64,000 bases of DNA from an uncultured Fibrobacteria bacterium (GTDB lineage: Bacteria; Fibrobacterota; Fibrobacteria; UBA11236), in the NCBI GenBank assembly GCA_963716395.1, contig OY970309.1, positions 1,632,001-1,696,000 on the forward strand, written 5' to 3'. The position numbers were made by a program, and so were the translations under genes. The notes below the pieces were generated by a model that was not told the DNA's origin, searched no databases, and saw only the letters and a list, made by a program, of their open reading frames with translations. Below, piece by piece: positions 1-64,000 of this stretch (positions are counted from its first letter, which is position 1; every line of letters starts with the position of its first letter).

Positions 1-920
1 TGTTCGATGTCGGTGCCTTCTACGCGTTCGGTTTCGGACGGATCGGCATGGGTGTCTCCGGCGGCGGCGTAAGCGGTGTCGGAGCCGTCGGCGGCTTCGG
101 AAGGTTGATGTTCCGCGAAGATGTCGTCGAGGCGTTTTTCGATATCGCTGCCTTCGACGCGATCCATGTCTTCGGATAAGACGGATTCCGGCGGCACCTC
201 TTCGGCCGCCGGCGGCGTGTATATCGCCGTAGCGTGCGGATTGGGATCGAGCAGCGGGACGTCCTCGGTTTCGGAAGTAGTGGAATCCTGTTCCAAGAAA
301 TCCAGCCGGTTTTCCACGTCGGCGCCGGTGACCGGCGCTTCGGCATCGCCGGTCGGCGGCGCTTCGGGCTGAACTTCGGCAAAGGTGCTTTGGGTGGCGG
401 CGGGGAAAGCAGTTTCGGAGCCGCCTTCTTTGGGCAGAAAATCGGCGACGTCGTTCAGGTTAAATTCGTGGATGGACGAGGTGGGGGTCGCCGTCGCATC
501 AAATGCCGCCGTGCCCTGCCCGGCCAAACCGAGCGCGCGTTGATACCAAGCCTGGAATTCTTCATCCCAGGGTTCATGGGTCGCAAGGCGCGCGAACGAT
601 TTGGCGCTTTCTCCATAAGCGCGCAAGCCTTCGGAAATTTCGGCCGACAGGCGCAACGCCGCGGGACAATTCGCGTCACGCTCCAAAACCTCGCCCAAGG
701 CGGCCGCAGCCTCGGTGAGCCGGCCGGTTTCTTTATAAATGCGCGCTAAAACCAGGCGGCCGGGCAGGTACTCCGGAAAGCGGTTGACGCCTTCGGTGAG
801 AACCTGCAATGCGTTCTCCACGGCCTGTTCGCGGTACAGGGCTTCGGCATGGCGCGCGAAGGCGAGGCCTGTGTCGGGAAACCTTTGTTGCAATTGTTCC
901 GATGCGTAGGCGATGCTCAT
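1..920 (-). CDS. TPR-repeat protein with acidic low-complexity repeats (3' end runs off the window)
   Basis: Open frame from ATG at 920 to the window edge (not in ORF track because it has no stop): MSIAYASEQLQQRFPDTGLAFARHAEALYREQAVENALQVLTEGVNRFPEYLPGRLVLARIY is TPR-like; repeated V[T/E]G.D[V/I]E.RLD motif downstream. Confidence 0.7.
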   Translation of the reverse strand, partial: MSIAYASEQLQQRFPDTGLAFARHAEALYREQAVENALQVLTEGVNRFPEYLPGRLVLARIYKETGRLTEAAAALGEVLERDANCPAALRLSAEISEGLRAYGESAKSFARLATHEPWDEEFQAWYQRALGLAGQGTAAFDATATPTSSIHEFNLNDVADFLPKEGGSETAFPAATQSTFAEVQPEAPPTGDAEAPVTGADVENRLDFLEQDSTTSETEDVPLLDPNPHATAIYTPPAAEEVPPESVLSEDMDRVEGSDIEKRLDDIFAEHQPSEAADGSDTAYAAAGDTHADPSETERVEGTDIE

Positions 921-1026
921 GGTCTTCTCTCCGAGCCGGCCGGTTTCGGGTACATCCCGGTTTAGTCGCCGGAAATTCGCGGGGGAGCGGCCTGCCGGCC
1001 TCGCATGCGCCCCGGGAACTCCCGCA

Positions 1027-1284
1027 TTATACCACTCCCTCCACGGGAATGGCCTCGTCAATGAGCATAATGGGAATGTCTTCGCGAATCGGGTACAGGT
1101 ACTTTTTGTCTGCACGCAAGAGACCGGCTTCCATTTTCTCCTTCACGGTCTCGCCCGCGCGGTTCGTCAGCGACCCGGAGTCGCACAGGCTGTTCAGTTT
1201 GCTGACCAGGTCGGCCGGCGCCAAGGCTACGGGTTGCTTGGTTTCGGGGCAGCACAGGATTTCCAAGAGTTGCGGATCGACCAT
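1027..1284 (-). CDS. Trm112/YcaR family protein
   Basis: LLEILCCPETKQ...YPIREDIPIMLIDEA signature. Confidence 0.9.
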   Translation of the reverse strand: MVDPQLLEILCCPETKQPVALAPADLVSKLNSLCDSGSLTNRAGETVKEKMEAGLLRADKKYLYPIREDIPIMLIDEAIPVEGVV

Positions 1285-1293
1285 GTCGTCTCC

Positions 1294-2250
1294 TTATTTT
1301 TCCATGTATTGCGCCAGGGCGGCGTATTTGGCTGCGCGCTTTTCCACCAGCTTGTCCAGTTCGACCTGTCGCAAGGTTTCCAACTCTTCTGAAAGCACGC
1401 CTTTTAGCGAGCGATACATGGCTTCGGGATCCCAATGCGCGCCGCCCAACGGCTCCTTGAGAATGCGGTCGACGACCTTGAGACCGAGCAAATCCGCGGC
1501 CGTGATGCGCATGGTTTCGCTCAGGTCCTGCTTCTTGCTGCTGTCGCCCCACAAGATGGCACTGCACGATTCGGGCGAAATCACCCCGAACCATGCGTTC
1601 TCCAGCATCAGGAGGCGGTCGCCCACGCCGATGCCGAGCGCGCCGCCGCTGGCGCCCTCGCCGATGACCACGATCAGAATGGGCGTGCGCAGCGCCGACA
1701 TCTCAGCCAGGTTGCGGGCGATGGCTTCGGCCTGACCGCGTTCTTCGGCGCCCACGCCCGGGTACGCGCCGGGCGTGTCGATGAAGGAAATGATGGGCAG
1801 CCGGAATTTTTCCGCCAGCTTCATGCAGCGCAGCGCCTTGCGGTAGCCTTCGGGATGCGCCATGCCGAAGTTGCGGTGTATGCTTTCCTTGGTATCGCGT
1901 CCTTTTTGATGGCCCATCACCACCACGCTTTGATCGCCGAGACGCGCCAGGCCCGTGACCAGGGCCGGATCGTCGCCGAAACAGCGGTCGCCGTGCAATT
2001 CCACAAAATCGGTGAACAGGTTTTGGATGTAGTCGAGGGTGTAAGGCCGGCCGGGGCGGCGGGCCAGCTCGACCCGGTTCCAGGCCGTGAGCTTCGAGGC
2101 GATTTTCTGCTGCAGCGCCTCTTTCTTGGCGATCAGGTGCTTGACGTCGGAGCTGGTGACCTCGCTGGTTTTGAGCAGGTCGTCGATTTTCATGGCCAAC
2201 TCCACCACGGGTTGCTCGAATTCCAGGTGCGGACCTTTGGGAACGGGCAT
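1294..2250 (-). CDS. accA: Acetyl-CoA carboxylase carboxyltransferase alpha subunit
   Basis: [61 protein letters not shown] motifs. Confidence 0.97.
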
Positions 2251-2306
2251 GGCAGTAAAGGGAAGCTTTCCTTCCCGGTTTCGTCAATGCGGCACCAAGA
2301 ATCCGC

Positions 2307-2903
2307 TCAAAAACCGTAGGCCTGGCGCAATTGGTCGTTGGTGGGGAACGCGTCGTATTCTTCGCCGCGCGGCCCTTTCCATTTGCCGTCGACGTATTCG
2401 AGCAGCACCGGCGTATGCGATCCGTTGCTGTTGTTAACCAGCACGGTTTTGGTTTGGGGTGCGGCCGGAGCAGTCGACGTCGTCGTATCCTCTTCGACGA
2501 CGGTATCCACCACCAAATCGGTTTCGGGTTTTGCAACCACCACATAGCCGTCGCCGGATTCTTGGTAGTAATTGCCGCCGTAGTAATAGAGCGTCAGGCC
2601 GCCGGAATGCAAGACCAGCGCGTCGAGCGGCAGAAACGGCACCACAATGCCGATGGGCGGCGGCGCGAGGTAATAGGCGTGATGCCTGCGGTGATAGAAA
2701 TATCCGTTGTGGAAAAACAAATGGTTTCCTCCGACGTGAACGTCGAGATAGGCTTCGGGGTGATATCCGCCGCGGGCGAAACGCCCGGGACGGGCTTCCG
2801 CGGTTTGAACCGCGAGCAATCCCGCTGCGAGGAGCGCGGCCGACGACAACGACCTTTTGCGCAGCCATGGGAAACTTGGGAAAAACGCAGGCAAATTATT
2901 CAT
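2307..2903 (-). CDS. Secreted Pro/Tyr-rich hypothetical protein (DUF6515-like)
   Basis: ATG 2903 with GAGG RBS; signal-peptide-like N-terminus; YY..APPPIG.VV..LP and YYYYGGNYY pattern. Confidence 0.6.
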   Translation of the reverse strand: MNNLPAFFPSFPWLRKRSLSSAALLAAGLLAVQTAEARPGRFARGGYHPEAYLDVHVGGNHLFFHNGYFYHRRHHAYYLAPPPIGIVVPFLPLDALVLHSGGLTLYYYGGNYYQESGDGYVVVAKPETDLVVDTVVEEDTTTSTAPAAPQTKTVLVNNSNGSHTPVLLEYVDGKWKGPRGEEYDAFPTNDQLRQAYGF

Positions 2904-3047
2904 AACCGACCTCTTTTTTTCATTTGGAAACCCGGTGTGACCGGCATCAAAGCTTGCTCCGGGCGAGGATTCGCGTCGCTCTTCGGTCACGAAGATATCA
3001 ACCGTTTCGGGGGCGGTCCAGACGTGTTACAATCCGGATCCGCCGGG

Positions 3048-4679
3048 TTACTTTCGGAAATTCAGGTCGATGAGCGACACCGTTTCGGGGGCCGGAGTTC
3101 CCAGCAGCATCTTGACCTCGAGACGGCCGGGATCGCGGGTCGATAACACCTGCAAGGCGGTGGCGTAGGCGTCTTCGTCCAACGCGATGATGACGCCTTG
3201 CAAATCGAGTTTGCGCGCCAAGGAGTGTAAGGCGTCGATGTCGCCGATCACGTTCTCGCGCATAGCGCGGGGAATGGGCCCGCGGGGAAATTGCAGAAAA
3301 CCCACGAACTCGTAGCCCTCGAGCTTTTCGTTCACAATCAAATCGGCCAAGTCCTGCGCGCGCGCATTGGTGCCCAGAATGGCCACGCGTTTGACGTCTC
3401 CCAGGACGCGGCGCCAAAAGCGGCCGCCGTGGCTGAGGACGAGGCGCCATCCCATCAGCAGGGCCAGGCTGATGACGGCCGCGAGCGCGAACACCACGCG
3501 CGAATAGGCCCGTTCTTTCATGAAAAAGCTGCAGGAGAAAAACACCAGAAAGGCTTCGCATACCGTAAGGAACACGGTTTTGGGGCGCGGAAGCACCCGT
3601 CCGTATTCCCCGATGGCGGCCAGCGGCGCCAGCACCGACAGCGACGCCAGGGCATGCCAGAACCAATACAGGCCCGGCTCGGTAAACATGAGCAGGGGGA
3701 TGTGGAGGGCGTGCTCGTAGGCATCGGTGACGCCGGCCAGCACCGCGTTCACCAGCAGCAAATCCGCCAGCCAGCGCGGCCATTTCTGCAGCCGGGCCGA
3801 CACGAAATTCGCCAGGGCCAGTACGCCCACGCCGGCCTGCAGCAAGGTGTAGGGCAGAATGCGCAGCTCCAGGTGCTTGCGCGAGAAAATCACCATGGCC
3901 TCGTAGAAGTTGAAAAACGAACGCAGCGGACGGCTTTTGACGCTTTCGCCTTTGAAGTGGATGATTTGGGTGGCGGGGTGATAGAAGTTTCGTTTTCCAC
4001 TCAATTTGACGCGGAAGCAGAGATCGAGATCTTCGCCGTACATGAAGAAGTCTTCATCGAAGCCGCCCACCTGGCGGAACAATTCGGCGGGCAGGCACAA
4101 AAACGATCCCGACACCGCGTCGACTTCATGCGTCTTATTTTCGTCGAGATAGGTCAGGTTGTAGCGGCCGAACACCCGGCTGTTGGGAAACAACCCGCCC
4201 AGGCCGAACAGTTTGAACGCGGCCACGCGCGGCGAGGGAAAGCTGCGCTTGCACGCCAGTTGCAGCGAGCCGTCGCGGTTCACCACCTTGCAGCCCACCG
4301 CGCCCGCTTCCGGATGATCGCGGAAGAAGTCGGCCATGACCTGAAACGTGTCTTCGCGCACCAAGGTGTCGGGATTGAGGAACAGCAGCAACGGCTGGGT
4401 CGAGGCCGCCGCTCCGCGGTTGCAGGCCGTGCCGAAGCCCAGATTGCGGTCCAGCGAAATCCAGGTGGCATCGGGCCAGCGCGGTTTGAGCAGGGGCACG
4501 GTGCCGTCGCGCGAATCGTTGTCGCAGACGATGATCTCGGTGGCGCCCGAGAACTGGGCCGCGGCGTGGCGAATGCTTTGCAGGCAGGCGTCGAGGTATT
4601 CGCGTACGTTGAAGGCGACGATGATGATGGAAATTCCCGGCTCGCGCGGCGCCGGCGGTTCGGGATCGGGCCGGTTCAC
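3048..4679 (-). CDS. GT2 glycosyltransferase with C-terminal membrane and CoA-binding-like domains
   Basis: ISIIIVAFN, DNDSRDGT, NLGFGTACN, LNPD, GGFDEDFFMYGEDLD motifs; C-terminal TM helices and VAILGT segment. Confidence 0.9.
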   Translation of the reverse strand: MNRPDPEPPAPREPGISIIIVAFNVREYLDACLQSIRHAAAQFSGATEIIVCDNDSRDGTVPLLKPRWPDATWISLDRNLGFGTACNRGAAASTQPLLLFLNPDTLVREDTFQVMADFFRDHPEAGAVGCKVVNRDGSLQLACKRSFPSPRVAAFKLFGLGGLFPNSRVFGRYNLTYLDENKTHEVDAVSGSFLCLPAELFRQVGGFDEDFFMYGEDLDLCFRVKLSGKRNFYHPATQIIHFKGESVKSRPLRSFFNFYEAMVIFSRKHLELRILPYTLLQAGVGVLALANFVSARLQKWPRWLADLLLVNAVLAGVTDAYEHALHIPLLMFTEPGLYWFWHALASLSVLAPLAAIGEYGRVLPRPKTVFLTVCEAFLVFFSCSFFMKERAYSRVVFALAAVISLALLMGWRLVLSHGGRFWRRVLGDVKRVAILGTNARAQDLADLIVNEKLEGYEFVGFLQFPRGPIPRAMRENVIGDIDALHSLARKLDLQGVIIALDEDAYATALQVLSTRDPGRLEVKMLLGTPAPETVSLIDLNFRK

Positions 4680-5386
4680 CCGCCGCCCCGCAGCCGCAGG
4701 CGCAGCAGCAGAAACAAGGCCTCTTTCACGATGTCACCCGACATTTTGGAAACGCCGGCCACGCGATCCTTGAAGATGATGGGAATTTCCTTGATGCGGC
4801 AGCCGCGTTTCCACAGCTTGTAATTCACTTCGATTTGAAAGGAATACCCGTCGGAGCGGATGCCATCCAAATTGAGCCGGCGCAAAGCTTCGGCGCGAAA
4901 ACATTTGAACCCGCCGGTGACATCGTGCAACGGCATGCCCGTGACCCAGCGCGCATAGAGGTTGGCGAACCAACTGAGCAGCAGCCGGCCCATGGGCCAA
5001 TTCACCACCGTGACACCGTGCACATAACGGCTGCCCAGCACCAAATCGCAATCGGCGGCGGCCGCCAGAAATTCGGGAATATAGGCCGGGTCATGCGAGA
5101 AATCGGCGTCCATCTCGAATACAAAATCGTAGCCCTGCTCCAGAGCGTAGCGAAAGCCCAGCACGTACGCCGAGCCCAATCCCATTTTTCCCGGCCGCTC
5201 CAGCAGATGCAGATGCGGGCGCTGCACCATCTGCCCGCGCACAAAGCTTCCGGTGCCGTCGGGGGAATGGTCGTCGATGACCAGCACGTGCAGGCCGAGG
5301 TTCAAGGCCTCGAGCGTCGCCAGCATGCGCGGGAGATTTTCGATCTCGTTGTAGGTGGGAATGATGACGAGAATGCGGTCGGCCAC
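4676..5386 (-). CDS. Polyprenol monophosphomannose synthase (Ppm1/DPM1-like GT2)
   Basis: IIPTYNE, DDHSPDGT, GLGSAY, EMDADFSHDP, GSRY, GYSFQIE; GTG start after AAGGAG. Confidence 0.92.
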   Translation of the reverse strand: MADRILVIIPTYNEIENLPRMLATLEALNLGLHVLVIDDHSPDGTGSFVRGQMVQRPHLHLLERPGKMGLGSAYVLGFRYALEQGYDFVFEMDADFSHDPAYIPEFLAAAADCDLVLGSRYVHGVTVVNWPMGRLLLSWFANLYARWVTGMPLHDVTGGFKCFRAEALRRLNLDGIRSDGYSFQIEVNYKLWKRGCRIKEIPIIFKDRVAGVSKMSGDIVKEALFLLLRLRLRGGG

Positions 5387-5388
5387 GT

Positions 5389-6276
5389 TCACTCCTTGAC
5401 CGCGGCGGGGTCCAGGCTTTCCAGTTGCGCGTGCAATCCGCGCAACCGCATCCCGGTGTCGCGTTCCAGCCGACTGCAATCGAGGCCCGAACGCAGCGGC
5501 CGCGCTGCCGGAAGCCGCAGGTCTTCGGTGCGTATCGCTTGGATCAATCCCGCGTCGAGGCCGTAGAATTCGGCCACGGCGCGCGCCCATGTGAGACGGC
5601 TCACCAGATCGGATCCGGCGGCATGGTACAGGCCGGAGCATCCCCGGCGCAACAGGGCCCACACGGCCAGGGCCAAATCTTCGGCCCAGGTCGGGTTGCC
5701 GATTTGATCCGTGACGGCGCGTACGGGTTTACCCGCGGCCAAAGTTTCGCGCACGAATTCGGTAAAGCTTTTCTTCGCGCCCGGAAGCGCGCCCCACAGC
5801 CACATGGTGCGAAGCACCAATGACCGTGGTGATCCCGCCAGGACCAGGGCCTCCGAGGCGAGCTTGGCGCAGCCGTATTGGTTGAGCGGATGCACGGGAT
5901 TCCCTTCGGCATAGGGGCCGCTTTGGCCGTCGAAAACGTAATCGGTGGAAATCTGCACCAGCGGCAGGCCGGTTTCCGCCATCCAACCCACCAGCTCGCG
6001 GTTGAGGTGATCGTTCAAGGCCGGATTCTTTTCGCAGCCGTCGACGTCGGTGTAGGCGGCGGCGTTGAATATCCAATCCGGCCGACGCCGCGCCAACACC
6101 GCCTGCAGGGCCTCGCGCTCGCCGAGATCGGCCCGATCGTAACTGGCAAGATACTGGGGAAGCCGCGGCGTCTCCTCCAGGCCCAGACCCGACAGTTCGA
6201 CTTCGCCGCCCGCGGCGGCGGTGCGCAGCAGGCTTTGGCCCAAGAGGCCGTTGCAACCCGCAATCAGAATTTTCAC
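5389..6276 (-). CDS. rfbD: dTDP-4-dehydrorhamnose reductase
   Basis: GCNGLLG, NAAAYTDVDGCE, STDYVFDG, YGCAKLASE, DQIGNPT motifs; GTG start overlapping upstream stop. Confidence 0.9.
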   Translation of the reverse strand: MKILIAGCNGLLGQSLLRTAAAGGEVELSGLGLEETPRLPQYLASYDRADLGEREALQAVLARRRPDWIFNAAAYTDVDGCEKNPALNDHLNRELVGWMAETGLPLVQISTDYVFDGQSGPYAEGNPVHPLNQYGCAKLASEALVLAGSPRSLVLRTMWLWGALPGAKKSFTEFVRETLAAGKPVRAVTDQIGNPTWAEDLALAVWALLRRGCSGLYHAAGSDLVSRLTWARAVAEFYGLDAGLIQAIRTEDLRLPAARPLRSGLDCSRLERDTGMRLRGLHAQLESLDPAAVKE

Positions 6277-7223
6277 GGGGCCGTGCCGACGGAGGGCGCG
6301 TCGGGCGTCACGGCGGCGATGGGCGACGCCGCGGGCGCGAAACGCTGGTTGATCATTTCGCCCAGAAGGCCGATGGACACGAATTGTACGCCCACGATCA
6401 CGAAGGCCACGCCCGCCAGCATCAACGGACGCACATGCAATTGACCCGTCACCGCCCAACTTACGGCAAAGGCCAGCAGCACGGCGAAACCGGCGGCGGA
6501 GAACAACAGGCCCACGAAGCCGAAGAGATGCAGCGGCCGGCGCGTATAGCGGTGCAGAAATACCAAGGTGAGCAAATCGAACAGGCCGCGGGCCCGCCCC
6601 CAGCCGTATTTGGAGCGGCCGAAGCGCCGCGGACGGTGATCGACGGCCTGCTCTTCGACTTTGAAGCCGTTCCAATGCGCCAGCACCGGAATATAGCGGT
6701 GCAATTCGCCGTATAAATCCAGACTTTTCACCACCTCGGCGCGGTAGGCCTTGAGTCCGCAATTGAAATCGTGCAGACGCAGGCCCGCCACGGCGCCGGT
6801 CAGGGCGTTGAACAGCTTCGAGGGCCAGGTTTTATGCCAGGGATCGCGGCGCACGCGTTTCCAGCCCGACACCAAATCGGCGCCGTTTTCGAGGCGCTGC
6901 AAGAGGGCGGGAATTTCGGCCGGGTTATCCTGCAAGTCGGCGTCCAAGGTGATGACGTAGCGGCCGCGGGCGCGCCGGAAACCCTCGGCCAGGGCCGCGG
7001 CCTTGCCGCAATTGCTGCGGAAGCGCAAACCTTGGAAGCGGGGGTCACGCGCGTGAACCTGTTCGATGCGCGCGAAGGTGCCGTCGGTGCTGCCGTCATC
7101 GATGATCCAGGCTTCGAAGGCCAGGCCCGCCCCGTCGCATACCGAACGGATTTCGTCGCACAGAAGGGGTACGTTTTCCGCTTCGTTGAAGGCGGGAATG
7201 ACGAGGGAAAGCGTCGGAGTCAT
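6273..7223 (-). CDS. GT2 glycosyltransferase (ArnC/GtrB-like) with two C-terminal TM helices
   Basis: LVIPAFNEAEN, DDGSTDGT, DADLQDNP, DFNCGLKAYR, GELHRYIP; start may be 7256. Confidence 0.9.
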   Translation of the reverse strand: MTPTLSLVIPAFNEAENVPLLCDEIRSVCDGAGLAFEAWIIDDGSTDGTFARIEQVHARDPRFQGLRFRSNCGKAAALAEGFRRARGRYVITLDADLQDNPAEIPALLQRLENGADLVSGWKRVRRDPWHKTWPSKLFNALTGAVAGLRLHDFNCGLKAYRAEVVKSLDLYGELHRYIPVLAHWNGFKVEEQAVDHRPRRFGRSKYGWGRARGLFDLLTLVFLHRYTRRPLHLFGFVGLLFSAAGFAVLLAFAVSWAVTGQLHVRPLMLAGVAFVIVGVQFVSIGLLGEMINQRFAPAASPIAAVTPDAPSVGTAP

Positions 7224-7290
7224 GGGGCGGTTCGCAACGCGGGTATCAAAGTTCAAAATTCACCTTTTGGAGTTGTAGACGCAACCCGCT

Positions 7291-8325
7291 TCATTTTGGA
7301 ATTCGGCGTTCGACGGGCGCATGCTTTTTTCTTCCCATCACAAAGTAGAATCCCCCTCCCAGCATCACCGCCATGCCGATCACCGAGGGCAGAAAGGCCA
7401 GGGCCGCCGCGGCTGCAGGCCGGTCGAAGCCCGCATGTGCACGCGCCAGCACGCCGGGCATGCCGTAGAGGTAGGCGCCCAGGCTTTGCGGCAAGCCCCA
7501 GCCACCCACGTTGACGGGCAGAATCGCCGCCAGGGCGATCAGCGGGATAAAGGAGAAAAACAGGGAAGGGGCGATGGAAATGCGCAGGGCGCCGGCGCTG
7601 AGCGCATGCACGGCGATGCGCAGCACCTGCACCAGGCAGGCCACGAAGAACACCGCGGCCATGTTTTTCCACCGCCCGCGATAGGCGGCCAGCGAAGCCT
7701 GCATTTTGGCATAGGCCGCATCGATGCGCCGGAGGCCCAGGGCGCGGATGCCGGTGTGCAGCGCGGCGGCCGCATGCCGGCTGAGCAGCACGGCGAGCAA
7801 ACAGCCGAAGCATACCGATACCGCGCCGACGATGGCCAGCAAATGGTGCAAGAGCGTTAGGGGCAATTCCCGGCGGTGGAATTCGACAACCAGCGAGAGC
7901 AGGGAAAAGAACGCCAGGGCCGCAAAACCCAAAACGCGATCGAGCACCGTGGCCGCGGCGGCCTTGCCGACGCCCGCCGTGCGTTCGCTGTGGTGCACGT
8001 CCCAGACGCGCAGCGCGTCGCCGCCCACGGTTCCGGGCATGAAATTGTTCAAAAACATGCCCGCGTAATACGAGCGGAAGCAGGCGGCGAAACCCAGGTC
8101 GATGCCCTGCAGGCGCAGCAGCAAATGCCATTGATACGCGCCGCCGAGGATGGAAAGGAAAAAAACCACCGCCGCCGCCAAGGCCCAGCCCGGTTGGGCC
8201 GCCAACAGGGCCGTCCCGATGCGCAACCCGCCGTTGCCGCGCACCACCCACACCAGCATGCCGATGGTGAGCAGCAGGCGCAGCCAAAAGGCCGGGGAAC
8301 GCAGGGTTCTAAGCACGCCGCGCAT
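7291..8325 (-). CDS. Lysylphosphatidylglycerol synthase TM-domain (flippase-like) membrane protein
   Basis: Multiple TM helices; NNFMPGTVGGD.LR, LDRVLG and PVNVGGWG motifs. Confidence 0.85.
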   Translation of the reverse strand: MRGVLRTLRSPAFWLRLLLTIGMLVWVVRGNGGLRIGTALLAAQPGWALAAAVVFFLSILGGAYQWHLLLRLQGIDLGFAACFRSYYAGMFLNNFMPGTVGGDALRVWDVHHSERTAGVGKAAAATVLDRVLGFAALAFFSLLSLVVEFHRRELPLTLLHHLLAIVGAVSVCFGCLLAVLLSRHAAAALHTGIRALGLRRIDAAYAKMQASLAAYRGRWKNMAAVFFVACLVQVLRIAVHALSAGALRISIAPSLFFSFIPLIALAAILPVNVGGWGLPQSLGAYLYGMPGVLARAHAGFDRPAAAAALAFLPSVIGMAVMLGGGFYFVMGRKKHAPVERRIPK

Positions 8326-9487
8326 TCCACTCCCCATAGGCGGCGAGCAGCGCCGCGCGCGTTTCCCGATAGGCCGGTTCCCAGGTATGCGCCGCGGCCC
8401 AGGTCCGGCCATGGTCGGAGAGGCGTTGCCACACGCCGGGGTCGCCCAGCACTTGTTCCAGCCGCTGGGCGAAGGCCGCCGCATCGCCGAAGGGAACCAG
8501 AAATCCGGTTTCACCGTGGCGCACGCTGTCGCACAAGCCGGGCACGTCCGTGGCAACCACCGGGGCGCCGCAGGCATTGGCTTCGATGGAGGTGAGGCCC
8601 CACCCTTCCTTGAGCGACGAATTCACCACCACGGCGGCCCGGTGGTACAGTTCGATTTTGCGCGCTTCGGAGACGAATCCCAGAAAATCCACCGCCGCCT
8701 CCTGGCCCAGGTCGCGCGCCAGTTTCCGTAACCTCGGCGTATCGTCTCCCGTGCCGGCGATGGCGAGCCGTGTGGCCGGGCGCTTTTCGCGCAGCGCGCG
8801 CAGGGCGCGCAACAGCACGTCCAGCCCTTTGTAACGTTTGACGCGCCCCACGTATAGAACCAGGTTCGGTTCGCGCGCGGGCGGCGCCGCCAGACGGTAA
8901 CGTTCCGGATCCACCCCTTCGGCCGCGATGGAAACCGGATGGAAACCCTTGGCCGCCAATTCGCGGCGGCTACTCTCCGATCCCGTCAGCACGCGCACGC
9001 CGCGGTAGGCCCGGGGCATGAGGGCCTCGCAGGTGAGCACGTACAGCGCCGCCGGCCAGGCGGTTTCGCGGAACAGGGTGCGGCCGAAGAGATGGTGCAA
9101 TTGCAGCACCACCGGGCGATTGCAGCACCAGGGTGCGAAGAAGGCGATCTTGTTGGAATCGTCGAGCACGGCGTCGATGCGCAGATCGCGGCACCAGCGG
9201 CGCAGGCCGAACCAGACGGTGAAGTTGAAAAGCAACCCGTTCCCGCGTCGCAGCACGCGCACGCCGTCGATTACCTCTTCGGCCGGGGCGCCCGCGAAGG
9301 CATGCGAAACCTGAAAACAGGCAAAGCCCTCGGCGGCCAGGCGCCGGGCCACTTCGTGCAAATGCACTTCGGCGCCTCCCGCGGCGGGGTTGCGGGGATC
9401 GCGCCAGTTCACCAGCAAAAGGCGCAGCGGCCGGAACGGCGGTTCGCCGGAAAGACGGGCCGCCGCCGTACGCGCTTCGGAATTCAC
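8309..9487 (-). CDS. GT4 glycosyltransferase
   Basis: NWRDPRNPAAGGAEVH, GRVKRYKG, EGWGLTSIEANACG motifs. Confidence 0.92.
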   Translation of the reverse strand: MNSEARTAAARLSGEPPFRPLRLLLVNWRDPRNPAAGGAEVHLHEVARRLAAEGFACFQVSHAFAGAPAEEVIDGVRVLRRGNGLLFNFTVWFGLRRWCRDLRIDAVLDDSNKIAFFAPWCCNRPVVLQLHHLFGRTLFRETAWPAALYVLTCEALMPRAYRGVRVLTGSESSRRELAAKGFHPVSIAAEGVDPERYRLAAPPAREPNLVLYVGRVKRYKGLDVLLRALRALREKRPATRLAIAGTGDDTPRLRKLARDLGQEAAVDFLGFVSEARKIELYHRAAVVVNSSLKEGWGLTSIEANACGAPVVATDVPGLCDSVRHGETGFLVPFGDAAAFAQRLEQVLGDPGVWQRLSDHGRTWAAAHTWEPAYRETRAALLAAYGEWNARRA

Positions 9488-12327
9488 AATTTGGAAGGTT
9501 TGCCGGTGTCGTGTGCGGTGCTACCGGGGACTCCCAAACCGCCGCGCTGCGCGGCCTGGATTTGGGCATCCAGTTGCTCGACCTGCTGGGCCACCATGCT
9601 GGCATATTTGTGGCTTGGGTTCTGGGCCAGCCATTCCGAGAGGATCCGACGTGTATTTAAGAGGTCGCCCCGTTTTTCATACATCTCGGCCAAAGTGTAC
9701 ACCGGTTCGAAATCGCTGGGGTCCTGGCTATGAAGGTCGATAAGCAGCGATTCGGCGCGAGCCTCCTGACCGGTTTGCTGATAGAGCTGCGCCAGGTTCA
9801 TCATGAACACATTGCCTTCGGGGCCGGCGGCCTTGATGCCTTTGCGAAAGGCCGTTTCGGCCTTCTGGGTTTCTCCCATTTCCGCATAGAGTTGGCCCGC
9901 GTAGTAGTAGACGCGCCATTCGCTGGGTAAAAGCCGTGCGTTGAGGTCGAGGTACTTCTGCGCAAAGGCGAGTTTGGCTTCTTTGTCGCTGTCGAGCGCG
10001 GCCAAAACCGACTTGATCGAATCGGACGGCGAGGAGATTTTGCGCAGTTCGACTTCCCGGCTCTGGATGTCCTCCAGCTTCTGCTGCGCCCATTGCACCA
10101 GACGGAAGTTGGTGGCCGAGTAATTCGTCAGCAACCCTTGGGTGTTGAGATCGACGTACACGTTCGGATCGCCCAATCCGCGGTAGCGGTACACCGAATC
10201 CACCAGGCGGGTGGTGGCGGCGACATCGATTGCCTGGTTCTTCGGCTCTTCGACCAGGGTGTACACCATGCCCTCCATGACCGTGTACTTCTCCAAGCCC
10301 ATTTCGTTTTCGTCGCCCACCGTGACCGCGAACTCCATGTTCCACTGCGGATAGTTGTTCTGCACGATGTTGAGCACCATGATGTCCTGCACCCGGATAT
10401 AGCTGCGGCGTTGCAGCGTCACATGGATCTGGGAGTTGGGAATCCGGATTTCCACCGGTCCCTTGAAACTCCACGGTTGGGGCTCGAGCTTTTCGATTTC
10501 ATCGTCGGTGAACCCGATTTTGAGCGCGGGCTGGTGGCTGCGCAATTGTTTGATGTACCAGTCGGTGTTGACCAGCGACAGGTTGACCACGCGCACGTCG
10601 CGGCGGATGCGTTCGCCTTCCTGCATGAACCACAGGGGAAAGGTGTCGTTGTCGCCGTTGGTGAACAGCACCGAATGCGGCCGGCAGGACATGAGCAGGT
10701 TGTAGGCGTAATCCCAGGGCGTGTAGTTGCCGGTGCGGTTGTGCTCATGCCAATTCGACCAGGCCGGCACCGCCAGGGCCAGAGCGGCCAGGGCAAGGCC
10801 CGTCGGCCGGACCCAGCGCTTGCGCCGGGGATCTTCCCCCATCGCCTGCAGCAGCAGGGCCGCCGAGACGCCGAAGAGAATGCCCATGAACATGAATCCG
10901 GGCGTGAAGAAATAATCGCGGTCGCGCACTTCGATGTGCACTGGCGCCGGCTTCTGGTTGGGATCGAAACCCGTCGACTTCCAGTACTCGTAGTCGGCGC
11001 TTTCGAGTTGGGTGCCGTCGGCGAAATTCATGTAGAAGATCATGCCGTAGCTGGTGATGCCGTACAGCACCAAGAGGTAAATACCCAACTCTCGGTGGCG
11101 CTTGTACAAGAGATAGCCGCCGTAAAGAAAGGGCAGTTGCATCAGCACGAACAGCAGGAATTCGATGCCGGGATGGGTGCGCAGGCCGAGGTAGAGGGTG
11201 GGAAACTCGATGCGCTTTCCGAAAATATGGCGTACTACGGGTTCGCTTTCATCCGCCCGGCTTTCCCCGGTTTTCCAGGGCAGGTATTGGGCCAGCATGT
11301 AGCCGCCGTAGCCGATATGCGGGTAGACGAGCAACTGGTTTTGCACGTGCGCGCGGCGGTGCAGGGCGCGTTTCAGCATCGATTCCGATCCGTATTGCTT
11401 GCGTTCCAGGTAATCCTTAAAGTTGGACAGGGTCTGCCCGTTGTAGGCGCCCGCATACACGCCGCCCTCGTCGATGTCGGGATTGGTGGAGGAGCGGATG
11501 GGAACATACAGGTAAACCGAGAATCCAATCAAGGCCACAAAGCACACCCAGGCCGAAAGCGACCAGCGATGTTTCCAAACCGGCGTCTTCGACAGCAGGC
11601 CTCCGCCGAGGCAGACGAGCAGCGCCGCACCCATATACACCACGAAATTGCCGATGTCATACAGCATGGACAGCAGCATCAAGCCCGAGAAAATGAGGGG
11701 GATGTTGGTCCGGTTTTCCTTGTCGGAGATGATCAAGAACAGGCCGACCACGGGCACGGTGATGAAGGCGAAATGACTCACGCCCATGCCCAGACTGCTG
11801 ATATACGCGATGAGGATGAGGGTGCGGTCGGCGTGCGGCGTGCCGCGGTGCTCGTACCATTCCAACACCAACCACGAGGTGATCATCACCACCAGCATCG
11901 AGAGGGTGTACATCTCGGCTTCCACCGCGCTGAACCAGAAGGTGTCGCAGAAGGTGACCAGAAAGGCGGCGATGATCCCGCCGGTGTACTTCGCAAACGA
12001 CGAAATGGATTCGCGGAATACGATGCGCAGCACCCGCACCGTGAACAAAAACACCATCCAGATGGTCAGCGCGCCCGCCAGCACGGCCAGAAAATTCATG
12101 CGCACGGCCAGTTCCTTCATCGGCATCACCATCAGGAATAGGCGTCCCAGCAGCATGAACAAAGGGTTGCCGGGCGGATGAGGGTTGCCGAGGATGCTGG
12201 CCGAGGCCAGGAATTCGCCGCAATCCCAGAACGACACCGTGGGCGCCATGGTCTTGAAGTAGGTGAAAAGGGCCACGGCGAATACCGAGAAACCCAGGAG
12301 ATTCCGCAATTTCTTGTCTTGGGTCAT
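9484..12327 (-). CDS. DUF2723 membrane protein (TMEM260-like GT-C glycosyltransferase) with C-terminal TPRs
   Basis: PTVSFWDCGEF, HPPGNP, FWFSAVEAEMY, RDRDYFF, FTNGDNDTFPLW, RVVNLSL motifs. Confidence 0.9.
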   Translation of the reverse strand: MTQDKKLRNLLGFSVFAVALFTYFKTMAPTVSFWDCGEFLASASILGNPHPPGNPLFMLLGRLFLMVMPMKELAVRMNFLAVLAGALTIWMVFLFTVRVLRIVFRESISSFAKYTGGIIAAFLVTFCDTFWFSAVEAEMYTLSMLVVMITSWLVLEWYEHRGTPHADRTLILIAYISSLGMGVSHFAFITVPVVGLFLIISDKENRTNIPLIFSGLMLLSMLYDIGNFVVYMGAALLVCLGGGLLSKTPVWKHRWSLSAWVCFVALIGFSVYLYVPIRSSTNPDIDEGGVYAGAYNGQTLSNFKDYLERKQYGSESMLKRALHRRAHVQNQLLVYPHIGYGGYMLAQYLPWKTGESRADESEPVVRHIFGKRIEFPTLYLGLRTHPGIEFLLFVLMQLPFLYGGYLLYKRHRELGIYLLVLYGITSYGMIFYMNFADGTQLESADYEYWKSTGFDPNQKPAPVHIEVRDRDYFFTPGFMFMGILFGVSAALLLQAMGEDPRRKRWVRPTGLALAALALAVPAWSNWHEHNRTGNYTPWDYAYNLLMSCRPHSVLFTNGDNDTFPLWFMQEGERIRRDVRVVNLSLVNTDWYIKQLRSHQPALKIGFTDDEIEKLEPQPWSFKGPVEIRIPNSQIHVTLQRRSYIRVQDIMVLNIVQNNYPQWNMEFAVTVGDENEMGLEKYTVMEGMVYTLVEEPKNQAIDVAATTRLVDSVYRYRGLGDPNVYVDLNTQGLLTNYSATNFRLVQWAQQKLEDIQSREVELRKISSPSDSIKSVLAALDSDKEAKLAFAQKYLDLNARLLPSEWRVYYYAGQLYAEMGETQKAETAFRKGIKAAGPEGNVFMMNLAQLYQQTGQEARAESLLIDLHSQDPSDFEPVYTLAEMYEKRGDLLNTRRILSEWLAQNPSHKYASMVAQQVEQLDAQIQAAQRGGLGVPGSTAHDTGKPSKL

Positions 12328-12337
12328 GAAGCGATCC

Positions 12338-12772
12338 TTAGGTGGGAGCAGGGGTTCCGTCGGCCGCGGAAAGCTGGCGTGCCACCGCGTCGAGCACGCC
12401 GTTTACGAAACGGCTGCTGTTTTCGGTGGAAAATTTTTTGGCGATTTCCACGGCCTCATTGATGCATACCTTAAAGGGCACGTCGGGCACCTGCAACAGT
12501 TCGGCGATGGCCGTGCGCAGAATGATGCGGTCGATGACGGCGAAGCGGCCCACATCCCAGTGGGCGGAAACCTCGGACAGGCGGCGATCGATTTCCGGAC
12601 CGTGAGCCGAAACCGCGCGCGCCAGTTTGAGGCCGTAAGCCTGGGCTTCAGGCGGCACGGGCGGATCTTCGGGGGCCAAGGTGGTCGCAGCCTGTTCCAG
12701 GGTGGTTCCGCCCACTTCGGCGGCGTACAGGATTTGCAGGGCGAATTCGCGTCCCCGGCGGCGGGAAATCAT
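12338..12772 (-). CDS. nusB: Transcription antitermination factor NusB
   Basis: RRRGREFALQILY, IDRIILR, INEAVEIAKKFS, FVNGVLD; follows ribH. Confidence 0.96.
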   Translation of the reverse strand: MISRRRGREFALQILYAAEVGGTTLEQAATTLAPEDPPVPPEAQAYGLKLARAVSAHGPEIDRRLSEVSAHWDVGRFAVIDRIILRTAIAELLQVPDVPFKVCINEAVEIAKKFSTENSSRFVNGVLDAVARQLSAADGTPAPT

Positions 12773-13231
12773 CTAGAACTGATCCCACAGGGTGGCCATC
12801 TCCACCGCGGCCAACGCGGCGTCGAAGCCCTTGTTGCCCGCCTTCGCGCCGGCGCGTTCCAGCGCCTGGTCCAGGGTCTCGACGGTGAGCACCCCGAAGG
12901 CTACGGGGATGGCGCCGTCGGCGACTTCGGCCACGCCCCGGGTCAGAAGCTGCACGACCTGGTCGTAATGCGGCGTATCGCCGCGAATCACGCAGCCAAG
13001 CGCGATCAACGCCTGGTGTCGCTTGGCGACCGCGAGGCGCTTGAGCGCCTGCGGAATCTCCGCCGCGCCCGGCACCCAGATCACGGTGAGGTCCTTCTCC
13101 TGGGCGCCGTGCCGCAGCAGGCAATCGGTGGCGCCATGCAGCAATTGCTGCGTGATCAGGGCGTTGAAGCGCGACACCACGAGGGCGAAGCTTTTTCCCT
13201 GGGCCTGGAGTTGGCCGGTGATCACGTTCAT
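12773..13231 (-). CDS. ribH: 6,7-dimethyl-8-ribityllumazine synthase
   Basis: VVSRFN, VPGAAEIP, LGCVIRGDTPHYD, GNKGFDAA motifs. Confidence 0.96.
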   Translation of the reverse strand: MNVITGQLQAQGKSFALVVSRFNALITQQLLHGATDCLLRHGAQEKDLTVIWVPGAAEIPQALKRLAVAKRHQALIALGCVIRGDTPHYDQVVQLLTRGVAEVADGAIPVAFGVLTVETLDQALERAGAKAGNKGFDAALAAVEMATLWDQF

Positions 13232-14394
13232 GATCTTTCCTTTCGCCGGAGTTTGCGCGGCGGTGCCCGGCCCGGAAAGGGGGTTTGGCGTGCGATATGC
13301 AGGCCGTACCCTTCCAGACCTTGGATGCGTTTGGGGTGGTTGGTCAAAAGATTCAGCCGCCGGATGCCCAGGTCGTAGAGGATTTGCGCCCCGATGCCGT
13401 AGGTGCGAGCATCCATGCCCGCGCTGTGATGAGAGCGCATGCGTGGACTGCGGCCGCGCACGTCTTCCGCGGCATAGCCTTCGAGTTTGCGGCCGAAGTC
13501 TTCCTCGGGGCTGACCTGGCGCATATAGAGGAACACCCCGCCGTCGCGGCCAATGGCGTGCAGGCCCTGCAGCAGCAACTCGCCGCAGTCGCAGCGCCGC
13601 GACCCGAACACGTCTCCGAACAGGCATTCGGAATGCACGCGCACCGGAACGGCGTGCCCGGGCGTGAACGGTTCTTTCACCAAAGCCAGGTGCTTGCGGC
13701 CGTGGATCAAATCTTCATACACGTGCGCGCGGAACTCCCCCTGGGGCGTGGGCATGTGAAACAGGCCTATCGGGCGCACCAGCTTTTCGCGCACCCGCCG
13801 GTATTGAATCAACTCTTCCACCGAAAGGATTTTGAGGCCGTGCTTTTTCGCGAAGCGCTGGCAATCGGGCAGGCGCGCCATCGAGCCGTCTTCATTCATG
13901 ATTTCGCAGATCACGCCCGCGCCGCCGAGCCCCGCCAGGTGCACGAGATCGACGGCGGCTTCGGTGTGGCCGGCGCGCACCAGCACCCCGCCTTGCAGGG
14001 CTTTGATGGGGAAGATGTGGCCGGGGCTCACGAAGGCCTCAGGCCCGAGCGCGGGATTGGCCAAGGCGCGTGCCGTCAGGCTGCGGTCGGCCGCGGAAAT
14101 GCCGGTGGTGGTGCCGTCGCGCGCTTCCACCGAAACCGTGAACGCCGTGTCATGGCGCGAGCCGTTTTTTTCGGCCATGGGCGGCAGGCGCAGTTGCTCT
14201 ACGCGCCGCGCCGACAGGGCTACGCAAATGAGGCCGCGCGCGTGTTTGGCCAGAAAATTGATTTTCGCCGGCGTGGATTTGGACGCGGCGAAAATCACGT
14301 CGCCTTCGTTTTCGCGATTGGCGTCGTCGACCACGACGACCGCGCGTCCGTGGCGCAAATCGGCCAGCACCTCGGCCACGCTATGAAACGCCAT
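13228..14394 (-). CDS. ribBA: 3,4-DHBP synthase / GTP cyclohydrolase II fusion (GCHII part appears degenerate)
   Basis: DDANRENEGD, TAFTVSV, TTGISAADR, PGHIFP, RAGHTEA, CEIMNEDG; VHSECLFGD..GSRRCDCG. Confidence 0.9.
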   Translation of the reverse strand: MAFHSVAEVLADLRHGRAVVVVDDANRENEGDVIFAASKSTPAKINFLAKHARGLICVALSARRVEQLRLPPMAEKNGSRHDTAFTVSVEARDGTTTGISAADRSLTARALANPALGPEAFVSPGHIFPIKALQGGVLVRAGHTEAAVDLVHLAGLGGAGVICEIMNEDGSMARLPDCQRFAKKHGLKILSVEELIQYRRVREKLVRPIGLFHMPTPQGEFRAHVYEDLIHGRKHLALVKEPFTPGHAVPVRVHSECLFGDVFGSRRCDCGELLLQGLHAIGRDGGVFLYMRQVSPEEDFGRKLEGYAAEDVRGRSPRMRSHHSAGMDARTYGIGAQILYDLGIRRLNLLTNHPKRIQGLEGYGLHIARQTPFPGRAPPRKLRRKERS

Positions 14395-15046
14395 ATCCCC
14401 ATTTTTCCAGAGCCAACCATTGGGAGGCGCCGGCATCGCCGGCCGGGTCCGCGCCGCGCCGCGACATTTGTCTTTCCACGTATTTGGCGAGAATGTCGAC
14501 TTCGAAGTTGAGGCGCTGGCCCTTGCGCAGGTTCCCGAGATTGGTGAGTTGCAAGGTGTGCGGAATCACCGCAAAGCGCAACGCGTTCCCTTCGACCGCG
14601 GCGATGGTAAGGCTCACTCCCGACAAAGCCAGCGAGCCTTTATACGGGCAATATTGCAGAAAGGATTCCGGGAGCGCGACCGCGAATTCCAGCCCCGCGC
14701 GCGGCAAAGATTTGACGGCGACCACTTCGCAGACGCCGTCGGCATGGCCGAGCACGAAATGCCCGCCCAAGGCGGTTTGTGGAGTTGCCGCCGGTTCCAG
14801 ATTGACCGTGTCGCCGCTTTTCCACCCGGACAAGGTCGACTTCGAGAGGGTTTCGGGCACGGCGCAAACCGAGAATCCTCCCGGCAATACCCGTTCCACG
14901 GTCAGACACACGCCGTCGCAGGCCACGCTGTCGCCGACTTGAAGTTTTTCCGCGAGACGGGGGGAGGCCAGGGTAAAGCGTATCGCCTCGCCGGCCGCAA
15001 CCCGACCGCGCACCGTCCCCAGATCTTGCACGATGCCAGTGAACAT
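14381..15046 (-). CDS. ribE: Riboflavin synthase alpha chain
   Basis: MFTGIV start, GDSVACDGVCLTV, GGHFVLGH, KGSLALSGVSLT. Confidence 0.95.
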   Translation of the reverse strand: MFTGIVQDLGTVRGRVAAGEAIRFTLASPRLAEKLQVGDSVACDGVCLTVERVLPGGFSVCAVPETLSKSTLSGWKSGDTVNLEPAATPQTALGGHFVLGHADGVCEVVAVKSLPRAGLEFAVALPESFLQYCPYKGSLALSGVSLTIAAVEGNALRFAVIPHTLQLTNLGNLRKGQRLNFEVDILAKYVERQMSRRGADPAGDAGASQWLALEKWGYGVS

Positions 15047-15083
15047 CGCTGAGCTTCTTTCCCCGAACTTTTCGGCAACCCGA

Positions 15084-16160
15084 TTACCTGCGCGGCGTTT
15101 TCCTCTGAAACTCCGTCAGCGTATCCTCTCCGAGCGTCGTAAATCTATGAAAAACAAGGGATTTCGCCCATGACGGACGTAGAGTATCCTCCCAACGCTC
15201 GCCACGGGGCAGAAGCTTGGGCGCGGTAAACAAAAACAGGCGATCGCAGTATCCCGAATTCAAAAGCGGTGCCCAAACCGAGCGGCCGCCTTCGACCAGC
15301 ACCTGGTGATACCCTTTCTCTTCGAACAGATCCAGCAAGGATCGCAGCAATTCGGATTCGTCGCCGGTGGAAACCCGGCAGGAGTCGACCCATTCCGGCA
15401 GGCCCCGAATGGCCCGAGGGGTCAGCAAAGTGGTTTTGGCCGCCCGGCGTCGCAACAAGAACCAGCGCGGATTCAGTCTGTTCCCGCGTGTCAGGATCAG
15501 GGCTTCGGGCACGTGTCCGGAAACGAGCCGTGGCGTCAAACGCGGATTGTCGCGGCGCAAGGTGCCGCCGCCGATGAGCACGGCGTCCGCCGCGGCGCGC
15601 AGAGCATGGGCGCGCTTCCGGCTCTCCCGTCCGGTCAGAACGGTTTCCACGCCGGGGTTCTGGTTGATGCGTCCGTTCAGGCTTTGCGCGATCTTCATCG
15701 TGATTTGCGGGCGGCCATGCCGGAGGAAAAAAAAGAAGCCCGTATAAAATTCTTGGGCGCGTTCCTGAAGCAAGCCCGCCGCGGCGTCGATACCGGCGCG
15801 GCGCAATTCGGCCAAGCCTTTTCCCGACATGAGCGGATTGGGATCGTTGCAAGCGGCCACCACGCGGCTTACACCGGCCGCGATCAGGGCGCGCGTGCAC
15901 GGGGGCGTCTTGCCGAAATGCCGGCAAGGCTCCAGGGTCACATACAGCGTCGCGCCGCGGGCATTTTCCCGCGCCTGTTCCAAGGCGACGATCTCGGCAT
16001 GGGCCTGTCCGGCGGGCCGGGTGGCGCCTTGGCCGACGAGGCGACCGTGTTTCATCAGCACCGCGCCCACGGGTGGATTGGGCAGGGTGCGGCCTTTGAC
16101 TTGAAGGGCTAGCTCGAAGGCCATTTCCATGCAGGCCTGATCACGCGCTTTTTCCGGCAT
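15084..16160 (-). CDS. ribD: Riboflavin biosynthesis deaminase/reductase
   Basis: PNPPVGA, HAE, TLEPCRHFGKTPPC, VLVEGG motifs. Confidence 0.95.
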   Translation of the reverse strand: MPEKARDQACMEMAFELALQVKGRTLPNPPVGAVLMKHGRLVGQGATRPAGQAHAEIVALEQARENARGATLYVTLEPCRHFGKTPPCTRALIAAGVSRVVAACNDPNPLMSGKGLAELRRAGIDAAAGLLQERAQEFYTGFFFFLRHGRPQITMKIAQSLNGRINQNPGVETVLTGRESRKRAHALRAAADAVLIGGGTLRRDNPRLTPRLVSGHVPEALILTRGNRLNPRWFLLRRRAAKTTLLTPRAIRGLPEWVDSCRVSTGDESELLRSLLDLFEEKGYHQVLVEGGRSVWAPLLNSGYCDRLFLFTAPKLLPRGERWEDTLRPSWAKSLVFHRFTTLGEDTLTEFQRKTPRR

Positions 16161-16348
16161 GGGGCAAAGGGTAAAAATGCGCCGGGTTGGTAGCCCGTGC
16201 TTTTATCCGCGCAGGCGGAATTGTTACATCCGACCCGGCGTCCTAAAACCGGAAATCCAAAACCTTCTGGAAGGGGCAACCCCCAGATCATCCGTGGTTT
16301 TCTTGCGGGGTATGGCCTGCGGGCTGTAGATTATGCCGAGGAGGGGGA

Positions 16349-16963
16349 ATGGGTCGGCTCGGCTTTGTCTTGTGCCTGGCGTTTGTCGTGCCATCGTGGA
16401 CGCAAACGCGCACCTGGGCTTTTGCCCAGGACACCGTGCATGAATGGTTGTGGGATTCGCTGTCTGGATGGTATGGACGCGATACGCTTCGGATCGAAAA
16501 TAATTCCGCCGACACCTTGCGGTTCGACAGCTCGCAGGCGACCATCGTTTCGCCTCCCGGCGTGTTCTTCGAAGGCTTGATCGAGGCGGCCCCGCGCATT
16601 ACCGGCGGTGGTGGCGTCATCGCCTATGCCCCGCCGCAAATCGGTTACGTCTACGAGTTCACCATATTGCAGGACGATTTTTTTTTCCCGCCGCAATCCA
16701 CCGGCGATATTTTCCGTATCTCCTTGGATGCGGCCAAAATCAACGACACCGAGACGGTGCGCGACTCTTTGGTTTTCCAATTGGTGCTTTTTTCCGGGCG
16801 CACCGCGGACACGGTGTATATCAAAGGCGGGGCCTGTTGTGTGACGCCGGTGCTGCGGTTGGGCCGCCCGCCCCCGACGCCCGCGGCCATCAAGCCGTAC
16901 TTTGATCTGCGCGGCCGTCGCGTCGAACGCGCCTTACAGGCGTTTTATTTGAAAGAACCGTGA
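16349..16963 (+). CDS. Secreted hypothetical protein with Fibrobacter-type C-terminal tail
   Basis: GAGGAGG RBS, signal peptide, C-terminal YFDLRGRRV. Confidence 0.65.
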   Translation: MGRLGFVLCLAFVVPSWTQTRTWAFAQDTVHEWLWDSLSGWYGRDTLRIENNSADTLRFDSSQATIVSPPGVFFEGLIEAAPRITGGGGVIAYAPPQIGYVYEFTILQDDFFFPPQSTGDIFRISLDAAKINDTETVRDSLVFQLVLFSGRTADTVYIKGGACCVTPVLRLGRPPPTPAAIKPYFDLRGRRVERALQAFYLKEP

Positions 16964-17015
16964 TGGATTGCAAACAGCCGACGGCGGGGAGTGGGCCGAT
17001 GGGGCCGCCATCCCC

Positions 17016-20000
17016 ATGAACTCGCGGCCCATCCTTCGCCTCGCTGTGGTCTTGGGGTTCGGCGCGTGGGCCGCGCTTCCCCTGCCGGCGTCGCCCAATT
17101 TTGTCCCGGTCGCCGCGGGTGGGAACAACGCCGGGCCTTTGCTGTTGTACAACTGCCGCGGTGCCGATCCCATCGCCCGCTTTCAAGCGGAACGCCCGGC
17201 CTTCTCCGGCCTCCCCAGCCACTATGCGCGCGCCATTTTCCGGCCCCTTCCCAACGACAGCGTTTTCCATGCCGTGCTCCGCGTCGGAAAGTTCCGCAAG
17301 CTGGGCGGTGTCTTCGCCCGTGAGAACGGCCGGGTTCTGGAGGTTTGGACCGTGAACTTGCAGGGGCAGAACCCGGCGAGCGTACGCGGCCGGCTGCGCA
17401 GCGATTTTCCCGATCTCTTCTTCAATCTCGTGCCCTACAGCTACGAGGACAAGCTGACGCCCAAGCTGTACGGCCTGAAGAGCTTTGCTCCGGGCGAGCA
17501 AAACGCGCAGACCGATAAAATTTTCGCCCACGTCTATTTCTTTCCCGATGTGACGGCGGCCCGGCAGAATCAAATTCTGCACACCTATATCGCGCCCGAA
17601 GATTTTCTGCACAGTCCGTATACGGCCGAGATCCGCGGCACCTTGGGGCAATTGCAGGCCTTGGCCCGCGTCGACGAGGTCAGCCGCGTCACCGAAGCCG
17701 ACACCATTCCCAAATTGACCAGCGACGTGTCGCGCGCCGCAATCGGCGTCGATAGCGTGCAGACCATCGACACTGCGGCGGCGGCGCCCGACACGGGTTG
17801 GCTCGACAACCCGCCCTATGCCGACGACTATTTCGGCCGCGGCGTGGTGGTCGGGGTTTACGACGAAGGCATTGACACCAGTGCCAACGATATGAGCCCC
17901 AACGATTTCAAAGAACAGGTTGCAGCGACCGAGGTCCGAACCCGCCGGGCCGATCCCGACCTTCCCTGGGAAGAGGGCAACGATCCCACGGGCTTTGATG
18001 ATTGGGTTACGGTGCATGGCAACCACGTGGCCGGCATCATCGGCGGCAACGGTTGGAACAGCGCCGCCAGCGGCGGCACGCCCTACTTGTGGCGCGGCAT
18101 CGCGCCCAAATGCCTCTTCATCAGCCAGGGGCCGTTCGAGCGCGGCTTCGCAGGCGACGTCAACAACCATTCTCACATCATCGACGAATCCGCTCCGGGC
18201 TATTACACCGACGCCGACAGTGCAGTCGACGGCGTCATCCACAACCACGCCCTGACCCATACCATGGTGTACGCGGCCGCGAACAACGGCATCAGCGGCT
18301 ACGGCGCCCAACGCGGGTACTATTCCATTTTGTCCAACGCCAAAAACGCGATTACCGTGGGCGCGGTATACCAAGATACGGCTTTGCGGGCCGCCTTCAG
18401 TTCCATGGGTCCGACTCGCGATGGCCGCATCAAGCCCGACGTGATGGCGCCGGGCGCCTCCTATGATTATCCGGATCGCAGCGTGATCCCCATGCACGTG
18501 GAAATCGACTACATCCGCATCCGCCGTCCCAACAACGTCACGGCCGCGGCCTGGGAATTCAACACCGACGGCGACAATGAGGGCTGGACCGGTTCGAACC
18601 CTTATTACACGGCCAACGAGCAGGTGGCGGGCGGCATGCTCAGCTTCGACGTGAAATGGCTCGGCGCGTGGCTCGAAGATACCGCCATCACCGGCTACAA
18701 CAGTAACCCCAATGATACGCTCATCATCAGTTACCGCATCTCCCATCCGCAAATACCTTCCAAGATGACCCGGCTGCGCGTCGGGTTGTCTTGGGACACC
18801 ATCGATTACACCAACGACATGGTGCGTTTTTCCCTGCCGACGCCCGACACCGTGAATTTCCAGGTCGTCAAATTCCGCTTGCGCGATTTATACGGCTTCC
18901 TGAGCCCCGACGACGCCACCAACGGGTGGCAGCCTTGGCCCACCCAAGGATCGTTGCGCATCACCAAGCTGTACCTGGCCCTGCATTCGGACACCCTGGA
19001 ATTCATCACCTCGGTCAACGCCACGGCCCGCAACGCTCCGCGCTACATGCAGCAGCAGGGAACCTCGATGGCCGCTCCGCATGTGACCGGGCTCGTGGCC
19101 TTGATGTTGGAAAAATGGGCCAAGGTGGTGGTGCCGGGCGCGAACCTCGACACTCAGGGCCCCTGGAACAGCACGGTCAAAGCCATCTTGGTGCATACGG
19201 CCACGGATCTGGTGAACACCGCGCCCACGGAATGGGAAGTCCCCAACATGCCCGACACCTGGGCCACGGTGAATCCGGATCTGTGCGTTCCCGTCAATGG
19301 TCAATGCACGCGCCAGACCAGGACGCAAAGCTTCGTGAAATACTACGCCGGCCCCGATTATGCGACCGGCTACGGATTGATCAACGCCCCCAAGGCGTTG
19401 GCGTACACCGATTCCAACCACATCGTGCAGGATTCCCTCCGTCGGCAGGACGGGAGTAAAACCTACGCCTTCACCGTGCCCGCGGGCGTGGAGCATTTTC
19501 GGGTTTCCTTGGCTTGGGACGATTTGCCCGGCGACCCGTCGCTGCCCATCGATCAAATCAAATTGGTGAACGATCTTGATTTGAGCGTCGTCAGCCCGAG
19601 CGGCCGGGTCTTTTATCCCTGGGTCTTGGATTCGCTGCCCCAGAACATCGTCAATAACCAGCCGCCGGCCGACGGGCTCGACCCCATCGATTCGGCCGAC
19701 ATCCAGCCCGCTTACAAAGGCATCAACACCCACGACAACGTCGAAGTGGTCGACGTCGACAGCGGCGGCCTGACGCTGGCGGCGGGAACGTGGCAAGTCG
19801 TGGTGCGCGCCACCCAGGTCATGGCCGGCGACAAACAGGATTTTTCGTTGGTGTCGGATTACACCTTAGGTCCGGCTTCGGTCTCGGGTCAAGCGGCGGG
19901 GGGACAAAGCGCCGCCCCGGCAACGTCGGCCCCGGCCTTGAGCGCGGCCCCCGTTTCCGCCCTGTCCGCACCTGTAAACACGCAGGTTACCCAGGAACCG

Positions 20001-20420
20001 GTTTTTGCCACGGCCATGGGATCCAATCCCGGGGTGGTCGGCGTGACCGGCGCTGCTTCCGTGTCCGCGGCTGCGATTCCAGCCCCCACCCCGATGCCAC
20101 CGATTGCTTCGGCCGGGTTGGGCCCGACGGCGCCTGTGAATCCGCCGGGGCCCGGGTCCCAGGTGTTCGCGGCCGGTGCTCCGAAAAGTTCGGCTTCGAC
20201 CGCGCTCCACCGTACGGTCTGGAAAACGCCGGATGAACTCTTCCCGACCCATTCAAACGGAAGCTGTGACGATGCTAACAAAATATTTTCTTCCGCCGGC
20301 GTCCCGGGTCCTTCGGCCTTGCAGGTCTGCGCCGATGGTCCGGCCCCCTCATCGCTGTGCCGCTCTCCCGCCGCCAATTCGGCGATACCCGCCGGTACCG
20401 ATGCGGGCTGGTGCGACTAA
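17016..20420 (+). CDS. Secreted subtilisin-family (S8) serine peptidase
   Basis: Triad motifs GVYDEGID, HGNHVAG, GTSMAAPHV; AKNAITVGA, GPTRDGRIKPDVMAPG; LVNDLDL C-terminal domain. Confidence 0.92.
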   Translation: MNSRPILRLAVVLGFGAWAALPLPASPNFVPVAAGGNNAGPLLLYNCRGADPIARFQAERPAFSGLPSHYARAIFRPLPNDSVFHAVLRVGKFRKLGGVFARENGRVLEVWTVNLQGQNPASVRGRLRSDFPDLFFNLVPYSYEDKLTPKLYGLKSFAPGEQNAQTDKIFAHVYFFPDVTAARQNQILHTYIAPEDFLHSPYTAEIRGTLGQLQALARVDEVSRVTEADTIPKLTSDVSRAAIGVDSVQTIDTAAAAPDTGWLDNPPYADDYFGRGVVVGVYDEGIDTSANDMSPNDFKEQVAATEVRTRRADPDLPWEEGNDPTGFDDWVTVHGNHVAGIIGGNGWNSAASGGTPYLWRGIAPKCLFISQGPFERGFAGDVNNHSHIIDESAPGYYTDADSAVDGVIHNHALTHTMVYAAANNGISGYGAQRGYYSILSNAKNAITVGAVYQDTALRAAFSSMGPTRDGRIKPDVMAPGASYDYPDRSVIPMHVEIDYIRIRRPNNVTAAAWEFNTDGDNEGWTGSNPYYTANEQVAGGMLSFDVKWLGAWLEDTAITGYNSNPNDTLIISYRISHPQIPSKMTRLRVGLSWDTIDYTNDMVRFSLPTPDTVNFQVVKFRLRDLYGFLSPDDATNGWQPWPTQGSLRITKLYLALHSDTLEFITSVNATARNAPRYMQQQGTSMAAPHVTGLVALMLEKWAKVVVPGANLDTQGPWNSTVKAILVHTATDLVNTAPTEWEVPNMPDTWATVNPDLCVPVNGQCTRQTRTQSFVKYYAGPDYATGYGLINAPKALAYTDSNHIVQDSLRRQDGSKTYAFTVPAGVEHFRVSLAWDDLPGDPSLPIDQIKLVNDLDLSVVSPSGRVFYPWVLDSLPQNIVNNQPPADGLDPIDSADIQPAYKGINTHDNVEVVDVDSGGLTLAAGTWQVVVRATQVMAGDKQDFSLVSDYTLGPASVSGQAAGGQSAAPATSAPALSAAPVSALSAPVNTQVTQEPVFATAMGSNPGVVGVTGAASVSAAAIPAPTPMPPIASAGLGPTAPVNPPGPGSQVFAAGAPKSSASTALHRTVWKTPDELFPTHSNGSCDDANKIFSSAGVPGPSALQVCADGPAPSSLCRSPAANSAIPAGTDAGWCD

Positions 20421-20574
20421 TCCATCCCCATCGCGGGGGAGAGGTTATCCGAACCAGGCCAGCGCCGGCGCGGAGTTTCTTGCGAAAAGACGGGGTCCGG
20501 CTGCGAAAAGGGAAAATTCCGTCCGGGCCGCCCGGCTGCGCCGTGTGGTACTCTGAAGGCGAAACGGAATAAGC

Positions 20575-21066
20575 ATGGATGCTTGGATGATTCCATTCGC
20601 CCGGCCCAGCCCGGGCAAGAAAAAAGCCTTCAAAGTGCTGGTCGCCGCTATGCTGGTTTTCTGGATGCCGGTTTTGGCCTTTATCGCCTACAAGGGTATG
20701 GTCGAGCCCTTGGTGGTGTTGGCCGACAAGGTAGAGACCCTGGGCGTGCTGGCGCCGCACGCCGCCGCTCCGGCGTCTGCGCGCTGGGCGCGGCAGGAGT
20801 ATCTCTACGCGGCGCAGGGCCGCATGTTGTTCTATCAGGGCAGCCGCCTGCGGTGGACGCAAAGCTCCCGGCGGATTTTGAAAATCTGGTACAACAAATT
20901 GCTCCCCCGCCTGGCTTTCATTCCCGACCGGTATTTCGCCGAACGCTTTCCGCCCTTCGCTTTGGCCTTCGGCCTGCCCCTGCTGTTCGGCGCCTATGTC
21001 CGCCTGATCCGGAAAGAAACCCTGCGCGGCTACATGTCCCGCCGCATCCGCGAAGAAGTGGGGTGA
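20575..21066 (+). CDS. Hypothetical membrane protein
   Basis: ORF with two hydrophobic segments and host-like codon usage. Confidence 0.55.
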   Translation: MDAWMIPFARPSPGKKKAFKVLVAAMLVFWMPVLAFIAYKGMVEPLVVLADKVETLGVLAPHAAAPASARWARQEYLYAAQGRMLFYQGSRLRWTQSSRRILKIWYNKLLPRLAFIPDRYFAERFPPFALAFGLPLLFGAYVRLIRKETLRGYMSRRIREEVG

Positions 21067-21121
21067 AGGCCGCGGCTGTAGCCGGAAGGTGATGGTTGGA
21101 GGTACCCTTATTTAAAAGCCG

Positions 21122-21997
21122 ATGCCCGCCTCCAAAGCCGAACTCCATCGCCTGCATCCGCGCGAATACGCCGGGTTTACCTATGCCTATCCCGTTTTGT
21201 CGCGACGGTCGGGAGGCGTTTCCATCGGCGTAAATCTCAATCTCGACAAGCGGTGCAATTTCGACTGCCCTTATTGCCAGGTCGATCGCCGCACCCCGGG
21301 CCGCAAACAGCGCATCGATTTGGATCGCCTGCGCTTCGAGGTCGAAACTTTGCTCCACGCGGTCGAGGCCGGTGTCTGCCGCCTGCCGGCCTTCGACGCC
21401 TTGCCCGATGCCGACAAACGCTTGTGCGACGTGGCGCTGTCGGGCGACGGCGAACCGACTTCGGTTCCCGAGTTCGCCGACGTCTGCGCCTTGCTGCGCG
21501 AAATCCAGGGCGGACACACGCAGCTCGATTTCAAGCTGGTGCTGATTTCCAACGCCACCTTGTTCGACCGGCCGCGGGTGCAGGCGGGCATCGAGACCCT
21601 GCTGGCGAAGCAGGGAGAAGTGTGGGCCAAGCTCGACGCCGGCACCGAGGCTTGGTACCAGCGCGTCAATATCAGCCGGGTTCCGCTCGATCGCATCGAA
21701 GCCCATCTCGCCGACCTCGGCGCGCACCACCCTTTCAAGGTGCAGTCTTTTTTCTGCCGCCTGGGGGGCGAAGGTTGGGGCGACGACGAAGTCGCGGCTT
21801 ATCTCGAACGCCTGCGCCGCCTGCGCGACGGCGGCGCGCGCATTCTTGAAGTGCAGATCTACTCCCTGGCCCGGCCGCCGGCGCAGTCCGACGTAACACC
21901 GATGGAACGGGCGTTTCTCGATTCTATGGAAGCGCGGGTGCGGGCGCTGGGCCTGCCGGCCCGCGTATACGGCGACGAACACGGTGACGAGTCCTGA
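21122..21997 (+). CDS. Radical SAM protein
   Basis: CNFDCPYC (CxxxCxxC), SGDGEPT, AKLDAG motifs. Confidence 0.9.
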   Translation: MPASKAELHRLHPREYAGFTYAYPVLSRRSGGVSIGVNLNLDKRCNFDCPYCQVDRRTPGRKQRIDLDRLRFEVETLLHAVEAGVCRLPAFDALPDADKRLCDVALSGDGEPTSVPEFADVCALLREIQGGHTQLDFKLVLISNATLFDRPRVQAGIETLLAKQGEVWAKLDAGTEAWYQRVNISRVPLDRIEAHLADLGAHHPFKVQSFFCRLGGEGWGDDEVAAYLERLRRLRDGGARILEVQIYSLARPPAQSDVTPMERAFLDSMEARVRALGLPARVYGDEHGDES

Positions 21998-22307
21998 GAT
22001 GCGCCCCACCTGGATTCTGCTGCAACTCGTCAACCTGCTGCTGGGCGGCGCCTCGGCCTATGTTTTCTACTTCGTCCCCGGCGTATGGATGGATCAGGCC
22101 CAGCTCTATTTCTGCCTGGCGGGCGTGGCCGCGGCCCTGCTCACCGTGTTGTTCGCCGGCGGCGCGCTGGTGGCCGGCGGCGACGGACTGGCGGCCGTGC
22201 ACGGGTTGTTGGGCCTGGCGTTTCTGGGTGCGCAAGGCTTCTGGCTGTGGCGTTTCGGCCAGCACGCGGGTCTTATCCACTTCGTGCGCCGCGCTTTCAA
22301 CCTCTGA
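21984..22307 (+). CDS. Small hypothetical membrane protein
   Basis: Three hydrophobic helices; overlaps the upstream gene and ends 3 bp before the next. Confidence 0.55.
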   Translation: MTSPEMRPTWILLQLVNLLLGGASAYVFYFVPGVWMDQAQLYFCLAGVAAALLTVLFAGGALVAGGDGLAAVHGLLGLAFLGAQGFWLWRFGQHAGLIHFVRRAFNL

Positions 22308-22310
22308 ACC

Positions 22311-23024
22311 GTGTCGCCGCTTTTCGACGAAACCTGGTTTTATGCCCCGGCCGAACAAGCAGGCGCTTCGCTGCCCTTGCCCGCCGACGAAGCCCATCAC
22401 GCGCTGCGCGTGCTGCGGCTGCGCTCGGGTGCGGGCATCGTGGTGACCAACGGAGCAGGTGCGGTATTCCACGCCCGTTTCGAAGTGCGCGGCCAGGGCA
22501 CCATGATCCACGTGCTTGATTGCGTGCGTCGCGAACCGCGCCCGCCGGGCTGGAGTCTGGCCCTGGGCCTGCTTCCCGGCCGCGAGGCCGAAGAGCCGGT
22601 GGCCGCCGCCTGCGAATTCGCCTTGTCCGACGTGTATTTGCTGCACACCGACCACAGCGGCGACTTTCCCCGACAAAACTTCGACAAGCTCCTGGCGCGG
22701 CTGCGGCAGAAAAGCCTGGTCGCTCTGAAGCAGGCGAAAAAGCCCTGGCTCACCCGCATTCATGCACCCGAAGCTCTGCGCGTTTGGCGCGAACGGCATC
22801 GGGGCACGGCCCTGGTGGTCGCGCATCCGGGTGAAACGACCGTACCAAACAAGTTACCTTCGGAATTGCATCTTCTCACCGGCCCGGCGGGCGGCTTTTC
22901 GCCGGAGGAAGTGGAATACCTGTTCGCCCAGGAAAACGTCTCGCGTCTCGACCTCGGTCCCACGCGCCTGCGCGCCGAGCACGCCCCCCTCGCGGCGCTG
23001 GGAAATCTATGGGGCCGGTGGTAA
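22311..23024 (+). CDS. rsmE: 16S rRNA (uracil1498-N3)-methyltransferase
   Basis: EAHHALRVLRL, GPAGGFSPEE, LGPTRLRAEHA motifs. Confidence 0.85.
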   Translation: MSPLFDETWFYAPAEQAGASLPLPADEAHHALRVLRLRSGAGIVVTNGAGAVFHARFEVRGQGTMIHVLDCVRREPRPPGWSLALGLLPGREAEEPVAAACEFALSDVYLLHTDHSGDFPRQNFDKLLARLRQKSLVALKQAKKPWLTRIHAPEALRVWRERHRGTALVVAHPGETTVPNKLPSELHLLTGPAGGFSPEEVEYLFAQENVSRLDLGPTRLRAEHAPLAALGNLWGRW

Positions 23025-23029
23025 TCCCG

Positions 23030-23620
23030 TTACGGTCCGTTGCCGCAGCCTTCGGGATTTTCGTCTGCGGCGCGTAGGGTTTCGAATTCGCCGACGTCGG
23101 CCGCGGGCGTGAACACCAGGCTGTCCCGGCCGCCGGGATGCCAGGTCAGTACGAGCTGTTTGAACGGCGCCCCCGAAAAGCGCGCGGCCACCGTGTCGTT
23201 CACATGTTCCAAAGCCGCGTCGCCGGCGGAGTCGATCTCCACCGCGATGTTGCCGGTCCAGGGATGGCGCACGACCCGTGCGATGCGGCCGCCGCCGAGC
23301 GAATCGCAGAATTCGCATTGCCATTGCGGCCGGCCCGTGCTGTCGGGATCGAGTTGCAAGGTGCCGGGCTCGGAATCGCAGGGCAGGTAAATCGCCCAGC
23401 CCTGGCCTTGAATCCACGATACGCGGGTCCAGGTGCGTGGCAAGGTATCGAGGATTCGGCGGATGCCGGAGTCGCCCGTCGCCGTGTCGGCGGCCGAGGT
23501 CAAGGTGTGCATGAAGTCGCGATTGACTTTTTGTTTTTGCCGCCAGGCCGCGTAGAACAGGATTCCCCACAGCAGGAAAGCGGTGGAGAACAGTACAATC
23601 ACAATTTTTTTTCCGGTCAC
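23030..23620 (-). CDS. Hypothetical protein with N-terminal membrane anchor
   Basis: GTG start 23620, hydrophobic IVIVLFSTAFLLWGILFY; the longer ORF start overlaps pgi and is rejected. Confidence 0.55.
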   Translation of the reverse strand: MTGKKIVIVLFSTAFLLWGILFYAAWRQKQKVNRDFMHTLTSAADTATGDSGIRRILDTLPRTWTRVSWIQGQGWAIYLPCDSEPGTLQLDPDSTGRPQWQCEFCDSLGGGRIARVVRHPWTGNIAVEIDSAGDAALEHVNDTVAARFSGAPFKQLVLTWHPGGRDSLVFTPAADVGEFETLRAADENPEGCGNGP

Positions 23621-23737
23621 CGCTTGCCTCGCCGCCCGTCGCGGCCAGGCAGAAATTAGCTCCTTTGCCGCGCGCAGATGCGAAACGGGGCCGCGCGCTC
23701 CGGTTATATTTTTCCCCACATCGATTCGGAGTGAAGC

Positions 23738-25417
23738 ATGACTGTATTGACCGACCGCGCCGCCTGGAAAGATTTGGTCCGCCACCACGCCGAGGCTTCC
23801 GCGTGGCGGCTGAAGGATTTGTTTGCCCGCGACCCGGGCCGCGCCGGGCGCTATGGCGCCGAAGCGTGCGGCCTGTACCTCGATTACAGCAAGAACCGCG
23901 TGAACGACGAGACACTGCGTCTTTTGCGCGCGTTGGCGGAGCAGGCTGGCGTCGAAGCCGCGCGCGCCGCCATGTTTCGGGGCGACAAAATCAATTTCAC
24001 CGAGCAACGCGCCGTGCTGCACACCGCGTTGCGCCATCAAGGGCCCGACCCGGTGGTGCTCGACGGCGAAGACGTGATGCCCAAGGTGCGCGCCGTGCTG
24101 GCCAAGATGCAGGCGTTTTGCGGCCGCGTGCGTTCGGGTGCATGGCGGGGTCATACCGGCAAGCCCATCCGCCACGTGGTCAACATCGGCATCGGCGGAT
24201 CGGACCTCGGTCCGGTCATGGTGACCGAGGCGTTACGCCCGTACGCCTATGACGACGCCGGAAACCGGGTGCTGGAAGCGCATTTCGTCTCCAACGTCGA
24301 CGGTACGCACCTGGCCGAGACCCTGCGCCGGGTCGAGTTGGATCAAACTTTGTTTCTCGTGGCTTCCAAGACCTTCACCACCTTGGAAACCATGACCAAC
24401 GCGCATGCCGCCCGCAGCGCCCTGCTGCAAAACCTGGGCGGCGACACGGCGGCCGTAGCCAAACATTTCGTCGCGCTCTCCACCAATATTCCCGCGGTGC
24501 GGGACTTCGGCATCGATCCCGACAACGCGTTCGAGTTCTGGGACTGGGTGGGCGGCCGCTATTCGTGCTGGAGCGCCATCGGCCTTCCCATCGCGCTTTC
24601 CATCGGTTTCGAGAACTTCGCCGCTTTTCTACGCGGCGGCGCCGCCATGGACCGTCATTTCTGCGAAGCCCCGATGGAGCGCAACCTGCCCGTCATCTTG
24701 GCGTTACTGGGTGTTTGGTACGCCGATTTTTTCGGCGCCGAAACCCTTGCCGTGCTGCCCTACGACCAATATCTTCATCGTCTTCCCGCCTATTTGCAGC
24801 AGGCCGACATGGAATCGAACGGCAAGTTCCGCACGCGCGCCGGCGAACGGGTCGATTACCCCACCGGTCCCATCGTCTGGGGCGAACCCGGCACCAACGG
24901 CCAGCACTCTTTTTACCAATTGATCCATCAGGGCACGCGCCTCATTCCCTGTGACTTCCTCGCGCCCATGCAATCGCACAATCCCCTGGGGTCGCAGCAC
25001 CGCATACTGCTGGCCAATTGCTTCGCCCAAACCGAGGCGCTGATGGTCGGGAAAACCCTGGAAGAGGCCGAAGCCGAATTGCGCGCCCAAGGCATGCCGA
25101 CCGAGGCGGCCAAGTCGCTGGCGCCGTACAAGGTGTTCGAGGGAAACCGGCCCACCAACACCATTGTCTTTGCCAAGCTGACCCCGGAAATTTTGGGATC
25201 GCTGGTCGCGCTTTACGAGCACAAAATTTTCACCCAGGGAGTGATTTGGGGCATCAACAGTTTCGATCAAATGGGCGTGGAACTGGGCAAGCAATTGGCC
25301 AAAACCTTGCTCACCGAGATGAAAGCGGGCGAAAAAGACTCGGCCCTCGCGCCGCGGCACGATGCTTCGACCAATGGGCTGTTGCGGTATTACTGGGCGC
25401 ATCGGGCCGGGGCGTAA
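23738..25417 (+). CDS. pgi: Glucose-6-phosphate isomerase
   Basis: [54 protein letters not shown]. Confidence 0.98.
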
Positions 25418-25527
25418 GGCGGACGAAATTCGGTGCGCACGACGTTTTTTGGCGGCCAAAGCAGGCGAAATTGGGGGTAAGGATGTGGCAGGTAAATTTT
25501 ATGTATAACCGTTACACTTGGTACAGA

Positions 25528-26667
25528 ATGATTTCCGGGTCGAAGCGAACGGCGGCCGCCCTGGCGGTGCTGGTTTTGGGATTCTCGGGTTGTCAGAAAA
25601 GCAATAACGGCAACGAAATCCTCATCGGCGAGTACGGGTCGATGACCGGCGCCACCGCCACCTTCGGACAAAGCAATCACCGCGGCGTCGAAATGGCCAT
25701 GGACGCGGCCAATGCCGCCGGCGGCGCCTTGGGCAAGAAGTTTCGCGTGATTCTGGAAGACGATCAGGGCGAACCCGAAGAGGCGCAAACCGCCGTGACC
25801 AAGCTCATCACCAAGGATCGCGTGGTGGCCATCGAAGGTGAAGTGGCGTCGTCGAACAGCCTGGCGGCCGCGCCCATCTGCCAGCAATACCATATTCCCA
25901 TGGTCAGCGGCTCGTCGACCAATCCCAAGGTCACCGAAGTCGGGAATTACATCTTTCGCGTATGTTTCATCGATCCCTTTCAGGGCCGGGTGATGGCCAA
26001 GTTCGCGACGCAAAGCCTGCATTTGACCCGCGTCGCGGTGCTCCGCGACGTGAAGTCGGATTATTCCGAAGGCCTCTCCGACGTGTTCGTGAAAGAGTTC
26101 AAGGGCATGGGCGGCACCATCGTGGCCGACGAAAGTTATAGCCAGGGCGACAAGGATTTCGCCGCCCAACTCACCTCGATCAAATCCAAGCAGCCCGAGG
26201 CCGTGTACGTTCCCGGCTATTACACCGAAGTCGGGCTTCTCGCGCGCCAGGCCCGCGAATTGGGGCTCAAGGTTCCCTTGCTGGGCGGCGACGGCTGGGA
26301 TTCGGAAAAACTGTGGGCTATCGGCGGCGAGGCCCTGAACGGCTGCTACTTCTCGAACCACACCGCCATGGACGATCCCAATCCCGCCATTCAGAAATTC
26401 GTGGCCGATTACAAGGCCCGCTACCACACCGAGCCCGACGCCTTGGCGGCGCTGGGCTACGACGCGGCTGCGCTCATCGTCGACGCCATCAAGCGCGCGG
26501 GCAGTGACAACCCCGACAGCGTCCAGATGGCCCTGGCCGCCACCAAGGATTTTCAGGGCGTGGCCGGCAAGGTCACCCTGGATGCGCATCGCAATGCCAT
26601 CAAATCGGCGGTGGTGCTCGAAGTCGAGAACGGCAAGTACGTGTACAAGGAAACCATCGCACCTTGA
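25528..26667 (+). CDS. Branched-chain amino acid ABC transporter substrate-binding lipoprotein (LivK/LivJ family)
   Basis: Lipobox FSGC; STNPKVT, FRVCFIDPFQG, GGDGWD, ALGYDAA; start could be 25483 or 25501. Confidence 0.92.
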   Translation: MISGSKRTAAALAVLVLGFSGCQKSNNGNEILIGEYGSMTGATATFGQSNHRGVEMAMDAANAAGGALGKKFRVILEDDQGEPEEAQTAVTKLITKDRVVAIEGEVASSNSLAAAPICQQYHIPMVSGSSTNPKVTEVGNYIFRVCFIDPFQGRVMAKFATQSLHLTRVAVLRDVKSDYSEGLSDVFVKEFKGMGGTIVADESYSQGDKDFAAQLTSIKSKQPEAVYVPGYYTEVGLLARQARELGLKVPLLGGDGWDSEKLWAIGGEALNGCYFSNHTAMDDPNPAIQKFVADYKARYHTEPDALAALGYDAAALIVDAIKRAGSDNPDSVQMALAATKDFQGVAGKVTLDAHRNAIKSAVVLEVENGKYVYKETIAP

Positions 26668-26743
26668 AACCACCCGGGCGCGGACGATATTAAGTCGAGG
26701 CCCTAGAGCCCCGGCGCCACGGGCGGGTCTTTGGGGAATTGCG
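26563..26743. repeat. livK 3' end plus immunity-gene 3' end junction, copy 1 (diverged; copies 2 and 3 at 31039-31219 and 32805-32985)
   Basis: 181-bp colinear match by eye; includes ...YVYKETIAP* on + and PQFPKDPPVAPGL* on -. Confidence 0.85.
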
Positions 26744-26770
26744 GAGTCCATTCCCTAAGTTTTTGGATGA

Positions 26771-26998
26771 TTACGGTATTGGGTCAGGCTTATTTTCAGC
26801 CAGATCTTTACGCAACTTCTGCCGTTTTTGGCTTTGACTCGAGCAAAAGCTTTCCCCGCTCATTTCCAGGATATGCACTTGTTGAGTAGGCTTATCCAGC
26901 AACGCGCCGGTTAACCGCTCCGAGCCGAATACCTCGGTCTACTCATCGAACGGGAGATTCAAAGTCACCAAGACAGAACCCCGTTCATGTCGTTGATT
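26771..26998 (-). pseudogene. istB: IS21-family IstB ATPase C-terminal relic
   Basis: Manual translation [50 protein letters not shown] matches the IstB C-terminus; in-frame TAG at 26939-26941. Confidence 0.8.
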
Positions 26999-27036
26999 TT
27001 GAAAATCCGAGTGGAGGAGCGAAAAAGAAGTCGAAG

Positions 27037-27480
27037 GTGGGTGCAGGGAAATACATACCCTGGAACGAATTGTTAAAACGCGCCTTCGGCAGCGAAATCG
27101 TCTGCCCCAATCGCGGAGGCAGGATCCGGTGGATAGCCCTGGTCGCGACGGAATGGTCGATTCAGTCTACCCCGGCGGCGATGGAATTGCCGACCGGTCC
27201 ACCGAAGAATTTCGTCACTCGAAAAGCGGCCGTTGCGGATAAGGGAGCGGAGTGGGACGAGGGCGGTGAATCCCGGGATGGGGAGAACTGAAATGGTAGC
27301 GACCTTGCGGGGGAGGAGTGGGGCACGTCCAGGGGGGAATGGGGCGTGAAATTTGAGGGAACAAAAGTTGGAATTGGAATGGAAAAGCGGGGATAAGCCT
27401 CGAATTGGGGAATGAGAGGACGGAACCTTGGGATGCAGTGCGGGGATTCCGGATTGAATAAAGCCTTCGATTTACCTACG
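27037..27480 (+). mobile_element. IS91/ISCR-family transposase C-terminal relic with possible oriIS end
   Basis: IPWNELLKRAFGSEIVCPNRGGRIRWIALV...LPTGPP resembles the Y2 transposase C-terminus; GCCTTCGATTTACCTACG at 27463-27480 is oriIS-like. Confidence 0.6.
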
Positions 27481-27506
27481 TCAAGCCGCGGTCGAATTCG
27501 CCTCAA

Positions 27507-28325
27507 GTGTGCCTAACGTTTTCCGGAGCAGGGGTATGGAATGAGCGCATGCAGCTTAAGAACACTTGGATATTTTGTGCAGTTGCGAGAACAAGCATGG
27601 GCATAACGCATCTGCGTGCAAGTGCAGGGCTGATCGTTTCGCAAATAGCCGCAGGCGCAATGGCCGCGTATGCAAAAGTCATTCACCACACCGCTTCGCT
27701 CGAGATCGAGGGGTTGCAGGATGTGGAGAGTGCTCTCGATAGTCGTCGTCCGGTGCTGTTTGCAGCTTGGCACGGCCAAACACATCTGTTGTACACCGCG
27801 TTTCGACGACATATCGATTTGAAAAAATTCACTATGGTTCTCACCCAGGACGCACGCAAAACAATGCTGAATAGTTTTGCGAAGAAACTTGGAGTTGAGT
27901 CGATATCTTTGAACATGTACAACAATCACTCGGTGGCATTACGCCCACTCGTGCGATTGATGGCAAACATCGAATCCGGCGGGTATCCGTTCATTTTCCC
28001 CGACGGGCCAGATGGACCCGCTCGAATTGCCAAACCCGGTGTTGTATTCCTGGCCATGCGTACGCGAGCCCTGATCGTTCCAGTTGCTTCCGCCGCGCGA
28101 TACGCCAGGCACCTCCCCCGTTGGGACCGTTATTGCATGCCGCTTCCATTCGATTCAATCTCGACCGTATTTCGCCCAGCAATTGACTCGACCGGGGTTC
28201 TTTCGCGCGAAGGACTTCTGGAGGAATTGACCAAAGAACTCAACCATGCCAATGACCATGCCGAGCGCGCCGCGTTCGCACCTGGCATGAAGTCGACCCA
28301 ATTGGCTCTTGAACGTTTGAAGTAG
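27507..28325 (+). CDS. DUF374 / lysophospholipid acyltransferase family protein
   Basis: PVLFAAWHGQ, FPDGPDGP..AKPGVVFLA, WDRYCMPLPF motifs; true start uncertain. Confidence 0.8.
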   Translation: MCLTFSGAGVWNERMQLKNTWIFCAVARTSMGITHLRASAGLIVSQIAAGAMAAYAKVIHHTASLEIEGLQDVESALDSRRPVLFAAWHGQTHLLYTAFRRHIDLKKFTMVLTQDARKTMLNSFAKKLGVESISLNMYNNHSVALRPLVRLMANIESGGYPFIFPDGPDGPARIAKPGVVFLAMRTRALIVPVASAARYARHLPRWDRYCMPLPFDSISTVFRPAIDSTGVLSREGLLEELTKELNHANDHAERAAFAPGMKSTQLALERLK

Positions 28326-28669
28326 CGCGAGCTGCGATCGCACAAGGCCACGTCATCACCGTTCTTCCGGCCCCCACTACTACGGGGTAGTCGCTTTCAC
28401 AATCCTTGGTTGCATGAGGTGAAGCGCAACCTTGCGAATGTCTTGGGCTGGAAGATTGCGTGATCCGCTTGTGCCGGAGTCCCGACCAAAAACATGGCGG
28501 TCAACTTATTGGGCGGTGGGCCGACCAGCATCACCCTCAGGGATTCCATGAGTTTGGGGAGCGGTAATTTTTTAAGCGAAGCGAAACGCATACAGGAATC
28601 GTCGAACGCCAATCCGGCCTTGGTCAAGGCCCTTTCCCCCATGGCTTGCGTCCATGTCCGAGGGTCAGC

Positions 28670-28968
28670 ACATCCCGCGCGCCCCCCTTTGGCCGATGCG
28701 CGTTTGCATTTACTGGAAGACGGCAGCGTGACGGTGGAGTTCAAGCGTCCTTGGTCCGATGGGATGCGCACTATCGGTTTGCAACCCAAAGCAATGTTTT
28801 CCCGTATGGAGGCCTTGGCTCCTCCCCATGGTGAAGAAGGAACGGACGATTCAGTCTATTCTGGCGGCGAGGAAATTGGCGACCGGCCCACCGAAGAGCG
28901 TCGCCACCCGAATAGCGACCGTTGCGGATAAGGAAGCGGAGTGGGACGGGGGCGGCGAATCCCGGGAT
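28670..28968 (+). mobile_element. Second IS91-family transposase relic (internally deleted)
   Basis: ARPPLADARLHLLEDGSVTVEFKRPWSDG...SRMEALAPP; 28848-28968 is a diverged direct repeat of 27159-27279. Confidence 0.7.
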
Positions 28969-28981
28969 TTCTGGCCCTAAG

Positions 28982-30766
28982 TTATTTGATCAGCATTTGA
29001 GGCTGCGCCGATTGATCCGCGCGATCAGGCTTCATGATGTTGACGGAACTTGCGATCCCAACTTTGGGGTATCCGGACTTCCGGGGATGGGAGTATCCAA
29101 TCATCCTGCCATCCAGTCCATAAATCGCCCCTGACTGACTGCTACTGGAAAGCATTTGGTGGGACGCCTGGATAGGCCTCAATAGGCCAACTGTGGCGCC
29201 GTATTCGTTGGCACCAATGTCTGCTGTACCGTAGTACAATGACCGTCCCCAAAAATCCAGGCCTCCGTTGCCCGCGATTGATTCACCGGCGTTGATGCAT
29301 GGGGACGTGGATTGAAGTTTGTATCCGTCTAAGCTACCCAAGGCCCATCCGGAAGTGGAACCGCTTCCCCCGGCTCCTGGTTCGACAAATTGGGGGTTTG
29401 ATGTTTTGCCATGTGTGTCTCCGGAAGCCGCCGTTACACCATAATAAAGATTGTAGTTGTAGGTGCTTTTTGCGCCGACAAGCACTGCGGGTCCGCTTGC
29501 AGCCGCATAGAAGATGTTGTTATTAAACACATAGGTTCCGAGATTTAGCGTCGCTGTACCCCCAGATGAGTTGACCAACGAACCGGATGTTTTATCAGTA
29601 TAAAGCACATTGTTGTAAGCTTGAGCGGTGGCAGCAGGGTCCGAATGTAGATTAAAGGTGTTCCGGCTGTTGTTCTGCAAAATATTATATCTCGCTATGG
29701 CATTGCCGAATAAGAATTGGCAAAACAATATTCCGTCGCCGTTGTCGTGAATATAGTTGTATTGGAAAACGATCCTCGTGGTGCCCTTATCGGCATCGAT
29801 TCCATTGAAGTCGGCGCTGTTGCAACGTTGGACCGTACCATACATTTCATTGTACTGGACCGCGATGCTATCCGTGTAGTACAACTCCACAGCGCTGACG
29901 CCGGAATGGGCACACACATTGTTCTGAATCACTCCGCCCCGGACATTGGTGACGTAGATCGTGTTGCAACCATGATCCGTATTGTACTGGCTCAAATAGT
30001 TGTTCTGAATGAGCAAATTGGTGTGGGGATACCATTTGGTGTCCGAGGCGGAACTTCTTGCCCCCCAACCTACAGACCCCTGCCATTGCTTGATGCAAAT
30101 ATCCCCGAACGAGCAGTCACTGATCACATTGTTTTCGATTCGTATGTCATTGAAATTGGTTTTCACTAAGGTTGCCGTGGTGACATCGAATACAATTCCT
30201 CCGCTGTGCTTGGATCCATCCCATCCCGCGCTATCAATGATGCCAGCCGCACCGTTTGAATTGCTATTTCCGATCCAAGCCACGACGCCGTGGACATCGT
30301 GGATGTAACAATTCCTGATATAGATATGATTTATCGTGCCGAAATCTTTTCCATTTATCGAAATGCCATGATAATCTCCCCATGAACTTGTTTCGTTTGT
30401 GACTTCAAGATTGTTGATCTCCCAGTAGGGCTGATTCAGTAAATAGACGGCGCTGGGGGAACCCTTCGCGGAGATGATCGGTTTGGGACCTGTTCCGTAC
30501 ATGTCAATGACAATAGGGCTATCGCTTGTCCCACTCCCTTTTGGATAGAGTTCTCCTGTCCAACTGCATCCGGATTTAAATAAGATCTGGCTTCCAGGAC
30601 CGAACGTCGTTGCATTCACTTTCGTCAAGGTTTTCCAGGCGGTATTTGTGGTTAGACCATTGTTGGTGTCGTTTCCAGTTGTTGAATCCACATAATAGGC
30701 AGTTCCTGCAGACAGCGATGGCAAGGTGCAGAACAGGAGGAGCAGCCAAGTCGTTCTCGGCAACAT
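28982..30766 (-). CDS. Secreted right-handed parallel beta-helix protein (polysaccharide lyase/hydrolase-like)
   Basis: Signal peptide from ATG 30766; YYVDSTTGNDTNNG..AWKTL, Asn-ladder repeats, YKLQSTSPCINAG, ADIGANEY, C-terminal GLDGR tail. Confidence 0.85.
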   Translation of the reverse strand: MLPRTTWLLLLFCTLPSLSAGTAYYVDSTTGNDTNNGLTTNTAWKTLTKVNATTFGPGSQILFKSGCSWTGELYPKGSGTSDSPIVIDMYGTGPKPIISAKGSPSAVYLLNQPYWEINNLEVTNETSSWGDYHGISINGKDFGTINHIYIRNCYIHDVHGVVAWIGNSNSNGAAGIIDSAGWDGSKHSGGIVFDVTTATLVKTNFNDIRIENNVISDCSFGDICIKQWQGSVGWGARSSASDTKWYPHTNLLIQNNYLSQYNTDHGCNTIYVTNVRGGVIQNNVCAHSGVSAVELYYTDSIAVQYNEMYGTVQRCNSADFNGIDADKGTTRIVFQYNYIHDNGDGILFCQFLFGNAIARYNILQNNSRNTFNLHSDPAATAQAYNNVLYTDKTSGSLVNSSGGTATLNLGTYVFNNNIFYAAASGPAVLVGAKSTYNYNLYYGVTAASGDTHGKTSNPQFVEPGAGGSGSTSGWALGSLDGYKLQSTSPCINAGESIAGNGGLDFWGRSLYYGTADIGANEYGATVGLLRPIQASHQMLSSSSQSGAIYGLDGRMIGYSHPRKSGYPKVGIASSVNIMKPDRADQSAQPQMLIK

Positions 30767-30861
30767 TCGAAAATGAACGTGTCCGCAGAGTCGGCTAGGT
30801 TGGAACCGGAAGGAATAGGATATGCCCGCCATTCTGACAACATAAATGAAAATATCACCCA

Positions 30862-31316
30862 CTACTTCACGTCTCCAGGACCGGCCTGCAATTCCTACGA
30901 AAAGTGTTGAATCCCGGGGCCAAAAATCAACCTGAAGCGGCGCTTTCCACAAGGGGGTGCGGGATCCTCCGGGAGATCGTTCAGGATGGTTCCACCCTCC
31001 GTCAGAATGCCTCCAATTGGGAACGACGGAAACACAACGCCGACCAGGCCACCCCGGACGCGCACCGCAATGCCATCAAATCTGCGGTGGTGCTCGAAGT
31101 CGAGAACGGCAAGTACGTGTACAAGGAAACTATCGCGCCTTGAAACCAACTGAGCGCGGGTGATATTAAGCCGAGGCCCTAAGGCCCCGGAGCCACCGGC
31201 GGATCTTTGGGGAATTGCGTGTAGTCGTCGAGCAAATATTCCTGCTCTTCCAAAGGAATTTTCCCATCACGATAGCGTGTGTCTTCCCACACCAATTCCC
31301 AGGTGCAGGGGAATTC
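30862..31316. repeat. 455-bp direct repeat, copy A
   Basis: Aligns with 32628-33082 at constant offset 1766 with about 7 substitutions by eye. Confidence 0.95.
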
Positions 31317-32075
31317 ACCGGGTTCAAAATCGCTGCTGGCAATTCTGGAGGAACCGGGAATGTTACTGTCGGTTTCAATCTCATCAATGCGGGTCATCGC
31401 CAACCTGGCCGTAGGTGCTTTTCTTCCGCGCAGGAAATAATTGGGGCAACCGCCTTTGAGTTTACGCGGAATCCAAATGCCGCTTCTGGGAACGTCGTCT
31501 CTGGAAACGACAGTGATTCCTGTGGACAATGGAAAGCCGCCAATTTGTTTTGGAAAACGATACTTGTTCACATCAAACAATGGGTAGCTTAGTTTTCCAC
31601 TTGAGGGACTTTTTACTCTCATACTCATTTGAACGGCATTTTCCATCCAACACCAAAGTCCTATTGAAGGAGGATCGTTTGGCTCCCTAAAGTCTCCTCT
31701 TTTACCAAGGGGCCGGTATTCCATGTCGCTTCCAAAACGTCCGAAATAAAAGAGATTCTGAAACCGAATTCCTTCCCAAATTAAAGGGAGACCGGCTGCA
31801 TCTCCCTTTTGAATTCTCGTCAAACCATTTTCCAAATTGTTTAAGCAACCACATCCGCCTGACAACGCATCCAAGTATGCACCGGGCTCAGTTCGCTTTG
31901 CAACAAAGGCTTTGAACCCAGGAAGAAAGGCTTTCAGCATTTCTGTCATGCGGCCAATATAGGTAACTGAAGTGTTACGGCACAAAAGCCAAAAGGTTCT
32001 GGCAAGAATGTCCGGATTCGGAGCAAATGCTCCTGGCTTGAGAGCGACTGTATTACGGCTGTAAATGATGGACAT
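31179..32075 (-). CDS. Imm71/Imm72-family immunity protein (orphan module)
   Basis: FWLLCRNTSVTY, PRSGIWIP, GCPNYF, CTWELVWEDTRYRDGKIPLEEQEY; paralog of 32945-33841. Confidence 0.8.
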   Translation of the reverse strand: MSIIYSRNTVALKPGAFAPNPDILARTFWLLCRNTSVTYIGRMTEMLKAFLPGFKAFVAKRTEPGAYLDALSGGCGCLNNLENGLTRIQKGDAAGLPLIWEGIRFQNLFYFGRFGSDMEYRPLGKRGDFREPNDPPSIGLWCWMENAVQMSMRVKSPSSGKLSYPLFDVNKYRFPKQIGGFPLSTGITVVSRDDVPRSGIWIPRKLKGGCPNYFLRGRKAPTARLAMTRIDEIETDSNIPGSSRIASSDFEPGEFPCTWELVWEDTRYRDGKIPLEEQEYLLDDYTQFPKDPPVAPGP

Positions 32076-32112
32076 TTTACCCTCGGGGCATTATTTGTTT
32101 TTTGACAGGCGT

Positions 32113-32650
32113 TCAATGTTTTGTTTCCAATTCCAACGGTTCAAGATGTTCGGCCTCGGGATGCGACGGAGGAATATTGACTTGCATGTAATCTTGCCAA
32201 TTGGTCGGAGTCTGCCTGCGTTTCAAGACTTCATCGAGAGCGTCTTTATTATTCGGATTGCGAAAGTCGATTAAAAGTTGGGTGCCGCCTCCTGGCAAAG
32301 ATTGGCCAAAAGCCAAATTTTGATCTCCGTTTTCCAATTTTGCGTCTCTATCGATTTGGCTAGATGCTTTACCTTCCCAAGCCCAAAGCTCGGTTCCTTC
32401 AGGAACCTCGAATTCGAGATAATATCCATTCTTGCTGAATTTATTCAGTACCGCCAAATCCTTTCGCCAATCTTCTCCACTTGCAGGTAGATGGTATGTC
32501 CACCATAAACCGTCATTGGGTTTTCCTTCCTGAATAACACGATAGACTTTTGTTCTTTCGGGTAATTTGACCGGACGTATGGGCCCGCTGAACGCTGCAA
32601 TGGCCCAATAATCTTTGGGTTCCTCTTCTACTTCACGTTTCCAGGACCGG
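32113..32650 (-). pseudogene. Orphan toxin C-terminal tip (TNT/NADase-like) lacking the delivery N-terminus
   Basis: AFSGPI, YRVIQEGKP, GLWWTY, WRKDLAVL, AWEGKASSQID, LPGGGTQ align with the C-terminus of 33885-35627. Confidence 0.8.
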
Positions 32651-33082
32651 CCTGCAATTCCTACGAAAAGTGTTGAATCCCGGGGCCAAAAATCAACCTG
32701 AAGCGGCGCTTTCCACAAGGGGGCGCGGGATCCTCCGGGAGATCGCTCAGGATGGTTCCACCCTCCGTCAGAATGCCTCCAATTGGGAACGACGGAAACA
32801 CGACGCCGACCAGGCCACCCCGGACGCGCACCGCAATGCCATCAAATCTGCGGTGGTGCTCGAAGTTGAGAACGGCAAGTACGTATACAAGGAAACTATC
32901 GCGCCTTGAAACCAACTGAGCGCGGGTGATATTAAGCCGAGGCCCTAAGGCCCCGGAGCCACCGGCGGATCTTTGGGGAATTGCGTGTAGTCGTCGAGCA
33001 AATATTCCTGCTCTTCCAAAGGAATTTTCCCATCACGATATCGTGTGTCTTCCCACACCAATTCCCAGGTGCAGGGGAATTC
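32628..33082. repeat. 455-bp direct repeat, copy B
   Basis: See copy A. Confidence 0.95.
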
Positions 33083-33841
33083 GGCGGAGTTGTAATGCGT
33101 AAAGGTGACCCGTGATGAGCCGGGATTATCGGTATCGGTCCTAATTTCTTCAAACTTAGATACGGCAATATTCGCAGGTGGTGCCTTGCGACCTCGAGTG
33201 AAATAATTCGGACAGCCGCCTTTGATTTTAAGCGGTTCCCAAATTCCAGAAATTGGAATATCGTCACCATTGCGAATGCAAATGCCCTTGCGTAATGGGT
33301 ATCCACCGATGATATCTGGAAATTTAAACTTGGAATTATCAAGTAATGGATACCAAAGTTTTCCGCTTAAGGCGGACTCGATAGGAATAGTCATTTGCAA
33401 CGCGTTTTCCATCCAACACCAAAGGCCAATGGAAGTTGGGGCGTTTGGTTGATCAAAGTCCCCCTTCTTACCAAGGGGAGAGTAATCCATGTCTCCACCA
33501 AATCGGCCGTAGTAGAATAAATCGCGAAATCCAATGCCATTCAAAATTTTGAAATATCCGGAATGGTTACCTTTTTTTAATTCCATTAATCCAGTTTCGA
33601 GTTGGCCTAACGCGCCATGGCCTTCAGAAAGCGCCGTTAAGTAGGCTCCTGGTTCTGTTTGTTTCGCGACAAAGTCTTTAAATCCTGGCATAAAGTTTTG
33701 AACAAGTTCGATCATTCGTCCGATGTAGGTCACCGAGGTATTTCGTTTGTATAACCAAAAGGTTTTGGCCAATGTTTGGCGATTAGGTGCAAAGGCTCCT
33801 TGCTTAAGAGGGGATTCTCTATTCTCGAAGTTAATGGTCAT
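32945..33841 (-). CDS. Imm71/Imm72-family immunity protein (cognate)
   Basis: Directly downstream of the toxin; same motifs as 31179-32075. Confidence 0.8.
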   Translation of the reverse strand: MTINFENRESPLKQGAFAPNRQTLAKTFWLYKRNTSVTYIGRMIELVQNFMPGFKDFVAKQTEPGAYLTALSEGHGALGQLETGLMELKKGNHSGYFKILNGIGFRDLFYYGRFGGDMDYSPLGKKGDFDQPNAPTSIGLWCWMENALQMTIPIESALSGKLWYPLLDNSKFKFPDIIGGYPLRKGICIRNGDDIPISGIWEPLKIKGGCPNYFTRGRKAPPANIAVSKFEEIRTDTDNPGSSRVTFTHYNSAEFPCTWELVWEDTRYRDGKIPLEEQEYLLDDYTQFPKDPPVAPGP

Positions 33842-33884
33842 TAGGATGTGCTCGATTTTTTTAGAAACCTTTAATAGAGAAGGT

Positions 33885-35627
33885 TCAATTTGTTTTCGTT
33901 TCGACTTCCTCTGGTGTTAATCGATCGGTCTCGGTATGCTTTTTGGGTATCCCGATATCATTAAAATTAGTCCAATTAGTTTCGTCGAGCTTTGAATTCT
34001 CAATATCAGTTTTCGCAAATACGTTATCTTCGTTTTTAAAATCAATAAAAAATTGTTTGCCTCCTCCTTTTAGTCGTTGCCTGTAGGAAGGATTCCGTTC
34101 CCCGTTTCTCAAAAAAGGTTCGGTGTCGATTTGGCTGGAGGCTTTGCCTTCCCAAGCAACCAGCTTTTTGCCTTTCGGAACTGTGTATTTAACATAGTAT
34201 CCATTATTGCTGAATCTGTTTAACACTGCGAGATCTTCTCGCCAGTCATTTCCGGAATCCGGGAGACGATAAGTCCACCATACCCCGGTTTTGGGCTTGC
34301 CTGCTTGGATAACCCGAATAATAGTGGTTCCCTCTCCCAGTTCTATTCCTTCAATAGGTCCACTGAAAGCTTCGATCAACTCATAATGTTCAACACCATT
34401 AACCATCTCTACTTTTTTTCTCAAATCCGGCCACCCTTCCTTATGGTGGTAATCCGACAGGCTGTTCTGCGGAAACGGCATTTTCTCCGCCAGCTTGGCT
34501 TCATCCGCCACTTCGACCAGGCGCGCCTCGGCCTCGCGCGTTTCGCTGGTGACCGCGGAACCTTTGGGCACGGGAATCCAATCGCCCTGGTAAACCTTGT
34601 TTTGCACGGAATGGAGCTTGGAGTTGATATCCTTGACCGCCTTCGGAATCATCTCTTCGCCTTTTTTGGCCAAGGCATCAAAGCCGTTGCGCAAATCCGC
34701 CAGGCGGTTGCACATGCCTTCGGTCATGAGCCCGCCCAGGCGTTTCAAGGCCGCGGCCAACACGCCGTCGAGGCGGTTCATTAAATCGCCCCAATGGGAC
34801 TTCAAGGGGCCGATGTATTTCTCAAAATCGAGTTCCTTGATCCATTTGCGGGCGTCCCCGATGCCCACGCGATTCAAGAACGCGATCAGTTCACCGATTT
34901 TGACAGACTCTTTGGCCGCGTCTTCGCCCACCCGCACCACCAATTTGCCCACGCCCTTGAGCACGCCGCCCAAAATCGGAATCAAGGCCAAAAGCATGAT
35001 CACCAGAATCACCCATTCGGCGACTTCTTCGCGTTTCTTGGGATCGTCAACCAAGCGGATTACCACCGCCAGCAGATCGCGCACGGCCGTGACATCGCCC
35101 ACCAGGGGTATCATGCCGATGACGGCATCAACCATAATTTGGCTGACGGTTTGCTTTTCGTTGAAGCCGCCTTGCAAGGTTCCCCACACCCAATGAAAGG
35201 CGTCGAGGGCGAAGCTTTCCCGTGCCGGCGGCGGCAGGGCGCCATCGGGTCGCGGGCCGGCTTGAGCCTGCGTCACCGTGTCGTTGGCGTCGGCCTCGGT
35301 GAACGATTCCAGATATTCGGGATTGGGCGTTTGATCGGCGCGCGTATACGCTCGGCTGTCGGCGCCGAAGCGCACGCGTTTCGGAGGTGAGGGCAAATTG
35401 ACGACGCGCGCCTCCCCGTTCTCGTCCAGCTTTCCCTGGATGACTTGGCCGTTTTCCAATTCGAGTTCGAAGGGCGCGTCGACCACCGGCGAATCGTCAT
35501 GGTACCGTCGGCGCAGAGTCACGGTCTGCGTCGCGATGTCGACATCGTAGCGTTGACCCGTGGGCGCGTCGATGAACTCGGATTGGCCGCTGGCGTTCGG
35601 GGTCCACTCCAATACGGGATCGCTCAT
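33885..35627 (-). CDS. Polymorphic toxin: transthyretin-like N-domain, TM helices, TNT/NADase-like C-terminal toxin
   Basis: APFELELENGQVIQGKLDENGEARV (TTR-like); WGTLQGGFNE, GMIPLVGDV..VRDL, ALIPILGGVLKG; tip R..G.WW..R..LAV..Y.V..AWEG.A.Q..GGG.Q. Confidence 0.75.
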   Translation of the reverse strand: MSDPVLEWTPNASGQSEFIDAPTGQRYDVDIATQTVTLRRRYHDDSPVVDAPFELELENGQVIQGKLDENGEARVVNLPSPPKRVRFGADSRAYTRADQTPNPEYLESFTEADANDTVTQAQAGPRPDGALPPPARESFALDAFHWVWGTLQGGFNEKQTVSQIMVDAVIGMIPLVGDVTAVRDLLAVVIRLVDDPKKREEVAEWVILVIMLLALIPILGGVLKGVGKLVVRVGEDAAKESVKIGELIAFLNRVGIGDARKWIKELDFEKYIGPLKSHWGDLMNRLDGVLAAALKRLGGLMTEGMCNRLADLRNGFDALAKKGEEMIPKAVKDINSKLHSVQNKVYQGDWIPVPKGSAVTSETREAEARLVEVADEAKLAEKMPFPQNSLSDYHHKEGWPDLRKKVEMVNGVEHYELIEAFSGPIEGIELGEGTTIIRVIQAGKPKTGVWWTYRLPDSGNDWREDLAVLNRFSNNGYYVKYTVPKGKKLVAWEGKASSQIDTEPFLRNGERNPSYRQRLKGGGKQFFIDFKNEDNVFAKTDIENSKLDETNWTNFNDIGIPKKHTETDRLTPEEVETKTN

Positions 35628-35658
35628 ATATTCAAAACCCGAACAAGGATCGCTGAGA

Positions 35659-36179
35659 TTACTTGGTTTTTACGGTGGACGTTAAATTGCTTTTTAAATA
35701 CTTCAACAAACTAATATTCGAATCAGATTTAATATCGGCGATTTTCCACTTTTCATGCATCCAAGCAAGTGTAAAAATGATGTTTTCTTTATGGTCGCAA
35801 TTCGTAAATCGGGCACCGCTTTCGATGCGAGTATTTTCAATGCGGTTGATTGAAACCGCCACATGAAATGTGTCGCACCAATCTTGGCAATTACAAATGA
35901 GATCAGCATCAAGAAGGCCGACTTCTCCATTCGCCAAACTGTCATCAAGACGGATCAATTTCAATAACTCGGGCGTGAAAAGGGTATCGGCGGCCTTGCC
36001 AAATAATTCGGCCCCGAGTCGGATGACGTAGTTGGAACGACGTTCGAATTATATCCCTTGTACAGATTCAAAATGAATGACTTCGCTGCCGCCGAATCTT
36101 GGCCAAAAATATTAGCGATCCAGAATAATCCTACTAAAACGGAAATCAATAATGAATTTGTTTTTGCCCCGGATTTCAT
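35659..36179 (-). pseudogene. Frameshifted DUF3828-like secreted protein (candidate immunity)
   Basis: ORFs 35961-36179 (signal peptide, AKSFILNLYKGY) and 35659-35964 (LDADLICNCQD, WKIADI) join with a single-base frameshift near 36000 via GKAADTLFTPELL. Confidence 0.7.
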
Positions 36180-36646
36180 TTGGCCAGTTTTAGAATTTTG
36201 GTTAAAGCAAATTGTTTCGAGATATTTTGAATCTGATTGTGAACCTTTATAGACGCTGAATCAGGAGTGAAATCGTCGAATTCCCAATTACTATCCAGCC
36301 CGAGGGCTTTTGCACATATTATCCGTTTCTCTGGAGTATAAACTAGGCAAGTATTTGGTTTCCCTTGCAAGGGTTCCAATTCCATTGTGAACCAGGTAAA
36401 CCCCTGCGAATGATCGAAGACGTTGAACGTGGTGTCACTTCCTCGAATAAGCGTATCGATCGATGCATCCTGATAAATGAGATAAACTTCGGTTGCATGT
36501 TGCATGTTTTGTTGCACATCGACGACGATTTTTTGAGGTTTCGGTTTTGTAAATTCGATGCTATCTACGATAGGTTTCGCAGCCTCCGACCTACAGCAGG
36601 CAAAGCCAAAACAAATCATAAAAAGGAGGCGGAAATTTAAATTCAT
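36176..36646 (-). CDS. Secreted/lipoprotein hypothetical, candidate immunity for the upstream SLT effector
   Basis: AT-rich, start overlaps effector stop, signal peptide ending FGFACC. Confidence 0.65.
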   Translation of the reverse strand: MNLNFRLLFMICFGFACCRSEAAKPIVDSIEFTKPKPQKIVVDVQQNMQHATEVYLIYQDASIDTLIRGSDTTFNVFDHSQGFTWFTMELEPLQGKPNTCLVYTPEKRIICAKALGLDSNWEFDDFTPDSASIKVHNQIQNISKQFALTKILKLAK

Positions 36647-38229
36647 TGATTTTTTCTCGCTAATATATGAGCAACATATTCCGCTATTTCTCGAAACTTA
36701 TCCTTTTTACCCCAACTTTCCGGGATGGCTTTGAAGAGAGGCGAGGTTTCGTTGGGCGTCTTAATTAGATCATCCCAAAGCGCCGCTTTTTTATTTGAAA
36801 ACTTATAGGCTTGCTGTATCGTGCCTTGGCCGGCGTTGTAGGCTGCGAGGTAAAACTTGGATTTTTCGTCCTCGTTTAATTCTTGATCATAATTGGAAAA
36901 CACATTTTGGTCGATTGCATTTTTCTTGAGGGAAAACTCTCTGGCCCCAGCTTGGATGGATTTTCCCGAATCAAACCGCTCGTCTCCAGCAAAGTCAAAG
37001 AACCAGTTCGACCCTATTTTCCTGGTATTGCCAACATGCAACCCCACTTCATGGATAGCGTCGCCTCCGATTTGTGTAAGACCCGCAAAGCCATGGTTGT
37101 TATGAGCTTTCGGATCAAAACCGCTTTCTTGGGCTATTAAGGATTTAAGAATGATGGGATCGATTCCATTTGCTTCTGCGGCAGACTTGATTTCATTGTT
37201 GTACTTGTTTTGGTCCGAAATATTTCGACCAAATCCTTGGTTCCAATTTGTCCAGACCGGATCTTCATTTTTCGGATTTGCCTGTCCTTCACCACCATTA
37301 TCGCTATCCGCATCATCATCGTCATCACCCCCATCGCCGGGCAACACCTGCGGCGCCAGCGGCTTTCCGTCGGTGCCGGTGGGTGTGAAGCCGGTCAGAC
37401 GCACGCGTCCGGCCTTGGGCTTGTCGACGCGCAAGATGCCGCTATCGGGGACGTCCGCGGTTTTTTTGGTGCCGTCGGGCAAAATCAGGGTTGCTTGGCC
37501 GCGTTGGCCGAAATCGAATTCCACCCAACTGTCATAAGGAATGGGAGCGGATTCGGCGGCCGCGCCCAGGCATTCGGCGCGCACCCGGAAATTCGGGACG
37601 GCATAGTCCTCGGCATTTTTGGCCAGGGTCCCCTTGCTTGCAAAAGTGCTTTCGTCGCCGGGATAGGTTCCCTGCCATTGCGCCGAGGCCTTGCCGTTAT
37701 TGACCAGGGCTTCAAGGCAGGCCAGGCGCGTGCGCGCGTGGTGGCGGTTTTCCACCACGATTTCAAAACGGCATACGGCCCCGTTGGGCGCACCCTGAAC
37801 CTTGGCTTCTACCGTATAGGTTTGCGCGGCTTCGACGTCTTTCAGCGCCTTGCCTTGCGCGTCCAAAAGGCGCACGTCGGAAATTTTCACCGCCGGCCCC
37901 ACCTTGACCTTGGGCCCCACGGCCTGGATCGCATGCGCCTTCAGTTCGGCTTCGAAATACATGCCGCCGGTTTTGTTGGGCTTGGTCACGGGATAAAGCG
38001 CGCGGAATAAATCGGAAACCACGTGCCCCTTCAGAGTTTCTACGACCTGGCCCTCGAGATCTTTGATGGTAACGTCGATTTCGGAGCCGTCGGCCACCCA
38101 ATGCGTCCACACTTCCAACGGGATTTTCCCGCCTTGGGCCACGGCGTCGCGGCCCCAACCCGTGCGCACAATCGAAGACGGCAGCTTGAGCTGCAAGACC
38201 TGATCGGTTTGGCCTTGGGTTTTGGGCAT
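36643..38229 (-). CDS. MPKxQGQTDQ-domain protein copy 1, fused to lytic transglycosylase (SLT) domain
   Basis: Shared N-domain; acidic linker GDGGDDDDDADSD; SLT motifs GIDPIILKSLIAQESGF, GLTQI, AAYNAG. Confidence 0.85.
   Translation of the reverse strand: MPKTQGQTDQVLQLKLPSSIVRTGWGRDAVAQGGKIPLEVWTHWVADGSEIDVTIKDLEGQVVETLKGHVVSDLFRALYPVTKPNKTGGMYFEAELKAHAIQAVGPKVKVGPAVKISDVRLLDAQGKALKDVEAAQTYTVEAKVQGAPNGAVCRFEIVVENRHHARTRLACLEALVNNGKASAQWQGTYPGDESTFASKGTLAKNAEDYAVPNFRVRAECLGAAAESAPIPYDSWVEFDFGQRGQATLILPDGTKKTADVPDSGILRVDKPKAGRVRLTGFTPTGTDGKPLAPQVLPGDGGDDDDDADSDNGGEGQANPKNEDPVWTNWNQGFGRNISDQNKYNNEIKSAAEANGIDPIILKSLIAQESGFDPKAHNNHGFAGLTQIGGDAIHEVGLHVGNTRKIGSNWFFDFAGDERFDSGKSIQAGAREFSLKKNAIDQNVFSNYDQELNEDEKSKFYLAAYNAGQGTIQQAYKFSNKKAALWDDLIKTPNETSPLFKAIPESWGKKDKFREIAEYVAHILARKNQ
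37888..38229 (-). repeat. 342-bp conserved 5' module (other copies at 42998-43339 and 46037-46378)
   Basis: Near-identical DNA at fixed offsets 5110 and 8149. Confidence 0.95.
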
Positions 38230-38235
38230 GGGCCA

Positions 38236-38278
38236 AAATTATAACCAGGGTGCGGGGCGGGTTGTGATCCCGGACACA
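38236..38278 (-). promoter_or_regulatory. Leaderless promoter: -10 TAATTT and CRP/FNR-like box TGTGA-N6-ACACA
   Basis: -10 at -12..-7 from the ATG; box 38263-38278 centred at -41.5; conserved before all three paralogs. Confidence 0.65.
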
Positions 38279-38361
38279 AGGCTTGATGGCCGGAGCTTTA
38301 AGGATGAAGATTAGCTTTACAATCCGGGATTCACTGTGACGTTCGGGAAAGGTCGAAGCGA

Positions 38362-41259
38362 ATGGCGCCTTCCAAAGTTACTTCGGACGGAAAACGAAAA
38401 GTTGTCGGCCATGAACCCGGGGTCATCCTGTACCCGGCTTTGGGCAATCCGGAATTGGTTTCGGGTGATGATTCGCTTCATCTCATTCTCTGCCTGGCGG
38501 TCGAGCCCTCCAAGATGAAGGGAGAAGCCGGTCAAAAAATCCTAGCCGCCGGGTTGAAGTTCATGTCGCTGGAGTCCGCTGAAAATTTCAAATTGCAAAG
38601 GCTGGGCGCAAACGACTTCCACGGCGCCTTGAATCCGTCTCTCGTCAAATCAATCGAATCTCTCTCCGCATTTTTTTCCCAGGATCCCCCGGTTGTCGAT
38701 ATCGCGAAGAAAAGATGGCAGGCGATTTTTAAAACCTCCATCGTCCGCTATTTCTCTTCGGGAACCCTGCATGGCTACAGTGACGAGAGGTTGCAGAAGG
38801 CGGGGTTGCAAAACGCCTATCACGTCGAGATGGATGGCCCGGTCCTCCGAAATTGGCTGTCGGAAAACGCCGGGGAAGAGCTGGCACAACATTGTTTCGT
38901 CACCTGGATGAGTAAGCCGCCGGAGGAAGGGTTTCGCGAAATCGAAGAAGAGGCGGTGACCAATGGCCTGCGCGAGGTTCAGCTAGGCGGGAAAAACAAG
39001 TTCATCGGCGCCCGGGTGCGAAGCGCCTGCGATCACTTTGTGTTGGATAACGACGACACCTTGGTGGGGCCCGACGGCCCTCTGCGGGTGTTTGATATCT
39101 TCCAGTGGCAATTCAGCCTTTATCATCCTCTGGCCACCTTACACCCGGTCTTTTTTTATGATGACGACGTTTGCCTGAACGTGGGCTATATCAGCGATCT
39201 CCACGTCGTATCCCGTCTGGAAATTCTGCGACGTTCGGATTTTCAAATGGTGCCGGGCGTGCATCCCGACTATTCGCCGAAAGTATCCGACCTGATTTCC
39301 ACCACCGGCCGGGCCGTCAAAGAGCTTTTGGACAAGGCCGGAACGGCCGGCACAGCGGGCGATACGCAAGACGGTGAAGTGGACGTGCTCGTGGTGGGCG
39401 GTGACCTCATTGATTTTGCGCAAAGCAGCTTCCCCGGTGCGGATTCGCTGGCCGAGGTATTGCCCGCGCAAAAAGTCAGGGATTTGGTGAACGCCGACGA
39501 GAATTCCTTGGATCGGTTATACGACTACGGCGTTGATCTCATGGCCATTTACGAATTGATCGTCGATTTTTATCGCACCTACCAAAAGCCGGTGGTGATT
39601 CTATCCGGCAACCACGATGCCTACGATGCGCCTTTCGGTGTTTCGCCGCGGATTGTTTTAAAAAGTAAGATGGGGAATCCGGGAATTCCCGCCGATGCGA
39701 ATTTGACCGTGGCCGAAGCCTGTCTGCTCTACGGTGATAATTACGACAAGCATTTTTTCAGCATCGGGGATTTTAATGCGGATGTGATGGACTGCTTTTA
39801 CCTCGTTTTCACCCCGGTGCTTTCCTTCACGGCGAAGATGGGGAAAATGCAATGGATATCGCTGGGATGGGGCGACGATGAGAATATGTTCACCGAGGGT
39901 CCGTCCATCGGACATTTGCCCAACGCCAACGATTCGGTGTCGGCCAGCGAAAGCACCTTGATCGATCAGGCGGTGAAATATGCGCAGGACCATGGGGTGA
40001 CAGGTCTCATGGTTTCCCACTTTACCTGGGCCAGTTTCGACGATGCGTTGCGGCAAGACCCGAAGCGGGTCGGCTATTTCCCCTGGGGCAATCCTGCGGA
40101 TTTGCTGACACCCAACGACGTCACCAAATACAATCTCGGCACGTGCGAATTGAACCGGAAAAAGGTGTACGAGCATTTGTACAACGGTCGGATTCACGCT
40201 GCGATATCCGGCCATTCCCACCGCGCCGGCCTGTACCAGATCGACAGCTTGCATTACGTCGGCGACCGGGTTTCGGTGACGTCGCGCGGGATGGACGATT
40301 TTCAAGCAAAAAAAGATTCGGTCGACGCGCCTTACATCATTGTTTCCGACTCCTCCGGCCCCTTGCCGCGGGAAAACGTCGAACCCGTCGCGGTGCAGGA
40401 CGAAGACGGTTTTGCGGCCGGGGCCTTCAACGGATGGGGAAGCCATGCGCCGTCATTTACCAAACTCACCTTCGATTCCATGGGCGAACTGACCGATCTC
40501 CGCCGCGTGTGGACCACGCAGCCGAGAACCAAGCCGCGCCTGGCCGTGGCCATGGATTATTACGAGCTGGAAAATCAGCCTACGCTTGGAAACGACTTCT
40601 GGCTGAAAGACATCACCACGCTCAAACCCATCACCATGGACGGCGTCGATCAAATGAAACGGGATGCGAACGGCAAAATCCCTTTGCATCTCCATTGGTT
40701 CAAAGATCACATTCCCGCGTGGATCGGCGTGGCCTCGGCCACCTTGCATTTCCGGACCCATCCTCCCCGGGCGCCGGGTTTTTACACCTTCCGGATTTTC
40801 TATGCCGGCAATTCGTGGATTCTCGACGACCCGGACTTTACACTGCTGGATCTGCAAGATGATTTTTCCGTCACTGGATTTCTATCCATCATCTTGGGGA
40901 CCTACCATGACAAAACCGCCGGAAGTTCGGTGGACCGGTATAACATCTCCAGCCCATGGGTGGTGGCCGTAAACATCAAGGTTACGGCGGCGGCTCCCGG
41001 GTTTCTGGGTCTGACTACCAACGATTTCAAATTGAAAATTTCCCGAGTGTGGGATTTTGTCAAATACCCCGCGCAATCTGCTTATGTGAAACTCCTGCCG
41101 TCATCTGGCGGCGAGCCGGTTTCGACGCCGGAAGGGGGCGCCGATTCGCCCGGGCGAGGAGCAGGTGCGACACCTTCCAACGGGTCGCAGGGGGTCGGTG
41201 ACGACAGCGGTTCCCGCCCGGATCCCGGCTTCCAGATCAAAATTCCATTGCCGTTTTGA
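38362..41259 (+). CDS. Large calcineurin-like metallophosphoesterase domain protein
   Basis: ISDLHV, GGDLID, SGNHDAY, SH, SGHSH metal-binding motifs. Confidence 0.8.
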   Translation: MAPSKVTSDGKRKVVGHEPGVILYPALGNPELVSGDDSLHLILCLAVEPSKMKGEAGQKILAAGLKFMSLESAENFKLQRLGANDFHGALNPSLVKSIESLSAFFSQDPPVVDIAKKRWQAIFKTSIVRYFSSGTLHGYSDERLQKAGLQNAYHVEMDGPVLRNWLSENAGEELAQHCFVTWMSKPPEEGFREIEEEAVTNGLREVQLGGKNKFIGARVRSACDHFVLDNDDTLVGPDGPLRVFDIFQWQFSLYHPLATLHPVFFYDDDVCLNVGYISDLHVVSRLEILRRSDFQMVPGVHPDYSPKVSDLISTTGRAVKELLDKAGTAGTAGDTQDGEVDVLVVGGDLIDFAQSSFPGADSLAEVLPAQKVRDLVNADENSLDRLYDYGVDLMAIYELIVDFYRTYQKPVVILSGNHDAYDAPFGVSPRIVLKSKMGNPGIPADANLTVAEACLLYGDNYDKHFFSIGDFNADVMDCFYLVFTPVLSFTAKMGKMQWISLGWGDDENMFTEGPSIGHLPNANDSVSASESTLIDQAVKYAQDHGVTGLMVSHFTWASFDDALRQDPKRVGYFPWGNPADLLTPNDVTKYNLGTCELNRKKVYEHLYNGRIHAAISGHSHRAGLYQIDSLHYVGDRVSVTSRGMDDFQAKKDSVDAPYIIVSDSSGPLPRENVEPVAVQDEDGFAAGAFNGWGSHAPSFTKLTFDSMGELTDLRRVWTTQPRTKPRLAVAMDYYELENQPTLGNDFWLKDITTLKPITMDGVDQMKRDANGKIPLHLHWFKDHIPAWIGVASATLHFRTHPPRAPGFYTFRIFYAGNSWILDDPDFTLLDLQDDFSVTGFLSIILGTYHDKTAGSSVDRYNISSPWVVAVNIKVTAAAPGFLGLTTNDFKLKISRVWDFVKYPAQSAYVKLLPSSGGEPVSTPEGGADSPGRGAGATPSNGSQGVGDDSGSRPDPGFQIKIPLPF

Positions 41260-41269
41260 ACCCGCGTCC

Positions 41270-42415
41270 ATGTACCGTCGACTTCTGGTTCTTTCTCTGT
41301 TTCCCTTGGGGTTTCACATGCACAATGATCACCACGCTGACCTGGACAGCCTGCTCAAAGACGTGCCCGCATTCAATCGGCGTTTTGCATCGACCGTACT
41401 GGAGGTGGGGGACGACCATTGGCCGGATTACGCCGTGACGGGAATGGAACTCCGTGGGGCGCGTTTCTCGGGGACCGAATTCTCGGGAAGCCGGATTTCC
41501 CAATCGAAATTCTCGGATTGCCGGTTCCAAGACGTGGCGTTTACTGCCGCCGAACTGCAAGACGTCGAATTCGACCGCTGCCGATTCGAGCACTGCGTTT
41601 TCACGGCTGCGAAGGTGTCGAATTGTCGGTTTCGGGGCGGGGATTTCAGCGAAACGGTTTTGCAATTCGAAAAAGACAGCCCCCATTGGACCATCGTGGA
41701 AAATTCGAAATTCGACAGCGTGCGCTTTGCCGGATTGCATCTGAACAAAGCGAATTTTAGCAACTCCTTTTTTCAAAAGGACACGTTCGAAGACATCGAC
41801 TACGAAGACGCGCTGTTTTCCAAATGTTCGTTCCAAGCGCCGCGCTTTGCCGGAAAAGATTTCTCCAATGTCCAGTTCACCGAATGCCTTTTGGAACATC
41901 CCGTTTACCAAGGCCCGAAACTGCAAAAGGCGGCGTATGCAAAAACGGTGATTATTGGAGTCCAATTGGCGCCGGAGTCGAACTGGAGCGAACGGAATTT
42001 CGGAGTGCTGGGTGTCGTGTTCAAAAATTCGACGTTTGATTTATCCAAGTTGCGCGGAAACTTCGGATTGAACGGCGGCGAAGATTGCACGATCGAGAAT
42101 TTCGATTCCGAAGGTTCGTTCGGGTTGAGCGGGGTTTACACCCGTGTTATGATCAAAAACATTCGTGCCAGGCGGCTTGATCTGGATCACGGCACGGTGT
42201 GCAAGCAGGTCCGCTTTGAAGAGGTCGAAGCCCGCGACGTGTACTTGGATAAGTCGCAATTCACGGATTGCATGTTCCGAAATTTTACGGCCGGGAAATT
42301 CATGCGCGCCGACAGCGCCACGTTTGAAAACGTGCGCTGGGAAAACGCCAAGTTGGGCGCGGGTGCGGTCTTTTCCGCCAAAGGCACCATTTACGAACAG
42401 CACCCTCCGTTTTAA
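41270..42415 (+). CDS. Pentapeptide-repeat protein with signal-peptide-like N-terminus
   Basis: ARFSG-TEFSG-SRISQ-SKFSD-CRFQD repeats; ATG 11 bp after upstream stop. Confidence 0.85.
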   Translation: MYRRLLVLSLFPLGFHMHNDHHADLDSLLKDVPAFNRRFASTVLEVGDDHWPDYAVTGMELRGARFSGTEFSGSRISQSKFSDCRFQDVAFTAAELQDVEFDRCRFEHCVFTAAKVSNCRFRGGDFSETVLQFEKDSPHWTIVENSKFDSVRFAGLHLNKANFSNSFFQKDTFEDIDYEDALFSKCSFQAPRFAGKDFSNVQFTECLLEHPVYQGPKLQKAAYAKTVIIGVQLAPESNWSERNFGVLGVVFKNSTFDLSKLRGNFGLNGGEDCTIENFDSEGSFGLSGVYTRVMIKNIRARRLDLDHGTVCKQVRFEEVEARDVYLDKSQFTDCMFRNFTAGKFMRADSATFENVRWENAKLGAGAVFSAKGTIYEQHPPF

Positions 42416-42442
42416 GTCGGTGGCCGCTCCCGGCGGGTTGCC

Positions 42443-43339
42443 TCAACGAAGCAAATCGGCAATCGCGCTTTCGTCAACGTGGTACATGCCCGGCTTGGTT
42501 TTCGGCACTTCGATTTGCCCGTCGGCGGGGATGACGTATTCTTTTTTTTCGCCGTCGGGCGCGGTGACCGAAATTTTCTTGCCCGCGAATTTTCCCGCTG
42601 TTCCCGGAGAAAATTCATAGATGAGCAGCATTGCCTGCACGGCGGGTACTGCATTTGACTTCGCCGTCACGCCCCAAAGCTCCAAGGTGAACACGAATGC
42701 GGGGTGGTAGTACTTCCCGCCGTGTTTATCCAAATCGCTTTGGGTCAGGATTTCTTTCACGTCTTTGGGAAAGGGTTTGTTCCAGGTGAATTGAATTTTG
42801 CCTTTTTGCACTTCGGCCCGGGTGGAAAGCACGCGCAAGACGTTGTGTTCATCAGCTTGGAAAAGCACGAGAGCGCTCACCGTGGCGCCCGCAGGCGCGC
42901 CCTCGACCGAGGCTTGGCATAATACCGCTTCGCCGTCCTGTACTTCTTTCAATTCGGATTGTCCTTTTTCGTCCAGCCATTTCAAATTCTTGAATTGCAC
43001 CCCCGGCCCCACCTTGACCTTGGGCCCCACGGCTTTGACCGCATGCGCCTTGAGTTCGGCTTCGAAATACATGCCACCGGTTTTGTTGGGCTTGGTCACG
43101 GGATAAAGCGCGCGGAACAAATCGGAAACCACGTGCCCCTTCAGAGTTTCTACGACCTGGCCCTCGAGATCTTTGATGGTAACGTCGATTTCGGAGCCGT
43201 CGGCCACCCAATGCGTCCACACTTCCAACGGGATTTTCCCGCCTTGGGCCACGGCGTCGCGGCCCCAGCCCGTGCGCACAATCGAAGACGGCAGCTTGAG
43301 CTTCAAAACCTGATCGGTTTGGCCTTGGGATTTGGGCAT
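42443..43339 (-). CDS. MPKxQGQTDQ-domain protein copy 2 (no fused toxin)
   Basis: Shared N-domain then divergent half ending APDGEKKEYVIPADGQIEVPKTKPG. Confidence 0.85.
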   Translation of the reverse strand: MPKSQGQTDQVLKLKLPSSIVRTGWGRDAVAQGGKIPLEVWTHWVADGSEIDVTIKDLEGQVVETLKGHVVSDLFRALYPVTKPNKTGGMYFEAELKAHAVKAVGPKVKVGPGVQFKNLKWLDEKGQSELKEVQDGEAVLCQASVEGAPAGATVSALVLFQADEHNVLRVLSTRAEVQKGKIQFTWNKPFPKDVKEILTQSDLDKHGGKYYHPAFVFTLELWGVTAKSNAVPAVQAMLLIYEFSPGTAGKFAGKKISVTAPDGEKKEYVIPADGQIEVPKTKPGMYHVDESAIADLLR

Positions 43340-43345
43340 GGTTGA

Positions 43346-43387
43346 AAGTTATAAACGACTGGGAATCGAGTTGTGATCTTGAACACC
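43346..43387 (-). promoter_or_regulatory. Leaderless promoter with CRP-like box (copy 2)
   Basis: TAACTT at -12..-7; TGTGA-tcttga-ACACC at 43372-43387 centred at -40.5. Confidence 0.6.
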
Positions 43388-43419
43388 AAGGCTTCATGAC
43401 CGGGGCTTGCAGGCTTGGG

Positions 43420-43593
43420 GGTACCTCTACTAATCGCATTCCGGCTGCGGCTCCGCCTGCGGCGGACGAAGGCCTCCGGCTTCGTTGTCCGCCGCAGGCG
43501 GAGCGATATTCAAGCCATATCGCCTTTCTCACGCGCCTTGCCGGCGGCCTTCTCGCTAGGCCTCGCTTACGAAAGCCGATTATTAGAGGTCCC
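43420..43593. mobile_element. MITE-like element, 174 bp, with terminal inverted repeats and internal hairpin
   Basis: GGTACCTCTACTAATCG / CGATTATTAGAGGTCCC (15/17 match); stem GCTCCGCCTGCGGCGGAC...GTCCGCCGCAGGCGGAGC. Confidence 0.75.
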
Positions 43594-43712
43594 TTGGACA
43601 AGCCAAAAGAAAAACTCACAGAGAGGGGGACCGATTCAAGCTGCAAGGTTTAATCCGATGGTTACCTGTCGTCATCAAGGAAAAGTTTGGAGATCGGAAA
43701 TTGCCGGGAGTA

Positions 43713-44939
43713 TCATTCCGTCGGCCAAGCGGGAGGTTCATCCAAATCATTGCGAGCGGGGAGAGGATCTGTTTGAGCTTCTACTTCCAAATCCGCAGGC
43801 ACCACATCCGCGCTGACCTGACTCCCTTCGGGCGAATGCAACAATGCGGTTGCATATTGAACGGCCTGTGGCCCGCTGCCGTTGTAATTTTGCCAAGCGG
43901 GGCGCGCCCAGTCTTTCCAGGTAATTCCAGCGGCGAAGTTATGCCTGAGCAGTCCTAAGAAAAGATTCATGCCCAGGTCGACATTCGCCGTCCAATCCCA
44001 AGCTATGGCCCCGGGGATCGTGCGCGCGCCGACTTTTGTGTATTGCGAAATACCCACGCCGAAATCGAAAGTCGCCAAGGGGAAATGCGGCGGATCATCC
44101 GGCCAATCGAAGACCACATGACAATCCGGTTGCGTCGGGTCGTTTTGATGATGGCGTTGGGTGAAATTCATGGCGGCACGTGTCTGCGCGTCGTTTTTGA
44201 ATTGAGTAAAAGCGGATTCGTGGGCGAAAACGGCGCGTACCATATGGCGGATATTTTCATTCCGATCGGACAGGGCGTCATCGACATGCCGGAGCACGGC
44301 GGCTGAACCGGGGTTCGCGCCTCCGATGCGCATGTGTACGAAATCAAGCAGCGGCGGGCTCACGCGCCCGGGGTTCGCGGACAGGGAGAGAATGGCGTGC
44401 CCCCCCAAAACCGGCGACCCGGGATCCATTGAGTTATAAGTGCATTGCAAATCTTCATTGGACACGTCATCGAATAGAACGAAGTCATTTTTGCCGCTCC
44501 AACCCTACCACTCCAAATTAAAGATTTCGCAGGCCCCGCCGTACCGATAATGCCCGTGGTTTGTGTGGCGGCACAGCACATGACGGCATTGCAATCGCCA
44601 TTGGATGGGAAACTCCGTGGGATCGAATCCCGACACTTCGCATTCCACATGCAACTTTGGCATGCGCGGGTCTTCGGTAAGGCTGAACACGTTCCGATTG
44701 AATGTGGAACGCCGTGGAACGTCATTTTCATGATAGCCCGGCGGGTCGGCGGCGTCCAAATTCGTGATGCGAAGCCCGAACACCCCATCGGCGGCAATTT
44801 GATGCGTCGCGCCCGTTGCGAATCGGGTGTTTCGGGCGGCCGGCGAAAGGCTTCCCTGGTTTCTAAACGGCAACGCCAAACCGTCATTGCTGCCGCTGAA
44901 ATTGTTATCGAGAAGATGCCAATCCGGAGTGTGCGCCAT
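43713..44939 (-). pseudogene. Lysozyme/SLT-like protein interrupted by one in-frame TAG (44505-44507)
   Basis: ORFs 44505-44939 and 43713-44465 share a frame (NLEW*GWSGKNDF); C-terminal AVFAHES, GVGISQ, NYNGSG motifs. Confidence 0.7.
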
Positions 44940-44940
44940 G

Positions 44941-45492
44941 TCAGTTCCGGGGACAATGGAACGAGTAGGTGGCGTTGCCTTCGCAGGGGTTGGCTTCGGA
45001 ACGGCATTTCCATTCGCAATCGATCTCCAAGGTGTCTACTGCGCCGGAAGCCGTGAAAGCAAGGCCCGTGACCTGGCAGATGGAATTGCCGGGCAGTTCT
45101 TGGGCGGGCTGCCAACCTTCTTTTCCTTTCGTCAAGCCCGCGCGCTTTGCGCCTTGATGCATCCAGTCCGCGGATGGATCTCCGGAGCATTTCAACGAGT
45201 CGAGTTGCCAATCAATGCTTGGGAATTTTTTACCGGAAGGCGGCGTTTGCCGGATTCGGGCGCGGCCACGGCATTGATAAGACGCGTCGTCGAGGAAAGC
45301 CTTTACCGAATAAATGCAAAGCCGCGAAATCGAGTCCGCCGGCGGCGCCGCTTCTTTGGCGGTGGATGAATGGATGGAGTCGGCAGCGCCATTTTTTATG
45401 GGCCATGGTTTTTCCGCGGACGAGATGCCCAGGCAGGCGATATACGCCAAAATGAGCGCACGGCAAATCCGTGAAAAAAGGATGGATGCCAT
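44941..45492 (-). CDS. Secreted Cys-rich hypothetical protein (candidate immunity)
   Basis: Signal peptide; lies between copy 3 and the lysozyme-like gene with 13- and 1-bp gaps. Confidence 0.6.
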   Translation of the reverse strand: MASILFSRICRALILAYIACLGISSAEKPWPIKNGAADSIHSSTAKEAAPPADSISRLCIYSVKAFLDDASYQCRGRARIRQTPPSGKKFPSIDWQLDSLKCSGDPSADWMHQGAKRAGLTKGKEGWQPAQELPGNSICQVTGLAFTASGAVDTLEIDCEWKCRSEANPCEGNATYSFHCPRN

Positions 45493-45505
45493 ATCACGAA
45501 AGATA

Positions 45506-46378
45506 TCAGTTATCGGAAAAACCTTTAAATAGAACGGGTCCCGGAACGGCAGTCTTCACATTGAGGTACCCGTCTTCCGGAACGGAAATTTCTTTTTTGG
45601 TTCCGTCGGGGAATTCAAATATTGCTTTGCGCGCCATTTTACGCTTTTGCGCCGGACCAAAATTAAAAGCAATCCAGGAATTCAACTTCAACTCCTGAGA
45701 CATTTTCTTGACGCCCAAGTGAAAGGCTTCGAACGAATAAACCGGTTGAAAATAATCCAGCCCGTATTTTGAGACATCATGGTCCGTGGGGATATCCTCG
45801 AATTTACCTGGGAAAGAAACCTTCCAATCCACGCGGACCTGCCCCGATTCGATCTCGACAGAAAAGGATTTGAATGAAGCCGGGCGGTGTTCTTGCGTGC
45901 GGCAAAAAAGTGAAAGGGCGGCGCGATCGCCTTCCTGAGCGCCTTTGATTTGGGCCGTTAATTCAACCTTGGCCCCTGCGGCAATTTCGGAAACCTCTTT
46001 CCCCTTCTCGTCGACCCATTTCAAATCGCTCCATTGCACCGCCGGCCATACCTTGACCTTGGGTCCCACGGCCTTGATCGAATGCTCATGGAGTTCGGCT
46101 TCGAAATACATGCCGCCGGTTTTGTTGGGCTTGGTCACCGGATACAACACGCGGAACAAATCGGAAACCATGTGCCCCTTCACGGTTTCCACGATCTGGC
46201 CTTCGAGATCTTTAATGGCGATGTCAATCTCAGATCTATCGGCCACCCAATGCGTCCACACTTCCAACGGGATTTTCCCGCCTTGGGCCACGGCGTCGCG
46301 GCCCCAGCCCGTGCGCACAATCGAAGACGGCAGCTTGAGCTTCAAAACCTGATCGGTTTGGCCTTGGGTTTTGGGCAT
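45506..46378 (-). CDS. MPKxQGQTDQ-domain protein copy 3 (no fused toxin)
   Basis: Shared N-domain then divergent half ending FPDGTKKEISVPEDGYLNVKTAVPG. Confidence 0.85.
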   Translation of the reverse strand: MPKTQGQTDQVLKLKLPSSIVRTGWGRDAVAQGGKIPLEVWTHWVADRSEIDIAIKDLEGQIVETVKGHMVSDLFRVLYPVTKPNKTGGMYFEAELHEHSIKAVGPKVKVWPAVQWSDLKWVDEKGKEVSEIAAGAKVELTAQIKGAQEGDRAALSLFCRTQEHRPASFKSFSVEIESGQVRVDWKVSFPGKFEDIPTDHDVSKYGLDYFQPVYSFEAFHLGVKKMSQELKLNSWIAFNFGPAQKRKMARKAIFEFPDGTKKEISVPEDGYLNVKTAVPGPVLFKGFSDN

Positions 46379-46384
46379 GGGCTA

Positions 46385-46427
46385 AAGTTATAAACCGGGC
46401 TCGGACCGGGTTGTGATCGCCGACACC
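46385..46427 (-). promoter_or_regulatory. Leaderless promoter with CRP-like box (copy 3)
   Basis: TAACTT at -12..-7; TGTGA-tcgccg-ACACC at 46412-46427 centred at -41.5. Confidence 0.6.
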
Positions 46428-46572
46428 AGTCCCCTGGCCCGTGGGCTTAATGCATCGTAGGAACCATCCCATTTTCAAATCTGCGAATGGAACAATACGG
46501 GCTGAAAAAATGCGAACGAAGAGGTTACCTCGGATGGCACGCCGCTGAGAGCGGAAGCCTCCGAGGCGGACT

Positions 46573-47793
46573 TTAAATCTTCGGGTAGACGGCCTGGGCC
46601 GTCCCCTGGCGCGTTTGCACGCGCAGGCTGTAAAGACCCGGGCGTAATTCTCCGACGTCGATGAAATTGCGGCCCGTGCCATGCCACGAAGCGACACGAA
46701 CGCCTTGCATATCAAAAGCCTCCACCGTGAGAATTTCGGACGAAGCCTGAATGCGGCTGCCGCGGAAAGAGAAAATATTGCCCGCATTGGATTGCAGCGA
46801 GGCGATGCTGCTGACCCCTGAACAGGCCTTCGGGTTATTCTTGACGAAATAAGCGCGATAGGCGGTGTCGTTCTGGTTCATGCAACCCACCAGGTTCAGC
46901 ACTTCGATCTGGGCGAATTCGGTGGAAGTGCCTTCCATCTGGATGGAGATGTATCCGGAATCCACCGGTGTCGTATTACCGGGGCTGCTGGTGCTGGTTA
47001 CCTGGCCATAACGGGGGTGGGTGAAGTTAAAGACCGAATCCCAGGCCGTATCGGCGCGGCTGCGCACCCAGTAGGTGATGGAGGTGGAGTCCAGCACCCG
47101 TGCCATGGAATATTCCCAGATGTCTTTGCCCGGCCAGGTGGCGTTGGTCGAATTGGCGCCTTTCACTGAGGTGGTCGATGAATCGTATTGCAAGCTGTGG
47201 AACTTGGATTGGGTGCAATGATGGCCGGTACCGTCGGAATACCATTGACCGTTGACATCGGCCGATGAATTCACCAGGCATAGGTTCGAGGTGGTTGAAT
47301 TCGGGGGATTGCTTATGCCGGCACTCCAATATCCCAATAACTGGTCTTCGAAAGACTGAGGATAATCCTGACCCACGCTCATGGATTGGGGCGATTGGCA
47401 ATGCAGCATGACGCCGTTGTTTTGTACGGTCCAACTGCCGATATTGCAATTGCAGGCATAAGATTGGCGTGCGGGAAAATGGTATTGCGCCACTACGATA
47501 TAATCGGAATAGGGGATTTTATAGAAAAGATGCCCATATCCGTACGTTGAGGCATTGTAGTTCACCGTGTCGGTGACGATGAGCCGGGGCTGACCGTCGG
47601 GGGTTTCCGCATAGCTAAAACTGTGATAGGGATTTTGCCCCGCCGCCTGGCCTTGGATTTTGGGAATCCAGTCGCTGAGCGTGGAGTCGCCTTTCCTTAA
47701 CATTTGCACCCAGTTTGAATCGTTGGGCCCCGCGTAAAGGGCGGTGCAGGCCGATGCCAATATGCATACGAATGCGGGATACACGAGTCTCAT
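46573..47793 (-). CDS. Secreted DUF1080 (3-keto-disaccharide hydrolase-like) protein with C-terminal sorting domain
   Basis: WIPKIQG, YGHLFYKIPYSDY, NNGVMLHCQSP, GYISIQMEG, EVLNLVGCM; CTD FDMQGVRV...PGLYSL. Confidence 0.8.
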   Translation of the reverse strand: MRLVYPAFVCILASACTALYAGPNDSNWVQMLRKGDSTLSDWIPKIQGQAAGQNPYHSFSYAETPDGQPRLIVTDTVNYNASTYGYGHLFYKIPYSDYIVVAQYHFPARQSYACNCNIGSWTVQNNGVMLHCQSPQSMSVGQDYPQSFEDQLLGYWSAGISNPPNSTTSNLCLVNSSADVNGQWYSDGTGHHCTQSKFHSLQYDSSTTSVKGANSTNATWPGKDIWEYSMARVLDSTSITYWVRSRADTAWDSVFNFTHPRYGQVTSTSSPGNTTPVDSGYISIQMEGTSTEFAQIEVLNLVGCMNQNDTAYRAYFVKNNPKACSGVSSIASLQSNAGNIFSFRGSRIQASSEILTVEAFDMQGVRVASWHGTGRNFIDVGELRPGLYSLRVQTRQGTAQAVYPKI

Positions 47794-47987
47794 TTCCACC
47801 TCATCAAAAGTGCTGAATTTCAAATAAATATAGCGCCCGGGAAATTTTTCGGTGGGTAAAATCGCGACGCGGGAGAGATTGATTTTCATCGGAAAACCGG
47901 GTTCGGATGTTTCCCAAAATCGGTGCCATAAAAATCAAATCCGACCCTATTTTAACCTTGGGGAAAATTCGTGAGGGGAGGAGTCTA

Positions 47988-49013
47988 ATGAAAACTCTGC
48001 GACTTTCGGTTTTGGCGTTGTTGCTGCAAATGGGATTGGCCCAGGCGTTGAATCTGGGCGGAACCGATGTGCCCAAGGATCACATCGTGGTTTACATCCT
48101 GATCGGCCATTCCAATATGGCCGGAATCACGTACTCCAATACCGACAACACACCGTCGCCGAACGTGTGGAATTATCAATGGTTTTCGAACAAGCAATGG
48201 GTTGAGGCGAAGGAAGCTCCGGGCAGTGCATCCAACGGGCTTTCGCCCAACGGCGAAGGCGGCCCGGGAATGCCCTTTCTCAAAGGCCTGGCCGCGGCCC
48301 ACCCCGGCTATTATATCGGCGTGATTTCCAATGCCAGCCTGTCGGCCACGGTGCGCGGCGTTGATACCGGAATCAACACTTCCGGATTACCGGCCGACAG
48401 CAACCGTTATTTTAAGGGTGCGCATCTCTACAATCAAATCATGGGCGTGGCCCAATCTATTGAGGCCGATGTGACTTTCGGCGGCATTGTGTGCATGCTT
48501 GGCACCGTCGACGCCACGCGCACCAGCACCGCCACCTGCCAGAATTTCGCCAACGACGTCGACACCATGGTCACCGACATGCGCGCCGATTTGGGCTTGC
48601 CGAACCTGCCTTATCTCATGGGCGAATACGAGCATGGGGCCACCGGCAATTTCAGTTTGAGTTTGCCCTGGCCGCATCTGGTGGATTCCTGCATCAAGGC
48701 CTTGCCCTCGATGTTACCTCATTCCGCTACGGTCAACTCTGTGGGCATTCCCATGAAAGACGATCACCATTATACCTGGCCCGCGGGCGAAACCATGTTC
48801 GCCGATCGTGCGGATTCGTTGGTAGCCGCCAATAATTTTTTCACGCAGGTGACCACGGCCATCGCTCCATCACGGGAGGAGAAAACCGCTGCGGGCGCGC
48901 TTTCGCAATTGCATTTGCAACCCCAGGGTGAGATTTTATCGGTGTTGGAACCCGACGGCAATTCCCGCCTGTTCCGGGTAAATGGCAGCCGCTTGCCGGC
49001 TAGTGCGCCTTGA
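47988..49013 (+). CDS. Secreted sialate O-acetylesterase / CE6-like SGNH esterase
   Basis: YILIGHSNMAG, GPGMPF, MRADLGLPNLP, DDHHY; GGAGG RBS. Confidence 0.8.
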   Translation: MKTLRLSVLALLLQMGLAQALNLGGTDVPKDHIVVYILIGHSNMAGITYSNTDNTPSPNVWNYQWFSNKQWVEAKEAPGSASNGLSPNGEGGPGMPFLKGLAAAHPGYYIGVISNASLSATVRGVDTGINTSGLPADSNRYFKGAHLYNQIMGVAQSIEADVTFGGIVCMLGTVDATRTSTATCQNFANDVDTMVTDMRADLGLPNLPYLMGEYEHGATGNFSLSLPWPHLVDSCIKALPSMLPHSATVNSVGIPMKDDHHYTWPAGETMFADRADSLVAANNFFTQVTTAIAPSREEKTAAGALSQLHLQPQGEILSVLEPDGNSRLFRVNGSRLPASAP

Positions 49014-49479
49014 CGAAGAACGGGGCCGGCGTGGTCGATACCTTGTTCGAGTCTTCGGGGTGAACGTATTCCTGCACTCGCAACAGACAGGTGTCCCCGT
49101 CCATGGGCAGGTTCAACCCGCTGAAAGAAACCGTATCCGCGATTTTCCATTTGAAGGGTGAACTGCCCGGCGGCAGGGAACTCTGATTGAGGTAAACCCA
49201 ATACTTCCCGTTGTCGGGAGACAGTTCCACGTCGACCTCGCCCAGCGTTCCGTTCAAGTCGGATTTTCCCGTGGTGTCCCAGGTCACGGTCAGGGTGTCG
49301 CCGATATAAAAGATTTCGCCGCCTGTGGGGGAGGTGAGAAGCAATTGCTTGGTTCCGGTATACGGCGCGGGCCCGGTGCTGGAATCGCAACCGGCCAGAT
49401 TCAGCAGCCCGGCGCCGGCCGCCGCGATGGCGGCCACCGCGCCCCAGCGCCGGACGGAGTGGAAGTTGTGCTTTTTCAT
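49000..49479 (-). CDS. Lipoprotein with Ig-like domain
   Basis: Lipobox LAGC; SPTGGEIFYIGDTLTVTW, LSPDNGK.W. Confidence 0.75.
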   Translation of the reverse strand: MKKHNFHSVRRWGAVAAIAAAGAGLLNLAGCDSSTGPAPYTGTKQLLLTSPTGGEIFYIGDTLTVTWDTTGKSDLNGTLGEVDVELSPDNGKYWVYLNQSSLPPGSSPFKWKIADTVSFSGLNLPMDGDTCLLRVQEYVHPEDSNKVSTTPAPFFVKAH

Positions 49480-49602
49480 CGGCTCTCCCTTTTCATATTC
49501 AGCAAGTTCTGAAATTCCGTCTGCCGTCAGCCTATCCCGGCATTGGCCAATAAAGATAGGCCGCCCGGGGTCGCGCAGCCATGCGAATTTGCCAAGAAGC
49601 GG

Positions 49603-51621
49603 CTAAGAACCTGCGCCCCAGCCTCCCGGATAGGCGAACAAATCACGGGCCGACATCATCCAAATCACCAGCCGTTTGCCTTTCAAGGCGTCGGGGCCCG
49701 CCAACCGCAATTTGCGGGGCGCTTCGGGCCCGCCGCCCCAGCCCATGATCAAATCCACCGGCCCGCCGATGGTCTTGGCCAGACGCGCCGTAACACCGGC
49801 GTGACGGCAGCCCGTCTGCTCGTAAACCCCCGTGTAACTGTCGCCCAAAACCAATATCGGCGCGTTCTGGGCGTCGGCGTAGTAATGGCCGGTCGAATCC
49901 ACCACTTGCCGGCCCCGCAGTTTTTCTGGACCCAGGCCGGTGCGCGCCTGCGGCGGCAGGCGATCATACAGGTCGCCCAATTGCGAAAACACCGTGTCGT
50001 GATCGGTATACGGCACCTCGGTGGGGTAGGCTTCGCCGAACCAGGAATAACCCATGACGCGTTCGCCCACGGTTGCGGCCGCCAGTTCCAAGCCGGCCGC
50101 GGTCCAATGGGTGTCTTGGCGCTGGTACAGCGAATCGCCGCCTTGGCGGGCGGCCGTCTGGAATTTCGAAAGCAGATCCAAGGTTTCGACTTTGTGCTGG
50201 GCCAAATCCCACAGGAGTTTGCGGAGATAGGGCTGGGGCGTGGCGCCCGGCAGCTTGGCGGCGGCAGCCGAAATGATTTCGGGATACACGTCGGCCTTGG
50301 TGGGGATGGGCACGAATAAGAAGTCGATGCCGAGCGAGGCCAATGAATCGCGCAGCGACACGATGGCGGTGAGCGGATTTTTTTCCGGCGGCAGTTTTTG
50401 CAAATCGCCGGCCAGCAGGTATTCCATGCCGCGACGGAACAGGAGATAGCCTTGGCGGCCGCGCAAGGCCTCGACCGAAGCGGGTTGGGAGGCGAGCAGC
50501 GCCGACACCTGGCGGTGGAACGGATCGAGTTTGTGGAACCAGGCGTCCCACGATCCGTGTCCGAATTTGGCCACGAGGGAAGAGTCGTGATCGCGGATCG
50601 AGGCCAGATATTCCCCGAGGTTGTCGGAAACGCTACGACTCAATACGCTCATGGGCGCCGCGGCGCCCGCCTGCGGTTTGTCTTGGCCCATGCCCGGAAT
50701 CACCAACACGAAGTACACGCCGAGACCCTGGGGTTTGCCGCGCAGGGCGAACACGGGTTGGGGAAAGGTCTGGCCATGCAATTCGCGCTTCACGTCAGCG
50801 TCGACGGTAGGGTCGGGCCAGGATCCGCCGCCGCGCAAGTCGATGAAATCGGTGTTGCGCGACGGATACCAATAGGCCGCGAGTTGGTGCCCGTAATCGA
50901 TGACTTCGGATTCGGACAAAACATGGGTGGAATAAGTTCGGCGCAGCAGCGCGTATACCTGCGGGGTGAATTTGGCCGGATCGATCTGCGCGTAAATTGC
51001 GGGGAATCCGTCGTGATCGGCGTCATGCATCAACGCGGGAACCGGGCGCACCCAGGGTTTGAGTTCGACCTTCACCCAGGCCGAGGAGTCTTGGTGGGAC
51101 AGGTAGAGATCGGTGAACTCCACCAGGGGCGCGGGCACGTCGCCGGGGTAGCCGAAATGGGCGGCGGTGACGCGGCCGTAAGCTTCGGCCAGGTCGCGCA
51201 CGAGGGTGAAGGAATCGCCCAATAAATAATCCAGCGCCGGTTTCCAATGCAGCGGGGCGGCGCGTTCGGAATCGGAAAGCGGCAGCTCACCGACCGAGGA
51301 TTTGAAATCGCGGATCAGCCCGTCGAATCCCAAATCGGCGGCGGTTAAAGCCCGCGGCAGGCGCACTGTGTCTTGGGAGGGATTCCACAACATGACGTCG
51401 GCCGCATAGGCGGCATGATCGAGATGCGCCAAGGTGGGCACGTCGACTTCGCGCACCAGCACCCGCGAGGCGGTGCGTCGGTATCCGGCGTTCAGGGTTT
51501 TGTCGGCGGGAGAAATCGCGTTCGCCGCGGCCGTGCCCGGCGTTTCGGCATGGCGGCATTGCAGCAGCAGGGTTGCCGGCGACAGCGCCAAAATCCAAGC
51601 GAGACGGTGCAGGGTTTTCAT
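49603..51621 (-). CDS. AlgX/AlgJ-like SGNH polysaccharide O-acetyltransferase domain lipoprotein
   Basis: FVPIPTKADVYPE, YQRQDTHWT, VLGDSY motifs. Confidence 0.8.
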   Translation of the reverse strand: MKTLHRLAWILALSPATLLLQCRHAETPGTAAANAISPADKTLNAGYRRTASRVLVREVDVPTLAHLDHAAYAADVMLWNPSQDTVRLPRALTAADLGFDGLIRDFKSSVGELPLSDSERAAPLHWKPALDYLLGDSFTLVRDLAEAYGRVTAAHFGYPGDVPAPLVEFTDLYLSHQDSSAWVKVELKPWVRPVPALMHDADHDGFPAIYAQIDPAKFTPQVYALLRRTYSTHVLSESEVIDYGHQLAAYWYPSRNTDFIDLRGGGSWPDPTVDADVKRELHGQTFPQPVFALRGKPQGLGVYFVLVIPGMGQDKPQAGAAAPMSVLSRSVSDNLGEYLASIRDHDSSLVAKFGHGSWDAWFHKLDPFHRQVSALLASQPASVEALRGRQGYLLFRRGMEYLLAGDLQKLPPEKNPLTAIVSLRDSLASLGIDFLFVPIPTKADVYPEIISAAAAKLPGATPQPYLRKLLWDLAQHKVETLDLLSKFQTAARQGGDSLYQRQDTHWTAAGLELAAATVGERVMGYSWFGEAYPTEVPYTDHDTVFSQLGDLYDRLPPQARTGLGPEKLRGRQVVDSTGHYYADAQNAPILVLGDSYTGVYEQTGCRHAGVTARLAKTIGGPVDLIMGWGGGPEAPRKLRLAGPDALKGKRLVIWMMSARDLFAYPGGWGAGS

Positions 51622-52703
51622 GCGCCGGTCGAAAGCAAAGCGTGCCGGGCATGCCGGGCCACGGCGTCAACGGCGATGCGGCGCAGCGCTTCGGGCAAAG
51701 ACATCCGCGGTTCCCAGCCGAGCAAGGTGCGCGCCTTGCGGATGTCGGGCAGGCGGCGATCGGAATCGTCGTAGCCTTCGCCGTAGAAATCGCGGGCCGC
51801 GACGGTGATTTCGGGGTGGGTGCGGTACTCCGGCCGGCCGGTGGCTTCGGCGAAGGCTGCGCGCATGAGGCCGGCCAATTCGCGGATGGCGACTTCGTTG
51901 CCGGGATGCCCAAGATTGAAGATCTGGTTCTGCGCGGCTTCGGGACGATCGAGCATGCGCAGCACGGCGTCGACGGCATCGTCGATGTGCAGAAACGTCC
52001 GGCGGGAGAGCCCTCCGTCGACCAAGGGAAAAGGTTCGCCTTTCAGCAGGGCCGACAAGAAGCAGGCGAGCACGCGGGGCACGCCTTCGCCGGCTTCGAA
52101 GCCGGGCAAGAAATCCATGTGCGGGCCGATGAAATTGAAAGGGCGCACCACGGTGAAACGCAGGCCGCGTTCGCGGTGCTGCGCGTAAATCCAGCGTTCG
52201 AGCAATTGCTTGGCGCAGGCATAGCTCCAGCGGGCGCTGTGCACGGGGCCGAGCAAGAGCGGCGATTCGTCTTCGCGCAGTAAATTGAGATCGAGCCGGG
52301 TCTCGGCTTCGGGCCCGAGCTGCGACGCCAAAGTTTTGCCGTACACTTCGCTGGTGGAAAAATGCAGCAGCCAGGCGCCGCGCCGGGTTAAAGCTTCAAA
52401 GAGACGCGCGGGCTGCAGAAAATTGCTTTCGATCACGGCGATGCCGTCGCCGGCATAGCGCGAGGGCCAGCAGATGGCGGCCAGCGAAATCACGACTTCG
52501 CAAGCGGCGAGCCGCGCTACGAGTTCCGGGTCGCGGTACAAGTCGCCTTCGATGAAATCGCAGCGCGGATGATGGCGCAAAGGCGCCAGCCGATGCGCAT
52601 CGGAATCCCAACCGACCACTTCAAAGTCGCCGCGCCGCAGCAAGGCCGCGAGCAAATGGCTGCCGATAAAGCCCCCGCAGCCGAGCAGGGCCACGCGCCG
52701 CAT
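51618..52703 (-). CDS. NAD-dependent decarboxylase resembling UDP-apiose/UDP-xylose synthase
   Basis: GCGGFIGSH, LAAIC.P..Y, FSTSEVYGKT, RWSYACAKQL.ER, RPFN.IGP.MDF.PG, EGVPRVLACF, LVDGG, YGEGYDDSD.R.PD. Confidence 0.8.
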   Translation of the reverse strand: MRRVALLGCGGFIGSHLLAALLRRGDFEVVGWDSDAHRLAPLRHHPRCDFIEGDLYRDPELVARLAACEVVISLAAICWPSRYAGDGIAVIESNFLQPARLFEALTRRGAWLLHFSTSEVYGKTLASQLGPEAETRLDLNLLREDESPLLLGPVHSARWSYACAKQLLERWIYAQHRERGLRFTVVRPFNFIGPHMDFLPGFEAGEGVPRVLACFLSALLKGEPFPLVDGGLSRRTFLHIDDAVDAVLRMLDRPEAAQNQIFNLGHPGNEVAIRELAGLMRAAFAEATGRPEYRTHPEITVAARDFYGEGYDDSDRRLPDIRKARTLLGWEPRMSLPEALRRIAVDAVARHARHALLSTGA

Positions 52704-53887
52704 CAGAAAAAGGTTCCGCGCACGCCCACGGTGCCGAGATAATTCATGGGGGCCGTGAACCGCCCCCGGTCGGACATCTGGTTCAGCGACCAGGGAATGC
52801 CGAAGGCGATGAAGGCGGGGAAATTGGGATTGGATATTTCCAGGCCGAGGCTGAGTTTGAGGGTGATGTCATAGGAACGGTAGCGCTGCGACACCTTGCC
52901 GAGGCCGGGGCCGTAGTCCCACCAATAGGTCGGGGCCGTGGGCACCGTCAAGGTGAGGCCGGCGCTTTGCACCGAGTGTTCTTCTTTGCGGCCCACATGC
53001 GCGTAGAGGCTGAAGTCGTCGGCGCCGGTGGCGCCGGTGCCGGGCACGCCATAGCTCTGCTGCCACGAGGCGGGGTTGCCGCCCCAAGGCTGATGCTTCA
53101 AATCCCACAGCTTCCAGGTCAGCGGCGAAGGCGCCAAGGTCTGGCAGTTGATTACCTGGTCATTGATGGCGGTGGAGGTCGTGGTGTCGCGACAGGACAT
53201 GTCTTGATACGCGAAAGCCGCGGTGTAGCTGCCGCCGAAGATGAACAGGCCCCAATCCCGGTCGCGGGTGTATTCGTAGGTGAGACCGGCGGTGTAAAGA
53301 CCCGTGCCCGGCTGATCGAAAGGGCTGAGCCAGCGGATGTCGTCGGGTCCACCCGCCGTGCTTTTTTGGTACAGGCGTTTGATGTCGTCTTGGCCCGTGG
53401 GCAGACCGATAGAAAGACCAAGGCTGTGGTTGTTTTCGTCGCCGAACAAGCGGTTCACGGTCAAGCCGAGATCAGCCAAGCCGGCGTCTTCGATAAGCAG
53501 CGGCGGAATCGGGTCGCCGTTGGTTTTATACCCGATATACTCGAAGTTGCTTTGCTTCCACCCCAGTGACAGCCCCGCCGTGTAATTGGGCCAAGTCGGT
53601 TTGTGAAAGGTGAACGAAACCGAGGTGGCGTCGTAATCGTAGTCTCCGCCCAAGGTTTTGTTTTGCAGCAATTCCAGATCGACGAGCCCGCCCGATACGC
53701 TGCGTCCAATCCATTTGCCGGCGCCGGCCGCCACGCCGCCGCCCGAAGCGCCGCAACCGCCGATATTGCGCCACGCCGCCAGCGCGCCGGGATCGCGCAG
53801 GCGCGTCTGCACCGCGCGTTCGGTGACCACGGTCAAAGCCGCGAGAAGCGCGGCGCCCACCCAAATTCCCATCGAAGGTGCTTTCAT
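52703..53887 (-). CDS. Putative outer-membrane beta-barrel protein
   Basis: N-terminal hydrophobic segment, CGASGGG, alternating strands, GLADLG / LPTG motifs, terminal Phe. Confidence 0.6.
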   Translation of the reverse strand: MKAPSMGIWVGAALLAALTVVTERAVQTRLRDPGALAAWRNIGGCGASGGGVAAGAGKWIGRSVSGGLVDLELLQNKTLGGDYDYDATSVSFTFHKPTWPNYTAGLSLGWKQSNFEYIGYKTNGDPIPPLLIEDAGLADLGLTVNRLFGDENNHSLGLSIGLPTGQDDIKRLYQKSTAGGPDDIRWLSPFDQPGTGLYTAGLTYEYTRDRDWGLFIFGGSYTAAFAYQDMSCRDTTTSTAINDQVINCQTLAPSPLTWKLWDLKHQPWGGNPASWQQSYGVPGTGATGADDFSLYAHVGRKEEHSVQSAGLTLTVPTAPTYWWDYGPGLGKVSQRYRSYDITLKLSLGLEISNPNFPAFIAFGIPWSLNQMSDRGRFTAPMNYLGTVGVRGTFF

Positions 53888-54381
53888 GTGGAATCCTTGA
53901 TGCTGAAGAACTCATCGGAAACATCATTATAAAGGGCGTTATTGTAATCGCTGACCTCAACCTGCACCGAATCTGAAACCAGGCCGACGGAGTCGGCCGG
54001 TGCATAATGAGATAGCAGCGAGTCGGGAATGGCAAAAACCAAATCGCAGTGGCGATAGACGTTTAGATTGCCCGCAGTTCCCGGCGGGATTAACACGATT
54101 TTATAACCGGAAGGGGTTTTGATTTTAAGCGTGACCGCCGCATTGGAATCGTCCAGACTCTCCGTCACCCGCACGTGCAGCGTATCCCCCACTTTGAAAA
54201 TCTCTCCGCCATTCGGCTGGATGACTTTAAACACCGGATACGGATCGTTGGGGTTGGCCTGCGCCACGCTGTCTCCCAAGTCCGGGCAACTTTTTTCCGC
54301 GGCCGGCCCGGTGGTCTGGCTGCAAGCCAGCAGGAACACCGTGAGCGCTAGGCCACAGTATCCGATCCCTCCGCCGTTCAC
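53884..54381 (-). CDS. Lipoprotein with Ig-like domain (similar to 49000-49479)
   Basis: Lipobox LLAC; QPNGGEIFKVGDTLHV, DVSDEFFSI. Confidence 0.75.
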   Translation of the reverse strand: MNGGGIGYCGLALTVFLLACSQTTGPAAEKSCPDLGDSVAQANPNDPYPVFKVIQPNGGEIFKVGDTLHVRVTESLDDSNAAVTLKIKTPSGYKIVLIPPGTAGNLNVYRHCDLVFAIPDSLLSHYAPADSVGLVSDSVQVEVSDYNNALYNDVSDEFFSIKDST

Positions 54382-54402
54382 GACCGGAACCGTCGGGCCC
54401 GG

Positions 54403-55617
54403 TTAGGGCCCTACCCACAAATGCGAGTAGGTGCCGGTATTGAATCCGCCCGATCCCAGCCGCAAATACCCTTGCGCCTGGTACAAAGTGTCGCGCGAGG
54501 CCGAGGTCAGATCGGGCAATTTGACGGCATAGAGATCGCAGTCGCTGGTTTGCGATTCGTTCGGGCGTTCCGTCACCGAGGTCGCGAACAGGGGATCGGT
54601 CGACCAGCGCGGTTTATCCCACAAGTAGTAGCGGCTCGCGTCGGGCAATTTGCCCTGCCAGATGATGAGGTCTTGCTTGTCGTGAATCCACAGGTTCTGG
54701 TGTTCGGCTTCGGTGAGCGAGTCGATGGGCGTGTGGTACTCGATACCCGAGCCGCCGAAGCCGAGCAGCATGAGAAAATCCGCATTGACGCTGCCGGCCG
54801 GAAAGGGATTCATGGAAGGGTTGCATTTTTGCTGCTGCCCGGCCAAAAGAATGGGCGGTACCGTGGGTGTGGTGGTGTTGTACAAGCCGGCCGGGCTGTA
54901 GGCGGTGCCGGCCCAGACGCCGTCGCGCGAAAGCCCGCCGCGGAAAATGCCCGGCAGTCCCGTGGTTTGCAGCGAGTCGATGGTCGAATCGTTTTCCAAA
55001 GCCACCCGGTAGGTATGGCCGTCGAATTGCGCGCAGGCGGCGGTGTACCCGACGGTATTCTCCGTGTTGTCGAAGTAAATCCAGGGCTTTCCATTGCGGA
55101 CCAGCCAATGCGGATCGGCCGTATAGTAACCGGTGGTGGACAGGGGGATGCGCCAGCTCGAAGCAGAGGGGGAGGCCACGTTGAGCGCAAAACCCTGCGC
55201 GCCCTGCTGCGCCGAATAGGCAATCCAATTGCCGTCGGGCGAAAATTGCGGATTGCTGAAATTGGCCAGCCCGCCGGTGGGCGACTCATCACCTTGATCC
55301 AATTCATACACTTGCGGCGCGCCCGTGGATCCCCATTCGATTAAAAACAACGAGGTTGCCTGCGCCACCACCAATCTCACCGAGCTGCTCCCGAAAAACG
55401 CCGAAACCGAATCGCCCGGAGCCCAGGTGATGCCGGCCATGGCCGCTGGCCGGAAAGAAATTTTTTCGGCCTTATGCTGTGACGGCACGCCTTCGGGCGG
55501 GTAGAGAGAATCGGCGTCAAGGCAAGTGCTGGTCGACGGAGGCGGGGAGGTGGGTTGGCTGTTGCACGCGACCAACCCCAGGGCCGTTGCTAACATCACC
55601 CAGGCACGAAAAGACAT
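54403..55617 (-). CDS. TolB-like beta-propeller lipoprotein (TIGR02171-like, Fibrobacter family)
   Basis: Lipobox LVAC; PQFSPDGNWIAY, ADPHW, GGLSRDG, KCNPSM, WDKPRWS. Confidence 0.65.
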   Translation of the reverse strand: MSFRAWVMLATALGLVACNSQPTSPPPSTSTCLDADSLYPPEGVPSQHKAEKISFRPAAMAGITWAPGDSVSAFFGSSSVRLVVAQATSLFLIEWGSTGAPQVYELDQGDESPTGGLANFSNPQFSPDGNWIAYSAQQGAQGFALNVASPSASSWRIPLSTTGYYTADPHWLVRNGKPWIYFDNTENTVGYTAACAQFDGHTYRVALENDSTIDSLQTTGLPGIFRGGLSRDGVWAGTAYSPAGLYNTTTPTVPPILLAGQQQKCNPSMNPFPAGSVNADFLMLLGFGGSGIEYHTPIDSLTEAEHQNLWIHDKQDLIIWQGKLPDASRYYLWDKPRWSTDPLFATSVTERPNESQTSDCDLYAVKLPDLTSASRDTLYQAQGYLRLGSGGFNTGTYSHLWVGP

Positions 55618-55696
55618 GGTGGAAATATAGACGCGTTCCGAAAATGCCGCCCTGCCTAAAATTCCGTTCCCACGAACTTTGGCCGGCGGCCGCGGG

Positions 55697-57346
55697 TTAT
55701 TTCGATCCCAGCCACGCAATGGGCATATAGAAGCCGGCGCCCGATGCCAGTTTCAGGGTTTCGCGCGTGGAGATTTTGATCAAATACAAGTCGGGCTGCA
55801 CCGGATTGCCGTTGGCGTCCAAGCCGCGCGTAGAGGCCACGGCGTAATCGGGCCGGTTCGACCATTCCGGATCGTCCCAGGTTTTGCCCAGGGCCAGTTC
55901 TGCGGGCGGCGTGTCGATGAAGTCAACGATGTGGCCGGGTAACGTGGAGGTCGCGTCGCCAATGAGCAGGATTTGGTGCTGCGCGTACAACTTCGGCGCC
56001 ACCAGATTCGGATAGCCAGGCGCATCGAACACCCCGAAATCTTCGAACAAAGCGCGCGCCGGTTGCGCGGGATCGGGCGAGATGGACATGTTGCACACCT
56101 GCACCGAATCGGGCAGCGGCGAGGGACTGCCGGGATAAACGTGCAGGAAGATTTTTTGGCCGGTACCGCGGTTGAGCAGCACGGCCCGCGGCGAACCCCC
56201 GGCCAGCCAATTGCTGTCTTGGGAAAGGCCGGCATTGTAGCTGCCCGCCGCGAGGATCCGGGGCGATCCGATGAGTTGCCCGCCGGAAAATTGCTGCCAA
56301 TAGGTTTTGCCGGTGTCGTTCCAGCCGTAGTCGTCGCCGGAAGAGCACCACACCAGGGCCGTGTCGACGCCGTCGGTCCAGAAACGGGGATTGGTGGCCG
56401 GATAGCCGGGGCCGTCGATGCGGGCGCCGCTCAGCGCCTGAATATAGACGCGGCTGACCACGCTGCCGTTGTTTACGGTCGCGCCTTCCAGGCCGGTTTC
56501 GTAGGTCAAATAGTTGCCGTCCGGCGACCAGGCGGGCAAGGTCGCACCTTTGGAAGTCGCGAAGGTATGGGTGACCAAGGTGTCGCCCATTTCCGCCAGG
56601 TCGGCGTAGTTCAGATAATACGCCGTAGCCACCGCGTCATAACTCAGCCAGGCTACGCGCAAATCCAGGCTGTCTCCGATGAATAATTGAATTTGCTGTT
56701 TCAGGCCGGCCGATTGCGGCAGCAGTTCCATGGCCACCGAATCCGAGAACTGCCTCAGGCGAAGGCGCCGCGTCAAATAGCCCGAGTCCGTGAATTCCAG
56801 CGTCATCCGCGGTAGCGTGTCAGTTACGGCGGCGCGGGCCAACGCCTTCGCCGCCGCAGGTGGGTTCAGCGCCACAACTTCGCTTCCCCGCACCAGCACC
56901 GGATAGGCTGTACGCTGCGCGCCGCGGCGCACCACCAATATCCGCAAGGCCATCGACAGCGGGTGTGTTTCGACCGCGATGGCTTGTGTCGCTTGCGGCG
57001 GAAGCCGGCGTTTCCATTCCCGCGTCCCGTCTTCGCGCCACCAGGAAAGCTCGACGGCCGCGTCGCTCCGGTTTTCGACCTGCAACGCAAGACCTTGCAA
57101 ACGCCACGTCAATCCCTCGTCTCGCAATTTGGGTTGGAATACGGCCAGCGATCCCTGTAAATGGAAAACGCCGTTGCTGTCGGTGCTTGCGGATTGCCCG
57201 GTTTCGAGCAAGGTTACCCGGGCCCCGGCTAGACCCTTCCCGTTGGGATCGTGAACCGTTCCCGAGACCTGCACGGTTTGCGCGTAAGCCCCGGCAAACG
57301 CAAAGCACAAGATGTACCACAAAGCCATTCGCGAGGCGCGCCGCAT
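55697..57346 (-). CDS. Carboxypeptidase-regulatory-like domain plus TolB-like/TIGR02171-like protein
   Basis: VSGTVHDPNGKGLAGARV, PAWSPDGNYLTY, QVCNMSISP, FEDFG, WDDPEWSN. Confidence 0.7.
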   Translation of the reverse strand: MRRASRMALWYILCFAFAGAYAQTVQVSGTVHDPNGKGLAGARVTLLETGQSASTDSNGVFHLQGSLAVFQPKLRDEGLTWRLQGLALQVENRSDAAVELSWWREDGTREWKRRLPPQATQAIAVETHPLSMALRILVVRRGAQRTAYPVLVRGSEVVALNPPAAAKALARAAVTDTLPRMTLEFTDSGYLTRRLRLRQFSDSVAMELLPQSAGLKQQIQLFIGDSLDLRVAWLSYDAVATAYYLNYADLAEMGDTLVTHTFATSKGATLPAWSPDGNYLTYETGLEGATVNNGSVVSRVYIQALSGARIDGPGYPATNPRFWTDGVDTALVWCSSGDDYGWNDTGKTYWQQFSGGQLIGSPRILAAGSYNAGLSQDSNWLAGGSPRAVLLNRGTGQKIFLHVYPGSPSPLPDSVQVCNMSISPDPAQPARALFEDFGVFDAPGYPNLVAPKLYAQHQILLIGDATSTLPGHIVDFIDTPPAELALGKTWDDPEWSNRPDYAVASTRGLDANGNPVQPDLYLIKISTRETLKLASGAGFYMPIAWLGSK

Positions 57347-57501
57347 TTTCCTAATCTACTCGCAACGGGTCGGGGGATCCTTCCGTCCCAGGCATGCGGA
57401 GCAGAGGCCGAGCCTGACGGGGGTAAGTAAATTGTAAACCGGTTTTGGACGGCTGAAGAGCGGAAGCCGCCGTTACAACTGATCCGGAAAAGGAGGCCGG
57501 C

Positions 57502-58413
57502 ATGGTGGAGATGGGCAACCGCGCGATGGCAGCCTTGGTGTTGGCCGCGGTTTCGGTACTGACCGGAAATGCCGCCGAATTGACTTTGGAAAAGGCCTTG
57601 CCCATTGAATCCTCCGAATTGCTTCAGCCTTCGGGCCTGACCATGGAAAACGGGAATCTATACATGGTTTCGGCCCGGGAAGACGGAGTCATTTATCGCC
57701 TGGATCTCAAAGGCGATCAAGCCGTGATGTCGACGGCGGTAAACATTCGGCCTCCCTCCACGGCTTCGGAAGGGGCGGAAAAACACCTGGTGTTGCGCGC
57801 GGTGGCGGCCGATTCGGCCGGCGACTTTTATGTGCTCAGCGAAGCGGCCTGCCGCATTTTACAGGTGAAAAAAAACGGCCAAGCCGAATGGCTGGGGCCC
57901 AGCTTGCTCTCCGCCGGAGTGGAAAAAGATTTGTTTTCGGGTGAAAATTCGGGCGCCGACGGCATCGCCCGCCTGGGCCCCGGACGCTTTTATGTCGGCG
58001 CGGCCCGGCAGCCGCGCGGCTTGCTGCGCGTGGATCTTTCCGGCGAGAAACCTCAGATTCTGGCCTTCAAGCTCGACCAGACCTCGCTCACCCCGACCGT
58101 CGGAAGCAAACCCGAATTGTTGGATCTGACCGTGGACAGTCGGAAAAATCTGTACGGCCTCATGGCCAATGCCGACGCGATTTGCCGCATCAAAACCGGC
58201 GAGGTCGTTGCAGAAGGGGAATGCTGGAGTTACGCGGCGACTTCGGGCGACGCCAAATATCAGTTTCAAGGGTTCAAATCGGGATTGGGCCGCGGCCTGG
58301 CCGTCGACGACCACGATTTTTACGTGCTGCTTGACAACCATGGCATGGCGCGCGTCTCTGATTCCAAGGATCGCCGGGCCTTGCTGCTGATTTTCAAGCG
58401 TCCCTCGTCTTGA
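57502..58413 (+). CDS. Secreted beta-propeller protein (SdiA-regulated-like)
   Basis: AGGAGG RBS, signal peptide, QPSGLT..LYMVS and repeated blade motifs. Confidence 0.65.
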   Translation: MVEMGNRAMAALVLAAVSVLTGNAAELTLEKALPIESSELLQPSGLTMENGNLYMVSAREDGVIYRLDLKGDQAVMSTAVNIRPPSTASEGAEKHLVLRAVAADSAGDFYVLSEAACRILQVKKNGQAEWLGPSLLSAGVEKDLFSGENSGADGIARLGPGRFYVGAARQPRGLLRVDLSGEKPQILAFKLDQTSLTPTVGSKPELLDLTVDSRKNLYGLMANADAICRIKTGEVVAEGECWSYAATSGDAKYQFQGFKSGLGRGLAVDDHDFYVLLDNHGMARVSDSKDRRALLLIFKRPSS

Positions 58414-58423
58414 GTCCAGCCCC

Positions 58424-59203
58424 GTGACGGTTCCGGAAAAATTTCCCGCCGGAGTACGGGCGGTGTTGGCCCAATTGGCCGCCGTTCCTTACGAAAACCT
58501 GAGCAAAATCGTGGCGCGGCATCGCAAGGGTAACCCGGAAAGCGCGCTGGACTTTTCTTGCTTCCGGCCCGGGGATCCGCTGCGTCCGCATTGGGGCGGT
58601 ACCTGCTTCGCGCTCACCCATTGGCTCAAAATCAGAATGGACGAACTGAACCAGAGTACGGCTTATCTTATGGCCGGCAAGCCGCAGTCTGCCGATATCC
58701 ATTGCGGGTTGTTGTGGGAATATGCGGGCGGATTGTATCTGCTCGATCCCGGATATTTGCTCTTCGATCCCCTGCCTTTGCCGGAGAATGGAGGCCAAGC
58801 TTTCGCGTCGGCGCCGCCCCACGCGATTCGCCTCGAAGACCAGGTTGAAGCGGGTTTGTGGCGCCTTTTCACCGGCCCCGAATCGGGTCTCAAATACCGT
58901 TTTGATTTCCGCAAAGAGCCGGTCGGCGACGCGGAATTCCAACGGCATTGGGAGGCTTCGTTCACCTGGCCCATGATGCGCTACCCCGTGCTGAACCGGG
59001 TGGAAAACGGCGTACAGTTTTATTTGCAGAGAAACAATTTGCTGGTGCGTACGGCGGCGGAAAGCACGATGCGGCGTCTGACCGGGGATGAGGTCGCGGC
59101 CACGGCCGAATCGACGTTCGGATTGCCGCGGCCGCTGGTGCAAGAGGCGTTAGCGTTATTGTACGGGGGCGGCGCGACCAATCCGATGCGGCCCCCGCGG
59201 TGA
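58424..59203 (+). CDS. Arylamine N-acetyltransferase family protein
   Basis: VPYENL, GGTCF, H, YLLDPGY (Cys-His-Asp triad). Confidence 0.85.
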   Translation: MTVPEKFPAGVRAVLAQLAAVPYENLSKIVARHRKGNPESALDFSCFRPGDPLRPHWGGTCFALTHWLKIRMDELNQSTAYLMAGKPQSADIHCGLLWEYAGGLYLLDPGYLLFDPLPLPENGGQAFASAPPHAIRLEDQVEAGLWRLFTGPESGLKYRFDFRKEPVGDAEFQRHWEASFTWPMMRYPVLNRVENGVQFYLQRNNLLVRTAAESTMRRLTGDEVAATAESTFGLPRPLVQEALALLYGGGATNPMRPPR

Positions 59204-59265
59204 TCCGGAAACCCAATGTTAACCTTCTGGTTACTGGCGCCGGCTCGTGGAAAGTGTGAAAATTT

Positions 59266-60537
59266 TCAGGCGGCGGGTCCGGACAACCGTTCGGGAATGC
59301 TCTCGAATTGCAGCAGGTGATCGAAGGTCTGGCGGGCGCGAATGACTTCTTCGCGCTCTACGCTGATCAGTACTTCGGGGGCGAGTCGGCGTGAATTGTA
59401 GTTGCTGGACATGGCCGCGCCGTAGGCCCCCGCGTCCTGAAGCACCAGATAATCTCCGACCTTGGCTTCGGGCAGCGAACGCGTGGTCACCACGCCGCCT
59501 TCTTCTTGCGTGAACACGTCGCCCGACTCGCATAAGGGGCCGGCCACGACGGCGTCTTGCATCGTGGTGATTTCGCGGCCGTCGCCCGGACAAATCGAAA
59601 TCTCATGGTAAGCGCCGTACAGCGCCGGGCGTACCAAGGTGTCGAATCCGGCGTCGACGAGATAAAAACGGTTGCCGGCGGTTTTCTTCACCGAACGGAT
59701 TTGCGCCACCAGAATGCCGGACTCGGCCACGAGGTAGCGGCCCGGTTCCACCTCAAGCCGCACGGCATGGCCTACTTCGCGTGCGATTTCTTGGCGGGCC
59801 CTGTCCCACAGCGCGTAATAGGCCTGCACATCGATGCGCGCCTGGTTTTTGCGGTAGGGAATGGGCAGGCCGCCGCCGGCGCTGATGACGTCGAGTTCGG
59901 GCCCCATGCGCCGCGCCAGGCGTACCATGGCGTCGCATACCTGCGCCAAGTGATCGAAATCGGCTCCCGAGCCGATGTGCATGTGCAGGCCGTGGATGCG
60001 CACGCCGGCTTCACGGCCCAGGCGCAGGCATTCGTCCAGTTGCGCGTGCCAGATGCCGTGCTTCGACCATTCTCCGCCCGTGTTGGTTTTGCGCGAATGG
60101 CCGTGGCCGAAACCGGGGTTGATGCGCAGGATGACGGAGGCACCGGGATAAAATGACCCGAGCTGCGGAAGCATGTCGGGCGATCCGGCGTTGACGGGAA
60201 TGCGGTGGGCCGCGATGGCGGCGACGGCGTCGGCGTCGAACAAATCGGCGGTGTACACGATGCCGGGCGGATCGCCTTCGCCGCGGAAACCGGCCCGCAG
60301 CGCGCGCTGGATTTCTCCGGCCGATACGGCGTCGACCACGGCGCCCAATTTTCTCATCAAGGCGAGCAGGGCGAGATTGGAACAGGCTTTTTGCGCGTAG
60401 CGAATCACGTCGAAGCGGCGCAATTCGGCGACGCGCTGTCCGATCACCGCCTCGTCATAGAGAAAGACGGGCGTGCCGTGGCGCGCGGCCAATTCGGCGA
60501 TGGAGCGGCCCGCAAAGTGGGTCATGACGTTTTGCAT
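59266..60537 (-). CDS. lysA: Diaminopimelate decarboxylase
   Basis: RYAQKACSN, DAVSAGE, SKHGI, HMHIGSG, EPGRYLVAE, GPLCESGD, GAYGAAMSSNYN. Confidence 0.96.
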   Translation of the reverse strand: MQNVMTHFAGRSIAELAARHGTPVFLYDEAVIGQRVAELRRFDVIRYAQKACSNLALLALMRKLGAVVDAVSAGEIQRALRAGFRGEGDPPGIVYTADLFDADAVAAIAAHRIPVNAGSPDMLPQLGSFYPGASVILRINPGFGHGHSRKTNTGGEWSKHGIWHAQLDECLRLGREAGVRIHGLHMHIGSGADFDHLAQVCDAMVRLARRMGPELDVISAGGGLPIPYRKNQARIDVQAYYALWDRARQEIAREVGHAVRLEVEPGRYLVAESGILVAQIRSVKKTAGNRFYLVDAGFDTLVRPALYGAYHEISICPGDGREITTMQDAVVAGPLCESGDVFTQEEGGVVTTRSLPEAKVGDYLVLQDAGAYGAAMSSNYNSRRLAPEVLISVEREEVIRARQTFDHLLQFESIPERLSGPAA

Positions 60538-60603
60538 CGGCTTTCCGGATTCGGGGAAAAAGAAAACTAACTCAAGCGCGCCGCCCGGTCGCCGCCGGCG
60601 AAA

Positions 60604-60771
60604 TCAGGATTCGGGTTCGGGAGAACCGCTGAAGTTGTAGCGCTTGGTCATGTATTTCTCCAGCATGGTGACCTGGGCGTTCATGCGCGTTTCCAGCCGG
60701 GCCACATGCAAAAAAACGCTCAGGAAAAAAAGCGCCAGGCAGACGGTGAACAAGGCGAGAATCAGAGTCAT
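60604..60771 (-). CDS. Small membrane protein, probably leaderless
   Basis: Hydrophobic MTLILALFTVCLALFFLSVF; TATAAT 7 nt before the ATG. Confidence 0.55.
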   Translation of the reverse strand: MTLILALFTVCLALFFLSVFLHVARLETRMNAQVTMLEKYMTKRYNFSGSPEPES

Positions 60772-60815
60772 ACCCCGCATTATAGTCGGCCGCGGGAGCC
60801 GCGCGCAAGCGCGGC

Positions 60816-62192
60816 TTAGGCTTCGGGGTGCGGATTTTCTTCGCTTTCCCAATAACCCCGGATTCCATGCGTATGCATGCGCGAGTACAGGGCCCGGCGG
60901 GTGATACCCAGCAGGCCCGCGGCCCGGGTTTTGTTGCCCCCGGTTTTTTCCAGCGCCTGCAGAATCAAGTTTTTCTCCAGTTCGTCCAGCGACAGCCCGC
61001 TGTCGGGGAGTTTGAAGGCGGCCGGAGTTTCCAGCAGCTTGCGGTTGCGGATATGCTCGGGAAGATCGGCCACGGCGATGGGCCGCAGTCCTGCGATGAT
61101 GGCCGCTCGCTCCAGGCAGTTTTCCAGTTCGCGCACATTGCCGGGCCAGGCGTATTCCAACAGTCGGGTCAACACGCCTTCACCCAGGCCCGCAGTATGC
61201 CCGAACTTGGCCAGCAGGGCGTCGCACAGGGCCGGCATATCCTCGGGCCGCTCGCTCAGCGAGGGCACGAAGATGGGAAAGACGTTGAGACGGAAATACA
61301 GGTCTTCACGGAAATGTCCGAGGCGCAGTTCCTCTTCGAGATTGCGGTGCGTGGCCGCGATCACGCGGGCCGAAGTGCGCAAAAGTTGCGAGCCGCCCAC
61401 GCGCGTGAATTCACGCTCCTGCAACACGCGCAACAGCTTGACCTGCATGGCCGGAGTGACGTCGCCGATCTCGTCGAGAAAGATGGTGCCGGTGCCGGCG
61501 CGCTCGAAGTATCCGGGTTTCTGCGCCGCGGCGCCGGTGAAGGCGCCTTTTTCGTGGCCGAACAGTTCGGATTCCAGCAGGCTCTCCGGTACGGCTCCGC
61601 AGTTCACGGCCAGAAAGGGGTCGCGCCCGCTTTCGGCGTGGATGCCGCGCGCGATCAGCTCTTTGCCGCTGCCGCTGCGCCCGCGGATCAATACCGTGGT
61701 GTCACGGCCCGCCACCATCTTCGCCTGGCGGATCACCTCTTGCATGGCCTTGGATCGGCCCACCACGCGATCCAGGCGATGGCGGTCGCTTTCGCGGCGG
61801 CTGTAATCCTCGAGCGCGCGGCGCAAACGATCTTTTTCCAGGGCCGCGCGCACCAACAGCACCATTTCGTCCATTTCAAAGGGCTTGAGCACATATTCCA
61901 AGGCTCCTTGCCGCATGGCTTCTACGCCCGTGCCGGATTCGGCGTAAGCCGTCATCACGATGCAGGCGCAGGCGGGGCGCGCTGCCCGGAGGCGCTGCAA
62001 AAGTTCCAGCCCCGACTGTCCCGGCAAGCGCACGTCGGTGATGACCACGTCGAAGGCGCCGGCCGAAAAGCGGGCGAAGGCAGCTTCGGCGCTGCCCTCG
62101 GCCGCCACCTCCCAGCCTTCGGCCGCCAGGGCTTCGGCCAGCAGCAGCCGCAGCTTGGGTTCATCATCCACCACTAAAATTTGTGTCGCCAT
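60816..62192 (-). CDS. Sigma54-dependent response regulator (NtrC family)
   Basis: Receiver ILVVDD/TDVRLP, GRSGSGKE, GAFTGA, DEIGD, WPGNVRELEN, Fis HTH. Confidence 0.95.
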   Translation of the reverse strand: MATQILVVDDEPKLRLLLAEALAAEGWEVAAEGSAEAAFARFSAGAFDVVITDVRLPGQSGLELLQRLRAARPACACIVMTAYAESGTGVEAMRQGALEYVLKPFEMDEMVLLVRAALEKDRLRRALEDYSRRESDRHRLDRVVGRSKAMQEVIRQAKMVAGRDTTVLIRGRSGSGKELIARGIHAESGRDPFLAVNCGAVPESLLESELFGHEKGAFTGAAAQKPGYFERAGTGTIFLDEIGDVTPAMQVKLLRVLQEREFTRVGGSQLLRTSARVIAATHRNLEEELRLGHFREDLYFRLNVFPIFVPSLSERPEDMPALCDALLAKFGHTAGLGEGVLTRLLEYAWPGNVRELENCLERAAIIAGLRPIAVADLPEHIRNRKLLETPAAFKLPDSGLSLDELEKNLILQALEKTGGNKTRAAGLLGITRRALYSRMHTHGIRGYWESEENPHPEA

Positions 62193-63541
62193 TAGCCGTT
62201 CTCCTTGCCGGGCGGTTCTCCGGTCGTGGCGAATTCCAGCGCCACGCAGGCGCCGATTTTCTCGCCGGGAAAGCTGCGCCGCGCCCGCGCCGGCGTCCAC
62301 AACCCCACCTGCCAACCCATGCGCCCGCAGAGGGTTTTGACGATGGCGAGTCCCAGCCCCGCCCCGGTGCGCGATCCGGTCACGAACGGATCGAACAGGG
62401 TTTTGCGCAGGGCCTTGGGAACGCCCGGCCCCTGATCGGCGATCAGCAGCCGCAGGCGGCCCGGGCGGGGACTCTCGGCGTGCAGAAAGATGCACCCCGA
62501 ACCCTGCATGGCCTGGGCGGCATTGTGGAAAATATTTTCCAGCACCTGACGCGCCGCGTCGGGGTCGGCCGCCACCTCGGCGTCGAGCGATGATTTGCAA
62601 ACCACTTCGACGCCGGGGTGCGCGGCGCGCAAGGTCACGCCGGCGGCGGCCACGGTTTGCGCCAGCGGCAGGGGCTGCGTCCCCAGGCGGCGGTCATGCG
62701 AGAAGCTCAGGATGTTGGTGATGATGCGCGACAAGCGCATGGTTTCATCGGAGAGGAATTGAAAAGCGGCGTTTTGACCTTGGGGGTCGAGCCGTCGGCG
62801 CAACACATCGATGGAGGATTTGATGACCGCCAGTGGATTTTTGAGTTCGTGCGCCAGTTCGGCGCTGGTGCGGCCGAGAAAGGCCAATTGCTCGTGTCGC
62901 CGCGCGGCCGCCAGAGCCGCCTGCGCACGGCGATCCAGCGCCAGCAAAGCGGCTATCAGCGCCAGCAGGGAAACCAGGAGGCAGGCCGCCAACCCGTAGG
63001 TAATGCGCCGCGAGGATTCGAATTGGCTGAGCAGGTTGCGATCGGATTCGAGCACGACCACCTGTTCCGTACCGTAAAAATCGAAGGGGAAGTACAGCGA
63101 CTGGCGTGAAGCCGAGTGCGCGGCGCGGGCGAATACAGGCAGGCGCATGCGCAACGCCTGATCGTAGCCCACGCTGTCGAGCAGATACGGCCGAATATCG
63201 GCCCCGGTGGCCAGACTCGGCGTGGTGGCGATGTAGACGTCGCCCAGCGAATCGGTGAGCGCCACCCGCTGCAGCCCCGTGGCCGCGGCCAGCCGATGCA
63301 GCCAAGCGCCTTTTTCCTGCACGAAGTCTTTCGGTAAATTGCGCGGCGTCAACACGAAGGTGTATGAGAAAATGTCTTCATGCAAATTCTCGACGATGTA
63401 TTGCGCCAAATCGCGCATACGCTGCCGCGATGCGGCTTCGGCCTGGGTCAGGTTGCGCGACAACTGCACCATGACGAAGCCGGCGCTGATCAGCGGCGCG
63501 ACTGCGGCTAGGCCGAGAGTGGCCCATAAATAGCGCCGCAT
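62192..63541 (-). CDS. Membrane sensor histidine kinase
   Basis: AHELKNPL, ENIFHNA, DQGPG, GAGLGL boxes; two TM helices; TAATG overlap with regulator. Confidence 0.93.
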   Translation of the reverse strand: MRRYLWATLGLAAVAPLISAGFVMVQLSRNLTQAEAASRQRMRDLAQYIVENLHEDIFSYTFVLTPRNLPKDFVQEKGAWLHRLAAATGLQRVALTDSLGDVYIATTPSLATGADIRPYLLDSVGYDQALRMRLPVFARAAHSASRQSLYFPFDFYGTEQVVVLESDRNLLSQFESSRRITYGLAACLLVSLLALIAALLALDRRAQAALAAARRHEQLAFLGRTSAELAHELKNPLAVIKSSIDVLRRRLDPQGQNAAFQFLSDETMRLSRIITNILSFSHDRRLGTQPLPLAQTVAAAGVTLRAAHPGVEVVCKSSLDAEVAADPDAARQVLENIFHNAAQAMQGSGCIFLHAESPRPGRLRLLIADQGPGVPKALRKTLFDPFVTGSRTGAGLGLAIVKTLCGRMGWQVGLWTPARARRSFPGEKIGACVALEFATTGEPPGKENG

Positions 63542-63545
63542 GCGA

Positions 63546-64000
63546 TCAATCTCCCCAGCGGAAAAAAGCTCCGAACCGGAAAATGGGTCCCGAGGGATTT
63601 CCCGTGGCGTGGTTCAATTCATAGCCGCCGCCGGCGTAAAACCAAAAACTGGAATGGGCCCACAACCGATATTCGTATTCTCCGGTCAAATCCAAATCCT
63701 GGCGCACGCCCGGAGTCGCCACGTTATAAACGTCGGGTCCGGAATAGCGGTCGCGTTGCCAGGCATACTCGAATTTCAGGCCGGGGCGGTGGGGGCCGGA
63801 TCGAAGCATGGATTCCAGGGAAAATTCCAGGGACTCGAATCCGCTGTAAGAAGGCGATTCGGGTAACCCGGGAATCGGGCCGCTCAGGGCAATCGCGTTC
63901 CACGCGCCGGTGAGAACCGCAACCTGCCGCCAGTGCGCGCCCAAATGCGAGAATTCGGAATTGGCCGAATAGGCCATCCAGTCGCGGCGCAACTGAGCCA
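63546..64000 (-). CDS. Hypothetical outer-membrane-like protein (5' part outside window)
   Basis: Aromatic-rich alternating strands, ends FRFGAFFRWGD. Confidence 0.5.
   Translation of the reverse strand, partial: AQLRRDWMAYSANSEFSHLGAHWRQVAVLTGAWNAIALSGPIPGLPESPSYSGFESLEFSLESMLRSGPHRPGLKFEYAWQRDRYSGPDVYNVATPGVRQDLDLTGEYEYRLWAHSSFWFYAGGGYELNHATGNPSGPIFRFGAFFRWGD

Follow-up and report, generated by a model that had tools for sequence, protein, structure and literature searches.

The window, the whole 64,000-nucleotide stretch of contig OY970309.1 (uncultured Fibrobacteria bacterium) that was analysed, contains three minus-strand genes (copies 1, 2 and 3) encoding members of one protein family. 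The conserved unit of this family is a module of about 285 aa with three beta-sandwich domains (D1-D2-D3), and it exceeds the 114-aa head (D1) that is nearly identical among the copies. The island contains the following features.

31179..32075, minus strand: second Imm72 immunity gene (PF15584, E 1e-15), after the orphan cassette
32113..32718, minus strand: orphan toxin C-terminal cassette of 201 aa; across 164 aa it is 52% identical to the C-terminal end of the 580-aa toxin candidate
32945..33841, minus strand: Imm72/Imm71-type immunity protein (PF15584, E 4.6e-18), after the 580-aa toxin candidate
33885..35627, minus strand: 580-aa toxin candidate with an N-terminal D3-like beta-sandwich (a weak D3 match), a hydrophobic segment and a C-terminal toxin module
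36176..36646, minus strand: ORF of 156 aa that overlaps the copy 1 stop codon; its hydrophobic N-terminus carries a lipobox-like ..GFAC
36643..38229, minus strand: copy 1 (528 aa, from the ORF list); D1-D2-D3 module, acidic linker and C-terminal lytic transglycosylase (SLT)
37381-38229, minus strand: module part of copy 1, residues 1-283 (A4 profile match at 1-281, E 6.4e-95)
37888..38229, minus strand: head of copy 1 (D1, codons 1-114)
38230-38280, minus strand: leader of copy 1
38362..41259, plus strand: 965-aa calcineurin-like phosphoesterase (PF00149, E 1.8e-5)
41165..42415, plus strand: pentapeptide-repeat protein of 416 aa (PF13599, E 5.7e-24) that pairs with the phosphoesterase
42443..43339, minus strand: copy 2, stand-alone module of 298 aa (A4 profile, E 1.8e-103); head at 42998-43339
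43340-43390, minus strand: leader of copy 2
43713..44939, minus strand: lysozyme-like; a single frame holds a 144-aa and a 250-aa ORF, split by a TAG at 44505-44507
44941..45492, minus strand: ORF of 183 aa that separates copy 3 from the lysozyme-like ORF; its N-terminus is hydrophobic
45506..46378, minus strand: copy 3, stand-alone module of 290 aa (A4 profile, E 3.1e-103); head at 46037-46378
46379..46429, minus strand: conserved leader of about 50 nt upstream of copy 3, part of the homogenised block

The preliminary description of this locus had reported a nearly identical 342-nt 5' part in the three genes, followed by a sharp switch to homologous, diverged halves with a PDG motif, and both observations were borne out. 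Within the first 342 nt of the coding sequence, 331 positions are identical between copies 1 and 2 (96.8%), 309 between copies 1 and 3 (90.4%), and 310 between copies 2 and 3 (90.6%); the approximately 50 nt located 5' of each ATG are also highly identical. A repeat finder returned a single three-copy family of 300 nt (37885-38184, 42995-43294 at 97%, and 46034-46333 at 89%), and a search of the whole 3.75-Mb genome found no copies of the head beyond these three. In 30-nt windows, the identity breaks at about nt 330-360. Past codon 114 the copies share only 41-47% of their DNA and 47/169, 44/169 and 54/176 residues (26-31%), with homologous bodies that all close with a PDG..K...P.DG motif.

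As described earlier, copy 1 runs via its acidic linker into a lytic transglycosylase (PF01464, E 3e-12, residues 347-481), and it is the 'evolved', toxin-fused form of the module. The 156-aa ORF at its stop, which matched no Pfam or NCBIfam family, is a candidate periplasmic immunity protein for this SLT toxin. Homologues of the 580-aa toxin candidate elsewhere either lie directly 3' of a stand-alone module gene (43% identity over 560 aa in locus L038) or are fused to the module (protein P0061, where the module is joined to the N-terminal region of this toxin family, E 2.6e-27). Judged from sequence, this adjacency and this fusion appear to tie the stand-alone modules to cargo.

The remaining genes form a run that starts with copy 3 and continues through the 183-aa ORF and the lysozyme-like ORF to copy 2, which is convergent with the phosphoesterase/pentapeptide pair. 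A secreted protein and a lysozyme-like gene had been proposed to follow copy 3. The 183-aa ORF does have a hydrophobic N-terminus; it matched no Pfam or NCBIfam family and is a candidate immunity protein. The lysozyme call is weaker than claimed: no Pfam or NCBIfam model matches the ORF, its sole lead is Atlas (g-type lysozyme/SLT at 0.88), and the frame is either a broken gene or two genes. The pair beside copy 2 agrees with the earlier reading by its Pfam matches. It is kept in genome G100 (L048; phosphoesterase at 7303-10209, E 2.4e-258, and pentapeptide protein at 6133-7299, E 4.9e-102), and in this genome and G100 alike it is transcribed convergently to a family gene. [quoted passage not shown]

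The three copies display a recombination pattern. The tree of heads places them in one monophyletic group (support 1.0); in the tree of bodies every copy pairs as sister with a protein of a different genome, and the clade that descends from their shared ancestor takes in 52 of the 117 tips. Because the two trees conflict, we attribute the identity of the heads to gene conversion or recombination, which would have homogenised D1 and the leader of about 50 nt among three old, diverged paralogues, and not to a rule of the family. Near-identity of heads is confined to this genome; in five of the eight other multi-copy genomes (G130, G106, G173, G102 and G105) paralogue heads are only 26-48% identical.

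These data bear on the division of labour put forward in the preliminary description, where the 114-aa head alone is the docking marker and the body a toxin-picking adaptor, so that copies 2 and 3 would adapt neighbouring toxins. The protein identities in this genome (88-95% for heads, 20-41% for bodies) are in line with it, as are the order of conservation D1 > D2 > D3 in paralogues of G189, G169 and G047 and the position of stand-alone forms before separate toxin genes (L038, and copy 3 in the window). The diverged heads of the five genomes and the conflict between the trees point instead to local recombination without a functional rule, and we regard this division as unlikely, albeit as the alternative deserving most weight. 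The analysis of the family, described below, argues in the same direction.

The census of homologues that had been proposed for the head recovered at least 563 cluster representatives at E<=1e-3 (115 at <=1e-30) in a profile search, together with the toxin fusions, immunity-like neighbours and T6SS co-occurrence detailed below. Among the best 150 of the 563 representatives, the match begins within the first 25 residues in 146, and all 285 aa are conserved at the N-terminus across the family. No Pfam or NCBIfam model matches the family, including those for PAAR, DUF4123, DUF1795 and DUF2169, and no signal peptide or membrane anchor was found in the module sequence. Thus the claim of an undescribed head stands with respect to these databases, but the unit to which it applies is the wider D1-D2-D3 module.

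The AF2 model of copy 3 (pLDDT 96.0, pTM 0.87) comprises beta-sandwich domains at residues 1-111, 115-226 and 230-288, of which D1 is modelled as macroglobulin/Ig-like, D2 as Ig-like and D3 as prealbumin/TTR-like. The structure search, also proposed earlier, matched the N-terminal domain of BtaeB (Z 11.6, 197 aligned, rmsd 15.9), and for D2 alone the best match is BtaeB in the VgrG cargo complex (Z 11.2, 107 aligned, rmsd 2.5), but these matches are tied with complement and alpha-2-macroglobulin proteins (Z 10.5-12.3); Foldseek TM-scores reach only 0.24-0.30. The fold of the module is a very common one.

Members range from about 285 to 1266 aa among the matches listed. The module occurs alone, as in copies 2 and 3, or N-terminal to other domains, chiefly peptidoglycan-binding or -cleaving ones. 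The C-terminal domains in 48 long members include PG_binding_1, OmpA and Amidohydro_2 (four each), SLT (two), and phage lysozyme, CHAP, M23, LysM, PG_binding_2, beta-lactamase2 and GH46 (one each); Pfam leaves most of the C-terminal extensions unmatched, and the label 'mostly cell-wall toxins' therefore draws on the minority that is annotated. In such toxin-fused forms a cargo-binding body would be superfluous, which again speaks against a split between head and body. The prevalence of peptidoglycan binding (PG_binding_1, OmpA, LysM) and lytic enzymes (SLT, M23, CHAP) could also mean that these proteins are T6SS accessory factors that remodel or anchor to the producer's own wall, like TagX, MltE or OmpA/PG-binding anchors, and are not aimed at competitors. 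We consider this very improbable, given that the module has no export signal or anchor for reaching the producer's own periplasm, that genomes have several diverged paralogues with shuffled rear ends, that small exported immunity-like proteins and Imm72 genes are nearby, and that the genes reside in vgrG/PAAR cargo islands outside the core T6SS cluster.

The tie to a contractile injection machine, which the preliminary description had put forward, is supported by co-occurrence, gene neighbourhoods, fused toxins and immunity-like neighbours. This genome encodes a T6SS-i with TssK, TssM, TssA, TssC, Hcp, one VgrG and two PAAR proteins. A sample of 201 genomes from the phylum contained the family in 48 and TssC in 87; TssC is present in 46/48 family-bearing genomes vs 41/153 others, counts that overstate independence because the sampled genomes are related. 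One carrier (G035, 780 contigs) has no TssC, VgrG or PAAR match, and another (G125) has no TssC match, yet retains VgrG and PAAR. In the same genus, the seven other genomes contain neither the family nor TssC, VgrG or PAAR, and the only T6SS-bearing genome of the eight is the one with the family.

For 46 full-length family copies, this genome's left out, VgrG lies within 21 kb in 12 cases (within 10 kb in seven), a PAAR gene in 16 (within 10 kb in 14), and either of the two in 18. For the other 28, the contig carries no spike gene at up to 21 kb distance, many contigs being short; in this genome the island is separated from the single vgrG by about 1 Mb and from the closer of the two PAAR genes by about 0.5 Mb. 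A recurrent gene order is VgrG-(DUF2169)-PAAR-ext-effector-immunity-...-family gene. In two loci a DUF1795/Eag chaperone gene lies directly 5' of the family gene, and in protein P0109 DUF1795/Eag is fused N-terminally to a family protein. A generic Ig-like repeat family unrelated to secretion, associated with T6SS through shared ancestry of the sampled genomes, would fit the ubiquity of the fold and the inflated counts; the physical linkage in 18/46 copies, the Eag fusion, the domains shared with PAAR proteins and the distribution within the genus (1/8) make it the least probable of all the readings.

About half of the members listed are of approximately 270-345 aa with no toxin domain, and stand-alone genes adjoin toxin genes, as would be expected if the stand-alone forms were non-secreted cytoplasmic chaperones or adaptors (like Tap-1/DUF4123, Eag/DUF1795 or DUF2169) loading neighbouring toxins. 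This is distinctly unlikely in our view: in 49 of the 161 proteins listed, those of >=365 aa, the module is covalently joined in front of a toxin. Such fusions characterise effector N-domains and secreted carriers (Hcp, VgrG, PAAR) and not chaperones, and chaperone genes of the DUF1795 and DUF2169 types already occur alongside the family.

The A4 profile also matches both PAAR toxins of this genome (E ~1e-22, profile positions 114-292) and PAAR proteins that follow VgrG in relatives. PAAR proteins of the phylum carry a D3'-D2-D3 C-terminal extension that, by sequence comparison, is homologous to D2-D3 of the module; D2 also has a weak sequence match to the Bacteroides fragilis PAAR 8gra_J (E 0.0043). 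Among the 39 genomes where the family match is strong, 32 have the single-frame extension and four more have PAAR and the D3'-D2-D3-toxin ORF as split neighbours, compared with only six of the other 162 genomes. D2-D3 is thus itself delivery-associated, being common to PAAR extensions whatever toxin comes next, which argues against the proposed role of the body as a cargo-specific adaptor. The two PAARs of this genome are identical over their N-terminal 372 aa and show the same shuffling of variable rears behind a constant front as the family; together with the one VgrG, they would offer alike heads one shared partner, a point in favour of docking by the head. VgrGs of the phylum end in a bare beta-helix with no extension.

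Complex modelling, another proposal of the preliminary description, gave a score of 0.45 for the VgrG tip trimer, PAAR 1-374 and the module, compared with 0.00 for the best of three controls and 0.00 with the PAAR chain replaced; contact agreement between runs is at least 55%, and partner pLDDT is at least 73. The mark was passed by 58/80 solved complexes and 2/110 mismatched pairs, but passes at 0.60 or under comprise just 7/80 solved complexes and both mismatches, and the tool cautions that, unless there is a good prior, results of this 'weak support' class are wrong more often than right. The model, which D2-D3 homology could bias, suggests that the module possibly docks on the PAAR extension.

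The overall adaptor reading is thus supported in its tie to an injection machine and not in its division between head and body. Our preferred explanation, with a probability of roughly 0.7, is that D1-D2-D3 is an undescribed T6SS cargo-loading module of which the three genes encode family members; most likely, this three-domain front end loads cell-wall-degrading toxins on the T6SS spike. The module would attach its protein to the VgrG-PAAR spike of the canonical T6SS-i, with the D3'-D2-D3 extension of PAAR as the likeliest contact. Toxins fused to the module, or encoded beside stand-alone modules, would be fired into neighbouring bacteria, and periplasmic immunity proteins from the downstream genes would protect the producer. 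Secretion, docking site, toxin activity and immunity are all inferred here. Such loading would be a known way of arming a T6SS, in an undescribed form.

Among known systems, the adaptors and chaperones share the vgrG islands of the family, and DUF1795 and DUF2169 genes lie beside it. DUF4123 (Tap-1) proteins are adaptors or chaperones for effector loading, and DUF2169 is reportedly a T6SS adaptor as well (Bondage et al. 2016). A Pfam scan found no sequence relation of the module to DUF4123, DUF1795 or DUF2169, hhalign against this genome's own DUF2169 gave a probability of 0.1, and unlike these adaptors the module is commonly toxin-fused. DUF1795 (Eag) likewise serves effector loading as an adaptor/chaperone (PMC4524185).

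The family resembles MIX, FIX and similar markers in having a conserved N-terminal region ahead of diverse toxins, with immunity genes beside. By their descriptions, however, the module differs from them in fold and sequence, is much longer, also stands alone, and has two domains in common with PAAR. Those markers form the conserved front of polymorphic T6SS effectors, whose C-terminal toxins vary and whose immunity genes lie next to them. PAAR proteins with a C-terminal extension, or 'evolved' PAAR toxins, were reportedly described by Shneider et al. (2013). They share with the family the homologous D2-D3, the stand-alone and toxin-fused forms, and a rear that varies behind a constant front. 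The module lacks a PAAR motif (no PF05488 match); D1 occupies the place of PAAR, so the module cannot cap VgrG as PAAR does.

The closest precedents are the N-terminal domain of BtaeB and the N-terminal Ig-like domain of Tae17. Li et al. (2025, Cell Host Microbe 33:1901) reportedly described the BtpeA-BtaeB-BtapC cargo complex. BtaeB, with tandem beta-sandwiches in its N-terminal domain, rides a VgrG-PAAR spike but belongs to a Bacteroidota T6SS-iii (GA3) and requires the adaptor BtapC, whereas this genome has a T6SS-i with TssM, TssA and TssK. Its fold match is shared with unrelated macroglobulin domains, and no sequence match to the module was found (the HMMER list at E<=10 does not contain 9jdh). 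The BtaeB N-terminal domain belongs to this complex of B. fragilis (PDB 9jdh, 9jg8), where BtaeB also acts as part of the spike complex (PMC13699834, PMC13402684); the PAAR 8gra is mentioned in PMC13402684. Tae17 (PMC11796386) is a T6SS-i cargo effector of Acinetobacter baumannii, a modular peptidoglycan hydrolase with no signal peptide. Behind its Ig-like domain come a peptidoglycan-binding domain and lytic enzymes, one of them a lytic transglycosylase; its N-terminal part binds the spike by beta-strand contacts with the TTR-like C-terminal extension of its VgrG. Compared by these descriptions, Tae17 and copy 1 agree in having no signal peptide, an Ig-like front and a lytic transglycosylase behind; they differ in that the Ig-like front of Tae17 is a single domain of 88 aa, against three domains over about 285 aa in the module, and in that the TTR-like extension is on VgrG in Tae17's system and on PAAR here.

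The preliminary description reported three minus-strand genes with a nearly identical 342-nt 5' module and an abrupt switch to diverged bodies, and this observation was confirmed. The three genes and their leaders are as follows.

36643-38229, minus strand: copy 1, 528 aa, with leader at 38230-38280
42443-43339, minus strand: copy 2, 298 aa, with leader at 43340-43390
45506-46378, minus strand: copy 3, 290 aa, with leader at 46379-46429

Coordinates and lengths are those of the ORF listing. Over the first 342 nt, encoding the head (domain D1, codons 1-114), the DNA identities among the copies are 331/342, 309/342, and 310/342. Past codon 114, in the body (domains D2-D3), they fall to 41-47%, with protein identities of 47/169, 44/169, and 54/176 (26-31%), and in 30-nt windows the drop is located at about nt 330-360. 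A repeat finder returned a single three-copy family of 300 nt (37885-38184, 42995-43294 at 97%, and 46034-46333 at 89%), and the head, used as query against the entire genome (a single 3.75-Mb contig), matched these three copies only. About 50 nt 5' of each ATG also belong to the alike block. This conserved leader carries GATCACAAC and TTATAA(C/T)TTT a few bases 5' of the ATG, the second of which resembles the TAnnTTTG -7 promoter element of Bacteroidota. The copies have a hydrophilic N-terminus and, as read from the sequence, no Sec or Tat signal peptide. Copy 1 continues through an acidic linker into an SLT domain (PF01464, E 3e-12, residues 347-481), whose predicted site of action is the periplasm. 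Copies 2 and 3 gave no Pfam match at E<=0.1 and no NCBIfam match, and NCBIfam holds no model for the module. None of the three proteins matched PF05488, DUF4123, DUF1795, or DUF2169 at E<=0.1, in agreement with the earlier view that the head is neither PAAR nor DUF4123.

A word-indexed search returned 14 relatives, both named ones being 'hypothetical protein' entries of Fibrobacteres MAGs, and a search of genome contigs with narrow patterns returned three related loci, all in Fibrobacterota MAGs. The family profile built from those relatives was searched against 1.84 billion cluster representatives and gave 563 matches at E<=1e-3, 281 at E<=1e-10, and 115 at E<=1e-30. Among the 150 matches listed, 146 begin within 25 residues of the protein start (including six N-terminally cut fragments), and the listed matches mostly cover profile positions 1 to about 285. 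The lengths of 161 members cluster at about 270-345 aa, and 49 members have at least 365 aa. Match span and length distribution thus define the conserved N-terminal module as the whole region of about 285 aa, with or without a C-terminal extension, rather than the 114-aa head that had been proposed as the conserved unit. The diversity of fused toxins and the immunity neighbours expected for such a family are seen in the fusions of 48 long members and in Imm72 genes nearby. The Pfam domains in these 48 proteins are PG_binding_1, OmpA, and Amidohydro_2 (four each), SLT (two), and phage lysozyme, CHAP, M23, LysM, PG_binding_2, beta-lactamase2, GH46, and DcrB (one each), and there are weak Ig/prealbumin-type matches over D3 (SpaA in two, Big_1 in two, CarboxypepD_reg in one). 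Many of their C-terminal extensions match no Pfam family. One member of 2313 aa (P0099) has six stretches matching the D2-D3 body, so this pair also exists as a tandem repeat outside the context of the N-terminal module. Look-alike clusters in the Atlas, which serve as a lead only, are commonest, besides Fibrobacterota, in Ignavibacteriota and Zixiibacteriota (scores 0.93-0.94), and the family may reach beyond Fibrobacterota into other phyla of the FCB group; the same look-up also returned a PAAR cluster at 0.78, again only as a lead.

The AF2 model of copy 3 computed with 74 relatives (pLDDT 96.0 and pTM 0.87, against a pLDDT of 39.7 for the single-sequence model) predicts three all-beta domains, D1 (1-111), D2 (115-226), and D3 (230-288). 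Foldseek against the PDB returned only tandem Ig/macroglobulin arrays (TM 0.24-0.30, rmsd 13-21), and the VIA structure search agreed with it in giving generic Ig/macroglobulin matches. In a Foldseek-independent search, D1 matched the macroglobulin domain 2p9r_B (Z 11.6, rmsd 2.4, 92 residues aligned). The top rows for D1-D2 are complement and alpha-2-macroglobulin, and tied with these macroglobulin-domain proteins is 9jdh_A, the N-terminal domain of the Bacteroides fragilis T6SS effector BtaeB (Z 11.6, 197 aligned, rmsd 15.9). The top row covering D2 only is BtaeB in its VgrG cargo complex (9jg8_C, Z 11.2, rmsd 2.5, 107 aligned), the second-best such row having Z 9.2. The sequence profile showed a weak match of D2 to the C-terminal domain of a B. 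fragilis PAAR protein (8gra_J, E 0.0043) and a likeness of D3 to Bap-type adhesin repeats (7dm0_A, E 1.4e-7); BtaeB itself gave no sequence match to the module at E<=10. Because this fold class is common, such likeness by itself suggests kinship but does not prove it. Unlike alpha-2-macroglobulin and complement, which are exported and have long arrays of macroglobulin domains with a thioester or bait region, the protein resembles macroglobulin domains in D1-D2 only, has 290 aa and no signal peptide, and gave no A2M Pfam match.

The two rear domains recur in PAAR proteins of the phylum. In the proteins of about 365 aa that follow VgrG, residues ~9-100 hold PAAR motifs (E 2e-12 and 5.6e-19), and the family profile matches twice, to a D3-like region at ~140-195 and to D2-D3 at ~200-365. 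The two PAAR proteins of the window's genome (572 and 609 aa) match profile positions 114-292 at E ~1e-22. Unlike PAAR, whose motifs make up the cone capping VgrG, the module itself has no PAAR motif, the PAAR proteins of relatives scoring 2e-12 to 5.6e-19. An assignment of the ~365-370-aa proteins following VgrG to DUF2169 was considered and rejected, since they are PAAR proteins; the genome's own DUF2169 protein is unrelated to the family, and its hhalign comparison with the family profile gave a probability of 0.1. A profile of the PAAR extension (D3'-D2-D3) found single-frame PAAR and D2-D3 proteins in at least 38 of 201 genomes, comprising at least 32 of the 39 with a strong family match (E<=1e-20) and at least six of the other 162; these counts are lower bounds, 14 further matches lying outside them. 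In at least four further family-bearing genomes the form is split, a PAAR gene of ~165 aa being followed directly by an ORF of ~790 aa that starts with D3'-D2-D3 (G061:C325, G037:C12, G121:C456, and G018:C41, as genome and contig). The fused and split forms together indicate that D2-D3 is an element either fused to PAAR or encoded beside it. The family tracks the distribution of the PAAR extension more tightly than that of the T6SS as such. Ten VgrGs of the phylum, including the genome's own, stop at a bare beta-helix (...VVMIN) and have no TTR-like extension, the element to which cargo binds in other systems. On the genome's contig, the PAAR toxins at 54773-56491 and 1180984-1182813 are essentially identical in their first 372 residues (DNA at least 99% identical over ~1.09 kb from ~40 nt upstream) and then differ in their M23-like C-termini. 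A 247-aa ORF at 57859-58602 of the same contig starts with a D3-like domain.

The proposal that the family would co-occur with a delivery machine was supported across the phylum. Among 201 genomes, the family is present in 48 and TssC in 87, and TssC is found in 46 of the 48 carriers versus 41 of the 153 non-carriers; these counts are not independent, as the genomes are related, and they were compared by hand and include one unpublished genome (G194), on which alone no claim rests. Of the two carriers lacking TssC, one (G125) has VgrG and PAAR, and for the other (G035, 780 contigs) no TssC, VgrG, or PAAR was found. The seven congeners of the window's genome (2.2-2.7 Mb) have no family member, TssC, VgrG, or PAAR; they are 1-1.5 Mb smaller and without a T6SS altogether. 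The T6SS of the window's genome lies about 1.6 Mb from the window and includes TssK, TssM/IcmF, TssA, TssC, and Hcp, the presence of the first three of which makes it type i. The sole VgrG gene, at 2.68 Mb, is followed by genes for a DUF2169 protein, a PG_binding_1 protein, and three HEAT-repeat proteins.

Gene linkage was scored for the 46 copies in other genomes that are full-length, with a profile match starting at <=10 and ending at >=270. A VgrG gene lies on the same contig within 10 kb of seven copies and within 21 kb of 12, a PAAR gene within 10 kb of 14 and within 21 kb of 16, and one or the other within 21 kb of 18, all of which are lower bounds because many contigs are short. A recurrent order was observed at nine loci, namely VgrG, sometimes DUF2169, the ~365-aa PAAR protein, and a large PG-binding effector, followed by HEAT-repeat or other small genes, the family gene, and then a small gene or toxin. 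A DUF1795 gene (PF08786) stands directly 5' of the family gene at two loci (L043 and L050), and in the member P0109 this domain is fused ahead of the module. DUF1795 (currently named DcrB) is the Eag chaperone family (PMC4524185). An Eag partner as a general requirement was ruled out, as the window's genome has no DUF1795 gene. Downstream of family genes, at L047 11834-16447 and L050 1080-5660, we observed proteins of ~1530 aa with a zinc phospholipase C-like domain, an OmpA-like region, and a C39-like peptidase domain. Their OmpA-containing region of ~260 aa recurs directly behind the module in four members (P0025, P0027, P0088, and P0097) and is also N-terminal in effectors that follow the PAAR extension.

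All toxin and immunity genes in the window lie in a toxin island at about 26-48 kb, where the GC content is low (47-56%, compared with ~62% on either side). It includes or adjoins the following features.

26563-26743: third, partial copy of a direct repeat, at the left island edge
30862-31219 and 32628-32985: direct repeats (88-98%), each spanning the 3' end and downstream flank of an Imm72 gene
38362-42415: 965-aa calcineurin-like phosphoesterase and pentapeptide-repeat protein, between copies 1 and 2
44505-44507: in-frame TAG dividing a lysozyme-like frame into ORFs of 144 aa and 250 aa
46573-47889: 3-keto-disaccharide hydrolase-like protein, 5' of copy 3

After copy 1, a 156-aa ORF whose N-terminus resembles that of a lipoprotein is followed by two small ORFs. 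The next gene encodes a 580-aa protein whose N-terminal domain is D3-like and which also has a hydrophobic segment. Behind that gene come an Imm72/Imm71 gene, an orphan toxin C-terminus (201 aa, 52% identical over 164 aa to the C-terminus of the 580-aa toxin), and a second Imm72 gene. A homologue of the 580-aa toxin (43% over 560 aa) lies directly after a stand-alone module gene at another locus (L038), and in P0061 the N-terminal region of this toxin is fused behind the module (E 2.6e-27). Owing to the direct repeats, the first 30 residues of the ORFs at 32113-32718 and 28982-30952 are 97% identical, and the repeats are likely recombination substrates for cassette shuffling. Copy 3 leads a run consisting of a 183-aa ORF, the lysozyme-like frame, and copy 2. 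Since the Atlas look-alikes of this frame have ~320-330 aa, the lysozyme-like gene is possibly broken, or there are two genes. The small exported-looking ORFs after copies 1 and 3 encode putative immunity proteins. The phosphoesterase and pentapeptide pair is convergent with a family gene both here and in G100, where it recurs (L048 6133-10209) directly after a PAAR-extension gene, and we regard it as a candidate new T6SS effector and partner pair. The 3-keto-disaccharide hydrolase-like protein weakly matches the T9SS C-terminal sorting domain, below threshold (E 0.0018), and its gene is probably where the island ends on the right. No tRNA was found at 20-52 kb in the window, and sequence searches of the 250-aa and 580-aa neighbours against the PDB gave nothing useful. 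A regulatory scan was uninformative: promoter-like sites numbered 21 where 13.1 +/- 3.1 were expected, and terminator-like sites occurred as often as by chance.

The identity of the three heads is at odds with the history of their bodies. The tree built on D1 of 117 members groups the three copies in a single clade (support 1.0), and the tree built on D2-D3 places each of them as sister to a protein of another genome (support 0.64-0.92), with a common ancestor of the three that takes in 52 of the 117 tips; both are unrooted FastTree trees from which 44 of 161 rows under 85% coverage were excluded. The best outside match is 58-67% identical for the heads and 42-44% for the bodies, so that the bodies are closer to outside proteins than to each other (26-31%). 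The conflicting trees and the outside matches indicate that gene conversion or recombination gave three old paralogues one common head and leader. The constant head does not hold as a rule of the family, as paralogue heads are only 26-48% identical in five genomes (G130, G106, G173, G102, and G105); they are 68-93% identical in three others (G189, G169, and G047). In G169 the break falls after D2 (D1 83-93%, D2 69-79%, D3 29-42%). The two PAAR toxins of the window's genome behave like the three copies, with a uniform front and a divergent rear.

We rate the family as a T6SS loading module that is N-terminal and unannotated and has its two rear domains in common with PAAR extensions. By analogy with Tae17 and BtaeB, we read the module as the part that would attach these proteins to the spike. 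Because the TTR/Ig-like extension is here on PAAR, the PAAR extension would be the likeliest docking platform, and we put docking of the module on it at roughly one chance in three. Three VgrG tips (residues 620-718), PAAR residues 1-374, and copy 3 were modelled as one complex with a score of 0.45 (runs 0.42, 0.51, and 0.45; best of three controls 0.00), which points weakly to such docking. At least 55% of contacts are common to the runs, the partner pLDDT is at least 73, and replacing the PAAR chain gave a score of 0.00. Of 80 solved complexes used in calibration, 58 attained the mark, only seven of them at scores <=0.60, as did two of 110 mismatched pairs, both at <=0.60. Without a good prior, a pass of this kind is wrong more often than right; the present job also differs from the calibration, and the homology between the D2-D3 of module and PAAR may bias its score.

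A broader and likewise tentative reading is that D1-D2-D3 would be a fourth secreted T6SS carrier class beside Hcp, VgrG, and PAAR, having plain and 'evolved' forms and docked on the D3'-D2-D3 of PAAR. The module would then be a spike-side passenger, plain or toxin-extended, whose beta-sandwich domains would pair with the homologous PAAR extension, and gene conversion would keep the docking domain uniform within a genome. If this were true, a single PAAR tip could bear several different toxins at once. The module provides a searchable N-terminal marker for hundreds of unannotated effectors in a poorly studied phylum, many of them with C-terminal regions of no known family. It would also be a case of a TTR/Ig-like docking element on PAAR rather than VgrG, common to PAAR and its presumed passengers. 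The genome itself offers a natural experiment: three identical heads sit on three old bodies that have diverged, and two PAAR toxins have identical fronts, so that domain swaps could tell the docking part from the cargo-specifying part. To our knowledge, cargo recognition and attachment to the spike have been described in only a handful of proteobacterial and Bacteroides systems. A literature search on the T6SS of Fibrobacterota/Fibrobacteres and on PAAR, transthyretin, or Ig-like domains, drawn partly from listings, found no account of the module.

Polymorphic toxin systems, as reportedly defined by Zhang et al. in 2012, combine a constant N-terminal trafficking part with recombining C-terminal cassettes, immunity genes, and orphan cassettes. 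The present locus is like them in its sharp identity breaks, the orphan toxin C-terminus with a second Imm72 gene, the cassette-flanking repeats, and the conflicting head and body trees.

Among T6SS effectors, two serve as precedents. In Tae17 of Acinetobacter baumannii, an N-terminal Ig-like domain and LysM, followed by amidase and lytic transglycosylase domains, bind the TTR-like extension of VgrG17 through edge-to-edge strands (PMC11796386). The order of Ig-like domain, PG-binding part, and lytic enzyme is shared with the present family; unlike the Tae17 system, the ten VgrGs of the phylum carry no TTR-like extension. BtaeB forms with a PAAR-like effector and the adaptor BtapC a cargo complex on VgrG that is needed for T6SS function (PMC13699834, PMC13402684); that system is a Bacteroidota T6SS-iii, unlike the T6SS-i here. 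In view of the different T6SS type, the VgrGs without TTR extension, and, for BtaeB, the absence of a sequence match, we do not place the module in either family, and it appears to resemble both BtaeB and Tae17 in the outline of its working.
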